64,000 nucleotides of DNA from an uncultured Spirochaetales bacterium (GTDB lineage Bacteria; Myxococcota_A; UBA9160; JAFDET01). The stretch covers positions 64,985 to 128,984 of the forward strand of contig CAYTZH010000009.1 in NCBI GenBank assembly GCA_964442285.1. Reading direction: 5' to 3'. Positions 1 through 64,000 of this stretch are shown here, piece by piece; position 1 is the first letter of the stretch, and every line of letters begins with the position of its first letter. The notes below the pieces were generated by a model, which was not told where the DNA came from, did no database searches, and was given only the letters and a program-made list of their open reading frames with translations. The position numbers were made by a program, and so were the translations under genes.

Positions 1-315
1 AAGCCCACCCTGCTCACTCCCGAGGACGCCCTCGAGCTGGCGCGCCGGGCGATCGACGCGGGCCTCGCGCTGGTGGTGACCTCCGCCCTCGACGGGGCCG
101 TGGGCCGCGCCGCGGCGCTGCACTTCGCGGCGGCGCTGCCCGCCCCGCTCCGTCCCGCCGGGCTCGCCACCGGCGCGCTCCTCGCCGACGACCTGGCCGC
201 CGCGCCGGAGCCCGCGAGGGGGCGTCTGGAGGTTCCGAGCGGACCGGGGCTCGGGATCGAGCCGGATCCGCGAGCCCTCGCCCGCCTCGGCGCCGCAGCG
301 GGAGCCGCCGCGTGA
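1..315 (+). CDS. menC: Enolase-superfamily protein, C-terminal end only (probable o-succinylbenzoate synthase); 5' end outside window
   Basis: Frame 1 is open from base 1 to TGA 313-315. The tail '...LVVTSALDGAVGRAAALHFAAALP...GPGLGIE' resembles the C-terminal barrel of MLE/OSBS enzymes. GTGA overlap with the downstream OSB-CoA-ligase-like gene. Confidence 0.5.
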   Translation, partial: KPTLLTPEDALELARRAIDAGLALVVTSALDGAVGRAAALHFAAALPAPLRPAGLATGALLADDLAAAPEPARGRLEVPSGPGLGIEPDPRALARLGAAAGAAA

Positions 316-1757
316 AGACGCCGATCTGGATCGAGCAGCGCGCCGACCTGGCACCGCACGACCCGGCGCTCTGCTTCGGCGACGCGGTCTGGACCTGGCG
401 CGCGCTCGCCCGTGCCAGCCGCCGCCGCGCCGAGGCGCTGCGCGGCGCGGGGGTGCGCCCCGGGGACCTCCTGGCGGTGCTCGGCGGGAACGCCCCCGAC
501 GCCGTCGCGCTCTTCCACGCGGCGGCGCGCTGCGGCGCGTCGCTGCTGCCCCTGAACCTCCGCCTCACCGAGGCCGAGCGCCGCGGCCTCCTCGAGGACG
601 CCCGGGCCGACTGGCTGGTGGTCGATGCGGGGCCGCCCAAGGCCCTGGCCGCGACCGACACCGATCCGTGCGAGTTGCCCCTCGCGAGCGGCATCTCCCT
701 CGATGCGGTCTGCGCCGTCCTCTACACCTCGGGCACCACGGGCCGGCCCAAGGGCGCGGAGCTCTCCTTCGGCGCCTTCCTGGCCAGCGCGGTGGCCTCG
801 GCGGCGCTGCTCGGAGCCCCGCCCGGGGAGCGCTGGCTCGCCTGCATGCCCCTCTACCACGTCGGCGGACTGGCGATCCTGGCGCGGAGCGCGCTCTTCG
901 GTGCCTGCGTCGTGCTCCACGAGCGCTTCGACCCCGAGGCCGTGGCGCGGAGCCTCGCCGAAGACGGCATCACCGTCGTGTCGCTCGTGCCGACCATGCT
1001 CCGCCGCCTGCTCGAGACCTGGGGCGACGCCCCGCCGCCCGCCTCGCTCCGCTGCGCGCTAGTCGGTGGGGGGCCGCTCGCGCCCAGCCTGCTGGAGCGG
1101 GCGTGGCGAGCCGGCTGGCCGGTCAGCCCCACCTATGGACTCACGGAGGCGTGCTCCCAGGTGGCCACGCTGCCGCCGGGACGGCGGAGCCCCGTCGGCG
1201 CCGCCGGGCGCGCGCTGCCGGGAACCGAGCTGTCGATCCGCGACGACGCGGGAGGCGCGCTGCCCGCCGGCGAGATCGGCGAGATCTGCGTTCGCGGCCC
1301 GACGCTCATGCGCGGCTACCGGGACCGGCTCGACGCCACGACCCGGGCGCTGCGCGGCGGCTGGCTGCACACGGGCGACGCCGGCTTCCTCGACACCGGG
1401 GGCTTTCTGCACGTGGTCGACCGGCGCAGCGACCTGGTGGTGAGCGGTGGGGAGAACGTCTATCCCGCCGAGGTGGAGGCCGTGCTCGCCGCCCATCCGG
1501 ACGTGGCGGAGGCGGGCGTCGCGGGCGAGCCCGACCCGGACCTGGGTCAGCGGGTGGCCGCCTGGGTGGTGCCGGTCGCGGGACGAGCCGTCGATCCGGC
1601 CGCCCTCGAGTCCTTCTGTCGCGAGCGGCTCGCCGGCTTCAAGCGGCCGCGGGCGATCTACCGGGTGAACGCGCTCCCGCGCACGGCGTCGGGCAAGCTG
1701 CGGCGGTCGGCGCTGACCTCCGACTCCGACGGCGGCGGGGGCACCAGCGCCTCGTAG
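312..1757 (+). CDS. menE: AMP-dependent synthetase/ligase, probable o-succinylbenzoate--CoA ligase
   Basis: 481-aa ORF with the adenylation motifs 'YTSGTTGRPKGA', 'TYGLTE' and 'GDAGFLDTGGFLHVVDR'. Size and position after the menC-like gene fit MenE. Confidence 0.75.
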   Translation: MKTPIWIEQRADLAPHDPALCFGDAVWTWRALARASRRRAEALRGAGVRPGDLLAVLGGNAPDAVALFHAAARCGASLLPLNLRLTEAERRGLLEDARADWLVVDAGPPKALAATDTDPCELPLASGISLDAVCAVLYTSGTTGRPKGAELSFGAFLASAVASAALLGAPPGERWLACMPLYHVGGLAILARSALFGACVVLHERFDPEAVARSLAEDGITVVSLVPTMLRRLLETWGDAPPPASLRCALVGGGPLAPSLLERAWRAGWPVSPTYGLTEACSQVATLPPGRRSPVGAAGRALPGTELSIRDDAGGALPAGEIGEICVRGPTLMRGYRDRLDATTRALRGGWLHTGDAGFLDTGGFLHVVDRRSDLVVSGGENVYPAEVEAVLAAHPDVAEAGVAGEPDPDLGQRVAAWVVPVAGRAVDPAALESFCRERLAGFKRPRAIYRVNALPRTASGKLRRSALTSDSDGGGGTSAS

Positions 1758-2157
1758 GAGGTCGCGATCCGCAGGGCCGCGCCCAGGCCGAGCCGTGCCA
1801 TGAGCGCCTCGACGAGCGCTCGCTGCGCGGACTCCGCCTCGGTGCTCCCATCGAAGACGGCCTCGAGCTCCATGAAGGAGCCCAGCCCCTCCACCCGGTC
1901 CAGGTGGATGCGCACGTGGTGGTGGAGGAAGATCTCGCGCCGCTTCGTCACCACCCGGTCGACGCCGAGCAGCTCCTCCAGCAGCGCCTTCGTCGCGAGA
2001 GGCTCGACTCGCGCAGCTTGAGCCGCCCCCGGCGCGTCCGGAAGTAGGTGTCCACCTGGTCGTCGACGCCCACGTACCCCGTGGCCAGCGCCCGCGCCCG
2101 CTCGCGCAGGGCGGCCAGGTCGTCGCAGCGGGCCTTGATCTCGAAGTTCGCACTCAT
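1658..2157 (-). pseudogene. CYTH-domain (class IV adenylate cyclase / CyaB-like) gene, disrupted by a frameshift and apparent internal loss
   Basis: From ATG 2157 the reading 'MSANFEIKARCDDLAALRERA...TYFRTRRGRLKLRE' runs into a stop at 1948. The CYTH C-terminal half '...VEPLATKALLEELLGVDRVVTKRREIFLHHHVRIHLDRVEGLGSFMELEAVF...SYEAL' continues in another frame (ORF 1658-1954). The expected segment between the two halves is missing. Confidence 0.55.
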
Positions 2158-2179
2158 CCGAGCCGCTCGAAGTCGACGC

Positions 2180-2788
2180 TCACCCGACGCCCAGCAGCGC
2201 GGGGAGCTCCGAGAGCCGGTCCGCCCGGGCGTCGCCGTCCATGCGGAAGCCCACGAAGCGCACGCCCGCGGCGCGGGCCGCGTCGCGGTCGTTGTGGGTG
2301 TCGCCCACCAGCACCGCGTCGTCGGTCGAGGCACGCAGGGCGCGGCAGGCCGCCAGCACCATGTCGGGGGCCGGCTTGGCGTTCGGGACGTCGGTCCCGC
2401 CCACCACGGCGTCGAGGGCGAGCCCGCCCCGCTCGAGGACGGCGCGGGCGATGGGCGCCGGCGTATTGGTCACCAGCGCCAGCCCGCAGCCGGCGCCGCG
2501 CAGGGCGGCGATCACGGCGGGGCCTTCGGCATCGAAGCGGAGGCGCTCCGCGTGGTCGAGGTAGAGGGCGTCGTAGCGGCGCTCGATCTCCGCCACGTCG
2601 TGGCGGGGGAAGCAGCGCTCCACGTCCTGCTCGATTCCCTGACCCCACATGTCGGCGAAGGCCCCGGGCGCGATGGCCGCGTAGCCGAGGTCGCGCGCCA
2701 CCCGGTTCATCACGTGGAACCAGACGTCGTAGCTGTCGACCAGCACGCCATCGAGATCGAAGAGCACGGCCCGGGCCCGCGGGCTCAC
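2180..2788 (-). CDS. HAD-superfamily hydrolase (phosphoglycolate-phosphatase-like)
   Basis: The tail of ORF 2180-4216 reads 'VLFDLDGVLVDS...LVTNTP...KPAPD...GDTHNDRDAARAAG' (HAD motifs I-IV). GTG 2788 overlaps the upstream TGA as GTGA. Confidence 0.8.
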   Translation of the reverse strand: MSPRARAVLFDLDGVLVDSYDVWFHVMNRVARDLGYAAIAPGAFADMWGQGIEQDVERCFPRHDVAEIERRYDALYLDHAERLRFDAEGPAVIAALRGAGCGLALVTNTPAPIARAVLERGGLALDAVVGGTDVPNAKPAPDMVLAACRALRASTDDAVLVGDTHNDRDAARAAGVRFVGFRMDGDARADRLSELPALLGVG

Positions 2789-4164
2789 GCGTGGCCCCGT
2801 CGCTCGACGAAGCTCCGGGTCTCGGCGACCACGACGCCCGAGAGCAGCACCAGGCCGATCAGGTTGGGGAGCGCCATGAGCCCGTTCATGACGTCGGAGA
2901 AGAGCCAGATGGCCCGCCCCAGGAACCACGGTCCGATCACCACCATGGCGGCGAACACCACCCGGTAGGGCACCACGGCCCGGGTGCCGAGCAGGAACTG
3001 CAGGGACTTCTCGCCGTAGTAGCTCCAGCCGAGGACGGTCGTGAAGGCGAAGACGGACAGACCCAGCGCCACCAGGGCGCTGCCGAAGGTCCCCGGCAGG
3101 CTGATCTCGAAGGCCGTGGCAGTCATGGCCGAGCCGTCGGTGCCGGCCAGCTGCGACGGATCCTGGACCGCGGTGGTGAGGATCACCAGGCCGGTCAGCG
3201 TGCAGATGACCAGGGTGTCGATGAAGGTCTGGGTCATCGAGACCAGGGCCTGGCGCGCGGGCTCCCGGGTCTCCGCGGCCGCGGCGGCGATGCCGGCCGA
3301 GCCCAGGCCGCTCTCGTTGGAGAAGATGCCGCGGGCCACACCGAAGCGGATCGCCGCGGCGACGCCGGCGCCCGCGAGCCCGCCGCCGAGGGCGTCGCCG
3401 CCGAAGGCGCCGACGAACACCGCGGCCAGCGCCTGGGGGATGTAGGCGACGTTCAGGATCAGGACGACCACCGCCGCCACCAGGTACCCGACGAGCATGA
3501 TGGGGACGAGCACGCCGGCCACCCGGCCGAGGGAGCGGATCCCGCCGAGGGTCACCCCGGCCACGCCCACCGCCATCACCCCCTGCACGAGGCGCGGACT
3601 CCAGCCGAAGCTGTCGTGCAGGGCGTTGCCCACCGCCTGCCCCTGCACCCCGTTGCCGATCCCGAAGGCGGCAACGGCAGCGAAGAGCGCGTAGGCCGCG
3701 CCCAGGGGAACCCCGACCCGGGGGATTCCGCGGGCCAGGAAGTACATCGGGCCCCCGGACATGTGGCCGCGGTCGTCCACTTCGCGGTAGCGCACCGAGA
3801 GCAGGCCCTCGGCGTACTTGGTCGCCATGCCCACCAGGCCCGTCATCCACATCCAGAACAGGGCCCCGGGCCCGCCCGCGGCGATGGCGGTGGCCACGCC
3901 GGCGATGTTGCCCGTGCCGACGGTGGCCGCGAGGGCGGTCATCAGGGACTGGAAGTGGGAGATGTCGCCCTGGGCCGTGCGCTCCTTCCGCACCACCAGG
4001 GCGAACCAGAGCGAGTGGCCCAGCTGGGTGAACTGGATGCCGCGAAGCAGCCAGGTCAGGTAGAGCCCGACCGCCGCCAGCAGCGGCGTCAGGAACGCCG
4101 GCCCCCAGATGAATCCGGACGCGGCGTCGAGCCATTGCTCCACGCTCCGGGAGAAGTCGCTCAT
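2785..4164 (-). CDS. Alanine/glycine:cation symporter (AGCS family)
   Basis: 459-aa polytopic ORF containing 'ISHFQSLMTALAATVGTGNIAGVATAIAAGGPGALFWMW', which is typical of AGCS transporters. Confidence 0.9.
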   Translation of the reverse strand: MSDFSRSVEQWLDAASGFIWGPAFLTPLLAAVGLYLTWLLRGIQFTQLGHSLWFALVVRKERTAQGDISHFQSLMTALAATVGTGNIAGVATAIAAGGPGALFWMWMTGLVGMATKYAEGLLSVRYREVDDRGHMSGGPMYFLARGIPRVGVPLGAAYALFAAVAAFGIGNGVQGQAVGNALHDSFGWSPRLVQGVMAVGVAGVTLGGIRSLGRVAGVLVPIMLVGYLVAAVVVLILNVAYIPQALAAVFVGAFGGDALGGGLAGAGVAAAIRFGVARGIFSNESGLGSAGIAAAAAETREPARQALVSMTQTFIDTLVICTLTGLVILTTAVQDPSQLAGTDGSAMTATAFEISLPGTFGSALVALGLSVFAFTTVLGWSYYGEKSLQFLLGTRAVVPYRVVFAAMVVIGPWFLGRAIWLFSDVMNGLMALPNLIGLVLLSGVVVAETRSFVERRGHA

Positions 4165-4260
4165 CGGCCTTTCGCGGGGGTCGACGCAGCCTACGCGGAC
4201 CGGCAGCAGGGGTCAACCCGGCGAGCCTCGCTGGCGGCGACCGACTACCATGGCGCCCCC

Positions 4261-5601
4261 ATGGAGCAGCGGCGGCTCTCGATCGGCACCAAGGCCGTGT
4301 ACGCGCTGGGCGACCACACGGTCAACATCGTGCTCACCTCGACGAGCCTGCTCTACCTTCCATTCCTCACCGACAAGATCGGCCTGCCGGGCACCCTCGC
4401 CGGCGCCATTCCCTGGATCGGTCGCATCGTCGACGCTTTCACGGACCCCGCCATGGGCCGGCTCTCGGACGTCACCACCTGGTCGCGCGGGCGCCGCCGA
4501 CCCTACTTCCTGATCGGCTGCATCCCGTTCGGCCTGGGATTCGCGGCGCTGTGGCTGGACTTCTCGGCGGCGTCGATGGTCGGCCGCTTCGCCTACTACA
4601 CCTTCGCCTACGTGATGCTCTCCCTCGCCATGACCGTCGTGGCCGTGCCCTATCTCTCGCTCATCCCAGAGATGTCCCGCGACTACGACGAGCGCACCTC
4701 GCTCAACACCTGGCGCGCCGCGGGCGGCTTCGTGGCCCTGTTCGTGGCCATGGGCATCAGCCTGCTCGCCCGCGCCTGGGGCGACGACGCCGCGGCCTGG
4801 CGCCAGGCCGCCACGCTGGGCGGGGTGTGGATCGCCCTGCCCTGGCTGGCCGTCTACGCCGTGAGCTTCGAGCGCCCCCTGCGCGCGGGCAGTACGACCC
4901 TGCGCTTCACCGAGGGTCTGCGCACCCTGGGACAGCACGAGACCTTCCGGACCCTGCTCGCCGTCTACATCCCCAGCCGCGTCGCCATCGACATGGTGGC
5001 CGCCATGTTCCTCTACTACGTGACCTGGGTGGTGGGCCGCGAGGAGGACTTCGAGCTCGCCATGATCCTGCTCTTCGTGGTGGTGATCGCCTTCCTGCCC
5101 ATGTGGCTGGGGCTGGCGCGCCACTTCGACAAGCGCAGCGTGTTCGTGCTGGGCATGGTGTGGTGGATCGTGGCGCAGGCCATGATCCTCTTCGGGTCGC
5201 CGGACTGGCCTCGCTGGGTGCTCTTCGCCGTGGCCGCCTTCGCCGGGGTGGGCTACGGCGTGGCCGACTTCATGCCCTGGGCCATGCTCCCGGACGTGAT
5301 CGACGAGGACGAGCTGGCGTCGGGGCAGCGTCGCGAGGGACTCTACACCGGAATGTTCACGTTCGTGCGCAAGATCGGAGGCGCGACCGCGGTGCTGCTG
5401 ATCGGCGTCAGCCTCGACGTGGCGGGCTACGACGGAACGGCGGAGACCCAGTCGGGCGTGGCCGTCGGGACCATTCGCGTGCTGATGGGCGTGGTCCCGA
5501 CCCTCTTCCTGCTGAGCTCGCTGTGGGCCGCGCGCCGCTACCGGCTCACGCGCGACGCCCACCATCGGATCCTGCTCGAGCTCGACGCGCGCCGGAGCTG
5601 A
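4261..5601 (+). CDS. MFS transporter, GPH/MFS_2 type
   Basis: ATG 4261 within ORF 2791-5601. Contains 'DAFTDPAMGRLSD...RGRRRPYFL', the GPH-family signature, and about 12 hydrophobic segments. Confidence 0.85.
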   Translation: MEQRRLSIGTKAVYALGDHTVNIVLTSTSLLYLPFLTDKIGLPGTLAGAIPWIGRIVDAFTDPAMGRLSDVTTWSRGRRRPYFLIGCIPFGLGFAALWLDFSAASMVGRFAYYTFAYVMLSLAMTVVAVPYLSLIPEMSRDYDERTSLNTWRAAGGFVALFVAMGISLLARAWGDDAAAWRQAATLGGVWIALPWLAVYAVSFERPLRAGSTTLRFTEGLRTLGQHETFRTLLAVYIPSRVAIDMVAAMFLYYVTWVVGREEDFELAMILLFVVVIAFLPMWLGLARHFDKRSVFVLGMVWWIVAQAMILFGSPDWPRWVLFAVAAFAGVGYGVADFMPWAMLPDVIDEDELASGQRREGLYTGMFTFVRKIGGATAVLLIGVSLDVAGYDGTAETQSGVAVGTIRVLMGVVPTLFLLSSLWAARRYRLTRDAHHRILLELDARRS

Positions 5602-5606
5602 GCCCG

Positions 5607-6812
5607 TTGGCCCGGGTGTTCTACGGCTGGCGCATCGTCGCCGTCGCCTTCGTCTGCGACTTCGTCGCGACCGGCTTCCTCTTCTACTCCTACGGGATCT
5701 TCTTCAAGGCCATGGCCGCGGACTTCGGCGGCTCGCGGCTGGGCGTCTCCCTGGGGCTCGGCCTCGTCAACCTGGTGGGCGGCCTGGCCGCGCCGTTCGT
5801 GGGACGCGCGGTGGATCGCCTGCCCATCCGCCGCATCATGCTGGCGGGCGCCCTGGCCTCGAGCGTGGGCTACGCCCTCATCTCCCGGGTCGACGCGCTC
5901 TGGCAGTACTACGCCCTGCTGGGCACGTTCATCGCCCTGGGCAACCTGGGCATGGCGAACATCACGAGCCAGACCCTGGTGGCCAACTGGTTCGTCGCCC
6001 GCCGCGGTCGCGCGCTGGGCATCGCCACCATGGGCATCTCGCTCTCCGGTGTGGTCATGCCCCTGGTCGCCACCTGGCTGGTCACCCGGGTGGGCTGGCG
6101 CGGGGGCATGCTGGTCTTCGCCGTCGCCACGCTGCTGCTGGTGATGCCCCTGGTGGCGGCCGTGGTGGTGAAGCGCCCCGAGGACCTGGGGCTCGAGCCC
6201 GACGGAGCGGAGCCGCCCGCCGCAGGAGCCCCCCCGACCTCGGAACGGGTCTGGGCCAGCGCCGAGCTCCTCCGCGAGCCCCGCTTCTGGGTGCTCGTCG
6301 CCACCTTCGGCCTGGGCATGTTCGCGGTCTCGGGAATCCTGACCCACCTGCGCAACCACCTGACCGACCTGGGGATCGGACCCTGGTGGGCGGCCTCGGC
6401 CCTCTCCCTGGCCGCCGGCCTCGGCGTGCTCGGCAAGTACGTCTTCGGCGCGCTGGCCGACCGGGGCGACCCGCGTATGGCGGTGTGGACGTCCTTCGGC
6501 GCCCAGCTCGGGGGCCTGCTCCTGATCATGACGGGGAGCGACGGTCTCGCCCTCGCGGCGGGCGCGGGCGCCTTCGGACTGGGCATGGGTGGCCTGGTGC
6601 CGCTCAACGCCACCCTCGCGGGCCAGGCCTTCGGCCGGCTCTCCTACGGCAAGGCCATGGGCCTGATGCGCCCCTTCCAGATCCCGCTCCACGCGGCGGG
6701 CGTGCCCCTGGCCGGCTGGGCCTTCGACGCCACCGGAAGCTACGACCTGGCGTTCCAGATCTACGTGGTGGCGTTCCTGCTCGCCGCGGCCGCCGTCTCC
6801 CGGTTCCGCTAG
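5607..6812 (+). CDS. MFS transporter (oxalate/formate-antiporter-like)
   Basis: In-frame TTG 5607 or GTG 5616 within ORF 4551-6812. N-terminus 'RVFYGWRIVAVAFVCDFVATGFLFYSYGIFF' and about 12 TM segments. Confidence 0.8.
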   Translation: MARVFYGWRIVAVAFVCDFVATGFLFYSYGIFFKAMAADFGGSRLGVSLGLGLVNLVGGLAAPFVGRAVDRLPIRRIMLAGALASSVGYALISRVDALWQYYALLGTFIALGNLGMANITSQTLVANWFVARRGRALGIATMGISLSGVVMPLVATWLVTRVGWRGGMLVFAVATLLLVMPLVAAVVVKRPEDLGLEPDGAEPPAAGAPPTSERVWASAELLREPRFWVLVATFGLGMFAVSGILTHLRNHLTDLGIGPWWAASALSLAAGLGVLGKYVFGALADRGDPRMAVWTSFGAQLGGLLLIMTGSDGLALAAGAGAFGLGMGGLVPLNATLAGQAFGRLSYGKAMGLMRPFQIPLHAAGVPLAGWAFDATGSYDLAFQIYVVAFLLAAAAVSRFR

Positions 6813-6833
6813 CGGCGTCGGCCGGATCGGGCC

Positions 6834-8240
6834 TCAGGCGACGAGGCCGGAGTTGCGCAGCGCCTCGCGCACGAAGCGGTGCACTTGCGGGTGGAACCGG
6901 AAGCTCAGGTGCGCACCCTGGTACCACTCGATGCGCGGCTGCTCCCAGTGCGCCCAGAGGTCCCGCACCTGATCCGGCGTGACCAGCCGGTCGGAGACCC
7001 CGGCGAAGATGTAGCGCCGCTCGTGGGGCACGACGGGCTCGAGGGCGAGCGGCGACACCACCCGCATCAGGGTCTCGGTCCGGGCGCGGTGGATGCCGCG
7101 GCGTTCGCCGGCCTGGATCAGCACCGAGGGCCCGTGGCGCCAGACGGCGCGGCTGATGTCCGCCAGGGGGATGCCGGCGATGGCGCAGGCGATCTCCTCG
7201 TCGAGCCCGGCGAGGAGCGCCGTCTGGTAGCCGCCCAGGGAGAGGCCCAGGACGCCGACCGCGGGCGCGTCCTGGGCGCGCACCCACGAGAGCAGGCGCC
7301 GGATGTCCCACATGGCCTGGGCCTCGGCGTGGATGGTGTCCAGGGCGTCGCCGGCCAGGAAGCCGTCGCCGCTGCGCCGCCCCACCCGGCGCTTGCCGTG
7401 AAAGGGCAGGTTGGGGATCAGCAGGTTCAGCCCGAGGGTGTCGTGGAAGTACTCGGGCGGGAACACGGTGAGGTCGACGGCGGGCATGCCCATCTGGAAG
7501 CCCGGCACGCAGACGAGCCAGGGCCGGGGGCCCCCCTCGTGCCGCTTCACCCAGGCGTGGGCGGTGCGATTGGGCGTGTAGCCGAGCCAGCGTTCTCGGC
7601 CCGGCTCCTCGGGATGGGGCTCGTACCCGCTCTCGAAGGAGAGGTGCTCGTACGCCACCCGGCGGGCGCGGGCCGGACGCAGGGTGACCTCGCGGAGCGG
7701 TGGCGGCGACTGGTGGTAGCGGACCGGCTTCTCCAGCCAGCCGCGCGCCTCGAAGAGGGCCTCGGCCTGCTCGGCCTCCTCGACCATGCGCTCCCAGTTG
7801 CCGGGCCCCGCGTGGGGCAGGGTGAGCTGCATGATGCCGAGGAGCGCCTCGTCGGTCGCCACCTGGGCGGCCAGGGGTATGTTGGAGCGGGGCCGGGGAA
7901 CGTGGAGCTCCGGCCCCTCGTAGCCGACCGTGATGAAGCCGGCGGCCAGGAAGGAGGCGGCGGAGAGCGCGATCAGCGCGAGGCCCGTGAGGGGCCCGGC
8001 CACCCACAGCGACGGCACGGCGAGGGGGATCCCGAGCAGCCCGCCCAGGGCGGTGAACTCGGGGATGCGGATGTCGCCGGGCCAGAGCAGGATGGCCACC
8101 CCGGAGGCGAGCAGCAGGCAGCCGGGAATCACCGAGAAGAGGAAGCCCACGGCACCGAAGCTCGCGGCGCACCAGAGCCAGACCAGACCCGAGAGAATGG
8201 GAACCCAGGCAGCGCGCGGCCAGCGCGGTACTTCGCTCAC
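6834..8240 (-). CDS. Membrane-anchored alpha/beta-hydrolase
   Basis: 468 aa. The N-terminal ~100 aa are hydrophobic (about 4 TM). The C-terminal domain has the nucleophile elbow 'GLSLGG' and the sequence 'LIPNLPFHGKR'. Confidence 0.8.
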   Translation of the reverse strand: MSEVPRWPRAAWVPILSGLVWLWCAASFGAVGFLFSVIPGCLLLASGVAILLWPGDIRIPEFTALGGLLGIPLAVPSLWVAGPLTGLALIALSAASFLAAGFITVGYEGPELHVPRPRSNIPLAAQVATDEALLGIMQLTLPHAGPGNWERMVEEAEQAEALFEARGWLEKPVRYHQSPPPLREVTLRPARARRVAYEHLSFESGYEPHPEEPGRERWLGYTPNRTAHAWVKRHEGGPRPWLVCVPGFQMGMPAVDLTVFPPEYFHDTLGLNLLIPNLPFHGKRRVGRRSGDGFLAGDALDTIHAEAQAMWDIRRLLSWVRAQDAPAVGVLGLSLGGYQTALLAGLDEEIACAIAGIPLADISRAVWRHGPSVLIQAGERRGIHRARTETLMRVVSPLALEPVVPHERRYIFAGVSDRLVTPDQVRDLWAHWEQPRIEWYQGAHLSFRFHPQVHRFVREALRNSGLVA

Positions 8241-8269
8241 GATCGACTCCTCACTCCCGCTCCCCGCTC

Positions 8270-9835
8270 ATGCCTACGATACCCTGCCGGCCAGCCCGGG
8301 TCAGGCGGGAGCGGTCCCGGCTCCCCCGGGCCGGAGGATCCGCATTGCGCGATTTCCGGCGACACGCAGCCGCAGTCCCGACGGGCCTCGTGGTGGCCCT
8401 GGCCCTGGCCGCCGCCGGGTGCGCAGACGAGGCCCCCACGTCGGCGGAGGCACCGCGGGCGGAGGCAGCGGCCGGAGAAGCGGCCGCGCCGGCGATGCGC
8501 AAGCCCCCCGCGCCCTCCCCGGCGATGCGCAAGCCCCCGGCGCCCTCGCCCCACACGCCGCTCCCGGTCCCTCCGCCCGCCAGCGAGCGGGACGCCGCGC
8601 TCGACCGCCTCGCCGCCGAGGTGGAGCCCCAGGTCATCGCCTGGCGCCGCGACATCCACCGCCATCCCGAGCTCTCCAACCGCGAGTTCCGCACCGCCGC
8701 CCTGGTCGCCGACGAGCTGGAGCGACTCGGCCTGGAGGTGCGGCGCGAGATCGCCCACACGGGCGTGGTCGGCCTGCTGCGGGGCGGCCTACCGGGGCCC
8801 ACGGTGGCGCTGCGCGCGGACATGGACGCCCTGCCGGTCCGCGAGGAGACGGGCCTGCCCTTTGCGTCCGAGGAGCGCACCACCTACCTCGGCCGCGACG
8901 TGGGCGTGATGCACGCTTGCGGCCACGACGCCCACGTGGCCATCCTGCTGGGCGTGGCCCGGGTGCTCACCGCGCTGCGGGCGGAGCTCCCGGGAGACGT
9001 GCTCCTGCTCTTCCAGCCCGCCGAGGAGGGAGCCCCCGCCGGCGAGGAGGGCGGCGCGGAGCTCATGCTCGCGGAGGGCGTCTTCGACGACCCGGAGCCC
9101 GTCGCCGTCTTCGGTCTCCACGTGGTCCCCCAGCACGCGGTGGGAGAGATCGGCTACCGGGCGGGGGGCGCCATGGCGAGCTCCGACCGGCTGCGCATCC
9201 TGGTGAAGGGACGTCAGACCCACGCGGCCTATCCGTGGTTCGGCGTCGATCCGATCGCGGCCGCCGCGCGGATCGTGCTCGCCCTGCACGCGATCCCTGC
9301 ACGGGTCGTCGATGCCCGCATCGGCTCGGTGGTCTCGATCGGCGCCATCCACGGAGGCGTCCGCAACAACATCATCCCCGACCAGGTGGAGCTGCTCGGC
9401 ACCATCCGCTCCCTGGACCCGGAGCTCCGCGGTCAGCTCCACCAGCGCGTGCGCGAGACCGCCGAGAAGACGGCCGAGGCGTCGGGCGCCCGGGCCGAGG
9501 TCGAAATCTCCCTCGGCTACCCGGTGACGGTGAACGATCCGGACCTGGTCGCCGCCAGCCTGCCCACCCTGCGGCGCGTGGCCGGCGAGGAGGCCGTCGT
9601 GCGGGCGCCGGCCCGCACCGGCGCCGAGGACTTCTCCTTCCTGGCCGCCCGGGTGCCCGGCTTCTACTTCTGGCTCGGCATCCGTCCCCCGGGCGTCTCC
9701 GCGGAGGACGCGGCCCCCAACCACTCGCCGCGCTTCGTCGTGGACGAGGGCGCGTTGGTGCTCGGGGTCCGGGCCCTGGGCCACCTGGCCTTCGACGCCC
9801 TCGAAGCGGCCCGCACGGCGCCGTCGGGCGGGTAG
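8270..9835 (+). CDS. M20D-family amidohydrolase (N-acyl-amino-acid / hippurate hydrolase-like), probable lipoprotein
   Basis: Motifs 'IHRHPELSNREF', 'ALRADMDALPV' and 'MHACGHDAH'. Lipobox 'LAAAGC'. The start is uncertain; in-frame TTG 8345 would leave a more realistic divergent intergenic gap. Confidence 0.85.
   Translation: MPTIPCRPARVRRERSRLPRAGGSALRDFRRHAAAVPTGLVVALALAAAGCADEAPTSAEAPRAEAAAGEAAAPAMRKPPAPSPAMRKPPAPSPHTPLPVPPPASERDAALDRLAAEVEPQVIAWRRDIHRHPELSNREFRTAALVADELERLGLEVRREIAHTGVVGLLRGGLPGPTVALRADMDALPVREETGLPFASEERTTYLGRDVGVMHACGHDAHVAILLGVARVLTALRAELPGDVLLLFQPAEEGAPAGEEGGAELMLAEGVFDDPEPVAVFGLHVVPQHAVGEIGYRAGGAMASSDRLRILVKGRQTHAAYPWFGVDPIAAAARIVLALHAIPARVVDARIGSVVSIGAIHGGVRNNIIPDQVELLGTIRSLDPELRGQLHQRVRETAEKTAEASGARAEVEISLGYPVTVNDPDLVAASLPTLRRVAGEEAVVRAPARTGAEDFSFLAARVPGFYFWLGIRPPGVSAEDAAPNHSPRFVVDEGALVLGVRALGHLAFDALEAARTAPSGG
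8491..8550 (+). repeat. 2 x 30-nt in-frame tandem duplication inside the M20 gene linker (AMRKPPAPSP x2)
   Basis: 'ggcgatgcgcaagccccccgcgccctcccc' is followed by a near-identical copy. Confidence 0.9.
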
Positions 9836-9844
9836 AATGGCCCC

Positions 9845-12220
9845 GTGAACGAGGCGGCAGCTCGGCGCGACGAGCCTCCCTGGCCCACCGGGTCGACCTC
9901 CCGGACCGTCTTCCTGCTCGACGCGTCGAGCAGCCTGGAGGCGGGACTGCTGCGGGACTGGATCGCGCGCCACCGCCCCCCCGACCTGCCCGAGTCCGCG
10001 GTGGAGACGATCGCGCTGCCCCCGTCCCGCGTCCGCCGACGCCGGGGGCTCGACCCCCGGCTCGAGGAGACCGTCGCTGGCGGCGAGGACGTGCTGCTGG
10101 CGCCGCTGCGCGTGGCCTGGCTGCCGGCGCGGGTGGACGGCGTGCGGGCCGCCCGCTGGCGCGACCTGCTCACCCTGGGCGACCCCCGCGATCCCGGCCC
10201 GCTGCGCGCCCGCTGGACCCTCTCTCGTCACCCGGACCGCTGCCGCGTGGTGGCCGGCGAGCCCGCGCCGGTCTCGGAGCTGCGCGGGCGCTGGCGGGAG
10301 GCGGGCGGCGTCGAGGCCACCATGGGCCTGGCCGAGTTCGTGGCGCGCCAGGCGGCCCTGGCCCTGGAGCGCGCCGAGCGCCGCCTCCGCGGCGCGCGCT
10401 ACAAGGTCCCGCGCTTCGTGCGCGAGGACATCCTCGCGCGCCCGGCGGTGCGCGCGGGGCTCACCGCGCTCGCCCGCGAGCGGGGCGAGCCCGAGGCGCG
10501 GCTGCTGAAGGCCGGGGCCCGGTACCTCGCCGAGATCGCCGCCGCCCACAGCCACTTCGTGATCGACCTGGCGGCGTCGCTCATCCGCCTCCTCTACACC
10601 CAGGGCTACGGCGAGTCGCTGCGGGTGGACCGGCGCCAGCTCGAGGGCATCGCGGCCGTCGGCCAGCGACATCCCCTCGTGTTCCTCCCCTCCCACAAGT
10701 CCAACCTCGACCACCTGGTCCTGCAGTACGCCCTCTACGAGAGCGGGCTTCCGCCCAACCACACGGCCGGCGGGATCAACATGAACTTCTTCCCCGTGGG
10801 TCCCCTCGTCCGACGCAGCGGCGTGTTCTTCATCCGGCGCAGCTTCAAGGACAACTCCCTCTACAAGTTCGTGCTGCGCCAGTACGTCGACTATCTGATC
10901 GAGAAGCGCTTCTCCCTCGAGTGGTACGTGGAGGGGGGGCGCTCGCGCTCCGGCAAGCTGCTGCCGCCCCGCTTCGGCCTGCTCGCCTACGTGGTGGATG
11001 CCTGGCGGCGCGGCAAGGCGGAGAACGTCTACCTGGTGCCCGTCTCGATCGCGTACGACCAGATCTCCGACGTGGAGGACTACGCCGCCGAGCAGCAGGG
11101 CGGCGCCAAGCAGAAGGAGAGCTTCGGCTGGTTCGTCGGCGTGATCCGGCGCATGCGCCGGCGCTATGGCGACATCCACATCCGCTTCGGACAGCCCCTG
11201 TCCCTGGCCTCCGCCCTCGGCCGGGAGGAGCTGGTGTCCGAGCTCGACGCCGACCAGCCGGAGCTGGCGGTCCAGAAGCTGGCCTTCGAGGTCTGCGTGC
11301 GCATCAACCGGGCCACGCCGATCACGCCCACCTCGTTCGTGACCCTCACCCTCCTGGGCACGGGCGACCGCGCCCTCACCGTCGAGCAGATCGGCCTCGC
11401 CATGGGCAACCTGCTGGAGGACGTGCGGCGCCGGAAGCTGCCCACCACCCGGGAGCTCGAGGACCTGGAGACGCCCGACGGCATCCGCCGGGCCCTGGGC
11501 GCCCTCCAGGAGAGCGGGGTGGTGTCGTGTTTCGACGAGGGGCCGGAGGCCGTCTACGCCATCGAGCGCGACCGCCACCACACCGCGGCCTACTACCGCA
11601 ACGCGATCATCCACTTCTTCGTGACCGGCGCGATCGCCGAGCTGGCCCTGCTGCGCGCGGCCGAGCGCGAGGTGGAGGACCCGCCGGCCGAGTTCTGGGA
11701 GGAGGCCATGCGCCTCCGGGACCTGCTCAAGTTCGAGTTCTTCTTCGCGGAGAAGGAGCGCTTCCGGGAAGAGCTCCGCGCCGAGCTGTCGCTCCAGCAC
11801 CCGGACTGGGAGCGGCGGGTGGCCTCGGGGCCGCGCGAGATCGGCCCCCTGCTGCAGTCCCTGCGGCCCCTCAACGCCCACCGCGTGCTGCGCCCCTTCC
11901 TCGACGCCTACGACGTGGTGGCCGACGCCCTGGCCCGACGTCCCGCCGGCGCCGCGCTGGAGCGGGGACCGCTGATCGAGGAGTGCCTGGTGCTCGGGAA
12001 GCAGTACCTGCTCCAGCGACGCACCCGCAGCCCGGAGTCCATCTCGAAGCCGCTGTTCGAGACGGCGCTACGGCTCGCGGAGAACCGCGGGCTGCTCGCC
12101 GACGATCCCGCGGTGCCGGAGCGGCGTCGCGCGTTCGCGGCGGAGCTTCGCGCGGCGATCGGCCGCGTCGACGTGGTCGACGCCATCGCCGCCGCCCGGC
12201 GCGCTGCCCTCCTCAGCTAG
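9845..12220 (+). CDS. plsB: Glycerol-3-phosphate 1-O-acyltransferase
   Basis: 791 aa (PlsB size). HX4D box 'LPSHKSNLDHLVLQY', plus 'FFIRRSF' and 'EGGRSRSGKLL'. Confidence 0.9.
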   Translation: MNEAAARRDEPPWPTGSTSRTVFLLDASSSLEAGLLRDWIARHRPPDLPESAVETIALPPSRVRRRRGLDPRLEETVAGGEDVLLAPLRVAWLPARVDGVRAARWRDLLTLGDPRDPGPLRARWTLSRHPDRCRVVAGEPAPVSELRGRWREAGGVEATMGLAEFVARQAALALERAERRLRGARYKVPRFVREDILARPAVRAGLTALARERGEPEARLLKAGARYLAEIAAAHSHFVIDLAASLIRLLYTQGYGESLRVDRRQLEGIAAVGQRHPLVFLPSHKSNLDHLVLQYALYESGLPPNHTAGGINMNFFPVGPLVRRSGVFFIRRSFKDNSLYKFVLRQYVDYLIEKRFSLEWYVEGGRSRSGKLLPPRFGLLAYVVDAWRRGKAENVYLVPVSIAYDQISDVEDYAAEQQGGAKQKESFGWFVGVIRRMRRRYGDIHIRFGQPLSLASALGREELVSELDADQPELAVQKLAFEVCVRINRATPITPTSFVTLTLLGTGDRALTVEQIGLAMGNLLEDVRRRKLPTTRELEDLETPDGIRRALGALQESGVVSCFDEGPEAVYAIERDRHHTAAYYRNAIIHFFVTGAIAELALLRAAEREVEDPPAEFWEEAMRLRDLLKFEFFFAEKERFREELRAELSLQHPDWERRVASGPREIGPLLQSLRPLNAHRVLRPFLDAYDVVADALARRPAGAALERGPLIEECLVLGKQYLLQRRTRSPESISKPLFETALRLAENRGLLADDPAVPERRRAFAAELRAAIGRVDVVDAIAAARRAALLS

Positions 12221-13185
12221 ACGTGGTTCCGGAGCATGAGCTCCTTCGGGTGCGGCTCCAGGTAGGTCTGGCCCTGGAGGTAGTCCACCTCCTGAGCGCG
12301 GACGTGGTGGCGGATCAGGGTGAGCGGGACCACCAGCGGGACCAGGCCCGCCCGGTAGTCCTCGATGATCCCCAGGATCTCCCGCCGGTCGCCGTCGTCG
12401 AGGAGCTTCCGGAAGTGGCCGATCATGTGGTGCATGGCGTTGACGTGGCGCCGGGGCGTCGCGCGCCGGGCGAGTGCCTCCATGAAGCCACGCAGGTAGG
12501 CGTCGCGCAGCTCGGCGGCAGCAAGGCCCTTGGCCTCGGCCACCAGGCGGCCCAGGGCACGGTAGTGCTCGGGGGCGTGGGCCATGAGCTGGAGCTTGTG
12601 GGCCGTGTGGAAACGCACCAGGTCGCCCTGTCGCCAGCGCCCGTGGAACAGGTCCCGCACCCGTCGGTACGCGAAGATCCGCTCGATGAAGTTCTCCCGC
12701 AGCACGGGATCGTTGAGACGGCCCTCCTCCTCGACCGGCAGCTGTGGGAAGCGCTCGAGCAGGGCCGCGGCGAACAGACCTCGGCCCTTGCGCTCCGGCG
12801 GCCCGCCGGCGGCCGGGTAGAGCCGCACCCGCTCCATCCCGCAGCTCGGCGAGTCCTTCTTCAGGACGTAGCCGCAGAGGTCCAGGTCTCCGAGGGCAGC
12901 GAGCCGCTTCCGGGACCAGGTCTGCATGGCGCGGGTGTGGTCGCTGCCGCTGCGCTCGGCGCGCATCCGCACGTCGTCGCCGTCGCGGACCAGGCGCACG
13001 CTCTCGCGGGGAATCCCCATCCCCACCTCGACCTCGGGGCACACGGCCACCCATTCCACGAACGGGCCGAGAATGTCGGTCAGGAAGCGGTCGCGCTTGT
13101 GGCCGCCGTCGAAGCGCACCTCGCGACCGAGCAGGCAGGAGGAGATCCCGAGGCGAAGCGAGGACTGGCGGGACTCGGGGCGCAC
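12217..13185 (-). CDS. ybgA: YbgA-type fusion protein (DUF523 / TudS-like domain + DUF1722)
   Basis: 322 aa. N-terminal 'LGISSCLLG...VCPEVE...SPSCG' is the Cys pattern of DUF523. C-terminal 'LMAHAPEHYRALGRLVA...HVNAMHHMIGHF' is DUF1722-like. Located next to a photolyase, as in E. coli ybgA-phr. Confidence 0.85.
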   Translation of the reverse strand: MRPESRQSSLRLGISSCLLGREVRFDGGHKRDRFLTDILGPFVEWVAVCPEVEVGMGIPRESVRLVRDGDDVRMRAERSGSDHTRAMQTWSRKRLAALGDLDLCGYVLKKDSPSCGMERVRLYPAAGGPPERKGRGLFAAALLERFPQLPVEEEGRLNDPVLRENFIERIFAYRRVRDLFHGRWRQGDLVRFHTAHKLQLMAHAPEHYRALGRLVAEAKGLAAAELRDAYLRGFMEALARRATPRRHVNAMHHMIGHFRKLLDDGDRREILGIIEDYRAGLVPLVVPLTLIRHHVRAQEVDYLQGQTYLEPHPKELMLRNHV

Positions 13186-13337
13186 GTCGAGATTCTAGCG
13201 CGCAACGAAGAAGCGCGGGCCGATTCGCCCCCCGTCGCCAGCGCCCCTTTGCGACGGATTTCGGATCGACCCGCGCGAACCGTGTCCTTCGAAAGCGAAG
13301 ATGAATGCTCTCCCGCCTTCGTCAAGGGCGTCCCGGC

Positions 13338-14405
13338 CTACACGACGATTCCGTCGTGATCGCAGAGTGCCGCCAGCAGGCTCTCGAGCGCCGCCCGCGC
13401 CCGGCCCGCCCCCTCGTGCAGCCGGCGGTGCAGCGCCGCATCTCCGGGATCGCGGCTCTCGCAGTGCGCCGAGTACGCCTCGAAGGCTGCCAGGCTGCTG
13501 ACCAGGGCCGAGAGATGGTTGGGGCACTCGCAGTCGACACCCGAGGTTATCTCCGCGAGGCGGGCCAGCTGCGCGTCCTCGAAGAGCCGCTCGGGAACCG
13601 GCTGCGGCTCGGCCTCGTTGGATGCGGTGCCTGCCGTCCGGCGGCGCGCCCACTCGAACATGACGAGATCGAAGAGGGTCCGGCGCAGGACCTCCAGCCG
13701 CACGGGAGCACGCACGAGCTTGGCCCCACGGCTGCCGAGCCGGGCCAGGAGCTCGCGGCGCGCGAAGGTGTACACGATCACGGCGACCGCCTCGCCGGCG
13801 GCGGCGAGGAGAGCGTCTACGGTCGCCAGCGGATCCGGACCCAGGGCATCGAGCTCGACCAGCAGCAGGGAGCAGGGCTGGAAGCGGAGCGCCTCGCGGA
13901 GCTCCTCCGGCTGCGCCGCGTCCAGGGCGAGGTCGAAGCCGGCCAGACCATGCGGATTTGCCGTCAGCTGCGCCCGGATGCCCGGTGCGAGCAGCGCCAG
14001 TCGGCGGGCCCTCACGTCTGCGCCGGCGCCGGCGTTCACGTCTGCGCCGGAGCCGGCGTTCACGTCGGCGCCCGCGCTGGCGTTCGCATCGGCGTCGCGG
14101 TCAGGCTTTGCGGGCTGCCGCCCCAGGCCGAGGCCCGCCAGCCGCTCGAGCCGCGAGCGCAGCTCTTCGTCGGAGAGCAACGCCGCGGTGCGAATGGGCT
14201 CTCCGCACTCGGTCAGCGCCTTGAGCAGCTGCAGGCGCACCACGTCCATGTCGTCGTACAGACGCGTGCCGCCCGGCGTCCGACGCGGACGCACGGCGCC
14301 GTGGCGTCGCTCCCAGGCGCGGATCGTGTGGGGATCGAGGCCGGTCAGGCTGGCGACGGTCCCGATCTGATAGCCGTCCACGTCGACGGCGGCCTGCTCG
14401 CTCAT
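13338..14405 (-). CDS. MerR-family regulator, CarH/LitR paralog without B12-ligand motifs and with a Cys/His-rich C-terminal module
   Basis: ATG 14405 follows the SD 'gggagga' and overlaps the photolyase stop as ATGA. The HTH 'IRAWERRHGAVRPRRTPGGTRLY..DVVRLQLL' is nearly identical to the CarH-like protein at 16019. No W-x9-EH or E/D-x-H-x-x-G motif is present. The C-terminus carries 'CECPNH...HC...CDH'. Confidence 0.8.
   Translation of the reverse strand: MSEQAAVDVDGYQIGTVASLTGLDPHTIRAWERRHGAVRPRRTPGGTRLYDDMDVVRLQLLKALTECGEPIRTAALLSDEELRSRLERLAGLGLGRQPAKPDRDADANASAGADVNAGSGADVNAGAGADVRARRLALLAPGIRAQLTANPHGLAGFDLALDAAQPEELREALRFQPCSLLLVELDALGPDPLATVDALLAAAGEAVAVIVYTFARRELLARLGSRGAKLVRAPVRLEVLRRTLFDLVMFEWARRRTAGTASNEAEPQPVPERLFEDAQLARLAEITSGVDCECPNHLSALVSSLAAFEAYSAHCESRDPGDAALHRRLHEGAGRARAALESLLAALCDHDGIVV
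14013..14084 (-). repeat. 3 x 24-nt in-frame tandem repeat encoding the (NAGxGADV)n linker of the MerR paralog
   Basis: The unit 'cacgtctgcgccggcgccggcgtt' is repeated with a few substitutions. Confidence 0.85.
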
Positions 14406-15844
14406 CGCTTCCTCCCGGATGCTCGGGGCCGCTCGGCGGCGGCACGGCTCCTCAGTGCTTCGAACCGCGCGAGCGCGCGCTGGCGCGCCCAGGCGTGGTC
14501 GACGATCGGTTGCGGATAGTCCGGCGCGGCCATCGGCGCGTCCCAGGGGCGGTGCGCCGACTTCCCCCCCAGCGCGGCGAGCTCGGGAATCCAGCGACGC
14601 ACGTAGTCGCCGTCCGGGTCGAAGCGCTCGCCCTGGAGGGTCGGGTTGAAGATCCGGAAGTACGGCTGGGCATCGGTGCCGGTGGACGCGGCCCACTGCC
14701 AGCCGCCGTTGTTGCTGGCGAGATCACCGTCGACGAGATGGCGGTAGAAGAAGTCCTCTCCGCGACGCCAGTCGACCAGCAGGTCCTTGGTGAGGAAGCT
14801 CGCCGCGATCATGCGCACCCGGTTGTGCACCCATCCGGTCGCCGCCAGCTGTCGCATCCCGGCGTCCACGATCGGGTAGCCCGTGCGGCCCTCGCACCAT
14901 GCCGCAAAGCCCTCGGGATCGTCCTCCCAGGCGAGGTCGTCGTACTCCCGCCGGTAGGATTGGTGCCGCACCCGCGGATGCTCGGCGAGCAGCGCGTTGT
15001 AGAACTCGCGCCAGATGAGCTCGTCGACCCACTTCTGCACGCCGTGCTGGGCGCCGGGCTCCTCGACGGCGAGGGTTTCGGCGGCCTCGATGCAGTCCCG
15101 CACCGACAGCATGCCGAAGCGCAGGTAGGGAGACAGCCGCGAGGTGGCGTCGAGCGCCGGGTAGTCCCGACGCTCGGCGTATCTGGCGACGTCGCGCGCG
15201 AGGAAGCTCCGCAGGCGTCGCCGCGCGGCCGCCTCGCCCGCCGGGGGCAGGTCGGGCATCGCGACCGAGTCCGCAGGGCGCGCGGCGGCCGCCGGAAGGT
15301 CGTCGCTGGCCAGGCTCGGAATCGGCGCCGGAAGGCGCGAGGCGCGCACCGGGAGCTCGGGATCCCGAAGCCAGCGAGCCCTCCAGGCCTTCCGGTAGGG
15401 GGAATAGACGGCGTAGGGGCGTCCGGAGGCTGAGCAGACTTCGCGGCTCTCGAATACGACGCGGTCCTTCCAGGTCTCCACCCGCGCTCCAGCCTTCTCG
15501 ACGGCTGCGCGCACCCGCTCGTCGCGCGCTGCGGCGAAGGGGCCGTAGTCGCGGTTGAAGCCCACCACGTCGGCGCGAGACTCGTCCACCAGACGCGGCA
15601 GTACGTCCTCGGGCCGCCCCCGGCGCACGATCAGGGAGGATCCCCGCTCTGCGAGATCCGCGGCGAGGCGGGCGACGCCCTCGAGGAGGAAGCGCGTGCG
15701 TGCCGTGCCGCTTCGGTCGCCGTCGAGCAGCCGCGGGTCGAGGATGTAGACCGGCGCGAGCGCTTCGCTGCGCGCTGCGAGGCGCTCGAGGCCGCGGTTG
15801 TCTCGCAGGCGCAGGTCGCTGCGTATCCAGAAGAGGGTGCGCAT
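14402..15844 (-). CDS. phrB: Deoxyribodipyrimidine (CPD) photolyase, class I type
   Basis: 480 aa. Contains 'LFWIRSDLRLRDN', 'WREFY' and 'DGDLASNNGGWQWAASTGTDAQPYFRIFNP'. Confidence 0.92.
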   Translation of the reverse strand: MRTLFWIRSDLRLRDNRGLERLAARSEALAPVYILDPRLLDGDRSGTARTRFLLEGVARLAADLAERGSSLIVRRGRPEDVLPRLVDESRADVVGFNRDYGPFAAARDERVRAAVEKAGARVETWKDRVVFESREVCSASGRPYAVYSPYRKAWRARWLRDPELPVRASRLPAPIPSLASDDLPAAAARPADSVAMPDLPPAGEAAARRRLRSFLARDVARYAERRDYPALDATSRLSPYLRFGMLSVRDCIEAAETLAVEEPGAQHGVQKWVDELIWREFYNALLAEHPRVRHQSYRREYDDLAWEDDPEGFAAWCEGRTGYPIVDAGMRQLAATGWVHNRVRMIAASFLTKDLLVDWRRGEDFFYRHLVDGDLASNNGGWQWAASTGTDAQPYFRIFNPTLQGERFDPDGDYVRRWIPELAALGGKSAHRPWDAPMAAPDYPQPIVDHAWARQRALARFEALRSRAAAERPRASGRKR

Positions 15845-15963
15845 GGGTCAGCCGGATCCGGATCCGGCCTCCGGGGAGATCGCGGACGCGCCGGAGTGCC
15901 TGGGCGTGCCGTACATTCCCGAGTCGTCGTAGTGATCCGGCCGCAGATTCCTCACACCTGGAA

Positions 15964-15990
15964 CTTGACAGGAGACCGGATCCCGTCAAG
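15964..15990. promoter_or_regulatory. Imperfect 27-bp palindrome with back-to-back TTGAC(-35-like) boxes in the phr / carH divergent intergenic region
   Basis: 'CTTGACAGGA gaccgga TCCCGTCAAG' is a 10-bp inverted repeat with 1 mismatch. It reads TTGACA toward carH and TTGACG toward phr. It is flanked by 11-mers that fit nAnnTnnACAn (15961-15971 plus strand, 16004-15994 minus strand). Confidence 0.35.
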
Positions 15991-16018
15991 GCTCTGTCTA
16001 GATTTGGGGAGATCCTCA

Positions 16019-16939
16019 ATGAAACGAGCCGTGGGGGGAGATGTGGACCGCGATGAGGCGGGCTCCGAGCCGAGCTACCCGCTGGGCGTCGTCGTGCGAA
16101 TGACGGGGCTCTCGGAGCACGTGATCCGGGCCTGGGAGCGACGTTATGGGGCCGTGAGCCCTGTCCGGACGCCCGGTGGCACGCGGCGCTACACGGAGCA
16201 GGACGTGGCGCGGCTCCAGCTTCTGCGCAAGGCCGTCGACGCGGGACACCGGATCGGGGACATCGCGCGCCTCTCGGACGAGGCGCTTCAGGCGCAGGTC
16301 GGCCCGGTCTCGGATCCCGGCCCCGCAACGCCCCTCGACGAGATCCGTCAGGCGGTCGACAGCCTCGACGCCCGGGCCCTCGAAGCGCAGCTGGGGCTCC
16401 AGCTCAGCCTGCTGGGGCCGGTCCCCTTCGCCCGCCGGGTGGCCGTGCCGCTGCTGAGCGAGCTGGGCGAGCGCTGGGCGCGCGGTGAGCTGTCCGTCGC
16501 CGCGGAGCACCTGGTGACCAGCACCACCCGCAGCCTGTTCGGGATGGCGCTCCACGCGGGGTCCCGAACCGATGGTGCGCCGCGCGTGCTCCTCGCGACG
16601 CCCGCGGGCGAGCGCCACGAGTTCGGCCTGCTCGTGGCGGCGCTGACGGTCATGGGCGCGGGCGGAGACGTCGTGTATCTGGGGCCGGACCTGCCGGCCG
16701 AGGAGGTGGCGGCGGCAGCGGGGCAGACCGGCGCGGCCGCGGTGGGTCTCAGTATCGTCAACCTCTCGTCCGGCGAGGCTCGTCGCTACGTCCGCGATCT
16801 CCGGCGCCGACTCCCCGAAGCCACCGCCCTGTGGGTGGGTGGCTCCGCGGCGGGCGACGTCGATGCCGCGGATCGCCTCGACCTCGAGGGTCTGGAGCGG
16901 CGGGTGGGCCTGCTCCTGCAGCAGGGCGGGCACCGCTGA
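16019..16939 (+). CDS. carH: CarH/LitR-type AdoB12-dependent light-sensing MerR-family repressor
   Basis: ATG 16019. MerR HTH, then 'WARGELSVAAEH' (W-x9-EH) and 'GERHEFGLL' (E-x-H-x-x-G) followed by a Rossmann-like B12-binding domain. Confidence 0.85.
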   Translation: MKRAVGGDVDRDEAGSEPSYPLGVVVRMTGLSEHVIRAWERRYGAVSPVRTPGGTRRYTEQDVARLQLLRKAVDAGHRIGDIARLSDEALQAQVGPVSDPGPATPLDEIRQAVDSLDARALEAQLGLQLSLLGPVPFARRVAVPLLSELGERWARGELSVAAEHLVTSTTRSLFGMALHAGSRTDGAPRVLLATPAGERHEFGLLVAALTVMGAGGDVVYLGPDLPAEEVAAAAGQTGAAAVGLSIVNLSSGEARRYVRDLRRRLPEATALWVGGSAAGDVDAADRLDLEGLERRVGLLLQQGGHR

Positions 16940-17019
16940 GACGCCCGAAGCGTCCCGGAAGCTAGACATTCCCCCAGGGGGTGAAAAATCGGTCTCGTGT
17001 CTAGTTTTTTTGGCCAGAA

Positions 17020-17041
17020 TACCTTGACTTTACCTAGACAG
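17020..17041 (+). promoter_or_regulatory. Two tandem 11-bp direct repeats overlapping a TTGACT -35-like box upstream of the sigma gene (candidate CarH operator)
   Basis: 'TACCTTGACTT' and 'TACCTAGACAG' match at 8/11 positions. The second fits the recalled CarH half-site nAnnTnnACAn exactly. Further TAGACA boxes lie at 16962-16968 (plus strand) and 16998-17004 (minus strand). Confidence 0.4.
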
Positions 17042-17076
17042 CGCGCGACCCTTGTCTGCGTACAGGAGGAGTACGC

Positions 17077-18432
17077 ATGTTCAACGAGACGTCGACTTCC
17101 GAGAGCGCGGAGACCCCCACCCCCAGCTCCCGCCGCCAGCAGCGGACCGCGAGCGCCCAGGGCCGCCAGCTCGACCCCGATCTGCCGACCTACACCCTGA
17201 AGGCCTATCTGCGCGAGATTGCCGATGTCCCGACGCTGAGCCGCGAGGAGGAGGGCGAGATCGCGGCCCGCATCCGCTCGGCCACCGAGCGCTTCCGGGA
17301 GCAGGCCGTCGCCGTCCCCTTCGTCGCCGAGCGGATCGTGACCCGCTGGGATTCCTTGCGCGAGGCCGGTCGCTCGACGTCCTCGATGTCCACCCACTTC
17401 CGGGATCCCCATGCGGGCGATCCCGGGCCGGCCCTCGACCGGGCCCTGGGTAGCGTCCGGCGAGAGCTGCGCCGGCTGGCGGAGGCTCCGGCGGAGAGTC
17501 GGGAGGAGATCCGGCGGCGCATGGCGCGCGCGCTGGCTCGCGCCGACGTCGCCCTGCCGCTGCTCGAGGACGCATTCTGCGCCCTGCGCGACGGCGCCCG
17601 CCCCAGCCGGGGACTGGGGCTCCCGGCCGCAGAGCTCCGCGCCTGCCTCGCGGCCCTCGCCGACGCCCTCGACGAGATGTTCGAGGCCCGTAACGCCTTC
17701 ATTCGCCACAACGTGAAGTTCGTCGTGCACCTGGCCAAGGAGTACCGGGGCATGGGCATCGGCTTCCAGGATCTGATCCAGGAGGGCAACCTCGGTCTGA
17801 TCCGCGCGGTCGAGAAGTTCGACCACCGCCGCGGCTTCAAGTTCTCCACCTACGCCGCCTGGTGGATCCGGCAGTCCTTCATCCGGGCCGTCCAGAACCA
17901 CAGCCGCACCATCCGCCTGCCGTCCCACGTCTACGACCTGGCGATCCGGGAGAAGCGGGTGCGCGCCGAGCTCGCCCGCCGCCTGGGCCGGGACCCGAGG
18001 CCGGCGGAGCTGGCCGAGGAGCTGGGCGTGGCGGTGGAGGAGGTGGAGAACCTCCACCAGATCAATCGCCGCACCCTGTCCATCGAGACCGAGAGCGAGG
18101 ACGAGGAGGGGCGCTCCCTGCACGAGCGCATGGGCGACCCCAACGTGGCCGATCCCACCGAGGATCTCACCCGTGAGGCGCTGGGCCCGGCGATGGAGGC
18201 CCTCCTCGTGGGCCTCTCCGAGCGGGAGCGCCAGATCCTGCACCTGCGCTTCGGCCTCCGCAGCGACGAGCCCCACACCCTGCAGGAGATCGGCGAGATC
18301 CTCGGCCTGTCCCGCGAGCGGGTGCGCCAGATCGAGAAGCGGGCGCTCGAGAAGCTCCGCGAAGTGGCGGTGGATCGGGGCCTCCACGGCGCGCTCGACC
18401 GGGACGACCTGGCCACGGACGCAGCTGCCTGA
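17077..18432 (+). CDS. Sigma-70-family RNA polymerase sigma factor (full-length, non-ECF; regions 1.2, 2, 3, 4)
   Basis: SD 'aggagga' lies 7 nt upstream of the start. Contains '[16 protein letters not shown]', '[34 protein letters not shown]' and '[27 protein letters not shown]'. An insert of about 130 aa sits between regions 1.2 and 2. Confidence 0.9.
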
Positions 18433-18510
18433 CGTACGACGCGGGCCCGACACCGGGCCACGCCGCATCCGCGCCCCACTCTCCCACGAAACCACGGAAG
18501 GAGGAGAGAG

Positions 18511-19554
18511 ATGCGATCCATCGATCTCGCAGAGTCCGGCCGCGTCCCCGATGCGCTCATCCGGATCGGTATCCGGCGCATGCTCGCCCGACGTCATCGG
18601 GAGGTGACGGCGGGGGACGCCGAAGCGCGACAGCAGGCCCACGCGGCCTTCGTGGAGGCGCTGCGGCAGAGCCCGATCGCGCTCGTTCCGGAGCGAGCAA
18701 ACGCCCAGCACTACGAGGTTCCGGCCGAGTTCTTCGCCCAGGTGCTCGGCCCCCACCTGAAGTACAGCTGCGGCTACTGGCCAGCGGGCGTGTCGAGCCT
18801 CGAGGCCTCCGAGGCCGCCATGCTCGAAAGGACCTGCGCGCGCGCTGACATACGGGACGGCATGCGTGTGCTGGACCTGGGCTGCGGCTGGGGCTCCCTC
18901 TCGCTCTGGATCGCCCAGCGATTTGCTTCGACGCGCGTCGTGGCGGTGTCGAACTCCAAGCTCCAGCGCGAATGGATCCTGCAGCGCTGCGATCAGGCGG
19001 GGCTCTCCAACGTGGAGGTCGTCACCGCCGACGCCAACCGCTTCGAGCCCCCGGGTCGCTTCGACCGCGTCGTCTCGGTGGAGATGTTCGAGCACCTCCG
19101 CAATTGGGAGGAGATGTTCCGCCGCGTCTCGCGCTGGCTCGAGGACGATGGCCGCTTCTTCCTGCACGTCTTCTGCCACCGGGAGGCCGCCTACCCCTAC
19201 GAGAGCGAGGGCGAGCAGAACTGGATGGGCCGGAACTTCTTCACCGGCGGGATGATGCCCTCCGACGACCTGCCGCTGCACTTCTCGCGGGATCTGCGGG
19301 TGGAGCGCCGCTGGCGGGTCGGCGGGCTCCACTATCACCGGACCTGCGAGGCCTGGCTGCAGCAGCTCGACGCCCGTCGCGACGCGGTGATGCCGATCCT
19401 GGCCTCGACCTACGGTGCGGATCGGGCCCGCCTCTGGCTGCAGCGCTGGCGCCTGTTCTTCCTGGGATGCTCGGAGCTGTTCGCGTGGCAGGGCGGCGAG
19501 GCCTGGTGGGTCTCCCACTACCGGCTGGCTCCGCAGCGGGGAGACCGGTCGTGA
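18511..19554 (+). CDS. CMAS/CFA-synthase-family SAM-dependent methyltransferase (short form)
   Basis: 347 aa. Contains '[24 protein letters not shown]', the SAM motif '[11 protein letters not shown]' and 'VSVEMFEHL'. Confidence 0.85.
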
Positions 19555-20792
19555 AGATCGCCGTCGTGGGCACGGGCATCTCCGGGCTGGCCGTCGCCCA
19601 CGCGCTCCACCGCAACCACGCGCTTACCGTATTCGAGTCCGCGGACTGGATCGGCGGGCACACCCACACGGTGGACGTGGAGATCGAGGGCGCCCACCAC
19701 GCCGTCGACACCGGCTTCATCGTCTACAACGAGCGCACCTATCCCGGTTTCGTCGGGCTGCTGTCCGAGCTCGGCGTGTCGACCCAGCCCACCGACATGA
19801 GCTTCAGCGTGCGCTGCGACCGCAGCGGCCTCGAATACTCGAGCAGCGGTCTGCAGGGACTCTTCGCCCAGCGTCGCAATGCGCTCCGGCCCTCCTTCCT
19901 GCGCATGGTCTCGGAGATCCCGCGCTTCAACCGCGCGGCCCGCGCTCTGCTCGCGTCGCCGGACGAGAAGACCACGCTGGGAGACTGGCTCGACGGGCTC
20001 GGTCTCTCGCGCCAGCTCCGCGACCACTACGTGCTGCCGATGGGCGCGGCGATCTGGTCGACGCCGGCCGGCAAGTTCCTCCAGTTCCCCGCGTCGACCT
20101 TCGCCCGCTTCTTCGAGAACCACGGGCTGCTGGAGACCCGGGAGCGGCTGCCGTGGCGCGTGGTCCGCGGCGGCTCGCGGACCTACGTGGAGGCGCTCAC
20201 CGCCCCGTTCCGCGACCGGATCCGCCCGGGCAGCCGCGTGCGGGCGGTGTGGCGGGAGGACGACGGGGTCCACGTCGCCGCCCCGGGCGGGGTCGAGCGC
20301 TTCGACCGGGTGGTGCTCGCCTGCCACGCCGACCAGGCGCTGAACCTCCTCATCGACGCGGACGGGGCGGAGCGCCAGACGCTCGACGCCTTCGCCTACC
20401 AGCCCAACCGCGTGGTGCTGCACACGGACCGGAGCGTCCTGCCGCGGAGCCGCCGCGCCTGGGCGAGCTGGAACTACCGCACGCCCCGCCAGCCCGAGAG
20501 TCCGGTCGCAGTCACCTACCACATGAATCGGCTCCAGGGCTTCCGGGCCTCCGAGGAGCTGCTGGTGACCCTGAACGACGACGGTGCCATCGATCCCGCG
20601 CGCGTGCTGGAGAGCTGGACCTACCACCACCCGGTGTTCACGCCGGAGGCGATCGCCGCCCAGAAGCACCACGACCGGATCGACGGACGCGACCGCGTCC
20701 ACTTCTGCGGGGCCTACTGGCGCAACGGCTTCCACGAGGACGGCCTCCAAAGCGCCCTCGCCGTGGTCCGCCACCTGGGCGGGGAACGCTGA
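19551..20792 (+). CDS. FAD-dependent oxidoreductase (amine-oxidase/desaturase fold; UfaD-like)
   Basis: GTG 19551 (GTGA overlap). Dinucleotide fold '[16 protein letters not shown]' followed by 'GGHTHTV'. Confidence 0.85.
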
Positions 20793-20793
20793 C

Positions 20794-21576
20794 GTGGAGA
20801 GCTGTCTCTTCGAGGGGATGGTGCGACACCGCCGCTTCGGGCCGGTTCCCCACGGCTTCTCCATGCCCCTCTTCATGGCGTACCTCGACCTGGACGAGCT
20901 TCCGCAGGTGTTCCGGGGCCGCTGGCTTTGGTCGGCCTCGCGGCCCGCCCCCGCCCGCTTCCACCGCAGCGACTACCTGGGCGACCCCCGGCTGCCCCTG
21001 GACCGGGCCGTGCGCGACCTGGTGGAGAACCGGACCGGCATCCGCCCGCGCGGGCCGATCCGGCTGCTCACCCACCTCCGCTACTTCGGGTACGTCTTCA
21101 ACCCCGTGAGCCTCTACTACTGCTTCCACCCGGAGAGCGAGCGCCTGGAGGCGATCGTCGCCGAGGTGACCAACATGCCTTGGAAGGAGCGCCACGCCTA
21201 CGTACTTCGGCCCGACCCCGAAGCGGAGTCCGGCTCCGTCCTCCGCTTCGACGAGGACAAGGCCTTCCACGTGTCGCCCTTCCTCGACATGGACCAGCGC
21301 TATCGCTGGCACCTGCAGGTCCCGAGCGACCGGCTCGTGGTCGGGATCGAGAACCTGGGCCCGCGAGGCGACCGGCTTCACACGGCCTCCCTCGAGATGG
21401 AGCGGCGCGAGATCTCGAGCGCCAGCCTGGCCCGTGCCTTGGTGCGCTTCCCGCTCATGACCCTGCAGGTGACGGCCGGGATCTACTGGCAGGCGCTCCG
21501 GCTGCGCCGCAAGCGCGTTCCCGTCTACCCCCACCCTCGCGAGCGCGAGGTCGCCCTGGAGCTGGCCCCCGAATGA
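20794..21576 (+). CDS. DUF1365-family protein (UfaO-like)
   Basis: GTG 20794. '[33 protein letters not shown]' is the typical DUF1365 N-terminus. Confidence 0.85.
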
Positions 21577-22850
21577 GTGACGCCACCCTTCCCATCGAGA
21601 ATCCGACCCCGGAGATCCAGCCCCTGGGCTGGCTGGACCGGAAGATCCGCAGCGCCGTCCTGGCGCGGCTCGAGCGCCTCGACCGGGGACGGCTGACCCT
21701 GGTGGACGGCGACGAGAAGCGGCGCTTCGGAAACGGGGGCGGTCCCCGGGCCACGGTCTGGGTGAAGCGCGCACGCTTCTACCGCCGCCTGGCCCTGCGC
21801 GGGGGCGTGGGCGCCGCCGAGGCCTACATGGACGGCGACTGGGAGACCAGCGACCTCACCGCCGTCGTGCGGATCGTCGCCGCGAACCCCGGCGCCCTGG
21901 AGAAGCTGGACGTGGGTCTCGCGCGGGTCGCCGGCCTCGGACTGCGCCTCTATCACGAGTTGCGCCCCAACAGCCGGCGCGGCAGCCGCCAGAACATCGC
22001 GGCCCACTACGACCTGGGCAACGACTTCTTCTCCCTCTTCCTCGACCCGAGCCTCACCTACTCCTGCGCGGTCTTCGAGCGCGAGGGCATGAGCCTCGAG
22101 GACGCCCAGGTGGCGAAGTACGAGCGGGTGTGTCGCAAGCTGCGGCTGGGCTCGGACGACCACGTCCTCGAGATCGGCAGCGGCTGGGGGGGCTTCGCGA
22201 TCCACGCCGCGAGCCGCTACGGCTGCCGGGTCACCACCACGACCGTGTCCCGGGAGCAGCTCCAGCTGGCGCGGGAGCGGGTGGCCGCCGCCGGCCTCTC
22301 CGATCGTATCGAGGTGCTCTTCCGCGACTACCGCGACCTGAGCGGCGAGTACGACAAGGTCGTGTCCCTGGAGATGATCGAGGCGGTGGGCGCCCCCAAC
22401 CTCGATACCTACTTCCGCGTCTGCGCGGAGCGCCTGCGACCCGACGGCGCCATGCTGCTCCAGGCCATCACCGTACCCGACCGCCACTGGCAGGTCTCGG
22501 TCCGCAACGTGGACTTCGTGAAGCGGTACATCTTCCCCGGCGGCCAGCTCGTATCCGTCGGGGGCGTCGGCGCCTCCCTGGCCCGAGCGACGGACCTGCG
22601 CATGGCGCACCTCGAGGAGATCACGCCCCACTACGCCGAAACCCTGGCCCGCTGGCGGGAGAACATGAACCGCAACCTGGCCCACATTCGCGCGCTGGGC
22701 CTTCCCGAGCGCTTCCTGCGCATGTGGGAGTACTACCTCTGCTACTGCGAGGGCGGCTTCGCCGAGCGGGCGATCGGGGTATACCAGATGCTGCTGGAGA
22801 AGCCCCTCGCCCGACGCGACCCGATCCTGGGGCGGCTGGAGGCCGCCTGA
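21573..22850 (+). CDS. cfa: Cyclopropane-fatty-acyl-phospholipid-synthase-family methylase (long form; UfaM/Cfa-like)
   Basis: ATG 21573 (ATGA overlap). Contains '[28 protein letters not shown]', '[12 protein letters not shown]' and '[10 protein letters not shown]'. Confidence 0.9.
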
Positions 22851-22885
22851 GTCCGAAACCCGCGAGGGAGCGAAGGAGGAGCCCG

Positions 22886-23440
22886 ATGCGAAAGCAACTT
22901 GCCATGGGAGCCCTGGTGGCCCTGCTGACCGCGACGCCGGTCCGAGCAGCCGTGATCGAGGGCGTGGACTTCGTCGACGCGCGCAGCGAGTCCGGCGTGG
23001 CGCTTCGGCTCCACAACGTGGCGCTGCTGCGCTGGTACTTCCTCAAGGCCTACGTGGCGGCGCTCTATCTGGGAGACGGCGTGGCCCCGGGCCGCGTGCT
23101 CGGCGACGTCCCCAAGCGGCTCGAGATCGAGTACTTCTACGGGATCGGGGCCGAGGACTTCGCGAAGTCCACCCGCGTCACCGTCGGCCGCAACGTGCCG
23201 CCGGGTGCGTACGAAGCACTTCGGACACGCATCGAGCGCTTCAACGCCCTCTACCGGGACGTGAAGCCGGGCGACCGCTACGCCCTGACCTACCTGCCGG
23301 GTCGCGGCACGGAGCTCGCCCTGAACGGAGAGGTGCTCGGACGCGTCGAGGGCGCCGACTTCGCCGCCGCCATGTTCTCGATCTGGCTCGGCGAGGACCC
23401 GGTGGACGACGACCTGAAGACGGACCTGCTGGGACCGTGA
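22886..23440 (+). CDS. Secreted chalcone-isomerase-like (fatty-acid-binding fold) protein
   Basis: Signal peptide 'MRKQLAMGALVALLTATPVRAAV'. Contains 'LKAYVAALYLG' and 'FSIWLGEDPVDDDLK', typical of the CHI-like family that accompanies cfa/DUF1365 clusters. Confidence 0.7.
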   Translation: MRKQLAMGALVALLTATPVRAAVIEGVDFVDARSESGVALRLHNVALLRWYFLKAYVAALYLGDGVAPGRVLGDVPKRLEIEYFYGIGAEDFAKSTRVTVGRNVPPGAYEALRTRIERFNALYRDVKPGDRYALTYLPGRGTELALNGEVLGRVEGADFAAAMFSIWLGEDPVDDDLKTDLLGP

Positions 23441-24846
23441 GCGGCGCGCGGGTGCCGACCGCCGCGCGCCTCGCCTACGCGGCGCCGGCATTCGCGATGG
23501 CCGTGATCGGGATCCCGGTCTACGTCTACGTCCCGAAGTTCTACACCGACGTCGTGGGCGTCGACGTGGTGCTGGTGGGCCTCGTGCTGCTCGGGGCGCG
23601 GCTCTTCGACGCGGTGACCGATCCCCTGGCGGGCTGGCTCTCGGACCGCACCCGCAGCCGCTTCGGGCGCCGGCGGCCCTGGATCGTGGCCGCCTCGCTG
23701 CCCCTGGCCCTGGCGTTGGCGGCGCTGTTCAACCCGCCCGCCGCGGGCGGCGCCATCCCGGCCCTGTGGCTGGCCTTCGGGATCTTCGCCCTCTTCCTGT
23801 GCTTCACGGCCGCCTCTGTGCCCTACGAAGCGCTCGGCCCGGAGCTGACCTTCGACTACCACGAGCGCACCTCGCTGCTCGGGCTGCGGGACGGCGCCCT
23901 CCTGGCCGGCACGCTGTTCGCCGCCGCGGTTCCCAGCGCGATCGCGGTGGCCCTGGGCGAGCCCACCGAGTCGCCCGGGCGCGGGACCTTCGCCTGGATG
24001 GCCCTGCTCTTCGCGCCCCTGCTCGTGGCGGCCTGCGTCGTATGCGCGGTCGCGCTGCGCGAGCGGGCCCGGCACCACAGCGCCGCCGCCGACGCCTTCG
24101 GGGGGCTGCGTCTGATCCTCTCCAACCGGCCCTTCCGCGTCCTGCTGATCTCCTACACCGTCGCGGCGCTGGGTAGCAACCTGCCCGCCACGCTGCTGCT
24201 CTACTACGTGCAGTACGTGCTCGAGTCCGATCGGGCGGGGCTCTTCCTGGTGCTCTACTTCGTGGCGGGCATCGCCTTCCTCCCGGGCTGGATCGCCCTC
24301 TCGCGCAGGTTCGGCAAGAAGCGCGCCTGGCTGGCGGGCATGGCCGTCAATACCGGCGCCTTCTCCGGGGTCTTCTTCCTGGGGCCCGGCGACGAGCTGG
24401 CCTACGGCCTGCTCGTGGTACTCTCCGGTGTGGGTCTGGGGGCCACGCTGGCGATTCCCTCCTCGATGCAGGCCGACGTCATCGACTACGACGAGCTCCG
24501 CTCCGGCGAGCGTCGCGAGGGGCGCTACGTCGGGATCTGGTCCGTGGCCAAGAAGCTGGCCGCCGCCCTCGGCGTGGGCGTCGCCCTGCTCGTCTTCGGC
24601 AGCAGTGGCTACGCCCCGAACGTCCAGCAGAGCGAGGAGGTCCGTTTCGCCCTGCGTTCGCTCTACGCCCTCGTACCCTGCCTGTGCAACATCGTGGCCT
24701 TCGTGATCGCGCTCGCCTATCCCATCGACGCCGACACCCATCGCGAGATCCGCGCGGAGATCGATGCGGGCCGGGTGGGGGCCGACGCCCGCGACCCGCT
24801 CGCGACGGGCGTCCTGCGACCCGCGGCGGAGGGCGGGGCCCCGTGA
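23437..24846 (+). CDS. MFS_2/GPH-type transporter (paralog of 4261-5601)
   Basis: GTG 23437 (GTGA overlap). Contains 'DAVTDPLAGWLSDRTRSRFGRRRPW' and about 12 TM segments. Confidence 0.85.
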   Translation: MSGARVPTAARLAYAAPAFAMAVIGIPVYVYVPKFYTDVVGVDVVLVGLVLLGARLFDAVTDPLAGWLSDRTRSRFGRRRPWIVAASLPLALALAALFNPPAAGGAIPALWLAFGIFALFLCFTAASVPYEALGPELTFDYHERTSLLGLRDGALLAGTLFAAAVPSAIAVALGEPTESPGRGTFAWMALLFAPLLVAACVVCAVALRERARHHSAAADAFGGLRLILSNRPFRVLLISYTVAALGSNLPATLLLYYVQYVLESDRAGLFLVLYFVAGIAFLPGWIALSRRFGKKRAWLAGMAVNTGAFSGVFFLGPGDELAYGLLVVLSGVGLGATLAIPSSMQADVIDYDELRSGERREGRYVGIWSVAKKLAAALGVGVALLVFGSSGYAPNVQQSEEVRFALRSLYALVPCLCNIVAFVIALAYPIDADTHREIRAEIDAGRVGADARDPLATGVLRPAAEGGAP

Positions 24847-25823
24847 GCGACGGCCTCCGCCGCGCGATCACCCTCCCGACGTACCTGCTGCTGACGGCGC
24901 TGGCGCTCCCGGCGCTCCCGCTCCTGCTCCCCCTGGCCGCGATCGTCGACCTGGCGAGAGGCACGAGGCTCGGCCTGTCCCGCTCGCTGCTCTTCTTCAC
25001 CTGGTACCTGCTCTGCGAGACCTACGGCATCGTCGCGGCGGGCGCCCTGGCCCTGGCGCGTCCATGGCTCTCCGCGGGGGGCTGGGAGCGCATCCACCAG
25101 CGGCTCAAGCGCGGCTGGGGTCGGGCGCTGCTGACCGGGGCCGAGCGCATCTTCGGGCTCCGCTTCGAGGTCGAAGGCGACGCCGAGGCGGCAGCGGGTC
25201 CGATGCTGCTCTTCCCGCGCCACGCGAGCGTGGCCGACACCGTGCTGGCCGCGGCCTTCCTCGAACACCGGCACCACCTGGCCCTCCGCTACGTGATCAA
25301 GCGCGAGCTGCTCTGGGATCCGTGTCTCGACCTGGTGGGACGTCGGCTTCGCAACGCCTTCGTGGACCGGTCCGGAGCCGACAGCGCCGCTGAGATCGCG
25401 ACCGTGCGCGCCCTGGCCCGGGATCTGGGACCGGGGGACGGCGTCCTCATCTATCCCGAGGGCACGCGCTTCAGCGAGGCCAAGCGCAGCCGGATCCTCG
25501 AGCGGCTCGAGGCCCGCGACGCCGACCTGCACCGACGGGCCCGCGGGCTGCGCCACGTGCTGCCGCCGCGGCTGGGGGGGTGCCTGGCGCTCCTCGAGGA
25601 GCGGCCCGACGCCGACGTGGTCTTCTGCGCCCACGCGGGCTTCGACGGCGTGACGCGCTTCTCGGAGTTCCTGGACGGCGGCCTCGTAGGCCAGGTGGTG
25701 CGGATCGCCTTCTGGCGCGTGCCGGCCCCGGGGATACCCCGCGAGCCCGACGCCCGCATCGACTGGCTCTTCTCCCAGTGGGCGCGGGTGGACGCCTGGG
25801 TCGGCGCCCACCGCAAGCCCTGA
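24843..25823 (+). CDS. Lysophospholipid / 1-acylglycerol-3-phosphate acyltransferase family protein (membrane-anchored)
   Basis: GTG 24843 (GTGA overlap). HX4D box 'PRHASVADT' and 'YPEGTRF'. The N-terminus has TM helices. Confidence 0.8.
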   Translation: MSDGLRRAITLPTYLLLTALALPALPLLLPLAAIVDLARGTRLGLSRSLLFFTWYLLCETYGIVAAGALALARPWLSAGGWERIHQRLKRGWGRALLTGAERIFGLRFEVEGDAEAAAGPMLLFPRHASVADTVLAAAFLEHRHHLALRYVIKRELLWDPCLDLVGRRLRNAFVDRSGADSAAEIATVRALARDLGPGDGVLIYPEGTRFSEAKRSRILERLEARDADLHRRARGLRHVLPPRLGGCLALLEERPDADVVFCAHAGFDGVTRFSEFLDGGLVGQVVRIAFWRVPAPGIPREPDARIDWLFSQWARVDAWVGAHRKP

Positions 25824-25858
25824 GCCCCGAACCCCCGACCGAGCCTTTCGAGGAGCCC

Positions 25859-26308
25859 ATGAGCCACCTTCTGGAGCGACAGCAGTACTTCTCCCTCCCC
25901 ATGGAGAAGGTCTTCCCCTTCTTCGCCGACGCCCACAACCTGCAGGCGATCACCCCGGCCTGGCTCGGCTTCCGGATCCTCACACCCGGCCCCATCGAGA
26001 TGGAGGTCGGCGCCCGGATCGACTACCGCATCCGCCTGGGCGGCGTGCCCGTGCGCTGGCGCACCCGGATCACCGCCTGGGAGCCCGGCGTGGGCTTCGT
26101 CGACGAGCAGGAGCGTGGGCCCTACGCACTTTGGCGTCACGAGCACCACTTCGAGACGCTGGGTGAAGGCGTCCTGATGACCGACCGGGTGCACTATCGG
26201 CTGCCATTGGGTCCCCTGGGCCAGGTCGCCCACGCGCTCTGGGTGCGGGGCGTCCTCGCCGCCATCTTCGACCACCGCTTCGCCCGGGTGCGGGAGCTCG
26301 TAGGATGA
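25859..26308 (+). CDS. SRPBCC-superfamily (START/Bet v1-like) lipid-binding protein
   Basis: 149 aa. 'FFADAHNLQAITPAWLGFRIL...GPYALWRHEHHFE' is typical of the SRPBCC/COG4276 proteins found in these clusters. Confidence 0.7.
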   Translation: MSHLLERQQYFSLPMEKVFPFFADAHNLQAITPAWLGFRILTPGPIEMEVGARIDYRIRLGGVPVRWRTRITAWEPGVGFVDEQERGPYALWRHEHHFETLGEGVLMTDRVHYRLPLGPLGQVAHALWVRGVLAAIFDHRFARVRELVG

Positions 26309-27093
26309 GCGAGGTGGCCGGCGTGTTGGCGACGACCGCGGGCGTCACCGCGACGGTGATGCTCGGGATGTGGCTCCTGTCCCTGGCGCTGCGCGACGCC
26401 AGCATCGTCGACATCTACTGGGGTCCCGGCTTCGCCGTGATCGCCTGGACGGCCCACGCCGCCGCCGGGCGCATCTCGGAGCGGGGCCTGCTCGCCGCGG
26501 TGCTCGTGACGATCTGGGCGATCCGGCTCGGCACCCACCTGCTCGGTCGCAACTGGGGGCAGGGCGAGGACCCCCGCTACCGGGCCATGCGGCGCCGGCA
26601 CGGCGCGCGCTTCCCCTGGGTCAGCCTGGGGACCGTCTACGGCCTCCAGGCGGGGCTCATGTGGCTCGTGTCGCTGCCGGTGCAGATCGCGCAGGTGTCG
26701 ACGGGCGGGGTCGGCGGGCTCGAGCTGCTCGGCGCCGCGGTCTTCGCCGTGGGCCTGGGCTTCGAGGCGGTCGGCGACGCCCAGCTCACCCGCTTCAAGG
26801 CCGACCCGGAGAACCGGGGCAAGGTGATGGACCGGGGCCTCTGGTCGATCTCGCGGCACCCGAACTACTTCGGCGACGCGCTGGCCTGGTGGGGCCTCTT
26901 CCTGCTGTGCGCCGGCGCCCCCGGCGCGCTCTGGACCCTGCCGGCGCCCGCGCTGATGACCTTCTTGCTGCTGCGGGTCTCGGGCGTCCCGATGCTCGAG
27001 CGGGGCCTCGAGAAGTCGCGCCCGGGCTACGCGGCCTACGCGGCGCGCACACCGGCCTTCGTGCCCTGGTTCCCGCGACGACAAAGCTCCTAG
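26305..27093 (+). CDS. DUF1295 / steroid-5-alpha-reductase-like membrane protein
   Basis: ATG 26305 (ATGA overlap). Multi-TM protein containing 'GLWSISRHPNYFGDALAWWGLF'. Confidence 0.8.
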   Translation: MSEVAGVLATTAGVTATVMLGMWLLSLALRDASIVDIYWGPGFAVIAWTAHAAAGRISERGLLAAVLVTIWAIRLGTHLLGRNWGQGEDPRYRAMRRRHGARFPWVSLGTVYGLQAGLMWLVSLPVQIAQVSTGGVGGLELLGAAVFAVGLGFEAVGDAQLTRFKADPENRGKVMDRGLWSISRHPNYFGDALAWWGLFLLCAGAPGALWTLPAPALMTFLLLRVSGVPMLERGLEKSRPGYAAYAARTPAFVPWFPRRQSS

Positions 27094-27103
27094 GCGGATC
27101 CGG

Positions 27104-27193
27104 CTTCCCGCCACGAGGGGGCGCCTGGTTCCCGCCACGAGGGGGCGCCTGGTTCCCGCCACGAGGGGGCGCCTGGTTCCCGCCACGAGGGGG
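27104..27193. repeat. Intergenic tandem array of a 24-nt unit 'cgcctggttcccgccacgaggggg' (3 perfect copies + 1 partial; a degenerate copy lies inside the DUF1295 3' end at 27064-27080)
   Basis: Perfect copies at 27122-27145, 27146-27169 and 27170-27193. A partial copy at 27104-27121. Confidence 0.95.
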
Positions 27194-27243
27194 GTGATAG
27201 ACTGCCGGGTCCGCCGTCCGCGGGACGGCGCCAGGAGGCTTCG

Positions 27244-28830
27244 ATGAGCGATCCCCGGCCCGGCAGCTACGACTTCCACGCCCACCACAGCCCCGGCGGG
27301 CTCGCGCTGGTCGACGGGGCACGCCGCTTGACCTGGGGCGACTGGGAGCAGCGTGCCTGCCGCCTGGGAAGCTTCCTGCGCGACCGCCTCGGGCTCCGGC
27401 CCGGCGACCGCGTCGCCTGGCAGCTGCACAACTGCGTGGAGATCTACGAGCTGGCCTTTGCCCTCCAGAAGATCGGCTGCATGCCGGTTCCGGTGGGCTA
27501 TCGCCTCACCGGGCCCGAGGCGGCCTACATCGTGGACGACTCCGACGCCAAGGCCGTCGTCTGTGGCGCCCACTTCGCCGAGGCCCTGGCGGGCGCCCTG
27601 GCGGAGATGCCGAAGGTGCCCGAGGACCGCTTCCTGGTGGTCTCCGACGACGACGACGCCTGGCGCGCCCACCTCCCCAAGGCACTGGCCTTCGAGGAGG
27701 CCATGGAGGCCGGCACCCCCGACCACTTCCGCTTCGACGGCGAGGTGGAGGGTGGCTCCATCATCTACACCTCGGGAACCACCGGCCGGCCCAAGGGCGC
27801 CTTCCGCGATCCCTCGGATTCGAACCTGCGCGCCGGCATCGCCCAGCTCATGCTGGGGATCGTCCAGACCTTCCGCTACGAGCCCGGCGACCTGCACCTG
27901 CTGACCTGCCCACTCTACCACTCGGCCCCGCCGGCGATCGCGCTCATCACCCACACCCTGGGCGGATCGGTCCACCTGCAGCGCCGCTTCGATCCCGAGG
28001 GCTTCCTGCGCCTGATCCAGGACGAGGGCATCACCTCGGCGTTCGTGGTGCCGACCCAGCTCAACCGCATCCTCTCCCTGCCGGAGGAGGTGCTCGGCCG
28101 CTACGACCTGTCCTCGATGAAGCGGCTGCTGGTGGGGGCCGCGCCCTTCCCCTTCCCGGTGAAGAAGAAGACCGTGGAGCTCTTCCCGAGCCCCTGCGTC
28201 TACGAGTTCTACGGAGCCACCGAGACCGGCTTCAACACGGTGATCGGACCCGAGGACCAGCTCCGCAAGCCGGGCTCCTGCGGCAAGCTGCTGCCCACCA
28301 ACGAGATCCGGATCGTCGACGACGAGGGCAAGCCCGTCCCCCAGGGCGAGATCGGAACCCTCTACGTGAAGAACCCGATCCTCATCAGCGGCTACTACAA
28401 GAAGCGCGAGGCCACGGACGAGTGCCTCGAGGAGGGATTCTTCTCGGTGGGCGACATGGCCCGGCTCGACGACGAGGGCTTCCTCTACATCGTCGACCGC
28501 AAGAAGGACATGATCATCTCGGGCGGGGTCAACATCTACCCGGCGGAGATCGAGGCCGAGCTGCGCAAGCACCCGGACGTCTACGACTGCACCGTGGTGG
28601 GCGTACCGAACGAGGAGTGGGGCGAGGAGGTCAAGGGCGTGGTGGTGCGGAACCCGGGCGCGACCGCGACGGAGGAGGAGATCCGCACCTTCCTGGCGGA
28701 TCACCTGGCGGACTACAAGGTCCCGCGAAGCATCGACTTCGTGGACGAGCTGCCGTACAACCCCTCGGGCAAGCTGCTCAAGCGCGAGGTCCGCGCCCGC
28801 TACTGGCAGGACGCCGGCCGCAGCATCTAG
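27244..28830 (+). CDS. Acyl-CoA synthetase (AMP-dependent fatty-acid--CoA ligase)
   Basis: SD 'aggagg'. Contains 'YTSGTTGRPKGA', 'EFYGATE', 'GDMARLDDEGFLYIVDRKKD' and 'SGKLLKR'. Confidence 0.9.
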   Translation: MSDPRPGSYDFHAHHSPGGLALVDGARRLTWGDWEQRACRLGSFLRDRLGLRPGDRVAWQLHNCVEIYELAFALQKIGCMPVPVGYRLTGPEAAYIVDDSDAKAVVCGAHFAEALAGALAEMPKVPEDRFLVVSDDDDAWRAHLPKALAFEEAMEAGTPDHFRFDGEVEGGSIIYTSGTTGRPKGAFRDPSDSNLRAGIAQLMLGIVQTFRYEPGDLHLLTCPLYHSAPPAIALITHTLGGSVHLQRRFDPEGFLRLIQDEGITSAFVVPTQLNRILSLPEEVLGRYDLSSMKRLLVGAAPFPFPVKKKTVELFPSPCVYEFYGATETGFNTVIGPEDQLRKPGSCGKLLPTNEIRIVDDEGKPVPQGEIGTLYVKNPILISGYYKKREATDECLEEGFFSVGDMARLDDEGFLYIVDRKKDMIISGGVNIYPAEIEAELRKHPDVYDCTVVGVPNEEWGEEVKGVVVRNPGATATEEEIRTFLADHLADYKVPRSIDFVDELPYNPSGKLLKREVRARYWQDAGRSI

Positions 28831-28836
28831 CGGAGA

Positions 28837-30228
28837 TCAGCCGGCCAGGTACGAGCGCAGCGACTGGAGCAGCACGACCACGAGCACCAGCGGAACCGGG
28901 TAGCGCAGGAGCCAGCGCCAGAGCGCGAACCAGCGCACCCCCTCGGCGCCCCGGCGCACCTCGTTCATCGGATGGCGCATCACCCAGCCGACGAAGACCG
29001 CGAGCAGGAGTCCGCCCAGGGGCAGGAGCAGATTGCTCGCGAGGGCATCCAGACCGTCGCGGACGCGCCCGGAGAGGGCGGCCGGTACGCCCACCAGGGC
29101 ACCGACGCCGCCGAAGACGAGCGTCGACCGGAGGCGGCTCCAGCCGAGACCGTCCATGGCCGACGCCACCACCACCTCGAGCAGCGAGATCGCCGAGGTG
29201 AGCGCCGCCACCACGAGCGCCACGAAGAAGAGCGAGCCGAAGACCCGACCCGCCGCCCCCATCTCGGCGAAGGCGCCGGGCATCGTGATGAAGAGCGTCC
29301 CGCCCACGCTCTCCATCACCGCGCCCTCGAGACCCAGGGCGAAGAGCACCGGGAAGACCGCGAGACCGGCGAAGAAGGCCACCCCGAAATCGGCGAACGC
29401 GACCACCAGCGATTCGTTGGGAAGGTGATCCCGTTCGGAGAGGTAGCTGGCATAGGTGAGCATGGCGCCCATGCCGAGGCTCAGGCTGAAGAAGGCCTGG
29501 CCCGCGGCGGCCTGGAGCACGTCCCAGTCGAGGACCTCCGAGAGGTCCGGCTGCAGGTAGAAGCGATAGCCGGCCCCGCCGCCGTCGAGGGTGGCGGCGT
29601 AGATCGCGATGCCGACGAGCAGGAGGAAGAGCGTCGGCATCAGGATCACGGCCATGCGCTCGATGCCCGCCTTGACGCCACCCACCACCACGCCGACGGT
29701 CGCCGCCAGGAACGCCAGGTGCCATGCGACCGCGTCCCAGCCCGTCTCGACCTGGCCGAAGTAGGCGCCCGCGTCCCGGTCGAATCCCGCCAGCAGTCCG
29801 TGGACCGCGTAGCGAACCGTCCAGCCGGCGATGACGCTGTAATACGCCAGGATCACGAAGCCCGTGGCGACGAAGACCCAGCCCAGGGCCCCCCAGGACC
29901 GACCGCCGAAGTGGATCATGGCGCCGATCGGGCTGCGGCCCGCGCCGCGGCCGATCACCAGCTCGGCCAGCAGGACCGGCAGCCCGATGAGGAGGGTGAA
30001 GCCGAGGTAGAGCACCACGAAGGCGGCACCCCCGCTCTCCGCGGCCAGGTACGAGAAGCGCCACATGTTGCCCAGGCCCACGGCCGAGCCGACGGCCGCC
30101 AACACGAAGCCGGCGCGGCTGGCCCACTGCTCGCGATTCGGGTCTCGAGGCTGGATCACAGGAATCCCCCGTGGCCGTGGTGGGCGCCTGGGGGGGAGGG
30201 CGGCGCGGGACGCAGCATAGCCCGGCAC
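28837..30228 (-). CDS. Neurotransmitter:sodium symporter (NSS/SNF) family transporter
   Basis: 'WASRAGFVLAAVGSAVGLGNMWRFSYLAAESGGAAF' is the NSS signature. Confidence 0.9.
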   Translation of the reverse strand: MPGYAASRAALPPRRPPRPRGIPVIQPRDPNREQWASRAGFVLAAVGSAVGLGNMWRFSYLAAESGGAAFVVLYLGFTLLIGLPVLLAELVIGRGAGRSPIGAMIHFGGRSWGALGWVFVATGFVILAYYSVIAGWTVRYAVHGLLAGFDRDAGAYFGQVETGWDAVAWHLAFLAATVGVVVGGVKAGIERMAVILMPTLFLLLVGIAIYAATLDGGGAGYRFYLQPDLSEVLDWDVLQAAAGQAFFSLSLGMGAMLTYASYLSERDHLPNESLVVAFADFGVAFFAGLAVFPVLFALGLEGAVMESVGGTLFITMPGAFAEMGAAGRVFGSLFFVALVVAALTSAISLLEVVVASAMDGLGWSRLRSTLVFGGVGALVGVPAALSGRVRDGLDALASNLLLPLGGLLLAVFVGWVMRHPMNEVRRGAEGVRWFALWRWLLRYPVPLVLVVVLLQSLRSYLAG

Positions 30229-30417
30229 GGGGGAACGCGGTAACGGTCCTTCCGCAGCGACGGGCGCCCCGGGCGCGAGAGGTCGCCGGGCCCCGCTGGA
30301 CTTCGGCGGGAGGCGGATATACTGCAGCGCTCAGCACCAGGAGCCCGCGATGCGATCCGCCCGCCGCCCCCTGCCGCCCTTCGACGCCCCCCTTCCGCCT
30401 GCGAACGTGGTCGCCGC

Positions 30418-33006
30418 TTGAGCCGTCGCCACCGGGGCTTCCGCCTCACTTCCGACGTGAGACCCGCCGACGTCGACCTCCACGTGGAGGTCGATCCGGC
30501 CGCCGGTCGTCGTTTCAAGGGCCGGGTGGGGATCGAGCTCGACGTCGCGCGGCCCCAGGGCCACCTGGAGCTCCACGCCGTGGATCTCCGCGTGAACCGG
30601 GTGCAGCTTCGCGGCTCGGACGGAAGCGTGATGCGCGGGACCATCCAGCCGCGGCCCTCGCTCGAGACGCTGCTGTTCAGCTTCGCGTCGCCGGTTCCGG
30701 CGGGTCGCTCCCGCCTCGAGCTCTCGTTCTCGGGGACGCTGCGCAGCGACCTCCGCGGCCTGTACCTCGCCGTCGACGGCGAGCGCCGCTACGCGGTCAC
30801 CCAGCTCGAGGCCACCGACGCGCGGCGCTTCTTCCCCTGCTTCGACGAGCCCGCCTTCAAGGCCCGCTTCCGGCTGGTGGTCACCACGGCGGGCGGGCAC
30901 ACGGTGGTCTCCAACGGACCGCTGGAGCGCGAGGAGTCGCTGCCGGACGGCCGCAAGACGGTCCACTTCGCGCGCACGCCGCCGCTCTCGACCTACCTGG
31001 TGGCCCTGGCGGTCGGCGCCTTCGAGTCCTCGGCGCCCGAGCGGGTGGGCGACACCGAGATCCGCGTCCGGCACGTGCCCGGGAAGGGCCACCTGACGGA
31101 CTTCGCCCTGGAGACCGCGCGCGAGACCCTCGCCCGTCTCGAACGCTACTTCGACCTGCCCTACCCCTACGCGAAGCTCGACCTGGTGGCGGTCCCGGAC
31201 TTCGAGGCCGGCGCCATGGAGAATGCCGGCGCGGTCTTCTTCCGGGAGACCCTGCTGCTGACCGATTCCACCAGCGTCACGCTCGCCGAGAAGAAGCGGG
31301 TAGCGGAGGTGATCTGCCACGAGCTCGCCCACATGTGGTACGGCGACCTGGTCACCATGGCCTGGTGGGACGACCTGTGGCTGAACGAGGCCTTCGCCAC
31401 CTGGATGGCCTTCCACGTGGTCGACGACTGGCAGCCCGAGTGGCGCATGTGGCTCGACTTCCAGCACATGCGCGCGGCCGCCCTGGACCTCGACGCCCTG
31501 CGCAACACCCACCCCATCTACGTGGACGTGGCCAGCCCCGAAGAGGCCACCGCGAACTTCGACCTGATCACCTACGAGAAGGGCGCCTCCGTGGTGCGCA
31601 TGCTCGAGCGCTACCTGGGGGCGAGCGCCTTCCGCAAGGGCGTGCGCCGCTACATCCGTCGCCATCGCGAGGGCAACGCGGTGGCCGCCGACCTGTGGCG
31701 GGCGCTGGCGGAGGCCTCGGGCCAGGACGTGGCGCCGATCGTGCGCGCCTGGATCGAGCAGCCGGGCCATCCGCTGCTCGCGGTCCGCCGGGGTCGCGGG
31801 CGCAAGGGCCCCTGGCTCGAGCTGCGCCAGCAGCGCTTCCGGTCCCGCTCGGAGCGCGACGACGGCAGCCGCTGGCCCATCCCCTGGGTGGGCCGTCTGG
31901 GACGCGGACGCGGTCGCAGCAGCCGGCTGGAGCGACGGCTCGTGACCGGGGGCCGCGAGCGTCTCGACCTCGCCGCGGAGCCCGGCTTCGTCTACGCGAA
32001 CGCCGACGAGGGGGGCTTCTTCCGTCCGGTGCATCCGGCCGACGAGCTCCGCGCTCTCGCGGGCGCCCGCCACGCGCTCTCGGCGGTCGAGCGCATGGGG
32101 CTCGTGCAGCACCAGTGGGCGGCGGTCCACGCCGGCCACGCCGAGCTCGAGGGCTTCCTCGAGCTGGTCGGAGCCTGGTCCGACGAGACCGACCCCGACG
32201 TGCTGGCCGCGATCCGCGGGCCGCTCGACTTCATCGACCGCCAGCTGGCCGCCGAGGCCGGCGCGCCGACGCGGGAGTCGTTCCACGCCTGGCTGATCGA
32301 TCGCTTCGGCGGGTCCCTGCTGGAGCTCGGCTGGGATCCGGCCGACGGCGAGCCCGACGCCGTCCGCCTCCGCCGCGCCGAGGTCCTGGCGATCCTCGGC
32401 GGGATCGCCGGCTGGGAGCCGGTCCTCGAGGCCGCCGAGGGACGCTTCGAGGCCTTCCTCGACGACCGCGGCGCCCTCGACCCGAACCTCGCCGACCTGG
32501 TGGTGACCCTCGCCGCCCGCACGGCCGACACCACGCGCTGGCAGCGCCTGCGCGAGGCGGCGGAGAAGGCCGGCACGCCGCAGGAGCGCCGGCGCTTCCT
32601 CCTCGCCCTCGGCGAGGTGCGGGCGGCGCGGCTCGTGGACCGGGCGCTGAAGCTGACCCTCACCCCCGCCGTTCCCACCCAGGACGTGGTCTTCCTGCTG
32701 GTGCGCCTGCTCGGGAACCCGTCGGCGCGGGAGGCCACCTGGGCGTTCGCGACCGGACGCTGGCCGAAGCTCTCGAAGCGGATGCCCTCGATGCTCGTCA
32801 CCCGCTTCGTCGACGCCCTGCCGGCGCTCCAGACGGAGGCCTACCGGCGGGAGGTCCGCGACTTCTTCGACCGCCACCCCGTCCCGACCGCGACGCGCGC
32901 CCTGCGCCAGGCCAGCGAGCGCTTCCGACGCAACGCCGCCGTGCGCCAGCGCGGGGCCCCCGCCCTGCGGCGCTGGCTGTCCACCCAGGTGCTGCCGAAC
33001 GCGTGA
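30418..33006 (+). CDS. pepN: Aminopeptidase N (M1 family)
   Basis: TTG start. Contains 'GAMENAG' and 'HELAHMWYGDLVTMAWWDDLWLNEAFA' (HEXXH-x18-E). Confidence 0.9.
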   Translation: MSRRHRGFRLTSDVRPADVDLHVEVDPAAGRRFKGRVGIELDVARPQGHLELHAVDLRVNRVQLRGSDGSVMRGTIQPRPSLETLLFSFASPVPAGRSRLELSFSGTLRSDLRGLYLAVDGERRYAVTQLEATDARRFFPCFDEPAFKARFRLVVTTAGGHTVVSNGPLEREESLPDGRKTVHFARTPPLSTYLVALAVGAFESSAPERVGDTEIRVRHVPGKGHLTDFALETARETLARLERYFDLPYPYAKLDLVAVPDFEAGAMENAGAVFFRETLLLTDSTSVTLAEKKRVAEVICHELAHMWYGDLVTMAWWDDLWLNEAFATWMAFHVVDDWQPEWRMWLDFQHMRAAALDLDALRNTHPIYVDVASPEEATANFDLITYEKGASVVRMLERYLGASAFRKGVRRYIRRHREGNAVAADLWRALAEASGQDVAPIVRAWIEQPGHPLLAVRRGRGRKGPWLELRQQRFRSRSERDDGSRWPIPWVGRLGRGRGRSSRLERRLVTGGRERLDLAAEPGFVYANADEGGFFRPVHPADELRALAGARHALSAVERMGLVQHQWAAVHAGHAELEGFLELVGAWSDETDPDVLAAIRGPLDFIDRQLAAEAGAPTRESFHAWLIDRFGGSLLELGWDPADGEPDAVRLRRAEVLAILGGIAGWEPVLEAAEGRFEAFLDDRGALDPNLADLVVTLAARTADTTRWQRLREAAEKAGTPQERRRFLLALGEVRAARLVDRALKLTLTPAVPTQDVVFLLVRLLGNPSAREATWAFATGRWPKLSKRMPSMLVTRFVDALPALQTEAYRREVRDFFDRHPVPTATRALRQASERFRRNAAVRQRGAPALRRWLSTQVLPNA

Positions 33007-33042
33007 GGGCGCGGGCGTGAGGGCGCGGGCGTGAGGGCGCGG
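33001..33042 (+). repeat. 3 x 14-nt perfect tandem repeat 'gcgtgagggcgcgg' spanning the pepN stop
   Basis: Copies at 33001, 33015 and 33029. Each contains TGA, so the three TGAs fall in three different frames. The array ends 2 nt before ATG 33045. Confidence 0.95.
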
Positions 33043-33044
33043 GG

Positions 33045-34799
33045 ATGAGATCCCAAGCCGAGCTGGAGCGCCTGCTCGCCCGCATCGACGGCCGCGGCTA
33101 CGGCGCCTACAGGGAGCTGCGGGGCCCCTGGGCGCTGGACGGTGCGGTGCTTTGCGTCGACCGGGTCCAGGGCGACCCCTTCGCCGCGCCGTCGCGGGTG
33201 CGGCTGCGCCTTCCCATGGAGCGCGCGGCGCTCCCGGAGGAGCTCTTCCGCGGGCCGGTGCGTCGGACGGCCGCCGAGGACTTCCTGGCCCGGGCGCTGG
33301 CCGAGCAGCTCCGGCGCGGACATCGGGGCGCCGGATCCGGCAAGAGCGGTCTCGTCCAGATCGACGTCGGGGGCCAGACGGTGCTCGAGCGGACGGCCAT
33401 CCGGCTGGCGCCGGACTTCGTCGAGGCCCGCCTCGAGGTCGGGCTTCCGGCGGCCGGGCGGCGCATCCTCGGCCGCGAGGCCCTTCGCCTGCTCTGCGGC
33501 GAGCTGCTCGCCGCCGCCGAGGGCGGTCTCCGCTGGGAGGCGCTCGACGGAGCGGCCGCGGTCGCCTTCGCCGACGCGGTGGAGAACCAGGAGGCCCTGC
33601 GGGCCCAGCTCGGCGGGCTCGGACTGGTGGCCTTCGTGGCCGATGGCGCCGTGCTGCCGCGTCGCAGTGGCGTGTCGGAGCTCCCGCTGGAGGCGGACGA
33701 GGCGGTGCCCTTCCGCTCGCCCGACTCCCTGCGCGTGGCGCTCGACCTGCCGCGGCCGGGGCCCGGGGGCGCGCGCCGGCTCTCGGGCATGGGGATTCCC
33801 GAGGGCGTCACCCTGATCGTCGGCGGCGGCTACCACGGCAAGTCGACCCTCCTGGCCGCCCTCGAGCGCGCCGTCCATCCCCACGTGCCGGGCGACGGCC
33901 GGGACGTCGTGGCCACCCGGGCCGACGCCGTGAAGATCCGCGCGGAGGACGGCCGCCGCGTGGAGCGCGTCGACATCCGGGCCTTCGTCGGCGCCCTGCC
34001 CGGCGGCCGCACCACCGAGGCGTTCTGCAGCGACGACGCCAGCGGCAGCACCAGCCAGGCGGCCGGCCTGGTGGAGGCCCTGGAGGCGGGCTCGCGCCTG
34101 CTGCTGGTGGACGAGGACACGGCCGCGACGAACCTGATGGTCCGCGACGCGCGCATGCAGGAGCTGGTGGCGAAGCGGGACGAGCCGATCACCCCGCTGG
34201 TGGACCGGGTCCGCGAGCTCCGCGACCGCCTCGGCGTCTCGACGGTGCTGGTGATGGGCGGCTGCGGCGACTACTTCGAGGTGGCCGACACGGTGATCGC
34301 CATGAGGAGCTACCGGCCCGAGGTCGTCACGGACCGGGCGCGGGCGATCGCGGCCCGCCACGCCACGGGGCGTCGCCACGAGGCAGGCACGCCCCTCGCG
34401 CCGCCGCGTCCGCGGCTCCCCTCCGCCGAGAGCCTCGATCCCGCCCGCGGTCGCCGCCCGGTCAAGATCGTCGCGCGCGGCCGGGACGAGATCGAGTTCG
34501 GTCGCGAGCGGATCGATCTCCGCGCCGTCGAGCAGATCGTCGACCCGAGCCAGGTCCGCGCCATCGGCGGCGCCCTGCGCTACGCCCGGGACCACCTCAT
34601 GGGCGGCCGGTCCGTGGCCGAGATCCTCGACGCCCTGGAGGCGTTGCTGGAGGACGCCGGCATCGACGCCCTCGCTCCCGACCGGCGGGCCGGCGGCGAG
34701 GAGCATCCGGGCAACCTGGCCCGCCCGCGCCGCTTCGAGATCGCCGCCGCCTTGAACCGGCTGCGGACCCTGCGGGTCGCGTCTCAGTCGAGTCCGTAG
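33045..34799 (+). CDS. ABC-class ATPase of unknown function (COG3044 / 'ABC_ATPase' family)
   Basis: 584 aa. Walker A 'GGGYHGKSTLL', Walker B-like 'LLLVDEDTAATN', and N-terminal 'IDGRGYGAYRELRG'. Confidence 0.75.
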   Translation: MRSQAELERLLARIDGRGYGAYRELRGPWALDGAVLCVDRVQGDPFAAPSRVRLRLPMERAALPEELFRGPVRRTAAEDFLARALAEQLRRGHRGAGSGKSGLVQIDVGGQTVLERTAIRLAPDFVEARLEVGLPAAGRRILGREALRLLCGELLAAAEGGLRWEALDGAAAVAFADAVENQEALRAQLGGLGLVAFVADGAVLPRRSGVSELPLEADEAVPFRSPDSLRVALDLPRPGPGGARRLSGMGIPEGVTLIVGGGYHGKSTLLAALERAVHPHVPGDGRDVVATRADAVKIRAEDGRRVERVDIRAFVGALPGGRTTEAFCSDDASGSTSQAAGLVEALEAGSRLLLVDEDTAATNLMVRDARMQELVAKRDEPITPLVDRVRELRDRLGVSTVLVMGGCGDYFEVADTVIAMRSYRPEVVTDRARAIAARHATGRRHEAGTPLAPPRPRLPSAESLDPARGRRPVKIVARGRDEIEFGRERIDLRAVEQIVDPSQVRAIGGALRYARDHLMGGRSVAEILDALEALLEDAGIDALAPDRRAGGEEHPGNLARPRRFEIAAALNRLRTLRVASQSSP

Positions 34800-36367
34800 C
34801 GGCGCCGGAGGTCGCGACGGGCCCGCTCGGCCTGCTGCAGGGCCGCCCGTCCCCGCGCGGTGCGCGGGCCGTAGAGCACGCCCGCGCTCTCGAGGAGCAC
34901 CGTGGCCTCCACGCGCCGCTCGACCCGCCACAGCAGGTCGGCCCCGAAGGCGCAGACATCGCCCAGGTGGGTGTCGAGGACGGCGGCGTCCAGCAGCAGC
35001 CGCGCACCGGCGACGCGCGACGAGCGGGCGGCGGCGAGCGCATCCTCGACGCCGAGCCGGCGCAGGGTCAGGTTCGTCTGCACCAGCGCCAGGTAGGCTT
35101 CGGCGAGCGCCTCGAGCTCGACGCGCGCGAACACGTTGGCCTCCCAGCCGCCCGGACCGAAGCTCCGCCCGCGCAGCACCCGCACGATCCCGGCGTTGGG
35201 CCGGTCCAGGGCCCAGGCCTCGCCGGACGGGTTCATCAACGACGCGATGTCCGGGTTCACGTGCATGGCGCCGAACAGGTGGAGGACCTCGTGGGTGAGG
35301 GTGTGGCTGCGCTCGACCCCGGCGGGCAGCCGGGCGACGAGCCGGCGCCCCAGGAACTCCGCCAGGCCGAGCTGGTAGCGGCGGGCGCCGGGCGGGGCGG
35401 GACGCGCCGTCAGCAGCGCGATCACCCCCTCTCGCGGCTGCGGAGCGCCCGGAGAGCGCAGGGCCGCCAGCATGGGATCGAGCTCGCCCCGCCCGACCGG
35501 GGGGTCGAAGGCGCCCATGGAGACGGGGGCGAACACGACGCCGAGGCTCCCGTCCAGGTCGGCGGTGAGCCGCTGCAGCAGCCAGCGGACCTGGAAGGCC
35601 CAGCCCTCGCGGGCGCGCAGGGACGCATCGGCCAGCACGTGGACCGGGACCCGCCGCCGCCGGGCGAAGTCCGGATCGAGGGCCTGGAGCGAGCGCCAGG
35701 CCTCCCGCGCCGAGACGGGATCCCGGTCCCCCAGCCAGAGCGCCGCCTCGAGGTAGCCCGTCGCGCGGGCCGGGCGTCCGGCGCTCGCCGCGGCCCGCCC
35801 GACGGCCAGCAGCACCGCCGGATCGTAGGGGTGTGCCCGGAACGCCGCGACGAGACCGTCGGGATCCGCGGGGAGCGGACGCGGTGCCGGACCGGTGAGG
35901 GCGAGCAGGCGCGTGTGGGCCGCAAGGTGGCGCGGCGCGCTCTGCAGGGCCCGCCAGAGCAGGCCCTGCGCCTCCTCGGAACGACCTCGCGCCTCCAGGA
36001 CGGCCGCCGCGACCTCGAGCACCTCTGCGTCCTCCGCTGCGCGCTCGCGGGCCTCGCCGATCCAGCGCTCGGCCTCGTCGAGGGCGCCGCGGGCCAGGGC
36101 CAACCGCGCGAGACCGATCCGCCCGGCGACGGGATCGCTGCCCAGCGCCCGCCGGTAGCGACCTGCTGCAGTGTCGAGCTCGCCCCGGGCGCGAGCCGCG
36201 TCCGCGAGCTCGAGCAGCGGGCTCGGCGCGTCGGCGCGGGGCTCCGAAGACGGCGACGCGGAGGGGGCCGGGGCACTGGGGGCGGAGCCGGCGCAGGCGA
36301 CGAGGAGGGCGAGCGCGGCCCGGGCAGCGAGGGCGGCGAGCGCCGCGGCCGCCGGGGCCGATCTCAG
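34784..36367 (-). CDS. TPR-repeat + metzincin-motif (HExxHxxGxxH) lipoprotein; probable CTG start
   Basis: 'HEVLHLFGAMH'. Ala/Leu-rich TPR-like repeats. The N-terminus 'xRSAPAAAALAALAARAALALLVAC' is a textbook lipoprotein signal. The only start-like codon just before it is CTG 36367, which overlaps the sucA TGA. Confidence 0.7.
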   Translation of the reverse strand: MRSAPAAAALAALAARAALALLVACAGSAPSAPAPSASPSSEPRADAPSPLLELADAARARGELDTAAGRYRRALGSDPVAGRIGLARLALARGALDEAERWIGEARERAAEDAEVLEVAAAVLEARGRSEEAQGLLWRALQSAPRHLAAHTRLLALTGPAPRPLPADPDGLVAAFRAHPYDPAVLLAVGRAAASAGRPARATGYLEAALWLGDRDPVSAREAWRSLQALDPDFARRRRVPVHVLADASLRAREGWAFQVRWLLQRLTADLDGSLGVVFAPVSMGAFDPPVGRGELDPMLAALRSPGAPQPREGVIALLTARPAPPGARRYQLGLAEFLGRRLVARLPAGVERSHTLTHEVLHLFGAMHVNPDIASLMNPSGEAWALDRPNAGIVRVLRGRSFGPGGWEANVFARVELEALAEAYLALVQTNLTLRRLGVEDALAAARSSRVAGARLLLDAAVLDTHLGDVCAFGADLLWRVERRVEATVLLESAGVLYGPRTARGRAALQQAERARRDLRRRYGLD

Positions 36368-39270
36368 TGGCCGACCCCGTTGAAGGCGGCCTCGATGAGG
36401 TCCTGTTGCTCCCGGCGGTGGATGCGGCCCGACCCGGTAGCGGGGCTGGCCGCGGCGGTGCGTCCCGCGTAGGCGAGCTTCGACTCGGGCACCAGCACGT
36501 CCTGGATGCGGCCGAACACGAAGCTCCAGGCGCCCATGTTGGCGGGCTCCTCCTGGCACCACACCACGCGCTCGACCCGCTCGTAGCGGCGGAGGATCCG
36601 GCTCAGCCGCTCCTCGGGCCAGGGGTAGAGCTGCTCCAGCCGGACGATGGCGACGCCCCCGGCGTCGTCCTCCCCGAAGCGCCGCTCGCGCTCCGCCAGG
36701 ATGTCGTAGTAGACCTTGCCGCAGCAGAGGATCACCCGATCCACCTGCTCCGGCGCACGCGCGGCGAGGGCGTCGTCGATCACGGTCTGGAAGCGGCCCT
36801 GGGCGAAGTCCTCGACCCGCGAGGTCGCCCGAGGCGCCCGCAGGAGGCTCTTCGGCGTGAAGATGACCATGGGCGCGCGGAAGGGACGCCGCATCTGCCG
36901 GCGCAGCACGTGGAAGTACTGGGCCGGCGTGGTGCAGTTGACCACGTAGAGGCCGTCCTCGGCGCACAGCTGGAGGAAGCGCTCCATGCGCGCGCTCGAG
37001 TGCTCGGGGCCCTGCCCCTCGTAGCCGTGGGGCAGCAGCATCACGAGGCCGCTCATGCGCTGCCACTTCACGTGGGCGCAGGTGATGAACTGGTCGATGA
37101 TCACCTGGGCGCCGTTCACGAAGTCGCCGAACTGCGCCTCCCACAGGGTGAGCGTGGTGGGATCGGCCAGGCTGTAGCCGTACTCGAAGCCGAGCACCGC
37201 GGCCTCGGACAGGATGCTGTCGTAGACCTCGAAGCGGGCCTGGGTGGAGGTCAGGTGGTCCAGGGGCACGTACTCCTCGGCCGTCTTCTGGTCCACGATC
37301 GCGGCGTGACGATGGCTGAAGGTGCCCCGGGTCGAGTCCTGGCCCGAGAGCCGGACCGGCGTGCCCTCCACGACGAGGCTCCCGAAGGCGAGGGCCTCGC
37401 CCATGCCCCAGTCGATGGCGGCGTTCTCGCTGATCACCTTGCGGCGGCGTTCGAGCAGGGGCACCAGCTTCGGGTGGACGTGGAAGCCGCTGGGGACCGC
37501 GCCCACGCCCTCGGCAATCTGGGCCAGCTGCTCCACCGGCACCGACGTGTCCTCCTCCTCCTCGGGCGGCGTGCGGGTGAAGCCGGTCCAGGGCCCGCGG
37601 GGATCGTAGGGCTCGTCGGGTCCGGGCGGGTTCGACTCGACACCGCGCAGGGCCTCGTCGAGCTCGGCCTTGCGCTCCTCCTCCATGCGGGCCGCCTCGG
37701 CCACGTCGAGCACCTCGGCCTCGATGAGGCGGTCGGTGTAGAGCTTCCGCACCGACGGGCGACGGCGGATCTTCTCGTAGAGCAGCGGCTGGGTGAAGCT
37801 CGGCTCGTCGCCCTCGTTGTGACCGTGGCGCCGGTAGCAGACGAGCTCGATGACGACGTCCGAGAAGAAGCGCTGGCGGTAGTCGAGGGCCAGCCGTACG
37901 GCGTGGACCACGGCCTCGGGATCGTCGCCGTTTACGTGGAAGACGGGCGCCTGGACCATCTTCGCCACGTCGGTGCAGTAGAGGGTGGAGCGCGCCTCGT
38001 AGGGATTGGTGGTGAAACCGATCTGATTGTTGACGACGGCGTGGATCGTGCCGCCGTTGCAGTAGCCCGCCACCTGCGAGAGGTTCAGCGTCTCGGCAAC
38101 GATGCCCTGACCCGCGAAGGCGGCGTCGCCGTGGATGAGCAGCGGGATGATCGTGCGACCCTCCTCGTCGCCCGATCGCACCTGCTTGGCGCGCACCCGA
38201 CCCTCGACCACCGGGTCGACCGCCTCCAGATGGGAGGGATTGGCGGTGAGCGAGAGGTGGACCCGCTGGCCCGAGCGCGTCACGCGATCGCTCGAGAAGC
38301 CCTTGTGGTACTTCACGTCGCCCGAGCCGAACGGGCTCTCCACGTCCTCGATGTCCTCGAACTCCGAGAAGATCAGCTCGAGGGACTTGCCCATCACGTT
38401 GGAGAGCACGTTGAGCCGGCCCCGGTGGGCCATGCCGATCACGAACTCCCGGGCGCCCTGCTCCGCCCCGTACTCCACCGCCTCGTCCAGGAGCGGAATG
38501 AGCGACTCGGCGCCTTCGAGGGAGAAGCGCTTCTGGCCCAGGAACTTGGTGTGGAGGAAGCGCTCGAAGAGCTCCGCGGCGAACAGCTTCTCGAGCACGT
38601 GCAGGCGCGCCGCGCCGTCGAGCTCCGGAACGTTGCGATCCTGCTCCATGGTGCGGAGCAGCCAGGCCTTGCGGCCGGGGTCCTGCATGTGGGTGAACTC
38701 GACGCCCAGCGTGCCGCAGTAGGTATCCCGCAGCCGACCCAGGATCTCGTCGAGCGGCTGCACCGGGCCGCCGGGGAGGTCGCCCGTGATGAACTCGCGC
38801 CCGAGGTCGTCGTTGCCGAATCCGTAGTGCGCCGGGTCGAGCTCGGGGAAGTAGCTGGGCTGTCCGCCCAGCGGGTCGGTGTCGGCGACGCGGTGGCCGC
38901 GCGCCCGGTAGGAGTGGATGAGGCGCAGGACCCGGGCGTGCTTCTCGGCGTCCGGCCCGAGGTCGTGGCTCGGCGCCGCGGCGGCGGGCGCCGGGGACGG
39001 ACGCGGGGCGGCGGCGGGCGCCGGGGACGGACGCGGGGCGGCGGGAGGGCGCGGTGCCCGAGTGGGGCGACCATCGCGGAAGACGCCCGACCAGCCCGGA
39101 TGGACCGAGTCGGGATCCACCTCGTAGCGGTGCTGGATCTCCTCGGCGAGCGCTGCGTTGAGGCCGAAGCTGGCGAGCTCCGTCTCGGTCGAACCCCCGG
39201 GGTCCGACCCTGGGCGGGTCCGAGGTCCCGGCGCCGGGTCCGCGGTTCCCGATCGCGTCTCGCGGGGCAT
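36364..39270 (-). CDS. sucA: 2-oxoglutarate dehydrogenase E1 component
   Basis: ATG 39270 follows the SD 'gggagaag'. About 968 aa. Contains 'RLIHSYRARGH', 'MAHRGRLNVL' and 'GQGIVAETLNLS'. Confidence 0.92.
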   Translation of the reverse strand: MPRETRSGTADPAPGPRTRPGSDPGGSTETELASFGLNAALAEEIQHRYEVDPDSVHPGWSGVFRDGRPTRAPRPPAAPRPSPAPAAAPRPSPAPAAAAPSHDLGPDAEKHARVLRLIHSYRARGHRVADTDPLGGQPSYFPELDPAHYGFGNDDLGREFITGDLPGGPVQPLDEILGRLRDTYCGTLGVEFTHMQDPGRKAWLLRTMEQDRNVPELDGAARLHVLEKLFAAELFERFLHTKFLGQKRFSLEGAESLIPLLDEAVEYGAEQGAREFVIGMAHRGRLNVLSNVMGKSLELIFSEFEDIEDVESPFGSGDVKYHKGFSSDRVTRSGQRVHLSLTANPSHLEAVDPVVEGRVRAKQVRSGDEEGRTIIPLLIHGDAAFAGQGIVAETLNLSQVAGYCNGGTIHAVVNNQIGFTTNPYEARSTLYCTDVAKMVQAPVFHVNGDDPEAVVHAVRLALDYRQRFFSDVVIELVCYRRHGHNEGDEPSFTQPLLYEKIRRRPSVRKLYTDRLIEAEVLDVAEAARMEEERKAELDEALRGVESNPPGPDEPYDPRGPWTGFTRTPPEEEEDTSVPVEQLAQIAEGVGAVPSGFHVHPKLVPLLERRRKVISENAAIDWGMGEALAFGSLVVEGTPVRLSGQDSTRGTFSHRHAAIVDQKTAEEYVPLDHLTSTQARFEVYDSILSEAAVLGFEYGYSLADPTTLTLWEAQFGDFVNGAQVIIDQFITCAHVKWQRMSGLVMLLPHGYEGQGPEHSSARMERFLQLCAEDGLYVVNCTTPAQYFHVLRRQMRRPFRAPMVIFTPKSLLRAPRATSRVEDFAQGRFQTVIDDALAARAPEQVDRVILCCGKVYYDILAERERRFGEDDAGGVAIVRLEQLYPWPEERLSRILRRYERVERVVWCQEEPANMGAWSFVFGRIQDVLVPESKLAYAGRTAAASPATGSGRIHRREQQDLIEAAFNGVGH
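38981..39040 (-). repeat. 2 x 30-nt perfect in-frame tandem duplication in the sucA N-terminal Pro/Ala linker (APRPSPAPAA x2)
   Basis: 'gcggcgggcgccggggacggacgcggggcg' occurs at 38981-39010 and again at 39011-39040. Confidence 0.95.
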
Positions 39271-39400
39271 GGCCACTTCTCCCTCACACAAATCGGGCGC
39301 AGCGAAATGCGCCGATCATTAGCACGTATTCGGCAGGTGTGCGCCGAACTTCAACGCCGTCGAGAGGGTTGGACGCACGGGGAGCCGGAAACGTCACGCG

Positions 39401-39487
39401 GCAGGCCCGCAAGGGAAGGAATCGGCCCGCAAGGGAAGGGATCGGCCCGCAAGGGAAGGGATCGGCCCGCAAGGGAAGGAATCGGCC
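39401..39487. repeat. Intergenic tandem array of a 20-nt unit 'atcggcccgcaagggaagg(a/g)' (3 full copies + 2 flanking partials)
   Basis: Full copies at 39421-39440, 39441-39460 and 39461-39480. Partial copies at 39401-39420 and 39481-39487. The array lies in the ~470-bp sucA / SDR divergent spacer. Confidence 0.95.
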
Positions 39488-39760
39488 GCGCCGGGGCGGC
39501 CCGGCGACGCAGCGGGCGGAGTGGGGCGAGGCGGGCCCGGGGCTGCCGGGTTGCAACGAGACGCGAGCCGACGCGCCACCCGCTGGAACACCAGCTCGGC
39601 CCCCCCGGGCCCACCCCTTTGTACCGCTTTCGGCCCGGTCCGGATACTCCAATCGAGGCCGGGCGACGGATCGACGATCGGGCCCCTGCGTCGACACCGC
39701 GGCGACCCTTCGCGACCCTGGGAGCCGCGGCGGGCCCGAGGGCCCCCGACGGAGGGAACC

Positions 39761-40525
39761 ATGGAGCTCGAAGGCAAGGCGGCCCTGGTCACCGGGGGCG
39801 GAACCGGGGTGGGACGGGCGACCGCGCTTGCCCTGGCCCGGAGCGGCTGCTCGGTGGCGGTGAACTACAGCCGGTCCCGGGAGGCGGCGGAGAAGACCGC
39901 CGCCGAGGTGAGCTCGGCGGGCGTCCGCGGCCTGGCCGTCCAGGCGGACGTGGCTGTCGACGCCGACTGCCGGCGCCTGGTCGAGACGGCGGTGGGCGAG
40001 CTCGGTCGCCTGGACGTCCTGGTGAACAACGCCGGCACTACGGCGTTCGTGCCCCATGCCCAGCTCGACGACCTGGACGACGAGACGTGGCAGCGCCTGC
40101 TGGGGGTGAACCTGCTCGGGCCCTTCCACTGCGCCCGCGCCGCCCGGGAGGCCCTCCAGGCCGACGGCGGCGGCGAGATCGTGAACGTCTCCAGCGTGGC
40201 GGGCCTCGTCGCCACCGGGAGCTCGATTCCGTACTGCGCGTCCAAGGCCGGCCTGAACAACCTCACCATCGCGCTGGCCCGGGTCCTGGCCCCGACGGTG
40301 CGGGTCAACGCGGTGGCCCCGGGCTTCATCGAGGGCGACTGGCTCCGCGAGGGGCTGGGGCCGGCCTACGACGCGATCAAGTCGGCCATGGAGAGCCGGT
40401 CCCCGCTCGGCCGGGTCTGCCGGCCGGAGGACGTGGCGGCCGCCATCCTCTCCCTGGTGACCGGGTCGGACCTGGTGACGGGCCAGGTGCTGCCCGTCGA
40501 GGGCGGCATGCTGATCGGGAGCTGA
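39761..40525 (+). CDS. Short-chain dehydrogenase/reductase (FabG-like)
   Basis: SD 'ggaggga'. Contains 'ALVTGGGTGVGRA', 'NNAG' and 'YCASKAG'. Confidence 0.9.
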   Translation: MELEGKAALVTGGGTGVGRATALALARSGCSVAVNYSRSREAAEKTAAEVSSAGVRGLAVQADVAVDADCRRLVETAVGELGRLDVLVNNAGTTAFVPHAQLDDLDDETWQRLLGVNLLGPFHCARAAREALQADGGGEIVNVSSVAGLVATGSSIPYCASKAGLNNLTIALARVLAPTVRVNAVAPGFIEGDWLREGLGPAYDAIKSAMESRSPLGRVCRPEDVAAAILSLVTGSDLVTGQVLPVEGGMLIGS

Positions 40526-40670
40526 GCCTCGCATGGTTGCGCCGGAAGCTGCGCATCCTTGCGCTGGAAGCTGCGCACCCGTGATGCCGGCGCCCGATGC
40601 GCGGGGCGCCGGGCTTCAACTTTCTCCGGAGGCTGCCGATAGCGGGGGAGTCCTACCAGGAGGGAGTCCC

Positions 40671-40970
40671 ATGCTTCGACGCATCCGCCGCTTCGCCGCC
40701 ATCGCCATCGCCGCCGTCGTGATCGCCTTCCCGGTCGCTCCGGCCTCGGCGGCGCTCGAGGACATCGACCCCCAGGCCACGCCGCCGATCTTCGATCTCT
40801 TCGTGCTGCGGCCGATCGGGCTGCTGGGTCTCGTCGGGGGTACGATGGCCTTCGTGCCGGCTGCGGCCCTGACCGGCATCTTCGCGCCGCGCGACATCGA
40901 CAAGCCCTTCGACTTCTTCGTCAGGACGCCCTTCGTCTACACCTTCGTCGACCGCCTCGGCACGCACTAG
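40671..40970 (+). CDS. Small exported/membrane protein, unknown function
   Basis: SD 'aggaggga', then ATG 40671. Signal-like 'MLRRIRRFAAIAIAAVVIAFPVAPASA' plus a second hydrophobic stretch. No recognisable family. Confidence 0.5.
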   Translation: MLRRIRRFAAIAIAAVVIAFPVAPASAALEDIDPQATPPIFDLFVLRPIGLLGLVGGTMAFVPAAALTGIFAPRDIDKPFDFFVRTPFVYTFVDRLGTH

Positions 40971-41036
40971 GAAGAACCGAGCGAGGGCGGGCGGCCACCA
41001 CCTTCGAGCGCAGCCCTCAGCCACATCCCCCAACGG

Positions 41037-41069
41037 AAAAGCCCGGAACCGCACGAAGCGACTCCGGGC
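41037..41069 (-). terminator. Rho-independent terminator candidate for the ECF-sigma operon
   Basis: The minus strand reads GCCCGGA-(15 nt)-TCCGGGC followed by TTTT. It lies about 110 nt downstream of the stop at 41181. Confidence 0.5.
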
Positions 41070-41180
41070 CTCCCTGGGAAGGGGATCTGTGTCTGTCAAG
41101 GATGAAGTGGTCGCCCAGCGAGAAAGGTGTCAGGGGCAGGCGTAAAAAAATGAGCTTTCTCGAAAGGCGTCCCCAGGGGA

Positions 41181-41615
41181 CTAGTCGACGCGCTGGAGGA
41201 CGATGACGAGCGTCCCATCCTTGTACCGGGTGCCCCCCAGGATGGCGAGCTTCCGGCCGTGCATCTTCAGGTCCATCTTCATGCCCTCCTCGACGTCCAC
41301 CGCCACCAGGAGGGAGCCCGGGGCCGCGTTCAGGGGGCGGAGCTTCACCCAGCGCCCGTTGGGCATCTTGACCTTGCCGATCTCGTTGATGGCCAGGGAG
41401 AGCTGCTCCCGCTGGAGCTGCCGGAGGCTGGCGTACTTGAACTGACCCCGGAGGTGGCGATCCAGCTCGGGATCGTCGATCGGCCCGGGGGCGGGAGAGA
41501 CGTGGCTCACCCGGACCTGGAGGGCCACCCGCTGGACCTCCTGGGCCTCCACCCGAGGCGCCCCGAAGAGCGCGACGAGCGCGGCCAGGGCCAGGATCCG
41601 GCTAGGCCAGACCAT
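41181..41615 (-). CDS. Secreted protein of unknown function (third gene of the ECF operon)
   Basis: Signal peptide 'MVWPSRILALAALVALFGAPRVEAQ'. Its start overlaps the end of the anti-sigma gene by 14 nt. Confidence 0.6.
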   Translation of the reverse strand: MVWPSRILALAALVALFGAPRVEAQEVQRVALQVRVSHVSPAPGPIDDPELDRHLRGQFKYASLRQLQREQLSLAINEIGKVKMPNGRWVKLRPLNAAPGSLLVAVDVEEGMKMDLKMHGRKLAILGGTRYKDGTLVIVLQRVD

Positions 41616-42120
41616 CGCGGCTCCCTCCCGAGACGTCCGCCGGAGCGGCGTCCAGCATCCAGATGATGGTGGCGTCCTGCCCGGACTCGAACACCAGCAC
41701 CGGGGCCGGGGCCTCGAGCCAGTGGACGTCCGGCGGCGCCACCTCCTCGCCGGAGACGGCGAACAGCAGCGCGGCGACCACTGCAGCGGCCGCCGCCGAG
41801 GCCGCGAGGGGGCGGCCGAGCCCGGCCAGCCAGCTCCAGGCCGAGAGCCCGGATGCGGAGTCCGGCTCCCGGGTCGCCTCGGCCCGCTCCGCGTCCGCGG
41901 CCGGCAGGCGGAGTGCGATCGAATCCCAGAGGTCCGGGCCGGACGCGCCCTCCGAGGCGACCTTCCGCACGACCTCGCCCACCCGGCGCAGGGACTCGAC
42001 CTCGGCCCGGGCCTCGGGCGAGCCCGCCAGGCGGCGCTCCATCCGCCGCGCCGCAGCGGCCCCGAGCTCGCCGTCGAGCCAGGCCCCCAGGCGCTCGCCG
42101 CGGCGGTCGCGACCGCTCAC
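41602..42120 (-). CDS. Anti-sigma factor (single-pass, no zinc-finger Cys/His motif)
   Basis: GTG 42120 (GTGA overlap with the ECF stop). Contains 'LGAWLDGELGAAAARRMERRLAGSPEARAEVESLRR' and one TM segment 'AASAAAAAVVAALLFAV'. Confidence 0.65.
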   Translation of the reverse strand: MSGRDRRGERLGAWLDGELGAAAARRMERRLAGSPEARAEVESLRRVGEVVRKVASEGASGPDLWDSIALRLPAADAERAEATREPDSASGLSAWSWLAGLGRPLAASAAAAAVVAALLFAVSGEEVAPPDVHWLEAPAPVLVFESGQDATIIWMLDAAPADVSGGSRDGLA

Positions 42121-42728
42121 ACCAGGCCCTCCTCGAGGAGGATCTTCTGGACCTTCTTGCGGGCGTAGTGGAGTCGGCTCATCACCGTTCCCTTCGAGAT
42201 CCCGAGGCACTCGGCGATCTCCGCGTAGCTGAGTCCCTCCACCTCGCGCAGGAGCAGCGTCTCTCGCTGCACGTCCGGAAGCGTCTCGATGGCCGCCGCC
42301 ACCCGCTTGCGGATCTCCGCCCGCTCGAGGGCGCCTGCGGGCCCGCCGTCGACGGACTCCAGGGACGCGGGGGTGCCGCCGGTCGCGGCTCCCGCCGCTC
42401 CGGCCGCCCCGGCCGGGTGCAGGCGCTCCTCGCTCCACTCCACCTCCCGGTCGGAGCGGTCGCGGCGCTTCATGTCGAGGCACAGGTTTAACACAAGTCG
42501 GTAGAGCCACGTGTAGAAGCCCGAGCGACCCTCGAAGCGGCCGAGCGAGCGGTAGACCTTGAGGAACGCATCCTGCACCGCATCCCGGGCCCTCTCCTCG
42601 TCCTTCAGGACCCGCAGGGCCAGCCGGTAGGCGCGGGTCTGGTAGCGCTCCACCAGCACCCGGAAGGCATCGTGGTCTCCCTGCTGCGCCTTCGCGATCG
42701 CCTCGGCATCGCTCGGCTCCGCACTCAC
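42117..42728 (-). CDS. ECF (group 4) RNA polymerase sigma factor
   Basis: GTG 42728. Region 2 'DAVQDAFLKVYRSLGRFEGRSGFYTWLYRLVLNLCLD', region 4 'LREVEGLSYAEIAECLGISKGTVMSRLHYARKK'. A Gly/Ala-rich insert lies between them. Confidence 0.9.
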   Translation of the reverse strand: MSAEPSDAEAIAKAQQGDHDAFRVLVERYQTRAYRLALRVLKDEERARDAVQDAFLKVYRSLGRFEGRSGFYTWLYRLVLNLCLDMKRRDRSDREVEWSEERLHPAGAAGAAGAATGGTPASLESVDGGPAGALERAEIRKRVAAAIETLPDVQRETLLLREVEGLSYAEIAECLGISKGTVMSRLHYARKKVQKILLEEGLV

Positions 42729-42789
42729 CCGGCCACCCCGTCGCGTCGGTTGGACGCGCCGATCTCCGCCCGTATTCGCCGCAGCCGGC

Positions 42790-45447
42790 TCAATGGGCCT
42801 CCCGCCAGGAGCGGCCCCGGCCGACGTCCACCACCAGGGGGACCCGCAGGGCATAGACCCCCTGCATCTGCTCGCGAAGGCAGGCCGAGACGGCCTCCAC
42901 CTCGCTCTCGGGGCTCTCCACCAGGAGCTCGTCGTGGACCTGGAGGATCATCCGGGCCGCGAGGCCGGCATCGGCCAGGGCGGGCTCCACGGCCACCATC
43001 GCCTTCTTGATCAGGTCGGCCGCCGTGCCCTGGACGACCGTGTTGACGGCCATCCGCTCGGCGGCGTTCCGGAGCACCCGGTTGCGGGAGCGGAGGTCCG
43101 GGAGATAGCGCCGGCGACCCAGCAGGGTGCGGACGAAGCCCTCCTCCCGGGCCCGCTCCACGGTCTCGTCCAGGAAGCGCCGGACGCCGCGGTAGCGGGC
43201 GAAGTAGGTGTCGATCGTGGCCTGGGCGTCGGCAGTCGCGATGCCGAGCTGGTTGGCGATGCCGAAGGCCGTGGAGCCGTAGATGATCCCGAAGTTGATG
43301 GCCTTGGCGGCGGCCCGCTGCTCCGGGGTCACCGCCTCGGGGTCGGTGCCCGAGACCTCCGCCGCCGTGCGCCGGTGGATGTCCTCCCCGGAGGCAAAGG
43401 CCTCGATCAGGCTCTCGTCCCCCGAGAAGTGGGCGAGGATCCGCAGCTCCACCTGGGAGTAGTCGGCCGAGACCAGGGCCCGGCCCGGCTCCGCCACGAA
43501 GGCCTCCCGGATGCGCACGCCCTCCTCGGTGCGGATGGGGATGTTCTGGAGGTTGGGATTCGAGCAGGAGAGCCGCCCCGTGGCGGCCCCGGTCTGATGG
43601 AAGGTCGGATGGATGCGGCCGCTCTTGGGGCTCACCAGGGGCGGGAGGGCGTCCACGTAGGTGTTCTTCAGCTTGGCGAGGTGGCGGTGGGCGAGGATCC
43701 GCCCCGGCAGCTCGTGGTGGGCGGCGAGCTGCTCCAGGACCTTCTCGTCGGTCGAGTAGCCCGTCTTGGTCTTGCGGATGACCGGCAGCTTCAGCTTCTC
43801 GAAGAGGATGTGCTGGAGCTGCTTGGGGGAGCTCACCAGGAAGGGCTCGCCGGCGAGGGCGTGGATCTCGCCCTCGATGCGGGAGAGCTCGCTCTCGTAC
43901 TCCTCGGAGAGCCGGGCCAGGAAGGCCTCGTCGACGCGCACCCCCGCGGCCTCCATCCGCGCCAGCACGCCGGCCAGGGGCAGCTCGACCTCGTCGAAGA
44001 GGGGCAGGAGCCCATCGCCTTCGAGGCGTCCCCGGAGCAGCGGCGCAAGGGCGTGGAGGGCGCAGACCTCCTCGCCGGCCCAGGCGGCCAGGACCTCGAG
44101 GGAGAGCTCCGCGGCGGGGGTCGCCCGGGCCCCCCGGCCGGCGACGTCCTCCCAGGCGCGCACCTCGCGACCGAGATGCGCGGCCGCGAGGGCCGGGGTG
44201 GTGCGCTGGGCGGCCGGATCCGCCAGGAAGGCCGCGATCTCCACGTCGAAGGCGGGCTCTCCGGGCTCGAGGCCCCAGGCCGCCAGCACCCGCTGCACGT
44301 GGTGGGTGTCCCGCGCCTGCCAGGCCACGGCCGCCGGGCCCTGGAGGAGGGGGCGGAGGGCGGCCAGGCGCTCCTCGGCGGCGAGGTCGCCGTGGGCCAG
44401 GGGGACGACCACCGCCTCCTCGTCGCCGAGGGCGAAGGCGATCGCCGCCGGCGGCGCAGCGACGTCGCCCGGGGCGTCGGCCAGGGCCAGCGTGAGGGGC
44501 GCCTTCCGGGCCAGGCGGCTCGGCAGCGCCTCGAGCTCCTCGAGCGAGGTCGCCAGGGTCACCCGCACGTCGGTCGGCGCGGGCCGGGCCGGCGCGGCCC
44601 CGCCGTCCTCCTCGAGGCTCGCCAGCAGACGCGTGAAGTCGAGACGCGTGAAGAGCTCCCGCAGGGCCTCGCGGTCGGGCTCCCGGACGGCCAGGGCGTC
44701 GAGCGCCAGGGGCAGGTCCACGTCGCTGCGCAGGGTGGCGAGCTGCCGGGAGAGCCGCGCCTCGTCGGCCTGGGACTGGAGCGCCTCCCGGGCCCGCTTG
44801 GCCTTCACGTCGGCGGCGTGGGCGAGCAGGTTCTCGAGGTCGCCCCACTCGGTGATCAGCTTGGCGGCGCCCTTCTCGCCGATGCCCTTCACGCCGGGGA
44901 TGTTGTCGCTCGGGTCCCCGACCAGCGCGCGGACGTCGAGCACCCGATCCGGGGGAACCCCGAAGCGCTCCTCCACCTCGGCGGGCCCGTAGCGGCGATC
45001 CTTCATGGTGTCGAGGAGCTGCACCCGGTCGGACACCAGCTGCATGAGGTCCTTGTCCGTCGAGACCACCGCGATCTCCAGCGCGTCGGGCGCCCTCCGG
45101 ACCAGGGTGGCGATCACGTCGTCGGCCTCGACCCCGGGCACCTGGAGCACCGGGATCCGGTAGGCATCGACCACCTCGCGCACCAGCGGCAGCTGGGCGG
45201 AGAGGTCCTCCGGCTGGGCGTCGCGATGGGCCTTGTAGTCGGCGTAGACCTCCTGGCGGAAGGTCTTGCCCGGCGCGTCGAGGACGACGACCAGGTAGTC
45301 CGGAGACTCCTCCCGCCGCACCTTGTTCAACATGTTCACGAAGCCGAGGACGGCGTTCGTCGGCAGGCCCGCCGCGCTGCGCAGGGGTGGCAGGGCGAAG
45401 AACGCCCGGTAGAGCGTGTTCGCGGCGTCGATCACCACGAGGCGCAT
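42790..45447 (-). CDS. polA: DNA polymerase I
   Basis: 885 aa. 5'-nuclease N-terminus 'VVIDAANTLYRAFFA', polymerase motifs 'LVSADYSQVELRILAH' and 'QVHDELLVE'. Confidence 0.95.
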   Translation of the reverse strand: MRLVVIDAANTLYRAFFALPPLRSAAGLPTNAVLGFVNMLNKVRREESPDYLVVVLDAPGKTFRQEVYADYKAHRDAQPEDLSAQLPLVREVVDAYRIPVLQVPGVEADDVIATLVRRAPDALEIAVVSTDKDLMQLVSDRVQLLDTMKDRRYGPAEVEERFGVPPDRVLDVRALVGDPSDNIPGVKGIGEKGAAKLITEWGDLENLLAHAADVKAKRAREALQSQADEARLSRQLATLRSDVDLPLALDALAVREPDREALRELFTRLDFTRLLASLEEDGGAAPARPAPTDVRVTLATSLEELEALPSRLARKAPLTLALADAPGDVAAPPAAIAFALGDEEAVVVPLAHGDLAAEERLAALRPLLQGPAAVAWQARDTHHVQRVLAAWGLEPGEPAFDVEIAAFLADPAAQRTTPALAAAHLGREVRAWEDVAGRGARATPAAELSLEVLAAWAGEEVCALHALAPLLRGRLEGDGLLPLFDEVELPLAGVLARMEAAGVRVDEAFLARLSEEYESELSRIEGEIHALAGEPFLVSSPKQLQHILFEKLKLPVIRKTKTGYSTDEKVLEQLAAHHELPGRILAHRHLAKLKNTYVDALPPLVSPKSGRIHPTFHQTGAATGRLSCSNPNLQNIPIRTEEGVRIREAFVAEPGRALVSADYSQVELRILAHFSGDESLIEAFASGEDIHRRTAAEVSGTDPEAVTPEQRAAAKAINFGIIYGSTAFGIANQLGIATADAQATIDTYFARYRGVRRFLDETVERAREEGFVRTLLGRRRYLPDLRSRNRVLRNAAERMAVNTVVQGTAADLIKKAMVAVEPALADAGLAARMILQVHDELLVESPESEVEAVSACLREQMQGVYALRVPLVVDVGRGRSWREAH

Positions 45448-45511
45448 GCGCTGGCGAGCCTAGCACGGGCCGAACGCAGCAGAGGGCGGGGCCCTGGGGT
45501 AGGGTGGTTGG

Positions 45512-45811
45512 GTGTCCGGCTCCGGGACGACGCCCGCCTTCCGGCCCCGATTCACCCTCGGGATCGCCTGGTTCTTCGCCTTCCTGCTGCTCTATCTGTT
45601 CCTGATGGCGCTGCCCGCCCTGATGGCCGGCGCGCGGGAGCTGCCGCCGGGCGAGACGCTCACCGAGGAGCAGCGGGAGGAGGCAGGCGAGCGCACCCGC
45701 GAGGCCCTGCGCGGACGCGTGCCCTACGCGGTCCTGGCGTCGTTGGTGACGGTGGGTCTGGGTGCCTGGACGGGCCGGCTTCCCGGCTACGGCGATCGCG
45801 GGCGTCGCTAG
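45512..45811 (+). CDS. Small membrane protein, hypothetical
   Basis: GTG start. Two hydrophobic helices ('[22 protein letters not shown]' and '[13 protein letters not shown]'). No family recognised, so this could be a spurious ORF. Confidence 0.35.
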
Positions 45812-46047
45812 GCGGCCACTCTTCCGGCGACGTAGGACTGCACGTCGCCGATGGTGCGGATGTTCTCCACGTCCTCGTCGGGGACCTCGATGTCGAAGGC
45901 CTCCTCGAGCGCCATCACCAGCTCCACCACGTCGAGGGAGTCGGCGCCGAGATCGTCGAGGATGCTCGCCTCGGGCGTGATCTGGGTGACGTCCACACCG
46001 AGCTGGCTGGCGACGATCTCCGCGATCTGGCTCTGCAGCTGACTCAT
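45808..46047 (-). CDS. Acyl carrier protein (stand-alone)
   Basis: ATG 46047 follows the SD 'gggggga'. 79 aa with the phosphopantetheine site '[19 protein letters not shown]'. Confidence 0.85.
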
Positions 46048-46100
46048 CGTTCCCCCCTGGCACCGTACCGATCCACTGCAACTGCGCTCACGTGGACCCG

Positions 46101-46115
46101 TGGATGAAGAATCCA
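46101..46115. promoter_or_regulatory. 15-bp palindrome TGGAT-GAAGA-ATCCA in the AT-rich spacer upstream of the ACP gene (candidate TetR operator)
   Basis: Perfect 5-bp arms. It sits in the only markedly AT-rich stretch of this region, 54 nt upstream of the ACP start and directly downstream of a tetR gene. Confidence 0.3.
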
Positions 46116-46117
46116 TG

Positions 46118-46137
46118 AAAAAAATGACTAACAGTCA
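46118..46137 (-). terminator. Weak hairpin TGACT-GTT-AGTCA followed by T7 (minus strand): candidate terminator of the cysK / gamma-CA / tetR unit, or alternatively an operator
   Basis: Perfect 13-bp palindrome at 46125-46137, then seven T on the minus strand (46124-46118). A second hairpin CCGGAA-gct-TTCCGG lies at 46147-46161. Confidence 0.3.
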
Positions 46138-46176
46138 GAATTGACGCCGGAAGCTTTCCGGATCCCGCCGCCGGTG

Positions 46177-46848
46177 TCAATGGCCGCTCCCGGGACGGAC
46201 GGCGAGACCCCGCAGCAGCGTCTCGACCGCATCGTCGAAGATCCGCTCGAGTCGGACCCGCCGCAGGCGCCGCCGGGCGGGCACATGCTCGGTGGCGATC
46301 AGGCCGTTGGCCACGGTCCAGAGGATGTTCGCGGTCTCCCAGGCATCGCACTCCCGGAAGTGGCCCGCCTCCACGCCCGCCTCGATGGCGTCGGCGAGGA
46401 TGTTCAGGCACTCCTCCCAGAGGCGGGTCACCTGCTCCTCGGCGCTCGGCGGCAGATCGCCGATCAGGGCCTGGTTCTCCACGGCCCAGAAGATCTGGAA
46501 GTACTCGGGGTTCGACGTCCAGTGCTGGAAGTAGAAGCGCTTGATCCGGCGGATCTGCTCGGACGGGTCGGCGGCGTCGGACCGCGCGCGACGCATCTTC
46601 TCCGCGAACAGCTCGCCGTTGTGGGCCAGCACGGCGACGTAGAGATCGGCCTTGCTCTCGAAGTAGCGGTAGAGCGTGCCCTTGGCGACGCCCGCCTGCT
46701 GCGCGACCTCGTCCAGGTTGGCGTCGACGAACCCGTCCCGGAAGAAGACCTCGCGGGCCGTCTCGAGGATGCGTCGCCGGTGGAGCGCCTTCTTCTGCTC
46801 CCGCCGGGAGCGGCCGAGGCCCTCGGCGTCGTCGCGCTCCGTGCTCAC
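46177..46848 (-). CDS. TetR/AcrR-family transcriptional regulator
   Basis: GTG 46848 (GTGA overlap). HTH 'ILETAREVFFRDGFVDANLDEVAQQAGVAKGTLYRYFESKADLY'. Confidence 0.85.
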   Translation of the reverse strand: MSTERDDAEGLGRSRREQKKALHRRRILETAREVFFRDGFVDANLDEVAQQAGVAKGTLYRYFESKADLYVAVLAHNGELFAEKMRRARSDAADPSEQIRRIKRFYFQHWTSNPEYFQIFWAVENQALIGDLPPSAEEQVTRLWEECLNILADAIEAGVEAGHFRECDAWETANILWTVANGLIATEHVPARRRLRRVRLERIFDDAVETLLRGLAVRPGSGH

Positions 46849-47417
46849 CGCCGTGCGCCCTGCCCGATGCCGGCCCCGGCGTAGCGGCGGGCTTCGTCCA
46901 CGTAGCTCCTCGTGCGCTGGCGCTGCAGAGCCAGCTCTTCTGCACCGAGGGTCCGTGCCGGCCGGGCCGGCGTCCCCCGGACGAGCGTGCGCGGGGGCAC
47001 CCGGGTGCCGGGCGCGACCACCGCCCCCGCCGCCACCCAGGCCTCCTCCCCCACCTCGACGCCATCGAGCAGGATGGCGCCGATTCCCACCAGGGCACCG
47101 TCCTCGACCCGACAGCCGTGGACGGTCGCCCGGTGCCCCACGGTCACCTCGGCGCCGATCTCGCAGGGGAAGCGATCCCGGGTCACGTGGACCACGCACT
47201 GATCCTGCAGATTGGTGCCGGCGCCGATGCGGATGCGGTGCACGTCACCGCGCACCACGGAGCCGAACCAGACGCTCGCGTCGGGGCCCACCTCGACGTC
47301 GCCGATCACGACGGCGCCCGGCGCCACCCAGGCCGCCGGGTGGATGCGGGGCAGGCACTCGCGATAGGGCAGGACGAGCGCGCGGCCCCGGTCGTTCCCG
47401 CTATCCGACGGCGTCAC
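46845..47417 (-). CDS. Gamma-carbonic-anhydrase-like hexapeptide-repeat protein (YrdA/PaaY family)
   Basis: Contains '[36 protein letters not shown]...IGAGTNLQD' and 'GHRATVHGC'. Confidence 0.85.
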
Positions 47418-48357
47418 TGCCCTCGTAGCGGTACGGCGCGAAGAGGTCCGTGTTGAGGTAGCGCTCGCCGAAGCTGGGGATGATCACCACCACCAGCTTG
47501 CCCTCGTTCTCGGGGCGGCGCGCGTACTCGAGGGCGGCGTGGACGTTCGCGCCGGACGAGATCCCGCAGAGCAGGCCCTCCTCCTTGGCGAGCCGCCGCG
47601 CCATGTCGAAGGCCTGCTCGTTGCTCACCGTGAGGACCTGGTCGACCCGCTCGGTGTCGAGCACGTTCGGAACGAAGCCCGCGCCGATCCCCTGGATCTT
47701 GTGGGGCCCCGGCGCTCCCCCGGACAGCACCGGCGCCGCCTCCGGCTCCACCGCCACGACCTGGAAGCCCGGCTTCCGCTCCTTGATCACCTGGGCCACG
47801 CCGGTGATCGTGCCCCCGGTGCCCACGCCCGCGACGATGGCGTCGACCTTGCCGTCCGTGTCGGCCCAGATCTCCTCGGCCGTGGTCCTGCGGTGGACCT
47901 CGGGATTGGCCGGATTGTCGAACTGCTGGAGCATGAAGGCGTTGGGGATGTCGTTCAGGAGCTCGTCGGCCTTGGTGAGGGCGCCGCGCATGCCCTTCGG
48001 CCCCTCGGTCAGGACGAGCTTCGCGCCGAGCGCCCGCAGGACCACGCGGCGCTCCACGCTCATGGTCTCGGGCATGATCAGCACGCACTCGTAGCCCTTC
48101 ACGGCTGCGACGAAGGCCAGCGCGATGCCGGTGTTGCCGCTCGTGGGCTCCACCAGCACGGTCTTGCCCGGCTGGATCTTGCCCTCGCGCTCGGCGGCCT
48201 CGATCATCGCGAGGCCGATCCGGTCCTTCACGCTGTTGAGGGGATTCTGGCTCTCGAGCTTGGCCACCACCTCGGCGCCGACCCCGCGCGAGACGCGGTT
48301 CAGCCGCACGAGGGGCGTGCGCCCGATCAGCTCGGTGATGCTCTGGGCAATGTTCAC
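47401..48357 (-). CDS. cysK: Cysteine synthase A (O-acetylserine sulfhydrylase)
   Basis: GTG 48357 follows the SD 'gaggagga'. Contains '[10 protein letters not shown]', the PLP lysine motif 'NPLNSVKDR', and '[10 protein letters not shown]'. Confidence 0.92.
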
Positions 48358-48419
48358 GAGGGTCCTCCTCGGGCGCTGCAGGCGCGGAATTCCGAGTCTA
48401 CACCGCGCGCCCTGCGCGG

Positions 48420-49415
48420 TCATCCGAGGAGCAGGCCGGCCGCCTCGAGCCAGGCTCCGGCGCAGACCGTGGCGAAGCTGCCGGCGGGGAGCTCGAAGCG
48501 GAGCCGCACGGCGGCGTCGACCCGCTCGACGCGGCAGCCCCGGGGCAGGACGCGCAGCGGGCGGCGGGCGCCGCGCAGTCGCAGTCCGCGCGGCGGGCTC
48601 AGGGCGTCGGGATCGACGCCGAGCGAGGCGAGCGCGCGGCGCTCGCGCGCGCCCGGGGCGCCGTCCGCGGCCAGCATGCGCGTGCCGAACATCGGACCGG
48701 TGGGCGAGATCTCGCCCGCGTCGGCGCGCGGCTGCTCGCGACCGGGGTCGTCGACCCGGAAGCAGGCGCCGCTCTCGTGCAGCCAGGCCACGTCGCCCGC
48801 CTCGAGTCGGGAGAGCGGTCGCGGCCGGGTCGCGAGCACCGCGTTGAACCCCGCCGCCTGCAGCGCCGAGAGCAGGAAGCGCGCCCGGCGCCGGTCGCGC
48901 CCCGGGGCCGCCCCCCTCAGCAGCGCCAGGCCTCGCTCGGCGTTGTCCCCGTCGCGACCGAAGCGCTGGGCCCCGAAGGCGTTGGGGACGCCCTCGCGGA
49001 GGACGTCCCCGGCCGCGTCGCCCAGGCGGGCCGGGGCGTCGTCGGCGAGGCCGTGCAGGGTGAGCGCAAAGCGGTTCCCCCGGAGCTGGCCCGTGCGGAG
49101 CTTGTGGGGGTGAGGCACGGCGGCCAGCACCCGCGCCCCGGGAAGCGCCAGGGAGAGGGCGCGCTCCGGTGCCAGCCCCGGCACCGAGAGCCACTGGCGC
49201 GCGAGGGCGTAGCGGTCCTTGCGTCCCGCGTAGCCGATCTCGCGCGGGGCCACGCCCGCCGCGGCCGCCAGGTCGCGGGCGACCTCCTCGGTGGTCCGCA
49301 GCCGCTTCTCGACCTCCACGAAGGTGTGTTCGCCCGCACCCGAAGGCGCGTAGAGCGGGATCTCCTCCACGCAGAAGTCCTCGGGCTCGCGCAGGAGCGG
49401 GGTGAGGTCGATCAG
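48420..49415 (-). CDS. truD: tRNA pseudouridine(13) synthase TruD; probable CTG start
   Basis: Contains '[10 protein letters not shown]' and '[11 protein letters not shown]'. The conserved N-terminal 'PEDFCVEE' lies upstream of the first canonical start (GTG 49370). In-frame CTG 49415 overlaps the plsC TGA. Confidence 0.85.
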
Positions 49416-50155
49416 CGGCTCGCGAGCTCCCGGGCGCGCTCGATCTGCTCGGAGACCGCCCCGCGCAGACGCTCGGTGAGGGGGCCCCGGGCGTCGAGGT
49501 CGAGCCCGTCCACCCGGATGGGCTCGCCGATCGAGACGCCGATGGTGCCGGGCCCCTTCACCTCGTAGCCGGGCGGAAGGATCTCGTGAGCCCCGTGGAC
49601 CCCGATGGGCACCAGCGGCAGCCCGGAGCGCAGGGCGAAGACGGCCGCGCCGCGCTTGAAGGCGCCGAGGGGACCGGGCCCGCTGCGGGTCCCCTCGGCG
49701 AAGAACAGCACCGAGAGCTGCCGCAGGAGATCGCGCTGGGCCTCGTCGAGACGGGAGAGGTCCTTCTGGGTGTCGCTGCGGGTGACGAAGACGTTGCCCG
49801 TGGCGCGCAGGGCCTGCCCGAACATCGGGATCCGCCCCAGCTGCTCCTTCGCCACGAAGCGGGTGGGATGGCGCTCCAGGGAGGAGAGGATCGCGAGCGC
49901 GTCCAGGTGGCTCATGTGGTTCGCCACGAAGACGAAGCGCTGCCCCTCGTCCAGGTGGGCGTCGCCGTTGGTGTTCACCCGCGCGCCGAAGCCCAGCAGG
50001 GCCACCTGGGAGAACCCCCGGTAGATCCAGTTGACCCAGGGATGCGCGGGTCCGAGCACGGCGCCGGCGGCGATGGCGGGCGGCCCGAGCACCAGGGTCT
50101 CCGCGGAGACGGTCCAGGCGGCGACGGCGCTGCGCACCAGCCGCTCCGGGTTCAA
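49412..50155 (-). CDS. plsC: 1-acyl-sn-glycerol-3-phosphate acyltransferase
   Basis: TTG 50155 (TTGA overlap with the rnhB stop). HX4D box 'ANHMSHLD', plus 'FAEGTRS' and 'PLVPIG'. Confidence 0.85.
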
Positions 50156-50967
50156 AACAGCACTCCCTGGGCCACGGGCGCGAACGAGCGGCGATGGATG
50201 GGGCTGGGGCCGAGACGCTCGAGGGCCGCCAGGTGCTCCCGCGTGGGATAGCCCTTGTGGCGCGCGAAGCCGTAGCCCGGGTGCTCGGCGTCCAGGCGGC
50301 CCATCAGGGCGTCGCGGTGCACCTTGGCCACCACCGACGCCGCGGCGATGGCGGCCTCCGCCGCGTCGCCCCCGACGATGGGCGTCTGGGGCGCGCGGAT
50401 CCCGGGAATCGTGCGGGCGTCCACGAGCACATGATCGGGCCGCTGCCCGAGGGCGGCCACCGCCCGCCGCATGGCCTCGAGCCCCGCGCGGTAGATGTTG
50501 AGGCGGTCGATCTCGCCCGGCGCCACCTCGGCCACGGCGAGGTCCCACGCCTGCGCGCGGATCGCCGCCGCCAGGGACTCGCGCGCGTCGCGGTCGAGGC
50601 GCTTGGAGTCGTCCAGGCCCGGAAGCCGGGGCCGCGACGGCAGGACCACCGCCGCCGCGACCACGGGCCCCGCCAGCGGCCCCATGCCCACCTCGTCGAC
50701 GCCGGCCACGCGCCGGGCCCCCGCCGCCTGGAGGCGCCGCATCCGGGCGTAGAGGCGATCGAGCCGACGCCGCTCTTCGGCGGCCCGCTGCGCCCGCCGG
50801 CGGCACCCGAGCGCCAGGGCGCGGGCGCCGGCCCGGGCGTCGCCGTCGAGGGCCTCCGCGAGCCGCTCGAGGCTGCGCGCGTCGCGGGTGCGGCGGATGC
50901 GCTCCCGGAGCTCGGCCAGCGGTCGCTCCCGGAGCTCGGCCAGCGATCGCGCCCGGAGGTCCCTCAC
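50152..50967 (-). CDS. rnhB: Ribonuclease HII with N-terminal extension
   Basis: Contains '[17 protein letters not shown]', 'DDSKRL' and '[11 protein letters not shown]'. GTGA overlap with the lpxD stop. Confidence 0.9.
50901..50948 (-). repeat. 2 x 24-nt in-frame tandem duplication in the rnhB N-terminal extension (LAELRER x2)
   Basis: 'gctcccggagctcggccagcggtc' is followed by a copy with one substitution, then a partial third copy. Confidence 0.9.
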
Positions 50968-51983
50968 GCGTCCGGGGCCTCGTCGACGCGGCGCTCCAGG
51001 CGGCGCAGGCGGCGCAGCAGCTCGGGCAGCCGGGGCAGGACGGCCACCATGCGACGCCAGACGTGCTCGTCGAGGGCGGGCGTACCCCAGACGCGAGCGC
51101 CCGCCGGCACGTCGCGGGCCACTCCCGCAGAGGCCCCGGTGAAGGCGCCGTCGCCGATCGTCCGGTGGTCGGCGACGCCGGTCTTCGCCATCAGGATCGC
51201 CCGCCGGCCCACCTTCGCGCTGCCGGCCAGCCCCGACTGGGCCACGATCAGCGCGTCCTCTCCGACGTCGCAGTTGTGCGCGATCATCACCAGGTTGTCG
51301 ATCTTCACGCCCCGGGCGATGCGCGTCTCGCCGAAGGTCGCCCGGTCGACGGTGCTGTTGGCGCCGATCTCCACATCGTCCTCGAGGACGACCCGACCGC
51401 GGTGGGGGATGCGCACCCAGGCGCCGCGCTCGTCGGGCTGGTAGCCGAAGCCGTCGCCCCCGATCACGACGCCGGGCTGGAGCAGCACCCGGTCGCCCAC
51501 GCGCGTGCCCTCCCGCAGCACGCAGCCGGCGTGGATCTCGCAGTCGGCCCCCACCTCGACGTCGGCGTAGAGGAACGCCCCGGCGTGGACGACGCTCCGG
51601 GGACCGATCCGACTCCGTGCCCCCACGACGGCCCCGGCGCCGACGCTGGCCGCGGGATCCACCGCGGCGTCGGGCGCGACGCGGGCGCCGGGGTCGACGC
51701 CGGCCGCCGGCCGCTCCACCGGGTGGAGCAGCGCCACCGCCCGGGCGAAGTCGAGACGGGGATGGGGAGAGCGGATCGCGGGGCGTCCGCCGGCGTCGAG
51801 ACCGGAGGGCAGGATGACCGCACCCGCCCGGCTCGCGGCGAGCTGGGCCGTGTAGCGCGCCGAGGCGACGTAGGTGACCTCTTCGGGTCCCGCCTCCTCC
51901 ACCGGCGCGGCGCCCCGCACGGGGGTCTGCCCCGCCCCCTCGACGGGTCGGCCGAGGGACTCGGCGAGATCCGCCAGACGCAA
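50964..51983 (-). CDS. lpxD: UDP-3-O-acylglucosamine N-acyltransferase
   Basis: 339 aa with left-handed beta-helix hexapeptide repeats. Contains '[22 protein letters not shown]'. Confidence 0.88.
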
Positions 51984-51993
51984 GGCGTCCTCC

Positions 51994-52812
51994 CTAGCGG
52001 GCGAGCAGCACCGCGATCGGGGAGGTCCGCACGACGGCCGCCGCGTTGCTTCCGAGGAAGTACTCGGTAATCCGGTTCCGCCCGAAGGCGCCCATCACCA
52101 GCATCCCGGCGCCGGCCTCCCGGGCCGCATCCACGCTCTTCACGTCGGGCCGGCCCAGGGTCGAGGAGGACTCGCGCACCGGGATGGGGGACGACCCGAG
52201 GAGCCGCCGCACCTCGTCGAAGCGCGCCGCCGCCCGGCCCTTGTCCTTCGAATCCACGAAGACCGTGATCGACTCCCCGAGCCGGGTGGCCAGGGTCACG
52301 GCCAGGCGCGCCGCCAGCCGCGAGCCGGGGGAGCCGTCGAAGGCCAGCAGCAGCGGGCCCGTGGACTCGGCGCCCTGGGGCACCACCAGGGACGCCACGT
52401 TGGTCTTGCGCAGCACGCCGTCGGCGGTGGAGCCGATGAGCCCCGTCCGGTACGGGGCGTGCTCGCCGTCGCGGCCGATCACGACCAGGTCCATGCCCTG
52501 GGCCCGCTCGACGATGCGGTCGTCGGCGATGCCCTGGACCGTCTCGCAGGAGACCTCGATCCCGCCGGCCCGGCCCCGCTCCGTCACCCGCCGCGCCACG
52601 GCGTCGGCGCGCGCCTTCAGCCACGCCTCCATGCCCTCGGGCGGCGGCGGCGCGCCGAGCCCCTCGATGGCGGGCGGACGCGCCAGGCGATCCTCCACCA
52701 CCGTGATCGCGGAGAGCCGCGAGCGCAGCCTCCCGGCCATGGTGATCGCATACTGCTCGGCGGAGCTCGCCGCCTGGGAGCCGTCACTCGCGATCAAGAT
52801 CGATTCGATCAT
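51994..52812 (-). CDS. Tandem universal stress protein (UspA family)
   Basis: Two Usp domains. Contains 'ILIASDGS' and '[35 protein letters not shown]'. Confidence 0.85.
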
Positions 52813-52863
52813 TCCCGGTCCTGCCTTCCTCTTGGTCCCCGTCGCGGTCCCGGCGTCGCTCCC

Positions 52864-54396
52864 TCAGGAGAGCAGCCGCCCCACGAAAGATCCCCATACC
52901 CAGCGAATCAAGCGCTGCGTCCGCTTCAGCTTGGTCGCCGTGTACGGATACCAGGCCGACTCGGACTTCGAACCGAACCGGTCGACGACGATCGACTTCG
53001 CGTGGCAGAAGCTTCGCAGCCCCATCTCGCCGTTCACGCGGCCGACGCCGCTGTCCTTCACCCCGCCGAAGGGTGCTTCGGTCACAGCGTAGGAGACCAT
53101 GCAATCGTTGACGACCACGCCGCCGGCGGCGACCGCCCTCGCCAGGCGCACCCCCTTGCGGCGATCCCGGGTCCACACGTTCGCGTTGAGGGCGAAGGCG
53201 CAGTCGTTGGCCAGGGCGACCGCCTCGTCCTCGTCCCGCACCCGCAGGATGGGCAGCACGGGACCGAAGGTCTCCTCGCGCAGGATCGCCATCTCGGGGG
53301 TGACGTCCGCGAGCACCGTCGGCTCCCAGAAGAGGCCCTTCTCGTGGGGGTTGCGGCGACCGCCGGCCAACACCCGCGCGCCGCGCTCCACGGCCTCGCG
53401 CACCTGGCGCTCGATGATCTCCAGCTGGGGCGCGTGGGTCACGGCGCCGACGTCGAACTCGCCCTCGGCCCCCTGCCGCAGCCCGGCCACCCGGGCCAGC
53501 ACCCGATCCAGGAAGGCGTCGTAGACCTCGCCCACCACGAAGACGCGCTCGGTGGAGATGCAGACCTGCCCTGCGTTGGCGAAGGCGCCCCACACCGCCC
53601 CGGCGGCGGCCCGATCCAGATCGGCGTCGGCGCAGACGATCATGGGGTCCTTGCCGCCGAGCTCGAGGGTGCAGGGCATCAGGCGGCGTCCGCAGCGCTC
53701 GCCGATCTCGCGTCCCACGGCCACGCTGCCGGTGAAGCAGATCTTGTCCACCTCGGCGTCGACCAGGGCCCGGCCGGTCTCGGCGTCGCCCGGAAGGACC
53801 TGCAGCACCCCCTCCGGCAGGCCGGCCCGTCGGAACAGCTCCTCCACGAGCGCCCCGGAGCGCGGCGTCACCTCCGAGGGCTTGAGCAGCACCGCGTTGC
53901 CGGCGATCAGGGCCTGCACCGTGGGGTTCAGGGAGAGGATGAACGGGAAGTTCCAGGGAGTGATCACGCCCACCACGCCGAGGGGCTGCCAGGCCAGGCG
54001 AAGGCTCTTGGTCCGCAGCAGGTGCATCGGCAGCGTCCGCTCGGCCAGGATCCGTCGCGCCCGCTTGGCGTAGTACTCGAGCACGTCGCAGGCGGTGGCG
54101 ATCTCGGCCGCCACGGCCTCCAGGGCCGCCTTTCCGGTCTCCTCGACGATCGTCGCCGCGAACTCGTCCTGGGCCTCGACGAGCACGCGGACGGCGCGAC
54201 GCAGGAAACGCGCCCGCCCCTCGACCCGCAGCTCCGCCCAGCCGTGCTGGGCCTTGCGGGCCCGCTCCACGGCCGCCGCCACGTCGTGGGCGTTCATCAC
54301 CTCGATCTCGCCGAGGGGGCGGCGATCTGCGGGACTGGAGAGCGCCAGCCGGCGGCGCCGGCCGGGGGGGCCCTCGACGGGCTCGACGATGGCCAT
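52864..54396 (-). CDS. NAD(P)-dependent aldehyde dehydrogenase
   Basis: ATG 54396 follows the SD 'gggag'. Contains 'LELGGKDP' and the catalytic Cys in 'NAGQVCISTERV'. Confidence 0.9.
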   Translation of the reverse strand: MAIVEPVEGPPGRRRRLALSSPADRRPLGEIEVMNAHDVAAAVERARKAQHGWAELRVEGRARFLRRAVRVLVEAQDEFAATIVEETGKAALEAVAAEIATACDVLEYYAKRARRILAERTLPMHLLRTKSLRLAWQPLGVVGVITPWNFPFILSLNPTVQALIAGNAVLLKPSEVTPRSGALVEELFRRAGLPEGVLQVLPGDAETGRALVDAEVDKICFTGSVAVGREIGERCGRRLMPCTLELGGKDPMIVCADADLDRAAAGAVWGAFANAGQVCISTERVFVVGEVYDAFLDRVLARVAGLRQGAEGEFDVGAVTHAPQLEIIERQVREAVERGARVLAGGRRNPHEKGLFWEPTVLADVTPEMAILREETFGPVLPILRVRDEDEAVALANDCAFALNANVWTRDRRKGVRLARAVAAGGVVVNDCMVSYAVTEAPFGGVKDSGVGRVNGEMGLRSFCHAKSIVVDRFGSKSESAWYPYTATKLKRTQRLIRWVWGSFVGRLLS

Positions 54397-54554
54397 CGAG
54401 AAGACTCCCTCTCGACAACGGGACGGGTGAAGGCGGCCCTCGGAGAGTACGGGATTCCCGCGGGGGATGTCAAACCCGGCCCGCCGGCCTGCCTCCACGC
54501 CGCTCGCCCCGGTGCGCTGCGCGGCGGCTTCGCCGCCTTGCGTATCCTGCCCCC

Positions 54555-55628
54555 ATGGAGCCGGCCCTGTTTCGCGCCTTCCCCGGTCTGCGCCTCCGGC
54601 TCCCCCACGTGGCGTTCGTGCGCGAGCCGACCCCCGTGGAGCCGCTGGCCCTCCCGCTCGAGCGGAGCGGCCCCCTGTTCGTCAAACGCGACGAGCAGAG
54701 CTGTCCGCTCTACGGCGGGAACAAGCCGCGCAAGCTCGAGTTCGTGCTGGGACACGCCCGGCAGCGGGGCACGCGGCGCCTGGTCACCACCGGCGGAATC
54801 GGCACGAACCACGGTTTGGCGACGACGATCCTCGGGCGGTCGCTCGGCATGCGCACCAGCCTGGTGCTCGTCGACCAGCCCGTCACCGACGAGGTCCGCA
54901 GCAAGCTGCTGCTGGACGCCGCCTGGGGCGCCGAGCTCGTCTACGGCGGCAACCTGGCCGGCGCGGTGCTCGGCGTGGCCCGCGTCCTGGTGCGGAGCAG
55001 CCTGGGAGGCGAGCGGCCGTACCTGGTGCCCACGGGGGGCTCCTCGCCCCGCGGCAACCTGGGCTTCGTCTCCGCCGGTCTCGAGCTGGCCTCCCAGATC
55101 GAGCACGGCCTCTGCCCCGTGCCCGCCCGGATCTACCTCCCGGTGGGGACGGGCGGCAGCGTGGTGGGGCTGGTGCTGGGGCTGCGCCTCGCCGGCCTGG
55201 CCTCGCGCGTGTGCGGCGTCCTGGTGACGGACATCCTGCCGCCCTCGTCGCGGAGCCTGCTCCGCGAAGCCCGCCGCGCCCTGGCCCTGCTGCGCCGGGC
55301 CGATCCCGGCGTGCCCGAGGTGAGCCTGGGCCTGGACGACTTCCCGCTCCTGCGGGGACAGCTCGGGACGGGCTACGGCGCGACCACCCCCGCGGCGACC
55401 GAGGCCGTGGCCCTGGCCCGCGCCCGGGGCCTCCAGCTCGACGGGACCTACACGGGAAAATGTCTGGCGGCCCTCCGCGCCGACGCCGAACGAGGCCTGC
55501 TCGGCGGCGACCACCCCGTCCTGTTCTGGAACACCTACGCGCCGGCCGAGCGCGCGGCCGCGCCGCCCGAGCCGCCTTCCCCCGAACGGATTCCCTTGCG
55601 CCTTCGTCGGCACGTCGGGTTAACGTAG
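54555..55628 (+). CDS. PLP-dependent ACC-deaminase / D-cysteine-desulfhydrase family protein
   Basis: 'YGGNKPRKLEFVLG' (PLP lysine motif) and 'TGGIGTNHGLAT'. Confidence 0.85.
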   Translation: MEPALFRAFPGLRLRLPHVAFVREPTPVEPLALPLERSGPLFVKRDEQSCPLYGGNKPRKLEFVLGHARQRGTRRLVTTGGIGTNHGLATTILGRSLGMRTSLVLVDQPVTDEVRSKLLLDAAWGAELVYGGNLAGAVLGVARVLVRSSLGGERPYLVPTGGSSPRGNLGFVSAGLELASQIEHGLCPVPARIYLPVGTGGSVVGLVLGLRLAGLASRVCGVLVTDILPPSSRSLLREARRALALLRRADPGVPEVSLGLDDFPLLRGQLGTGYGATTPAATEAVALARARGLQLDGTYTGKCLAALRADAERGLLGGDHPVLFWNTYAPAERAAAPPEPPSPERIPLRLRRHVGLT

Positions 55629-55633
55629 GTGCG

Positions 55634-56182
55634 ATGCCCCCCTCGGCCCCGAGTCGACTCGCCACCACCCGCCGCGGCTTCCTGCGACTCGCGGGCAGCG
55701 GCGTGGCGCTGGCGACCCTGGCGCAGGTCCGCGCCGTCCCCGCCGCCGCGCGCGCCGCGCCGGCGGGCGGCGTCGGGTTCTTCGAGCCGGGGCCCCGGGA
55801 GATCCTGACCCAGGTCGTCGAGCGCATGGTCGACACCGGGGAGGCGTCGGCACCGGCCGTGCGCGACACCCGCGCCGTCGACACCATCGACGCGCTCTGC
55901 GCCGGACTCGACCCGACCCTCACCGAGCCCCTGCCCTGGCTGCTCTACGCCGTCGAGTGGGGCCCGTTCGTCTTCGACCTCACGTTCTGCCGCTTCACCC
56001 GCATGGACGACGCGGGCAAGGACGCCTCGATCCGCGCCTGGATGACGAGTCGCCTCGCGCTGCGCCGCCAGGGCTTCGCCGCCCTGAAGAACCTCGCCTT
56101 CCTGGGCTACTACGCCCAGGAGGAGACCTGGCCCCTCATCGACTACGCGGGGCCGCTGCTGCGCGGCCGGGGCGCGGCTTGA
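55634..56182 (+). CDS. Tat-exported small subunit (gluconate 2-dehydrogenase subunit-3-like)
   Basis: Twin-arginine signal 'TTRRGFLRLAGSGVALATLA'. Followed by a GMC flavoprotein with a TTGA overlap. Confidence 0.7.
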   Translation: MPPSAPSRLATTRRGFLRLAGSGVALATLAQVRAVPAAARAAPAGGVGFFEPGPREILTQVVERMVDTGEASAPAVRDTRAVDTIDALCAGLDPTLTEPLPWLLYAVEWGPFVFDLTFCRFTRMDDAGKDASIRAWMTSRLALRRQGFAALKNLAFLGYYAQEETWPLIDYAGPLLRGRGAA

Positions 56183-57711
56183 TCGTCGATCTCCGCGCGG
56201 CGGGCGGGGATCGGGTCGAGCGGGCGGACGTCTGCGTCATCGGCTCGGGCGGCGGCGGCGCCGTCGCCGCGGCGGAGCTCGCCGCGGGCGGGCGCTCGGT
56301 GGTGGTGCTCGAGCAGGGACACCACTGGACGTCGGCCGACTTCAGCCAGCGCGAGGACGAGATGCTCCCGCGACTGTTCGAGGAGGGCGGCCAGCGCCAG
56401 ACCCGCGACGGCTCGGTGGTGGTGCTCCAGGGCCGCAACGTGGGCGGCTCCACGGTGCACAACCTCTGCTACGCGTTCCGCACCCCCGATCCGATCCTGC
56501 GCCTGTGGCGCGAGGAGCACGGTCTCCCCGAGCTCACGGCCGGGGCGCTGGCGGCCTCCTTCGCCCGGGTAGAGCGACACCTCAAGGTGAAGCCCATCCG
56601 CGAGGACGAGGTCAACGCCCTGAACCGGGTCGTCCGCGCCGGCGCCGAGAAGCTCGGCTACTCGGGATTCGTGACCCGGCACAATCGCGAGGGCTGCGTC
56701 CAGTCGGGCTACTGCATCCTCGGCTGCTCCTACGACGCCAAGCAGTCGATGCTGGTGACCTACGTGCCCCGGGCCGCGCGCGCCGGCGCGCGCATCTTCT
56801 GCAACGCCCGGGCGGAGCGCATCGAGGCCGAGGGCGGTCGGGTCCGGAGGGTCCTGGGGCGGGCGATCGATCCCGACGGCACGCCCCGGGGCAGCATCGA
56901 GGTGTCGGCGCGCGCCGTCGTGCTCGCCGCCGGCGCCGTCGCCTCGCCGGACCTGCTGCTCCGCAGCGGACTCGGCGGCGATCGCGTCGGGCGCGGTCTC
57001 CACCTGCATCCGTCGGTGATGGCCGCAGGCTTCTTCGACGAGCCGCTGCACGCCTACCGCGGCATCCCCCAGAGCTACTACATCGACGAGTTCATCGATC
57101 TCGAGCGGGATCCGCACCGGGGCTACGTGCTCATGCCCATCGCGGGCTTCCCGGTCCTCACCGCCACCCAGCTGCCGGGCTTCGGGCGCGACCACTACCG
57201 GGTGATGCGCGACTACGCTCGCATGGCGGGACTGCTGGTCCTGCTCCACGACCGCAGCGAGGGGCGGGTGCGCCCCGGCGCATCGCTGTCCAAGCCGTCG
57301 ATCGACTACGACCTCGACCCCGAGGACGCGCGCCAGCTGGCCGAGGGCCTCGCCCACTGCGCCGAGGTGCTGTTCGCCGGCGGGGCCCGCCGCGTGGTGC
57401 TGCCCTACGCGCCCGAGCCCCTGGTGCTGGAGCGCGGCGACCCGGTGGACGAGATCCGCCGGCGCGGGGTGCGCGCGGGCGCCGTGCCCATGGCTTCGAC
57501 CCACCCCCAGTCCACCTGCGCCATGTCCCCGGACGCCGGCTCCGGCGTGGTGGACGCCCGGGGCGAGGTCCACGGGGTGCGCGGCCTGTTCGTCGCCGAC
57601 ATGAGCGTGTTCCCGACCTCCCTGGGCGCGCCGCCCCAGATCACCACCGCGGCCCTTGCCGACCGCACCGCCCACCACATCCTGGAACGCGGGAACGAGT
57701 TCGAGGCGTGA
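56179..57711 (+). CDS. GMC-family FAD oxidoreductase
   Basis: TTG 56179. Contains 'DVCVIGSGGGGAVAAAELA', 'NVGGSTVHN' and the C-terminal 'GLFVADMSVFPTSLGAPPQ'. Confidence 0.88.
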   Translation: MIVDLRAAGGDRVERADVCVIGSGGGGAVAAAELAAGGRSVVVLEQGHHWTSADFSQREDEMLPRLFEEGGQRQTRDGSVVVLQGRNVGGSTVHNLCYAFRTPDPILRLWREEHGLPELTAGALAASFARVERHLKVKPIREDEVNALNRVVRAGAEKLGYSGFVTRHNREGCVQSGYCILGCSYDAKQSMLVTYVPRAARAGARIFCNARAERIEAEGGRVRRVLGRAIDPDGTPRGSIEVSARAVVLAAGAVASPDLLLRSGLGGDRVGRGLHLHPSVMAAGFFDEPLHAYRGIPQSYYIDEFIDLERDPHRGYVLMPIAGFPVLTATQLPGFGRDHYRVMRDYARMAGLLVLLHDRSEGRVRPGASLSKPSIDYDLDPEDARQLAEGLAHCAEVLFAGGARRVVLPYAPEPLVLERGDPVDEIRRRGVRAGAVPMASTHPQSTCAMSPDAGSGVVDARGEVHGVRGLFVADMSVFPTSLGAPPQITTAALADRTAHHILERGNEFEA

Positions 57712-59096
57712 CGGAGCCCGCCCCGGGGGTGCCGGAGGGCGAGCCGACCCCCGGCGCGCCGGCGCCGGGCCCCGGCCCCGCCGGGCTCGGGGTCTGGAGC
57801 CTGGCCTGGCCGACCATGGTGTCGTTCGGGCTGCAGAGCCTGGTGGGCGTGGTCGACTTCGCCATCGTCGCGGGCCTGGGCGCGGAGACGGTCGCCGCGG
57901 TCGGTATCGCCCATCAGGTCTACTTCGCCCAGTTCGCCGTGCTGGCGGGGGTGACGACCGGCACGGTGGCCCTTGTGGCCCGGGCGATCGGGGCCGGCGA
58001 CCCCGCGCTGGCGGACCGCACCCTGCGGGTGTCGGTGCTGCTCGGCGTCGCCATCGGGCTCCTCACCATGGGGCTCATCCCCGTGGCGGCGGCGGTGGTG
58101 GGCGTATTCGGCGTGGAGGCCGCGGTCGTCGACATCGGCGCCTCCTACCTGCGGATCCTGCTGGCATTCAACGTGCCGCTGGCCATCGGCGTGGTGCTCT
58201 CCAGCGGCGTCCGCGGCGCGGGGGACGTGCGCACGCCCCTGGTGCTGGGCGCGATCGTCAACGTGCTCAACGTCTTCCTCAACTACGGCCTGGTCTACGG
58301 CCGCTTCGGCCTGCCCGAGCTCGGCGCCGACGGCTCGGCCCTGGGCACGGGCATGGCCATCGCCGTGGGCACCGCGGCCTGGATCGCGCTGTGGTGGGGG
58401 AACCGGCTGGTGGTCGAGCGCGGCCCCTGGCTCGAGGGGCTCACGGCGGGCCTGGCCCGGCGGGTGCTGGCGATCGGGATCCCGACCTTCCTCGAGCAGG
58501 CGGCCTTCCAGGTGGGGATCGTGCTCTTCCTGCGCATCGTGGCCGGGTTCGGCACCACGGCGGTCTCCGCCTACCTGATCGGGGTGCGCATCCTGTCCCT
58601 CTCCTTCGTGCCGGGGCTGGGCTACGCCACGGCGGCCTCCACGCTGGTGGGCCAGCATCTCGGCGCCGGGCACCCCGGCGAGGCCATGCGCGCCGGCTGG
58701 CGGGCGACCCAGGGCGCCGTGGTGGTGATGGGCAGCGTCGGGCTGTCGATCATCCTGCTGGCGCGGCCCGTGGCCTCGATCTTCGGCGCGGCCGGCGAGG
58801 AGACGGTCGGCCTCACGGTGACGTTCATCTACATCCTGGGCGCCGCCCAGCCCCTCATGGCGCTGGAGTTCGCCCTGGGCGGGGGGCTGCGCGGTGCCGG
58901 CGACACGCGCTACCCGCTGCTGGTCATCCTGGCGGGCCTGTTCGGGATGCGGCTGCCGGGGGCGCTCGTGCTCTGGCAGGTCGTCGGCGCCTCGGTGACG
59001 GCCGTCTGGAGCTGTCTCCTCGCCGACTATGCCCTCAAGGCGACGCTGCTCGCCTGGCGATTCCGCTCGGGCCGCTGGCAGCAGGTCCGCGTCTAG
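57708..59096 (+). CDS. MATE-family efflux transporter
   Basis: GTG 57708 (GTGA overlap). 12-TM pattern. Contains 'LAWPTMVSFGLQSLVGVVD' and 'RGAGDVRTPL / RGAGDTRYPL'. Confidence 0.88.
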   Translation: MTEPAPGVPEGEPTPGAPAPGPGPAGLGVWSLAWPTMVSFGLQSLVGVVDFAIVAGLGAETVAAVGIAHQVYFAQFAVLAGVTTGTVALVARAIGAGDPALADRTLRVSVLLGVAIGLLTMGLIPVAAAVVGVFGVEAAVVDIGASYLRILLAFNVPLAIGVVLSSGVRGAGDVRTPLVLGAIVNVLNVFLNYGLVYGRFGLPELGADGSALGTGMAIAVGTAAWIALWWGNRLVVERGPWLEGLTAGLARRVLAIGIPTFLEQAAFQVGIVLFLRIVAGFGTTAVSAYLIGVRILSLSFVPGLGYATAASTLVGQHLGAGHPGEAMRAGWRATQGAVVVMGSVGLSIILLARPVASIFGAAGEETVGLTVTFIYILGAAQPLMALEFALGGGLRGAGDTRYPLLVILAGLFGMRLPGALVLWQVVGASVTAVWSCLLADYALKATLLAWRFRSGRWQQVRV

Positions 59097-59554
59097 CCGT
59101 CGCGCAGGCGACCGGCAAAATACCGGAGCAGGTCGGTCTCGGTGACGAGGCCCAGCAGCACGTCGTCGGCATCGACGACCGGCAGGCAGCCGATCTTGTG
59201 GTCCGCCATCAGCAGGGCCGCGTCTTCGACCGAGGCATCGGGCCCCACGGCGATGGGCGGCGTGGACATGACGCGGGAGATGTCGATCGCCTCCAGGAAG
59301 GCCCGGCGCTCCTCGCTGCCGAACGAGGTCAGGTTGGAGAGCGAGACCCGCAGCAGGTCGCGTTCGGAGACGACGCCCACCAGACGCCCTCCGTGCACCA
59401 CCGGGATATGGCGCACGTGACCAAGAGTCATGATATCCTCGACGGTCGACAGGCGGTCGCCGACACTGATCGTGACGACCTTCTGTCGCATGATCTCTCG
59501 GATGAGGGTCGGCTCCAACCGGGTAAGCTCCCTACGGCTCAGCTCCATACCCAT
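59093..59554 (-). CDS. CBS-pair domain protein
   Basis: Contains 'IMRQKVVTISVGDRLSTVEDIM...IPVV' and 'VMSTPPIAVGPDASVEDAALLMADHKIGCLPVVD'. Confidence 0.85.
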   Translation of the reverse strand: MGMELSRRELTRLEPTLIREIMRQKVVTISVGDRLSTVEDIMTLGHVRHIPVVHGGRLVGVVSERDLLRVSLSNLTSFGSEERRAFLEAIDISRVMSTPPIAVGPDASVEDAALLMADHKIGCLPVVDADDVLLGLVTETDLLRYFAGRLRDG

Positions 59555-59572
59555 TCCGGTCAGTCTACTCCA

Positions 59573-60025
59573 ATGCCGCCGTCGCGAGGCAACAACAAAG
59601 ACACCGCTCCCGCACCGAAGGTGCGCGGAGGGCGACCCTCGCGCGAGGCGCCGGAGGACCGCCAGCCGTTCCTGCCGGAGATCCTGCAGCGCGCCCTGGC
59701 GCTGGGACTCTCGGGGATCTTCACGACGGAAGCCGCGTTCCGACGCGCCCTGGGCGATACCCTTCCCAAGGACTGGGTGGATTTTGCCGTCGACCAGAGC
59801 GATCGCACCCGCACCGAGTTCGTCAACCGGCTGGCGGAGGAGATGGTGCGGGTCCTCGAGACCGCAGACCTCGAGGGCATCACGCGCCGCCTGATGGCGG
59901 ACCAGAAGATCGAGCTCAAGGTCGAGGTGCGCATGGTTCCGGACGAGTCTGCGAAGCAGAAGGGAGCCGGAGAGCGGGAGTCGCAGGGCTCCCGGGTGGC
60001 GGGCGCGAGAGGGAAACCGCGTTGA
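59573..60025 (+). CDS. Small soluble protein, unknown function
   Basis: ATG 59573 within ORF 57656-60025. The composition is non-repetitive ('FLPEILQRALALGLSGIFTTEAAFRRALGDTLPKDWVDFAVDQSDRTRTEFVNRLAEEMVRVL'). Its stop overlaps the next gene as TTGA. Confidence 0.5.
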   Translation: MPPSRGNNKDTAPAPKVRGGRPSREAPEDRQPFLPEILQRALALGLSGIFTTEAAFRRALGDTLPKDWVDFAVDQSDRTRTEFVNRLAEEMVRVLETADLEGITRRLMADQKIELKVEVRMVPDESAKQKGAGERESQGSRVAGARGKPR

Positions 60026-61347
60026 GCGAACACAGCGAGCCCGCCGCGGCGCCGGCACGGTCGCCGGACGGCGGGCAGGCCCCCCCCGACGGGCGACGCG
60101 TTCTCGTCGGCCGGGTGCTCCTCGGACTCCTCGTCCTGTACTGCGGCCTCTGCTACTACGGCTTCGGACCCTACGACGGTCTGAGCGATGTGCCCTGGTG
60201 GCACCCGCGAGCCTTCCTGGTGCACTCGCCCCTGGTCGGCGCCTTCGACGGCAACATGGGCCTCGCGGTCGCCGCGTTCGCCGGATTCGGGCTGGCCCTG
60301 GGCAGCGGGGTCTTCCTCTGCCTGCGCTCCCCCGGCGCCTGGACCCTGGCGTTGGCCTGCGTCCTGGCCTGTCTCCTGTTCGCCTTCTATGGGCTGCGCG
60401 ATCCGGGCCCGCGCATCTGGGAGTTCTTCCGCTGGCGGGGCTCGGCGGTGATGGCGTGCCTGGCCCTGGCGATCGCGGGCACCCTGCTGGCGCCCCGGCT
60501 GGCCGAGAGCTGGCTGCGCTGGCGCTGGCCCCTGCGTCTGGCCACATACCTGCCCATCGTGCTGCTGGTGGTGGCGGCCTCGCGGACCATCACCGGGACC
60601 GACCCGCGCCTGGCCTTCAACATCTCTCCCTGGCCCGCCCTGACGGTGTTCGGCCTCGACGGGATCGCCACGGCGATCGTCGGGCTGCTGGGCTGTGTCG
60701 CCCTGGCGCTGGGCGCCTGGCGCCACCGCGTGCGGCGTCCTCCCCTGGCCTGGGCGCTGGGGATGGCCGCGCTGGTGCTGCCGGTCCTGTGGGTCCAGCT
60801 CCGATTCGGGGGCGGCCTGCTCCTGCTGGCGACGGCGGCGCTGCTGGCCGGGGCGGGGATGGGTCTGGCCGCGACCGCCGCCGAGCATCCCGGCCGGAGG
60901 CTCCACAGTGCGGGCGGGTACACCGCCGTGGGAACCCTGCTGGCGGCCCTGCCCCTGCTCCTCGGGCAGGGCTGCGCCCGGCTCGACTATACCCTCACCC
61001 GGGACGGCACGGCCCAGGAGGTGATCGACGCCCTGGCCCGCTACAGCGAGACCGAGGGCGAGTATCCCGACCGCCTGGAGGAGCTGGTGGAGTCGAAGGT
61101 GCTCGAGACGGTCCCCAGGCCCCAGATCGGCTTCCCCGGACTCGGCAACGGGGACTTCAGCTACCAGAACTTCGGAACCGGATACCTGCTCGAGTTCGCC
61201 GCGCCGGGCTGGGTGCAGTGCGCCTACAGCCCACCCTGGGAGGACGAGGTATACGAGGAGGAGGAGGAAGACGTGGAGCTCGACCCCGAGGCGGGTCCCC
61301 TGCCCGGCGAATGGTCCTGCGAAGACGCGCCCCCGGAGCTCTGGTGA
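60022..61347 (+). CDS. Polytopic membrane protein with acidic C-terminal soluble domain, unknown function
   Basis: 441 aa with about 9-10 hydrophobic segments. The C-terminal ~110 aa include 'ALARYSETEGEYPDRLEELV...VPRP'. Confidence 0.6.
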   Translation: MSEHSEPAAAPARSPDGGQAPPDGRRVLVGRVLLGLLVLYCGLCYYGFGPYDGLSDVPWWHPRAFLVHSPLVGAFDGNMGLAVAAFAGFGLALGSGVFLCLRSPGAWTLALACVLACLLFAFYGLRDPGPRIWEFFRWRGSAVMACLALAIAGTLLAPRLAESWLRWRWPLRLATYLPIVLLVVAASRTITGTDPRLAFNISPWPALTVFGLDGIATAIVGLLGCVALALGAWRHRVRRPPLAWALGMAALVLPVLWVQLRFGGGLLLLATAALLAGAGMGLAATAAEHPGRRLHSAGGYTAVGTLLAALPLLLGQGCARLDYTLTRDGTAQEVIDALARYSETEGEYPDRLEELVESKVLETVPRPQIGFPGLGNGDFSYQNFGTGYLLEFAAPGWVQCAYSPPWEDEVYEEEEEDVELDPEAGPLPGEWSCEDAPPELW

Positions 61348-62675
61348 CCAGCGCGGCCCCGGCGCACCGGGTGGGGCCGGCGGAGCGGCTGTACCGCGCC
61401 CGCCGCATCGGCTCGACCTTCGGCCGCGTCTACCTCGGCATCAAGGCGAACCAGTTCATCGCGCGGCGGCTGCGACCGCCGGACATGAACGCCCGCTGGA
61501 AGCGCTTCCACCGCGACAGCGCCCAGAACATCTACGAAGCCGCGGTGGAGCTGCGGGGACTCATCCTCAAGGGCTGCCAGTTCCTGGGGGCGCGCGCCGA
61601 CGTCCTGCCGCGCGAGTACGTCGAGGCCCTCTCGCGCCTCCAGGACCGCGTCCCGGCGCGGAGCTTCCGGGTGGTGCGTCGGACCGTGGAGGAGGAGCTC
61701 GACGCGCCCCTGGAGGACGTCTTCAGCCGCTTCTCGCGCAAGCCCATCGCCTCGGCCTCCCTGGCCCAGGTCCACGACGCGACGCTGCGCAGCGGGCGGC
61801 GGGTCGCCGTCAAGGTGCAGTACCCGGAGATCGACGCCCTGGTGCGGGGCGACCTCTCGAACCTGCGCTCCCTGTTCCGCGCCGTGGGGTACCTCGAGCG
61901 CGACATCGATCTGATGCCGCTGGTGGACGAGCTCGGCACCTACGTCCCGCGCGAGCTCGACTTCGAGAGCGAGGGACGCAACGCCGAGCAGGCGGCGCGG
62001 ATGTTCGCCGACCGGGAGGACGTGGTGGTTCCCGAGATCGTCTGGGCGCACACCACCCGGCGCGTGCTCACCATGGAGTTCATGGAGGGCATCAAGATCA
62101 GCGACGTCGCCGCCCTCCGCGCGGCGGACGTCGACGTGGACGAGGTCGGGCGCCTGCTGGTGGAGGCCTACTGCCTCCAGGTGCTGGTCCACGGCTTCTT
62201 CCACGCCGACCCCCACCCGGGCAACTTGCTGGTGCAGCCCGAGGGGCCGCGGCTCGTGCTCCTGGACTTCGGCCTCTCGAAGGACCTGCCGCCGAGCTTC
62301 CGCGAGGGCATCCTGGCCTTCACCGCGTCGCTGCTCCAGGGCGATGCCGAGCGCATGGTCGACGCCTGCGTGGCGCTCGGCTTCGAGACCCGGTCGGGGG
62401 ATACCGACCCCCTGGTGCAGGTGGCGCGGATGATCCTGGAGCTGGGCACCCGCCTGCGCGATCAGGCCCACGTGGACCGGGAGATGATCGAGCACTGGAA
62501 CGAGGAGCTGGGCGAGACCCTGCGCGCGAATCCGATCGTGCGGGTCCCGAGCCACGTCATGCTGCTGGGCCGCGCCCTGGGGCTCCTGTCGGGTGTCACC
62601 CGCAGTCTGGGCGCCCAGGTCGACCTGCTGCAGCTCATCCTGCCGTACGCGCTCGGGGCTCCCCCCCGCCGCTGA
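61344..62675 (+). CDS. ABC1/UbiB-family atypical protein kinase
   Basis: GTG 61344 (GTGA overlap). Contains 'KPIASASLAQVHDATL', 'VAVKVQYPEI' and 'HGFFHADPHPGNLLV'. Confidence 0.88.
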   Translation: MTSAAPAHRVGPAERLYRARRIGSTFGRVYLGIKANQFIARRLRPPDMNARWKRFHRDSAQNIYEAAVELRGLILKGCQFLGARADVLPREYVEALSRLQDRVPARSFRVVRRTVEEELDAPLEDVFSRFSRKPIASASLAQVHDATLRSGRRVAVKVQYPEIDALVRGDLSNLRSLFRAVGYLERDIDLMPLVDELGTYVPRELDFESEGRNAEQAARMFADREDVVVPEIVWAHTTRRVLTMEFMEGIKISDVAALRAADVDVDEVGRLLVEAYCLQVLVHGFFHADPHPGNLLVQPEGPRLVLLDFGLSKDLPPSFREGILAFTASLLQGDAERMVDACVALGFETRSGDTDPLVQVARMILELGTRLRDQAHVDREMIEHWNEELGETLRANPIVRVPSHVMLLGRALGLLSGVTRSLGAQVDLLQLILPYALGAPPRR

Positions 62676-62735
62676 CGGCGAGCCACTTGCCTTTCCGGGG
62701 GGTTTGGGCAGAGAATCCGGCGGGGGGGCCTCGCT

Positions 62736-64000
<1,265 letters not shown>

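Follow-up and report, generated by a model that had tools for sequence, protein, structure and literature searches.

The question raised by this locus is what a second MerR-type regulator, encoded directly behind a photolyase gene and only 1.6 kb from the gene of the AdoB12-dependent photoregulator CarH, responds to, and whether it acts on the same promoters as CarH. Analysis of the window, i.e. the whole 64 kb stretch of DNA to which all positions refer (Table 1), indicates that this protein is probably a non-B12 regulator of light-induced genes of the class III LitR type, acting by the mechanism proposed below. A non-B12 LitR family is already known; what sequence comparison adds here is one more member, together with a set of conserved core residues and a domain layout.

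Table 1. Position of the genes, protein domains and candidate operators around the regulator gene
Feature	Position	Strand	Basis or detail
RudS-type gene (TudS desulfidase fused to DUF1722)	12217..13185	-	PF04463 + PF08349
Non-B12 LitR-type MerR regulator gene, 355 aa	13338..14405	-	ORF, ATGA overlap, 68 full-length homologues
C-terminal three-helix Cys/His domain (about 85 aa), aa 273-355	13341..13589	-	AF2 pLDDT 91.6
Receiver (CheY)-like domain, aa 131-235	13701..14015	-	Foldseek, profile vs PDB
24-bp tandem repeat, 3.1-3.5 copies, encoding the (NAGxGADV)n linker	14012..14094	-	
CarH/LitR-type MerR helix-turn-helix, aa 12-75	14181..14372	-	PF13411, E 3.9e-15
Class I CPD photolyase gene	14402..15844	-	PF00875 + PF03441; NCBIfam deoxyribodipyrimidine photo-lyase, E 3e-128
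Candidate operator, phr/carH intergenic, three half-sites	15964..16001		TGTCAAG 15964-15970 (-), CGTCAAG 15984-15990 (+), TGTCTAG 15995-16001 (+)
CarH (class I LitR) gene, divergent	16019..16939	+	both B12 domains, Wx9EH, ExHxxG
Sigma-factor promoter half-sites, all TGTCTAG	16962..17040		16962-16968 (-), 16998-17004 (+), 17034-17040 (-)
Sigma-70-family sigma factor gene (regions 1.2, 2, 3, 4)	17077..18432	+	adjoins CarH in relatives too

The reading frame of the regulator and its junction with the photolyase gene are those described in the initial annotation: on the minus strand the regulator ATG (14405-14403) overlaps the photolyase TGA (14404-14402) as ATGA, GGAGG lies 6 nt upstream of the start and the stop codon occupies 13338-13340. 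The identical 4-nt overlap is present in two relatives (L086 and L087), and by this arrangement the regulator is translationally coupled to the photolyase. The RudS-type gene, the function of which is described in PMC11417400, follows on the minus strand after a gap of 152 bp, and the photoprotection island also comprises cfa and furan-fatty-acid-type genes. Photolyase/cryptochrome, RudS, CFA synthase, folE and SDR genes form a conserved context of the regulator, and these gene types are reported as light-induced under class II LitR regulators in Pseudomonas (PMC9758184). In many Myxococcota relatives stringent tblastn detected no recognisable light gene within 8 kb; since these thresholds left many loci unannotated, the co-occurrence counts are lower bounds. 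No LOV or PAS domain was found among the scanned ORFs of 8.2-27.1 kb, a subset of those of the window.

The regulator consists of three parts, a CarH/LitR-type helix-turn-helix (HTH), a receiver-like domain and a C-terminal three-helix Cys/His domain, and the first of them is the only one recognised by Pfam, as MerR_1 (MerR HTH, aa 12-75). The closest relatives of this HTH are CarH and MlrA; its best sequence match in the PDB is the DNA-binding domain of Thermus thermophilus CarH (residues 22-83, E 1.6e-14; PDB 5C8D/5C8E), a class I LitR and thus its closest solved relative. The initial annotation had regarded the DNA-binding heads of the two paralogues in the window as almost superimposable, and indeed they share 55% identity over 75 aa, with recognition helix and wing nearly identical (IRAWERR(H/Y)GAV..P.RTPGGTR.Y). 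The likeness to CarH ends there. Class I CarH/LitR proteins are defined by Wx9EH in a four-helix bundle and by ExHx2Gx41SxV/Tx22-27GG in a B12-binding Rossmann domain (PMC8156234), whereas the regulator lacks all of these features: its sole tryptophans, W31 in the HTH and W252, are not followed by EH, the ExHx2G-type motif is not found, and Pfam gives no match to the four-helix bundle (B12-binding_2, PF02607) at E <= 0.01 nor to the B12-binding domain PF02310. The description of the protein as a second LitR/CarH-type paralogue devoid of B12 ligands is therefore correct.

The middle domain had been described as a Rossmann-like segment, but it is a CheY-like domain instead. Foldseek aligns it to receiver domains with TM 0.75-0.79 and rmsd 2.5-3.1 A, and a profile search against the PDB matched the Spo0A receiver over the full domain (E 8e-4); the five-stranded alpha/beta fold is that of the Spo0A (PDB 5WQ0) and MerR-linked (PDB 3CNB) receivers. 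The possibility that it represents a remnant of a B12 domain was rejected, as hhalign against the CarH alignment returned a probability of 1.7% and the PDB and Pfam matches are receiver domains. The Pfam receiver family, PF00072, was matched by one of 20 family members, and weakly (E 0.074). Receiver domains carry a phospho-acceptor Asp at the end of beta3 and an acidic pair after beta1, which are not conserved in the family of the regulator: among 68 sequences the position aligned with the phospho-Asp (E184) holds E 37 times, G 10 times and D 6 times, the remainder having other residues, including A and H, and the acidic pair is replaced by A-P; the proline after beta5 is kept (P234). On these grounds the middle domain is a pseudo-receiver without a conserved phospho-acceptor pocket, and its phosphorylation is unlikely.

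The Cys/His-rich module noticed at the C-terminus is real, and its conservation goes far beyond chance. A near-invariant core pattern, C292-E293-C294-P295-x-H297, F308-E309-x-Y311-S312, C315, D322, H326 and E341, recurs in the family, so that conservation among orthologues, which had been set as the test of the module, holds for the core residues. In 427 distinct relatives, selected by a pattern anchored on C292 and C294, conservation reaches 100% for C315, 99.8% for H326, 99% for E341, 98% for D322 and 96% for H297; independently of that selection, every one of the 68 full-length homologues has both C292 and C294. Conversely, two residues initially counted in the module do not belong to its core, namely the histidine of HCESRD (H314), which is not conserved, and the cysteine of CDH (C348), kept in 30% of the wider family and typical of the sub-clade of the regulator.

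Structure prediction and Foldseek analysis of this region, both suggested at the outset, gave three helices with no fold match in the PDB (best E 1.7, to generic helical hairpins); a profile search against the PDB matched nothing, and no Pfam family was common to more than one of 21 members. In the AF2 model, C292/C294/H297 and C315/D322/H326 are placed at opposite ends of a single helix of roughly 22 residues, which makes a single intramolecular site impossible; C292/C294/H297/E341 are predicted at the open end of a helical hairpin and C315/D322/H326 at its turn, these proximities being derived from the predicted helix boundaries.

The C-terminal domain also reveals the affiliation of the protein. 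It defines a family of 1,325 representative clusters (>1,100), nearly always in the same three-part architecture; the full-length layout was seen by an index-free search of representatives, whereas a word-indexed profile search gave short fragments only. The family includes a natural two-gene split version without the DNA-binding head, found in L081 with its pair of genes at 5570-5965 and 6001-6288, and several members, C-terminal-domain-only fragments among them, are named "light-induced transcriptional regulator" by JGI. Alignment to Burkholderia proteins, proposed with the initial annotation, showed 48% identity over 81 aa in the C-terminal domain (E 4e-21) and 49% in the HTH with a MerR protein of Burkholderia arboris; the motif CECPRH...FERYS..C...DA..H of the Burkholderia multivorans protein P0355 corresponds to that of the regulator, and the same motif occurs in many Paraburkholderia and Pandoraea proteins.

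The class III LitR of B. multivorans is reportedly the subject of Sumi et al. 2018, J Bacteriol 200:e00285-18. According to the summaries in two later papers (PMC9758184, PMC6739363), this protein is without B12 domains, ends in a region that resembles no known domain, shows a light-dependent absorbance change as a recombinant protein alone (PMC9758184) and needs a chromophore other than B12. Class III, whose home genus is Burkholderia, is characterised as a negative regulator of light-induced genes, a role that genomic context and candidate operators would fit in the case of the regulator. The regulator likewise combines a LitR/CarH-type HTH, the lack of B12-binding domains and a C-terminus that matches no known domain but is homologous to proteins of B. 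multivorans, and in both cases photolyase, folE and SDR genes are linked. Architecture and motif, common to the Burkholderia proteins, thus indicate that it fits class III LitR as summarised in these papers, with P0355 or its paralogue as the candidate for the published LitR. The class II label first given to it is wrong: class II proteins (PplR1-3 of Pseudomonas putida, PmlR2 of Pseudomonas mendocina) are also non-B12 members of the LitR family and regulate light-induced genes of the phr, cfa/ufaM and folE type, but of the B12 domains they retain B12-binding_2, the four-helix bundle, and they are effectors of a short LOV protein, which binds their N-terminal domain (PMC9758184), whereas the C-terminal half of the regulator is different and its AF2 model has a disordered linker ahead of the receiver-like domain. 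Compared with the Burkholderiales members of the family, the regulator is only about 30-35% identical overall, and it comes from a high-GC host, probably a member of Myxococcota; its gene has those of a bona fide B12-type CarH and of a sigma-70-family factor as neighbours.

As regards its targets, candidate half-sites cluster around carH: five of the six TGTCWAG sites of the whole 64 kb fall within 311 bp flanking this gene. In the phr/carH intergenic region the half-sites at 15984-15990 and 15995-16001 form a direct repeat with a spacing of 11 bp, and the block fits the CarH repeat consensus nAnnTnnACAn (PMC8156234); three further copies flank a -35-like TTGACT of the sigma-factor promoter. 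A generic scan of 13100-17150 for sigma-70 promoters and terminators gave no hits, and the promoter proposals consequently rest on cross-genome comparison. The phr/carH block with its 11-bp spacing is kept in L086 and L087, with variable spacers, and this conservation makes operators shared by the regulator and CarH plausible. The suggestion that both paralogues read related operators is plausible as well, given their similar recognition elements and the position of the CarH-type half-sites, even if these could serve CarH alone.

In the mechanism proposed for the regulator, its CarH-like MerR head would bind the TGTCWAG half-sites in the dark; since both the divergent phr/carH promoter and that of the sigma factor are overlapped by such sites, binding is proposed to repress the photoprotection island, comprising phr-litR-rudS, carH, the sigma factor gene and the cfa and furan-fatty-acid-type genes. 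A putative cofactor or metal centre, held in the C-terminal domain by its invariant Cys, His and carboxylate residues, would then be altered by light or by a direct photochemical product of it, and the signal would be relayed via the pseudo-receiver, which probably controls oligomerisation in the way the B12 domain does in CarH, with release of the regulator from DNA. CarH itself is a dark repressor released by light, and the same logic is expected by analogy for the regulator. The AdoB12-dependent CarH would probably read the same or overlapping half-sites, and the island would be gated by two chemically different sensors.

Membership of the MerR family, the conserved cysteines and histidines and weak NCBIfam HTH matches to ZntR, CueR and MerR might also point to an ordinary metal-responsive regulator of the Zn/Cu/Cd/Hg type, located by chance in a photoprotection cluster. 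This is highly improbable: those matches are confined to the HTH and score 18-26 bits against cut-offs of 117-168, with CarH and MlrA closer, and a pseudo-receiver and a novel domain stand in place of a coiled-coil dimerisation helix and a C-terminal metal loop. Neither the SoxR-type layout (coiled coil followed by a CX2CXCX5C loop) nor the CueR/ZntR/MerR metal loop is found in the protein; neither the window nor its syntenic relatives show a metal-efflux gene linked to the regulator, the surrounding genes being consistently light-related. Ligand sets of Cys, His, Glu and Asp are typical of redox-sensitive Zn or Fe-S sites, such as those of SoxR, the [2Fe-2S] redox sensor of the MerR family, and of Zn-binding anti-sigma factors such as ChrR; RsrR/NsrR-type regulators have mixed Cys/His/Glu cluster ligation. 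For SoxR and RsrR/NsrR, in which sensing depends on a few Cys (with His/Glu) ligands, the comparison is one of analogy only, as motif, fold and position differ and no similarity in sequence or fold to the regulator was detected. The C-terminal module might, along the lines of the metal- or redox-based sensing conjectured in the initial annotation, respond to redox or photo-oxidative stress, be it singlet oxygen, peroxide, NO, oxidised thiols or damage to Fe-S or Zn-thiolate sites, with light acting only indirectly, a rather doubtful reading for which the island, a photo-oxidative-stress gene set, and the MerR-like regulator of the Vibrio cholerae phr operon, interpreted as mediating blue-light ROS effects (PMC5241685), can be cited. 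However, the Vibrio protein belongs to another class, class IV (PMC9758184), and the spectral change with light reported for the purified class III protein argues for a direct response, although an Fe-S or metal centre in air could behave likewise.

Light could also be sensed by another protein, most likely the co-translated photolyase/cryptochrome-family protein, with the regulator as its DNA-binding effector, released in the way class II LitR is by a short LOV protein. A precedent exists in P. mendocina, where pmlR2 adjoins a short LOV gene and PmlR2 works with PmSB-LOV (PMC9758184), and apart from the ATGA overlap that couples it to phr here as well as in L086 and L087, at least seven gammaproteobacterial loci have a cryptochrome/photolyase-family gene directly 3' of the regulator gene, and B. 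arboris has one in divergent orientation. Yet many family members have no such gene nearby and adjoin SDR or folE genes, autoregulation within a light-induced operon explains the adjacency equally well, and the near-invariant Cys/His set is left unexplained; the absorbance change reported for recombinant class III LitR alone (PMC9758184) also argues against a separate sensor, so that this alternative is unlikely.

A more specific form of the class III LitR-type mechanism can also be envisaged. An intersubunit Cys/His site of the CsoR-like kind offers only an analogy for the C-terminal domain, and is absent from its fold matches. The domain may, although this is rather unlikely, be an undescribed sensory module in which C292/C294/H297/E341 and C315/D322/H326 would meet across subunits and hold a directly photo- or oxygen-labile Fe-S or metal-thiolate centre; the pseudo-receiver would convert the loss of this centre into an oligomeric change, and in this lineage the 11-bp-repeat operators would be shared with AdoB12-CarH. 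If this holds true, the photoprotection island, including its own sigma factor, would be under two-input control, by B12 (green-blue) and by a non-B12 signal.

In the 2022 literature a light response without B12 is reported for class III LitR, the chromophore being given there as unknown (PMC9758184). A C-terminus that resembled nothing else is now resolved into a pseudo-receiver and a helical domain of 85 aa in which about a dozen residues are near-invariant; among these, three Cys, two His, two Glu, one Asp and one Tyr are candidates for mutagenesis and spectroscopy. The occurrence of CarH, a class III LitR-type protein and a sigma factor in one Myxococcota cluster provides a natural system for the integration of two sensors at one promoter, and for optogenetics a new light switch that is genetically encoded and does without B12 would be of interest.

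Two traits set the regulator apart from the class III LitR of B. multivorans, the additional cysteine C348 and a repeat linker. The latter had been thought to replace the helix bundle of CarH, but the (NAGxGADV)n repeat is inserted in a linker that every family member has: of the 67 homologues aligned, none but P0001, which is 99% identical, shares the repeat, and by this comparison it is a lineage-specific insertion. In the AlphaFold prediction the repeat is disordered.

In the ORF called at 13338-14696 (-), an in-frame ATG lies at position 14405. GGAGG just precedes this ATG, which shares the sequence ATGA with the stop codon (TGA) of the photolyase gene upstream, in agreement with the initial annotation. 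The 355-aa product can be aligned over its full length with 68 database homologues that have the same N-terminal start, and the same 4-nt overlap is repeated in two relatives, the loci L086 and L087; thus, the regulator gene and its assigned start are real. Some very long ORFs in the mechanical ORF list, rich in Arg, Pro and Gly and lying in the wrong frame or on the wrong strand, are artefacts of the ~72% G+C composition and not genes.

The closest genomic relatives of the regulator are found in Myxococcota MAGs (43-48% identity), the more distant ones in Gemmatimonadales and many Gammaproteobacteria. A 323-aa protein from Burkholderia arboris shares 49% identity with it in the HTH and 48% over 81 aa in the C-terminal domain (E 4e-21), with the entire motif included; used as a query, it retrieves the same family in Burkholderia, Paraburkholderia, Pandoraea and Ralstonia, and its matches include a protein from B. 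multivorans, also 323 aa long, in which the motif is intact. Several members, including C-terminal-domain-only fragments, carry the JGI label 'light-induced transcriptional regulator'. Among LitR proteins, class I occurs in several phyla and binds AdoB12; class II, from Pseudomonas, keeps the four-helix bundle and is the effector of short LOV proteins; class III, from Burkholderia, has a C-terminus unlike known domains, and the recombinant protein changes its absorbance in a light-dependent manner; classes IV (Vibrio) and V (Micrococcales) are without a B12-binding domain and of unknown function (PMC9758184). The B. multivorans LitR requires a chromophore other than B12 (PMC6739363). The regulator fits neither class I nor class II and displays every testable feature of class III; the kinship with 'class II' initially proposed had conflated classes II and III. 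It is very likely that the published B. multivorans class III LitR belongs to this family, the regulator being a further member of a class already known and partly characterised.

The MerR HTH (aa 12-75) is the sole domain recognised in the regulator by Pfam and NCBIfam, neither of which finds a B12 domain. It is 55% identical over 75 residues to the HTH of the neighbouring CarH, with an almost identical recognition helix and wing, so that the CarH-like head without B12 ligands described earlier is confirmed. In the translation of the neighbouring CarH, W-x9-EH and E-x-H-x2-G, the two motifs defining CarH (PMC8156234), are both present. The (NAGxGADV)n segment of the regulator, encoded by a 24-bp tandem repeat and predicted as disordered by AlphaFold2, is found among the aligned homologues only in one 99%-identical metagenomic copy; it is a recent insertion in the linker, and not the replacement of the W-x9-EH helix bundle that had been claimed.

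AlphaFold2, given the alignment of 68 sequences, yields a model (mean pLDDT 86) in which the N-terminal HTH and a short helix are followed by a disordered stretch (aa 95-130), an alpha/beta domain with five strands (aa 131-235), a long helix (aa 237-261) and three C-terminal helices (aa 277-350). The modelled alpha/beta domain superposes onto response-regulator receiver domains with TM 0.75-0.79, and its profile matches the Spo0A receiver over the whole domain length (E 8e-4). Profile-profile comparison with CarH proteins revealed no relationship to the B12 domain (probability 1.7%); the middle segment, previously read as 'Rossmann-like', is instead receiver-like. At the position equivalent to the phospho-acceptor Asp the homologues have E, G, D or other residues, and A-P stands in place of the acidic pair after beta1; the domain is here called a pseudo-receiver. 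Strongly conserved residues (Y212, F214, L220, L223, G227, P234) all lie in the predicted beta4-alpha4-beta5 elements, the face that in receivers often mediates dimerisation, and the domain may act in oligomerisation or transmission.

The C-terminal 85 residues reach a pLDDT of 91.6 when modelled by themselves; they have no sequence match in Pfam or PDB and no fold match by Foldseek against the PDB (best E 1.7). The domain profile, searched against 1.84 billion representative proteins, identified 1,325 clusters with E <= 1e-3, 1,131 of them with E <= 1e-10; among the 150 best matches listed, the domain lies at or near the C-terminus and the longest proteins measure 300-355 aa, fitting the three-part architecture. 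Conservation was computed over 427 distinct C-terminal domains; C292, C294, F308 and Y311 were selection anchors of this set; in the 68-sequence full-length set, the first three are invariant and Y311 is kept in 67. Over the 427 domains, E293 and C315 reach 100%, H326 99.8%, P295 and E341 99%, D322 and E309 98%, H297 96% and S312 95%. The initial annotation had made its Cys/His-rich module depend on conservation among orthologues, which holds for the core residues (96-100%) and fails for C348, the Cys of 'CDH' (30%), and for H314, the first residue of 'HCESRD', which is not conserved.

According to the predicted boundaries, the second helix spans ~22 residues, with C292, C294 and H297 at its N-terminal end and C315 at its C-terminal end; this separation would keep the core residues from all forming a single intramolecular site. 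In the antiparallel hairpin, H297 would be expected opposite E341, and C315 opposite D322 and H326; each subunit might then have two sites (Cys2-His-Glu and Cys-His-Asp), or sites might form between subunits. At locus L081 the sensor exists in a naturally split form, in which a pseudo-receiver ORF is followed by a Cys/His-domain-only ORF with no MerR HTH upstream of the pair; it is flanked by recA and by fatty-acid desaturase and squalene/phytoene-synthase-type genes. Stand-alone C-terminal domains of ~94 aa recur in the database.

The 64-kb window has four copies of TGTCTAG, three in the sigma promoter and one 17 bp before the start codon of carH, and five of the six TGTCWAG sites fall inside 311 bp flanking carH. 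Each of these five matches TGTnnAnnT, which on the opposite strand corresponds to the core of nAnnTnnACAn, the repeat consensus for CarH (PMC8156234). The phr/carH spacer contains the block CTTGACA-N13-CGTCAAG-N4-TGTCTAG, conserved in L086 and L087 with small changes (first element CTTGACT, spacer longer by one base); the bases between the elements differ across the three loci, and the final pair of half-sites has a spacing of exactly 11 bp in each of them, as in the tandem-repeat geometry of CarH operators. Sigma promoters read TTGACA-17 nt-GATACT in L086 and L087 and TTGACA-17 nt-CATGCT in the related locus L091; in the window and in L086 and L087, candidate half-sites adjoin or flank the -35 element. 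Given that the recognition elements of the class III-type protein almost match those of CarH, the initial proposal that both may read related operators is reasonable.

The region is a photoprotection island, with phr, regulator and rudS in this order on the minus strand. The plus strand carries carH, a full-length sigma-70-family factor (451 aa; regions 1.2, 2, 3 and 4) and genes for CFA synthase, FAD amine oxidase, DUF1365, a second CMAS, chalcone-isomerase-like protein, MFS transporter, acyltransferase and DUF1295; the run from CFA synthase onwards is typical of photo-oxidative-stress and furan-fatty-acid clusters. rudS begins 152 bp downstream of the regulator; a TAGAAT box directly precedes its GTG start, the gap contains no CarH-type half-site, and the gene may have its own promoter. 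L086 and L087 share the layout of the window (56-59% identity); there and in L091 the phr operon begins with a DCC1-like thiol-disulfide oxidoreductase gene, absent from the window, where phr starts directly opposite carH. L087 additionally has DPRP, RudS and NmrA genes after the regulator; in L091, rudS-phr-DCC1 diverges from carH-sigma-regulator, with a 4-nt regulator/sigma overlap. The sigma gene lies directly 3' of carH in the window, L086, L087 and L091, and a homologue is near a class III-type regulator in locus L008. This adjacency, together with the CarH-type half-sites in the sigma promoter, suggests a light-induced non-ECF sigma cascade, which would differ from the ECF factors CarQ and LitS.

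Coordinates of genes and features in the window and in related loci
Locus	Feature	Position	Strand
Window	Artefact ORF, 1,809 aa	7930-13359	+
Window	M20 peptidase, real gene in artefact region	8270-9835	
Window	PlsB-like glycerol-3-phosphate acyltransferase, real gene in artefact region	9845-12220	
Window	rudS, TudS desulfidase fused to DUF1722 (tRNA 4-thiouridine de-modifying enzyme)	12217-13185	-
Window	Regulator	13338-14405	-
Window	(NAGxGADV)n tandem repeat	14012-14094	
Window	phr, class I CPD photolyase	14402-15844	-
Window	carH	16019-16939	+
Window	Sigma-70-family factor	17077-18432	+
Window	CFA synthase to DUF1295	18511-27093	+
L081	Pseudo-receiver ORF, 131 aa	5570-5965	
L081	Cys/His-domain-only ORF, 95 aa (P0094)	6001-6288	
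L084	Feature in B. arboris locus	5188-7005	-
L084	Feature in B. arboris locus	10056-11576	+
L086	DCC1-like gene	5489-5950	
L087	DCC1-like gene	6091-6552	
L091	DCC1-like gene	3032-3532	
L088	SDR and folE	6226-7878	
L085 (Caballeronia)	SDR and folE	7929-9525	
L090	SDR	349-1116	
L092	SDR	4994-5737	

The regulator is probably a class III-type LitR that represses in the dark state: the Cys/His domain would hold a light- or photo-oxidation-sensitive centre, a change at this centre would be passed on by the pseudo-receiver, and the protein would work alongside CarH. A direct light sensor is favoured by the published spectral change of the class III protein, which is also compatible with air-dependent Fe-S/thiolate chemistry; an indirect photo-oxidative or redox sensor is unlikely. 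By analogy with class II and LOV proteins, the regulator might be the effector of the co-translated photolyase/cryptochrome, and some other members lie directly upstream of a cryptochrome/photolyase gene; this role is considered quite improbable. An ordinary metal-sensing MerR is very hard to credit. New here are the domain dissection, the conserved residue set and the geometric constraint on cofactor position, the size and spread of the family, the natural split variant without HTH, and the conserved pairing with CarH and the sigma factor in one Myxococcota lineage; with all of these, how class III LitR senses light becomes directly testable.

The SDR, folE and cryptochrome/photolyase genes next to other members of the family are of the kinds that LitR proteins are reported to place under light control in Pseudomonas (PMC9758184). 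Class III-type regulators are paired with SDR and GTP cyclohydrolase I (folE) genes in two loci and with SDR alone in two others (Table), and these gene associations hint at a link to pterin synthesis. In the Burkholderia arboris locus L084, a DPRP/FeS-BCP-type photolyase-related gene diverges from the class III-type regulator. The regulator itself lies ~2 kb upstream of a gene for class I photolyase and ~6 kb downstream of one homologous to folE; the 3.5-Mb replicon, nearly without annotation, is recorded as a 'plasmid' in PLSDB.

Follow-up and report, generated by a model that had tools for sequence, protein, structure and literature searches.

A CarH-type B12 photoreceptor gene in front of a full-length, group-2-like sigma-70 gene: a predicted light-response module in an uncultured Myxococcota-like lineage

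Introduction

In the literature searched, B12 photoreceptors act in one of two ways: they directly repress sigma-A promoters, or they free an ECF sigma factor. The characterised CarH proteins of Thermus thermophilus, Bacillus megaterium and Myxococcus xanthus directly repress sigma-A carotenoid promoters at three to four tandem direct repeats, with 11-bp nAnnTnnACAn repeats overlapping the -35 box. LitS, the ECF (group 4) sigma of the Streptomyces LitR-LitS system, reads GCATCCR-N15-CVGAAD and drives carotenoid genes, and the partner sigma of class III LitR in Burkholderia is also an ECF factor. In the dark, AdoB12-bound LitR of Streptomyces, a MerR-type protein, keeps the promoter or promoters of the neighbouring sigma gene repressed, and illumination allows the sigma to be expressed (PMC11519972). 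A sequence-only reading of the DNA analysed here took B12 circuits to relay to ECF sigmas and named CarQ of Myxococcus alongside LitS; this holds for LitS, but CarQ is not downstream of the B12 receptor and belongs to a separate singlet-oxygen/CarR pathway, while CarH directly represses a sigma-A promoter (PMC9304148, PMC8156234). Functional CarH is defined by a W-x9-EH motif together with a B12-binding motif that contains the lower-axial His, ExHx2G-x41-SxV/T-x22-27-GG, and the absence of W-x9-EH explains the B12 independence of CarA (PMC8156234).

Further described systems share gene content or sigma features with this locus. In Rhodobacter sphaeroides the input is singlet oxygen, sensed via an ECF sigma/anti-sigma pair, and the non-ECF sigma RpoHII, a group 3 heat-shock-type factor, serves as a second tier. 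The RSP1091-1087 (ufaD-ufaO...) operon belongs to this sigma-E/ChrR regulon, and UfaO carries a DUF1365 domain (PMC7380195). In Pseudomonas, ufaM and photolyase genes are light-induced under class II LitR (PplR/PmlR), a MerR/LitR repressor over a cluster of phrB photolyase, ufaM and FAD oxidoreductase genes whose regulon has sigma-70-type promoters, TTGACT-N16-TATGAT (PMC9758184); class II LitR is B12-independent, has a LOV protein as anti-repressor and has no dedicated sigma. In E. coli sigma-70, T440I suppresses a -12 T-to-C change (PMC2613000). Here we describe a locus within a 64-kb stretch of DNA (the window) that shares parts with each of these systems.

Results

The regulator has the sequence features of CarH

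We found that the stretch at 16019-18432 holds a CarH-type regulator gene, a 137-bp spacer (16940-17076) and a full-length sigma-70 gene on the same strand, and the ORF check and Pfam search returned the coordinates and features as the sequence-only reading had given them (Table 1). The carH ORF starts with ATG at 16019 and ends at 16939. Its product has three Pfam domains, all above the gathering score: MerR_1 (aa 20-87, 58.7 bits), B12-binding_2 (aa 106-175) and B12-binding (aa 189-277), and its N-terminal MerR-type winged-helix DNA-binding domain aligns to that of TtCarH. The W-x9-EH motif is WARGELSVAAEH (aa 153-164) and is kept in all eight other regulators examined. Counted on the translation, ERHEFG, which starts at aa 198, continues as ERHEFG-x41-SIV-x26-GG, the full ExHx2G-x41-SxV-x26-GG motif with the lower-axial His. 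Domain order and both motifs are thus the same as in the characterised CarH proteins, except that the His next to the Trp in TtCarH (H132) is Ala here. The full-length alignment to Thermus CarH (5C8D) has E = 1e-32. In NCBIfam the CarH equivalog NF052513 is the best family by far, with 136 bits against a cut-off of 400, which serves as a threshold for annotation and is no biochemical criterion, so the product ranks as a distant family member and not as an equivalog. The window regulator and all tandem-clade orthologues retain W-x9-EH and the lower-axial His, and regulators of the divergent-arrangement clade have DPY in place of ExHxxG. The HMM search and motif count therefore bear out the CarH/LitR-type call: by every sequence criterion for CarH, this is a predicted AdoCbl-type photoreceptor.

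Table 1. Features of the locus and its surroundings in the window.
Feature	Position	Strand	Evidence or remark
2-thiouracil-desulfurase/DUF1722 (YbgA-like) gene, last gene of photolyase arm	12217..13185	-	Pfam 2-thiour_desulf + DUF1722
Candidate promoter TTGACG-N16-CATCTT (C at -12), without CarH repeat, upstream of DUF1722 gene	13298..13325	-	Pattern search
Second MerR regulator	13338..14405	-	DNA-binding domain 55% identical to that of CarH
DNA photolyase gene, divergent from carH	14402..15844	-	Pfam DNA_photolyase + FAD_binding_7
Predicted operator and overlapping divergent promoters	15961..16004	.	TTGACA (+, 15965-15970), TTGACG (-, 15989-15984)
carH, predicted AdoCbl-type photoreceptor repressor, 306 aa	16019..16939	+	ORF, Pfam, 5C8D alignment, motif count
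Predicted operator at sigma promoter, 11-bp repeats	16959..17041	.	Sequence pattern and relatives
Predicted sigma promoter: -35 TTGACT, 17-nt spacer, weak -10 GACCCT	17024..17052	+	Sequence, alignment to relatives
CarH-linked full-length sigma-70 family factor, 451 aa	17077..18432	+	Pfam, PDB scores, tree, AlphaFold
CFA-synthase-family SAM methyltransferase (UfaM/FufM-like)	18511..19554	+	Pfam CMAS, 149 bits
FAD amine-oxidase-family protein (UfaD-like fatty-acyl desaturase candidate)	19551..20792	+	Pfam Amino_oxidase
DUF1365 protein (UfaO-like)	20794..21576	+	Pfam DUF1365, 272 bits
Cyclopropane-fatty-acyl-phospholipid-synthase-like methyltransferase	21573..22850	+	Pfam CMAS, 300 bits
Chalcone-isomerase-like (Chalcone_3) protein	22886..23440	+	Fused to CMAS gene in L003
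MFS_2 / GPH-family transporter	23437..24846	+	Pfam, NCBIfam
Acyltransferase (PlsC-like)	24843..25823	+	Domain search
SRPBCC (Polyketide_cyc) lipid-binding protein	25859..26308	+	Domain search
DUF1295 membrane protein (steroid-reductase/PEMT-like)	26305..27093	+	Domain search
AMP-binding acyl-CoA-ligase-like enzyme, last of same-strand run	27244..28830	+	Domain search

The sigma factor is predicted to be group-2-like

Pfam places Sigma70_r1_2 at aa 41-67, r2 at 209-278, r3 at 293-362 and r4 at 377-429 of the sigma, all above the gathering score, which leaves about 135-140 aa between regions 1.2 and 2; all four regions and an insert, put earlier at about 130 aa, are present. AlphaFold models the insert as a confident helical bundle (pLDDT >90), and for the model as a whole the best matches are sigma-70 of E. 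coli and of Vibrio (~470 columns). Scores against the PDB are 200-209 bits for SigA/RpoD, 175-191 for RpoS and 94 for RpoH, and the NCBIfam sigma families rank in the same order. In region 2.4 the sequence is RQSFIR and I269 takes the place of sigma-70 T440, and canonical RpoDs, including one from Myxococcota, read RQAITR; the residues for -35 recognition (SRERVRQ) are sigma-70-like. In a neighbour-joining tree without support values, the sigma falls outside the canonical RpoD clade, which includes the Myxococcota and Bacteriovorax RpoDs, and it misses all NCBIfam RpoD cut-offs.

We rejected a primary (group 1) sigma on region 2.4, tree position and context, and group 3 on the presence of region 1.2 and the low RpoH score. 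ECF (group 4) factors have only regions 2 and 4 in about 170-250 aa, whereas this protein is 451 aa long and also has region 1.2, region 3 and the insert. An NCBIfam match to the anti-phage sigma MzaA (252 against a cut-off of 800) reflects generic sigma similarity. The sigma resembles group 1/2 sigmas and is, on these comparisons, predicted to be group-2-like; of the earlier label "group-2/3-like" the first half stands and the second falls, since the match to RpoH has 94 bits and that to RpoD/SigA about 200. The Pfam domains, B12 motifs and sigma regions together confirm a CarH-type gene directly before a non-ECF sigma.

Ile or Val occupies the T440 position throughout the ~450-aa sigma family, unlinked paralogues included, and the F439-I440 pair is confined to carH-linked sigma clades. 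The signature of the module sigma is Q[SA]F[IV]R ... PSH[VI]YD plus the insert motif LSxxWRDPxxxDPxP.

carH and the sigma gene are paired in related genomes

All sigmas with Q[SA]F[IV]R adjoin a MerR + B12-domain regulator (11/11, window included), either in tandem (window, P0002, P0005, P0012, P0021, P0045, L089, L090) or divergently (P0025, P0027, P0034), compared to none of six paralogues without this signature (P0030, P0064, P0073, P0080, L009, L010; Fisher p about 8e-5). The linkage survives tandem and divergent rearrangement down to 45% identity, and in L001 the sigma stands beside carH although the lipid genes are absent. Unlinked members of the ~450-aa family are found in groESL-mreB and TetR/RND contexts; assembly GCA_028278065.1 holds both the linked sigma P0021 and P0030, which lies in a groESL-mreB context, and the two are paralogues because they come from one assembly. 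A search of genome contigs with the full-length sigma alignment keyed on the universal FxDLIQEGN and GL[IV]RAVEKF and returned mostly ordinary RpoDs of many phyla; among the matches listed, the only family members were L009 and L010, neither carH-linked. A metagenome search with an insert-specific alignment gave two true loci, L089 and L090, with carH upstream in both. None of the best 120 matches was a cultured relative. The pairing thus exceeds chance and is conserved in related genomes, which answers the synteny check that the sequence-only reading had proposed.

CarH-type repeats cover the predicted promoters on both sides of carH

All four CTAGACA heptamers of the 64-kb window lie inside the two spacers (311 bp) flanking carH, with 1.24 expected window-wide. 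They belong to 11-bp nAnnTnnACAn repeats, of which five fit the consensus throughout and two neighbouring ones only partly, and, as in characterised CarH operators, these overlap -35 boxes: each predicted operator has a tandem repeat pair over its TTGAC(A). In the divergent control region the repeat AATCTAGACAG (-, 16004-15994) is followed by AGCCTTGACGG (-, 15993-15983), and the divergent TTGACA and TTGACG each overlap the -10 of the opposite promoter. In the sigma spacer, AAGCTAGACAT (+, 16959) and AAACTAGACAC (-, 17007-16997) precede the tandem pair tACCTTGACTt / TACCTAGACAG (+, 17020-17041). Characterised operators have direct repeats, whereas the arrangement here is one inverted plus two direct, and the predicted targets include a sigma gene. 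The tandem-repeat pattern matches only the two control regions in the window, and at least two matches occurred in 0/100 shuffles. Both layouts, cTTGAC-N16-GTCAAgTT...TGTCTAGA and TGTCTAGA-N-TCTAGACA-N3-TTGACA, are kept in L001, L002, L003, L008, L089 and L090. The second MerR regulator, given its similar DNA-binding domain, could use the same sites. Folding of both spacers as RNA was no better than in shuffles (z = -1.9 and +0.2).

A strict consensus promoter/terminator scan of 15700-18700 found nothing, and a GC hairpin after the sigma stop has no U-tract, in agreement with the earlier remark that no obvious terminator follows the sigma gene. The predicted sigma promoter is followed by a Shine-Dalgarno sequence, AGGAGG (17064-17069), and is weaker than its counterparts in relatives, TTGACA-N17-CAGATT/CAACAT/CATCAT/GATGAT. 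In relatives the -10 ends only 6-7 nt upstream of the ATG, which implies leaderless mRNAs. The form of the module promoters is TTGACA-N16/17-CAnnnT, with C at -12. In 307 kb of lineage DNA, TTGACn-N16/17-CAnnnT occurs at 23 sites, 19 of them at carH, photolyase or sigma promoters. About 20 module promoters include none with T at -12, and housekeeping promoters of the lineage (groES with its CIRCE element, the P0030-type sigma gene) are TAnnnT. The window's own -10 boxes fit less well than those of relatives, as GACCCT (sigma) and AAGGCT (carH) begin with G or A, not C. In the divergent pair, the palindrome with the opposite TTGAC in part dictates the CAAGTT -10. TTGAC-N17/18-CANNNT has two matches in 64 kb (0.37 expected), the site upstream of the DUF1722 gene and the photolyase-arm promoter. 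Because Ile/Val at T440 is common to unlinked paralogues, the sigma family as a whole may favour C at -12. Another sigma paralogue could read the CAnnnT promoters of the module.

Photorepair genes lie on one side and predicted furan-fatty-acid genes on the other

On the minus strand, the second MerR regulator has a Cys/His-rich C-terminal domain that is unrelated to CarH and has no B12 motifs; its counterparts follow the photolyase gene in L002 and L008, and the DUF1722 gene is also part of the photolyase arm of L002, L003, L008 and L099. Relatives have a DCC1-like gene between photolyase and carH; neither a remnant of it nor a DUF72 gene was found in the 64-kb window. There are no crt genes within the window, and no Rfam family matches anywhere in it, which means no cobalamin riboswitch.

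The run after the sigma gene had been read as nine lipid-modification genes; a lipid run does follow, but there are ten same-strand genes (18511-28830) and they include an MFS_2 transporter and an AMP-binding ligase. The PlsC-like acyltransferase is the most constant gene after the sigma (L002, L003, L005, L006, L008, L098, L099), and the AMP-binding ligase has the same position in L002, L003 and L008. We found that 19551-23440 matches RSP1091-1088 of Rhodobacter by Pfam family, order and size (UfaD, the DUF1365 protein UfaO, a CFA-synthase-like protein and small accessory genes), with the amine-oxidase gene before the DUF1365 gene as in RSP1091-1090. By content, the genes behind the sigma correspond to the known furan-fatty-acid cluster of the singlet-oxygen response (UfaM/UfaD/UfaO-like), so this part of the architecture, which the sequence-only reading had left unmatched as a whole, does have a described counterpart (PMC7380195). 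In L002 and L008 the sigma gene either overlaps the first lipid gene at its stop or ends 13 bp short of it, which makes it probable that in relatives one transcript, started at the CarH-gated sigma promoter, covers the sigma and lipid genes alike. The sigma need not relay to the lipid genes, as had been supposed.

Discussion

In the literature searched we found no published description of a B12 light repressor paired with a full-length non-ECF sigma; the only sigma found downstream of a B12 LitR/CarH was the ECF factor LitS. The earlier view that the architecture is unmatched holds, in that literature, for this pairing and not for the lipid genes. As in Streptomyces LitR-LitS, a MerR-type B12 regulator is adjacent to a sigma gene, and the bidirectional regulator/sigma layout recurs in the divergent sub-clade L005, L006 and L098. 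The sigma here differs from LitS in having regions 1.2 and 3, a 135-aa insert and a TTGACA-type -35, and in being tied to photolyase and furan-fatty-acid/lipid genes. Judged by its predicted parts, the module is a variant of LitR-LitS logic, newly seen here. Compared to Rhodobacter, the predicted input is a B12 photoreceptor instead of singlet oxygen, and the sigma bears little resemblance to RpoH (94 bits), the class of RpoHII.

The best explanation, which we consider fairly probable, is that this uncultured Myxococcota-like lineage has a CarH-gated module for responding to light, in which the sigma amplifies and extends the response. [quoted passage not shown] Light would photolyse AdoCbl and take the repressor off the DNA, and three units would come on: photolyase/MerR2/DUF1722, carH, and the sigma with the furan-fatty-acid/lipid-remodelling genes. 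The sigma would prefer TTGACA-N16/17-CAnnnT promoters via its altered region 2.4 (RQSFIR) and, as module promoters have this form, would reinforce its own operon; it would also bring in unlinked genes for photo-oxidative defence that have no CarH operator. Candidates for such targets are a rubrerythrin/fumC pair (L001), lexA-PTPS-folE (L096) and the DUF1722 gene of the window.

How far the sigma is a dedicated light sigma is a separate matter, and we hold this part tentatively, as somewhat short of probable: Phe-Ile at the I439/T440 positions would confer a preference for -12 C, giving a B12-gated positive-feedback switch that also activates unlinked defence genes and an orthogonal set of photoreceptor, sigma and promoter. 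The E. coli T440I/Q437H mutants have Ile at the corresponding residue of the region 2.4 helix and are associated with promoters that have -12 C; they are laboratory suppressor alleles, whereas here a whole sigma family carries the residue naturally, with a predicted effect. CarH alone might instead gate the operon, with the sigma as a co-regulated passenger that acts at other places or shares targets with the housekeeping sigma, does not read the promoters of the module and so closes no feedback loop. The lipid genes abutting the sigma gene, sigma-70-like -35 determinants, I/V at T440 in unlinked paralogues and window -10 boxes that start with G/A all speak for a passenger, yet T at -12, usual in the lineage's housekeeping promoters, is missing from about 20 module promoters, the F439/I440 signature is limited to linked clades, and the sigma accompanies carH even without lipid genes (L001); on balance we regard a passenger sigma as unlikely.

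The regulator could also be B12-independent or non-photosensory, like CarA, or the second MerR could be the true light or redox regulator, which would make the module responsive to oxidative stress and not directly to light. Regulators of the divergent clade do have DPY instead of ExHxxG, the second MerR shares much of the CarH DNA-binding domain (55% identity) and has a Cys/His-rich C-terminus, and the same gene set is under singlet oxygen via sigma-E/ChrR in other bacteria (PMC7380195). Neither W-x9-EH nor the lower-axial His is lost in the window protein or in any tandem-clade orthologue; the two motifs together define functional CarH, and CarA does not have W-x9-EH (PMC8156234), so we consider this improbable. 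Least credible, and disfavoured, is adjacency with no regulatory meaning, a housekeeping-like lineage paralogue beside a photoprotection island by chance: ~450-aa family members do occur in groESL-mreB and TetR/RND contexts, but the 11/11 against 0/6 linkage persists through rearrangements and down to 45% identity, and CarH-type repeats lie over the sigma promoter.

If the CarH-gated module operates as we infer, B12 photoreception would be tied to furan-fatty-acid membrane protection and photorepair, not to carotenoids, and the pairing with a group-2-like sigma would be a third wiring for B12 photoreceptors. The textbook T440I change to -12 C specificity would have a natural example in this sigma. 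Cloned parts would allow tests of CarH on mixed inverted and direct repeats and of -10 re-targeting by the region 2.4 Phe-Ile, and CarH, sigma and promoter may together form a compact green-light switch orthogonal to host sigma-70, also testable with cloned parts. The sigma signature (Q[SA]F[IV]R ... PSH[VI]YD with LSxxWRDPxxxDPxP) can be used to find the module in metagenomes.

CarH-type regulator and full-length sigma factor

The window has a G+C content of ~72%, and codon-position G+C showed that the plus-strand genes at 16019-28830 form an unbroken run, with a minus-strand arm (15844 down to 12217) divergent from carH. Over its whole length, the carH product aligned with the CarH of Thermus thermophilus (5C8D/3WHP; E = 1e-32); its W-x9-EH motif is WARGELSVAAEH and, by direct count, ERHEFG-x41-SIV-x26-GG gives a complete ExHx2Gx41SxV/Tx22-27GG motif. 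CarH homologues are defined by these two motifs jointly, and the B12-independence of CarA is explained by its missing W-x9-EH (PMC8156234). The sequence-only reading had described a 306-aa CarH-type regulator with both B12 motifs and, across a 137-bp spacer, a 451-aa sigma factor with regions 1.2, 2, 3 and 4; the motif count and an HMM search that matched every Pfam domain expected of the two proteins agree with it.

Features of the module and candidate regulon promoters (window positions unless a relative's locus, L0xx, is named)
Feature	Position	Strand	Description
carH	16019-16939	+	306-aa ORF; Pfam MerR_1, B12-binding_2, B12-binding, all above gathering score
Sigma gene	17077-18432	+	451 aa; Sigma70_r1_2 aa 41-67, r2 209-278, r3 293-362, r4 377-429
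MerR2 (second MerR regulator)	13338-14405	-	Photolyase operon; DNA-binding domain shares 55% identity with that of CarH (75 aa)
DCC1-like gene in relatives	L001 8499-8909; L003 8559-8960; L008 6511-6930		Divergent arm
Candidate regulon promoter	13298-13325		Before DUF1722 gene; -12 C, without CarH repeat
Candidate regulon promoter pair	L001 19668-19700	divergent	fumC/rubrerythrin; TTGACC-N17-CAAGAT and TTGACC-N17-CAACAT, overlapping
Candidate regulon promoter	L096		Before lexA-PTPS-folE; -12 C, without CarH repeat

The ~135 aa between sigma regions 1.2 and 2 form a confident helical bundle in the AlphaFold model (pLDDT >90), and the best structural matches of the whole model are E. coli and Vibrio sigma-70, where an insert also occurs at this place. 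The presence of all four regions rules out an ECF factor. The sigma factor scored ~200-209 bits with group 1 SigA/RpoD/HrdB chains and 175-191 with RpoS and Mtb SigB; its score with RpoH was just 94 bits, and it fell below every NCBIfam RpoD/RpoS cut-off. The RpoH score rules out group 3, so that only the first half of the earlier 'group-2/3-like' label stands, and 'group-2-like' is the best label. In a neighbour-joining tree (232 conserved columns, no support values), canonical RpoDs, including one Myxococcota MAG and one Bacteriovorax, cluster apart from the window sigma, which belongs with the remaining sequences to a family of ~420-520-aa sigmas. Because an insert-only HMMER search found just 121 representatives among 1.84 billion (16 at E <= 1e-10), this architecture is, as judged by homology, restricted to a narrow lineage. 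Named homologues are few, all of them MAGs labelled 'Deltaproteobacteria bacterium' or 'Myxococcota bacterium', with no cultured species among them.

The carH-sigma pairing in relatives

We examined the genomic context of 14 sigma homologues (P00xx) and two metagenome loci (L089, L090). A gene for a MerR regulator with B12 domains directly precedes the sigma gene in the same orientation in P0002, P0005, P0012 (two contigs), P0021, P0045, L089 and L090; in P0025, P0027 and P0034 it is also directly upstream, but divergent. No such regulator adjoins P0080 (neighbours TetR/RND), P0030 and P0064 (order groESL-lexA-PTPS-folE-sigma-surA-mreBCD), P0073 (only a Chalcone_3 gene precedes) or the L009 and L010 sigmas. 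The unlinked P0030 and linked P0021 share one assembly and are therefore paralogues within one genome. We found that Q[SA]F[IV]R, a signature in region 2.4, splits the two sets perfectly (linked 11/11, unlinked 0/6; Fisher's exact p ~8e-5), and thus the synteny that the sequence-only reading had put forward for checking is kept among the signature carriers examined. The signature is present in 54 of the 120 best cluster representatives. Regulator orthologues are 48-55% identical, about the same divergence as the sigmas, which fits co-inheritance as a unit. Because linkage persists in both tandem and divergent arrangements, the comparison argues for functional coupling of carH and sigma.

In the divergent sub-clade, the regulators (L005 6796-7827, L006 6947-7819, L098 5978-6865) keep W-x9-EH, the ExHxxG lower-axial His motif is replaced by G-D-P-Y, and the helix-turn-helix scores as HTH_17; cobalamin binding by these proteins may differ or be absent altogether. 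A histone-fold gene (CBFD_NFYB_HMF/Histone; L096 637-846, L097 414-632) lies near the unlinked paralogous sigma, in the conserved groESL-to-mreBCD neighbourhood; histones are uncommon in bacteria. Synteny extends past the module between window 6834-12220 and L003 2277-7575 (an unknown 468-aa protein, M20 peptidase, PlsB-like GPAT), which shows that the window and L003/L004 belong to organisms fairly closely related to each other. In the window, L003 and L099, the light island is bordered by a glycerol-3-phosphate acyltransferase gene.

Predicted operators and promoters

The 64-kb window holds four copies of the heptamer CTAGACA (1.24 expected), always in the 174-bp and 137-bp spacers flanking carH, and each copy is part of a repeat that fits the CarH consensus nAnnTnnACAn in full. 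A two-repeat pattern with 11-bp spacing matches only at 15985-16003 (-) and 17021-39 (+); at least two matches occurred in 0 of 100 shuffles.

The design is clearer in relatives. The layout 5' of sigma is TGTCTAGA-N4-6-TCTAGACA-N3-TTGACA, a 17-nt spacer, then CAGATT, CAACAT, CATCAT or GATGAT, and the sigma ATG (MDFD...) lies 6-7 nt past the -10 in L001-L003, L008, L089 and L090. The sequence 5' of carH, aaCTTGACn-N16-nGTCAAgTT, predicts two fully overlapping divergent promoters, the -10 of each inside the other's -35 box. A TCTAGACA repeat stands at a distance of 11 bp from the TTGACA of the minus strand, and in four loci 7 nt separate the end of the minus-strand -10 from the start of the DCC1-like gene. 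Both sigma and DCC1-like genes appear leaderless in relatives, and this thiol-disulfide oxidoreductase gene comes first in the divergent arm of nearly all linked relatives examined. The window keeps all elements with three differences: the DCC1-like gene is lost (no gene or remnant was detectable in 15845-15960 compared with relatives), one repeat has moved 11 bp into the sigma promoter spacer (17031-17041), and the -10 of sigma is weaker (GACCCT), with a leader of the normal kind that contains AGGAGG. This leader spans ~17 nt (17059-17076), before an N-terminus reading MFNE..., and ~117 nt separate the predicted minus-strand promoter from the photolyase start.

A -12 C promoter class

We scanned 307 kb of lineage DNA for TTGACn-N16/17-CAnnnT versus TTGACn-N16/17-TAnnnT. 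The former occurs at 23 sites, 19 of which are carH, photolyase or sigma promoters, and the latter at eight, including groES (with a CIRCE element), the P0030-type sigma gene and divergent-clade regulator genes. The usual base at -12 is T, which is found in none of ~20 predicted module promoters. The sigma-70 T440 position is T in all canonical RpoDs examined and Ile/Val in the window sigma's family, and Phe at position 439 is added only in the linked clades. E. coli T440I and Q437H are known suppressors of -12 T-to-C (Siegele 1989, Waldburger 1990; reviewed in PMC2613000). The SRERVRQ sequence of region 4.2 is shared with sigma-70 and agrees with a TTGACA -35 box. From these promoters and residues we propose the linked sigma as the factor that reads the promoters of its own module; this is our least secure conclusion because unlinked paralogues also have Ile/Val and the palindrome partly constrains the CAAGTT boxes.

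Other promoters of the -12 C type lack CarH repeats and are candidates for the regulon: the one before the DUF1722 gene of the window, the divergent pair between fumC and a rubrerythrin gene in L001, and a site in L096 before lexA-PTPS-folE. The fumC/rubrerythrin pair has the design of the carH/photolyase region without the CTAGACA repeat, and is a candidate sigma-dependent, CarH-independent target.

Output and relation to known systems

The genes after sigma encode, in order, a CMAS-like methylase, amine-oxidase-like flavoprotein, DUF1365, CFA-synthase-like, Chalcone_3, MFS_2, acyltransferase, SRPBCC, DUF1295 and AMP-binding ligase proteins. The sigma stop overlaps the next gene in L002 and is followed by a 13-bp gap in L008 and a 78-bp gap in the window, where we found no terminator, as noted before; because of this spacing, the lipid genes are likely co-transcribed with sigma and would share its predicted CarH-gated promoter. 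In L001, mscL instead of lipid genes follows sigma, and the constant core is therefore carH, sigma and the photolyase arm. Two neighbouring genes of the window, CFA-synthase-like (21573-22850) and Chalcone_3 (22886-23440), are fused into one in L003 (14451-16280, 609-aa product), which suggests that their proteins work together.

Within the photolyase arm, the 270-aa C-terminal part of MerR2 has no B12 motifs; MerR2 also has a low-complexity linker of the GADVNAG type as well as a CECPNH...C motif, and counterparts occur in L002 and L008. This regulator is reminiscent of the CarA/CarH pair or B12-independent LitR classes, and MerR2 may compete with CarH for the same repeats. An ECF sigma gene (42117-42854, -) lies just upstream of polA (42790-45447), with no CarH-type repeat nearby and no evident tie to the light module.

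The genes at 19551-23440 correspond to Rhodobacter RSP1091-1088 by family, by order and by size. In Rhodobacter, the desaturase UfaD (RSP1091) and UfaO (RSP1090, DUF1365) jointly produce furan fatty acids in response to singlet oxygen (PMC7380195), and in Pseudomonas photolyase and ufaM are light-induced under class II LitR (PMC9758184). Because of these parallels, the module output is, by analogy, a known photo-oxidative defence set.

In Streptomyces, AdoB12 LitR keeps the bidirectional litR/litS promoters repressed until light sets the sigma free (PMC11519972). The carH-sigma module would follow the same regulatory logic; in contrast to the carH-linked sigma, LitS is an ECF factor, its promoter type is another one and its output is carotenoids. 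The target of Myxococcus CarH is a sigma-A promoter, on which it acts directly, and CarQ is part of a B12-independent pathway (PMC9304148, PMC8156234), which corrects the earlier placing of CarQ as a B12-circuit relay. In a full-text literature search of incomplete coverage, no full-length sigma was described as a partner of CarH/LitR. Within that search, the earlier statement that no described system matches holds for this pairing and fails for the LitR-LitS logic and the defence output. Among the papers searched, what appears new is a full-length sigma as CarH/LitR partner, within a regulatory logic already known from LitR-LitS.
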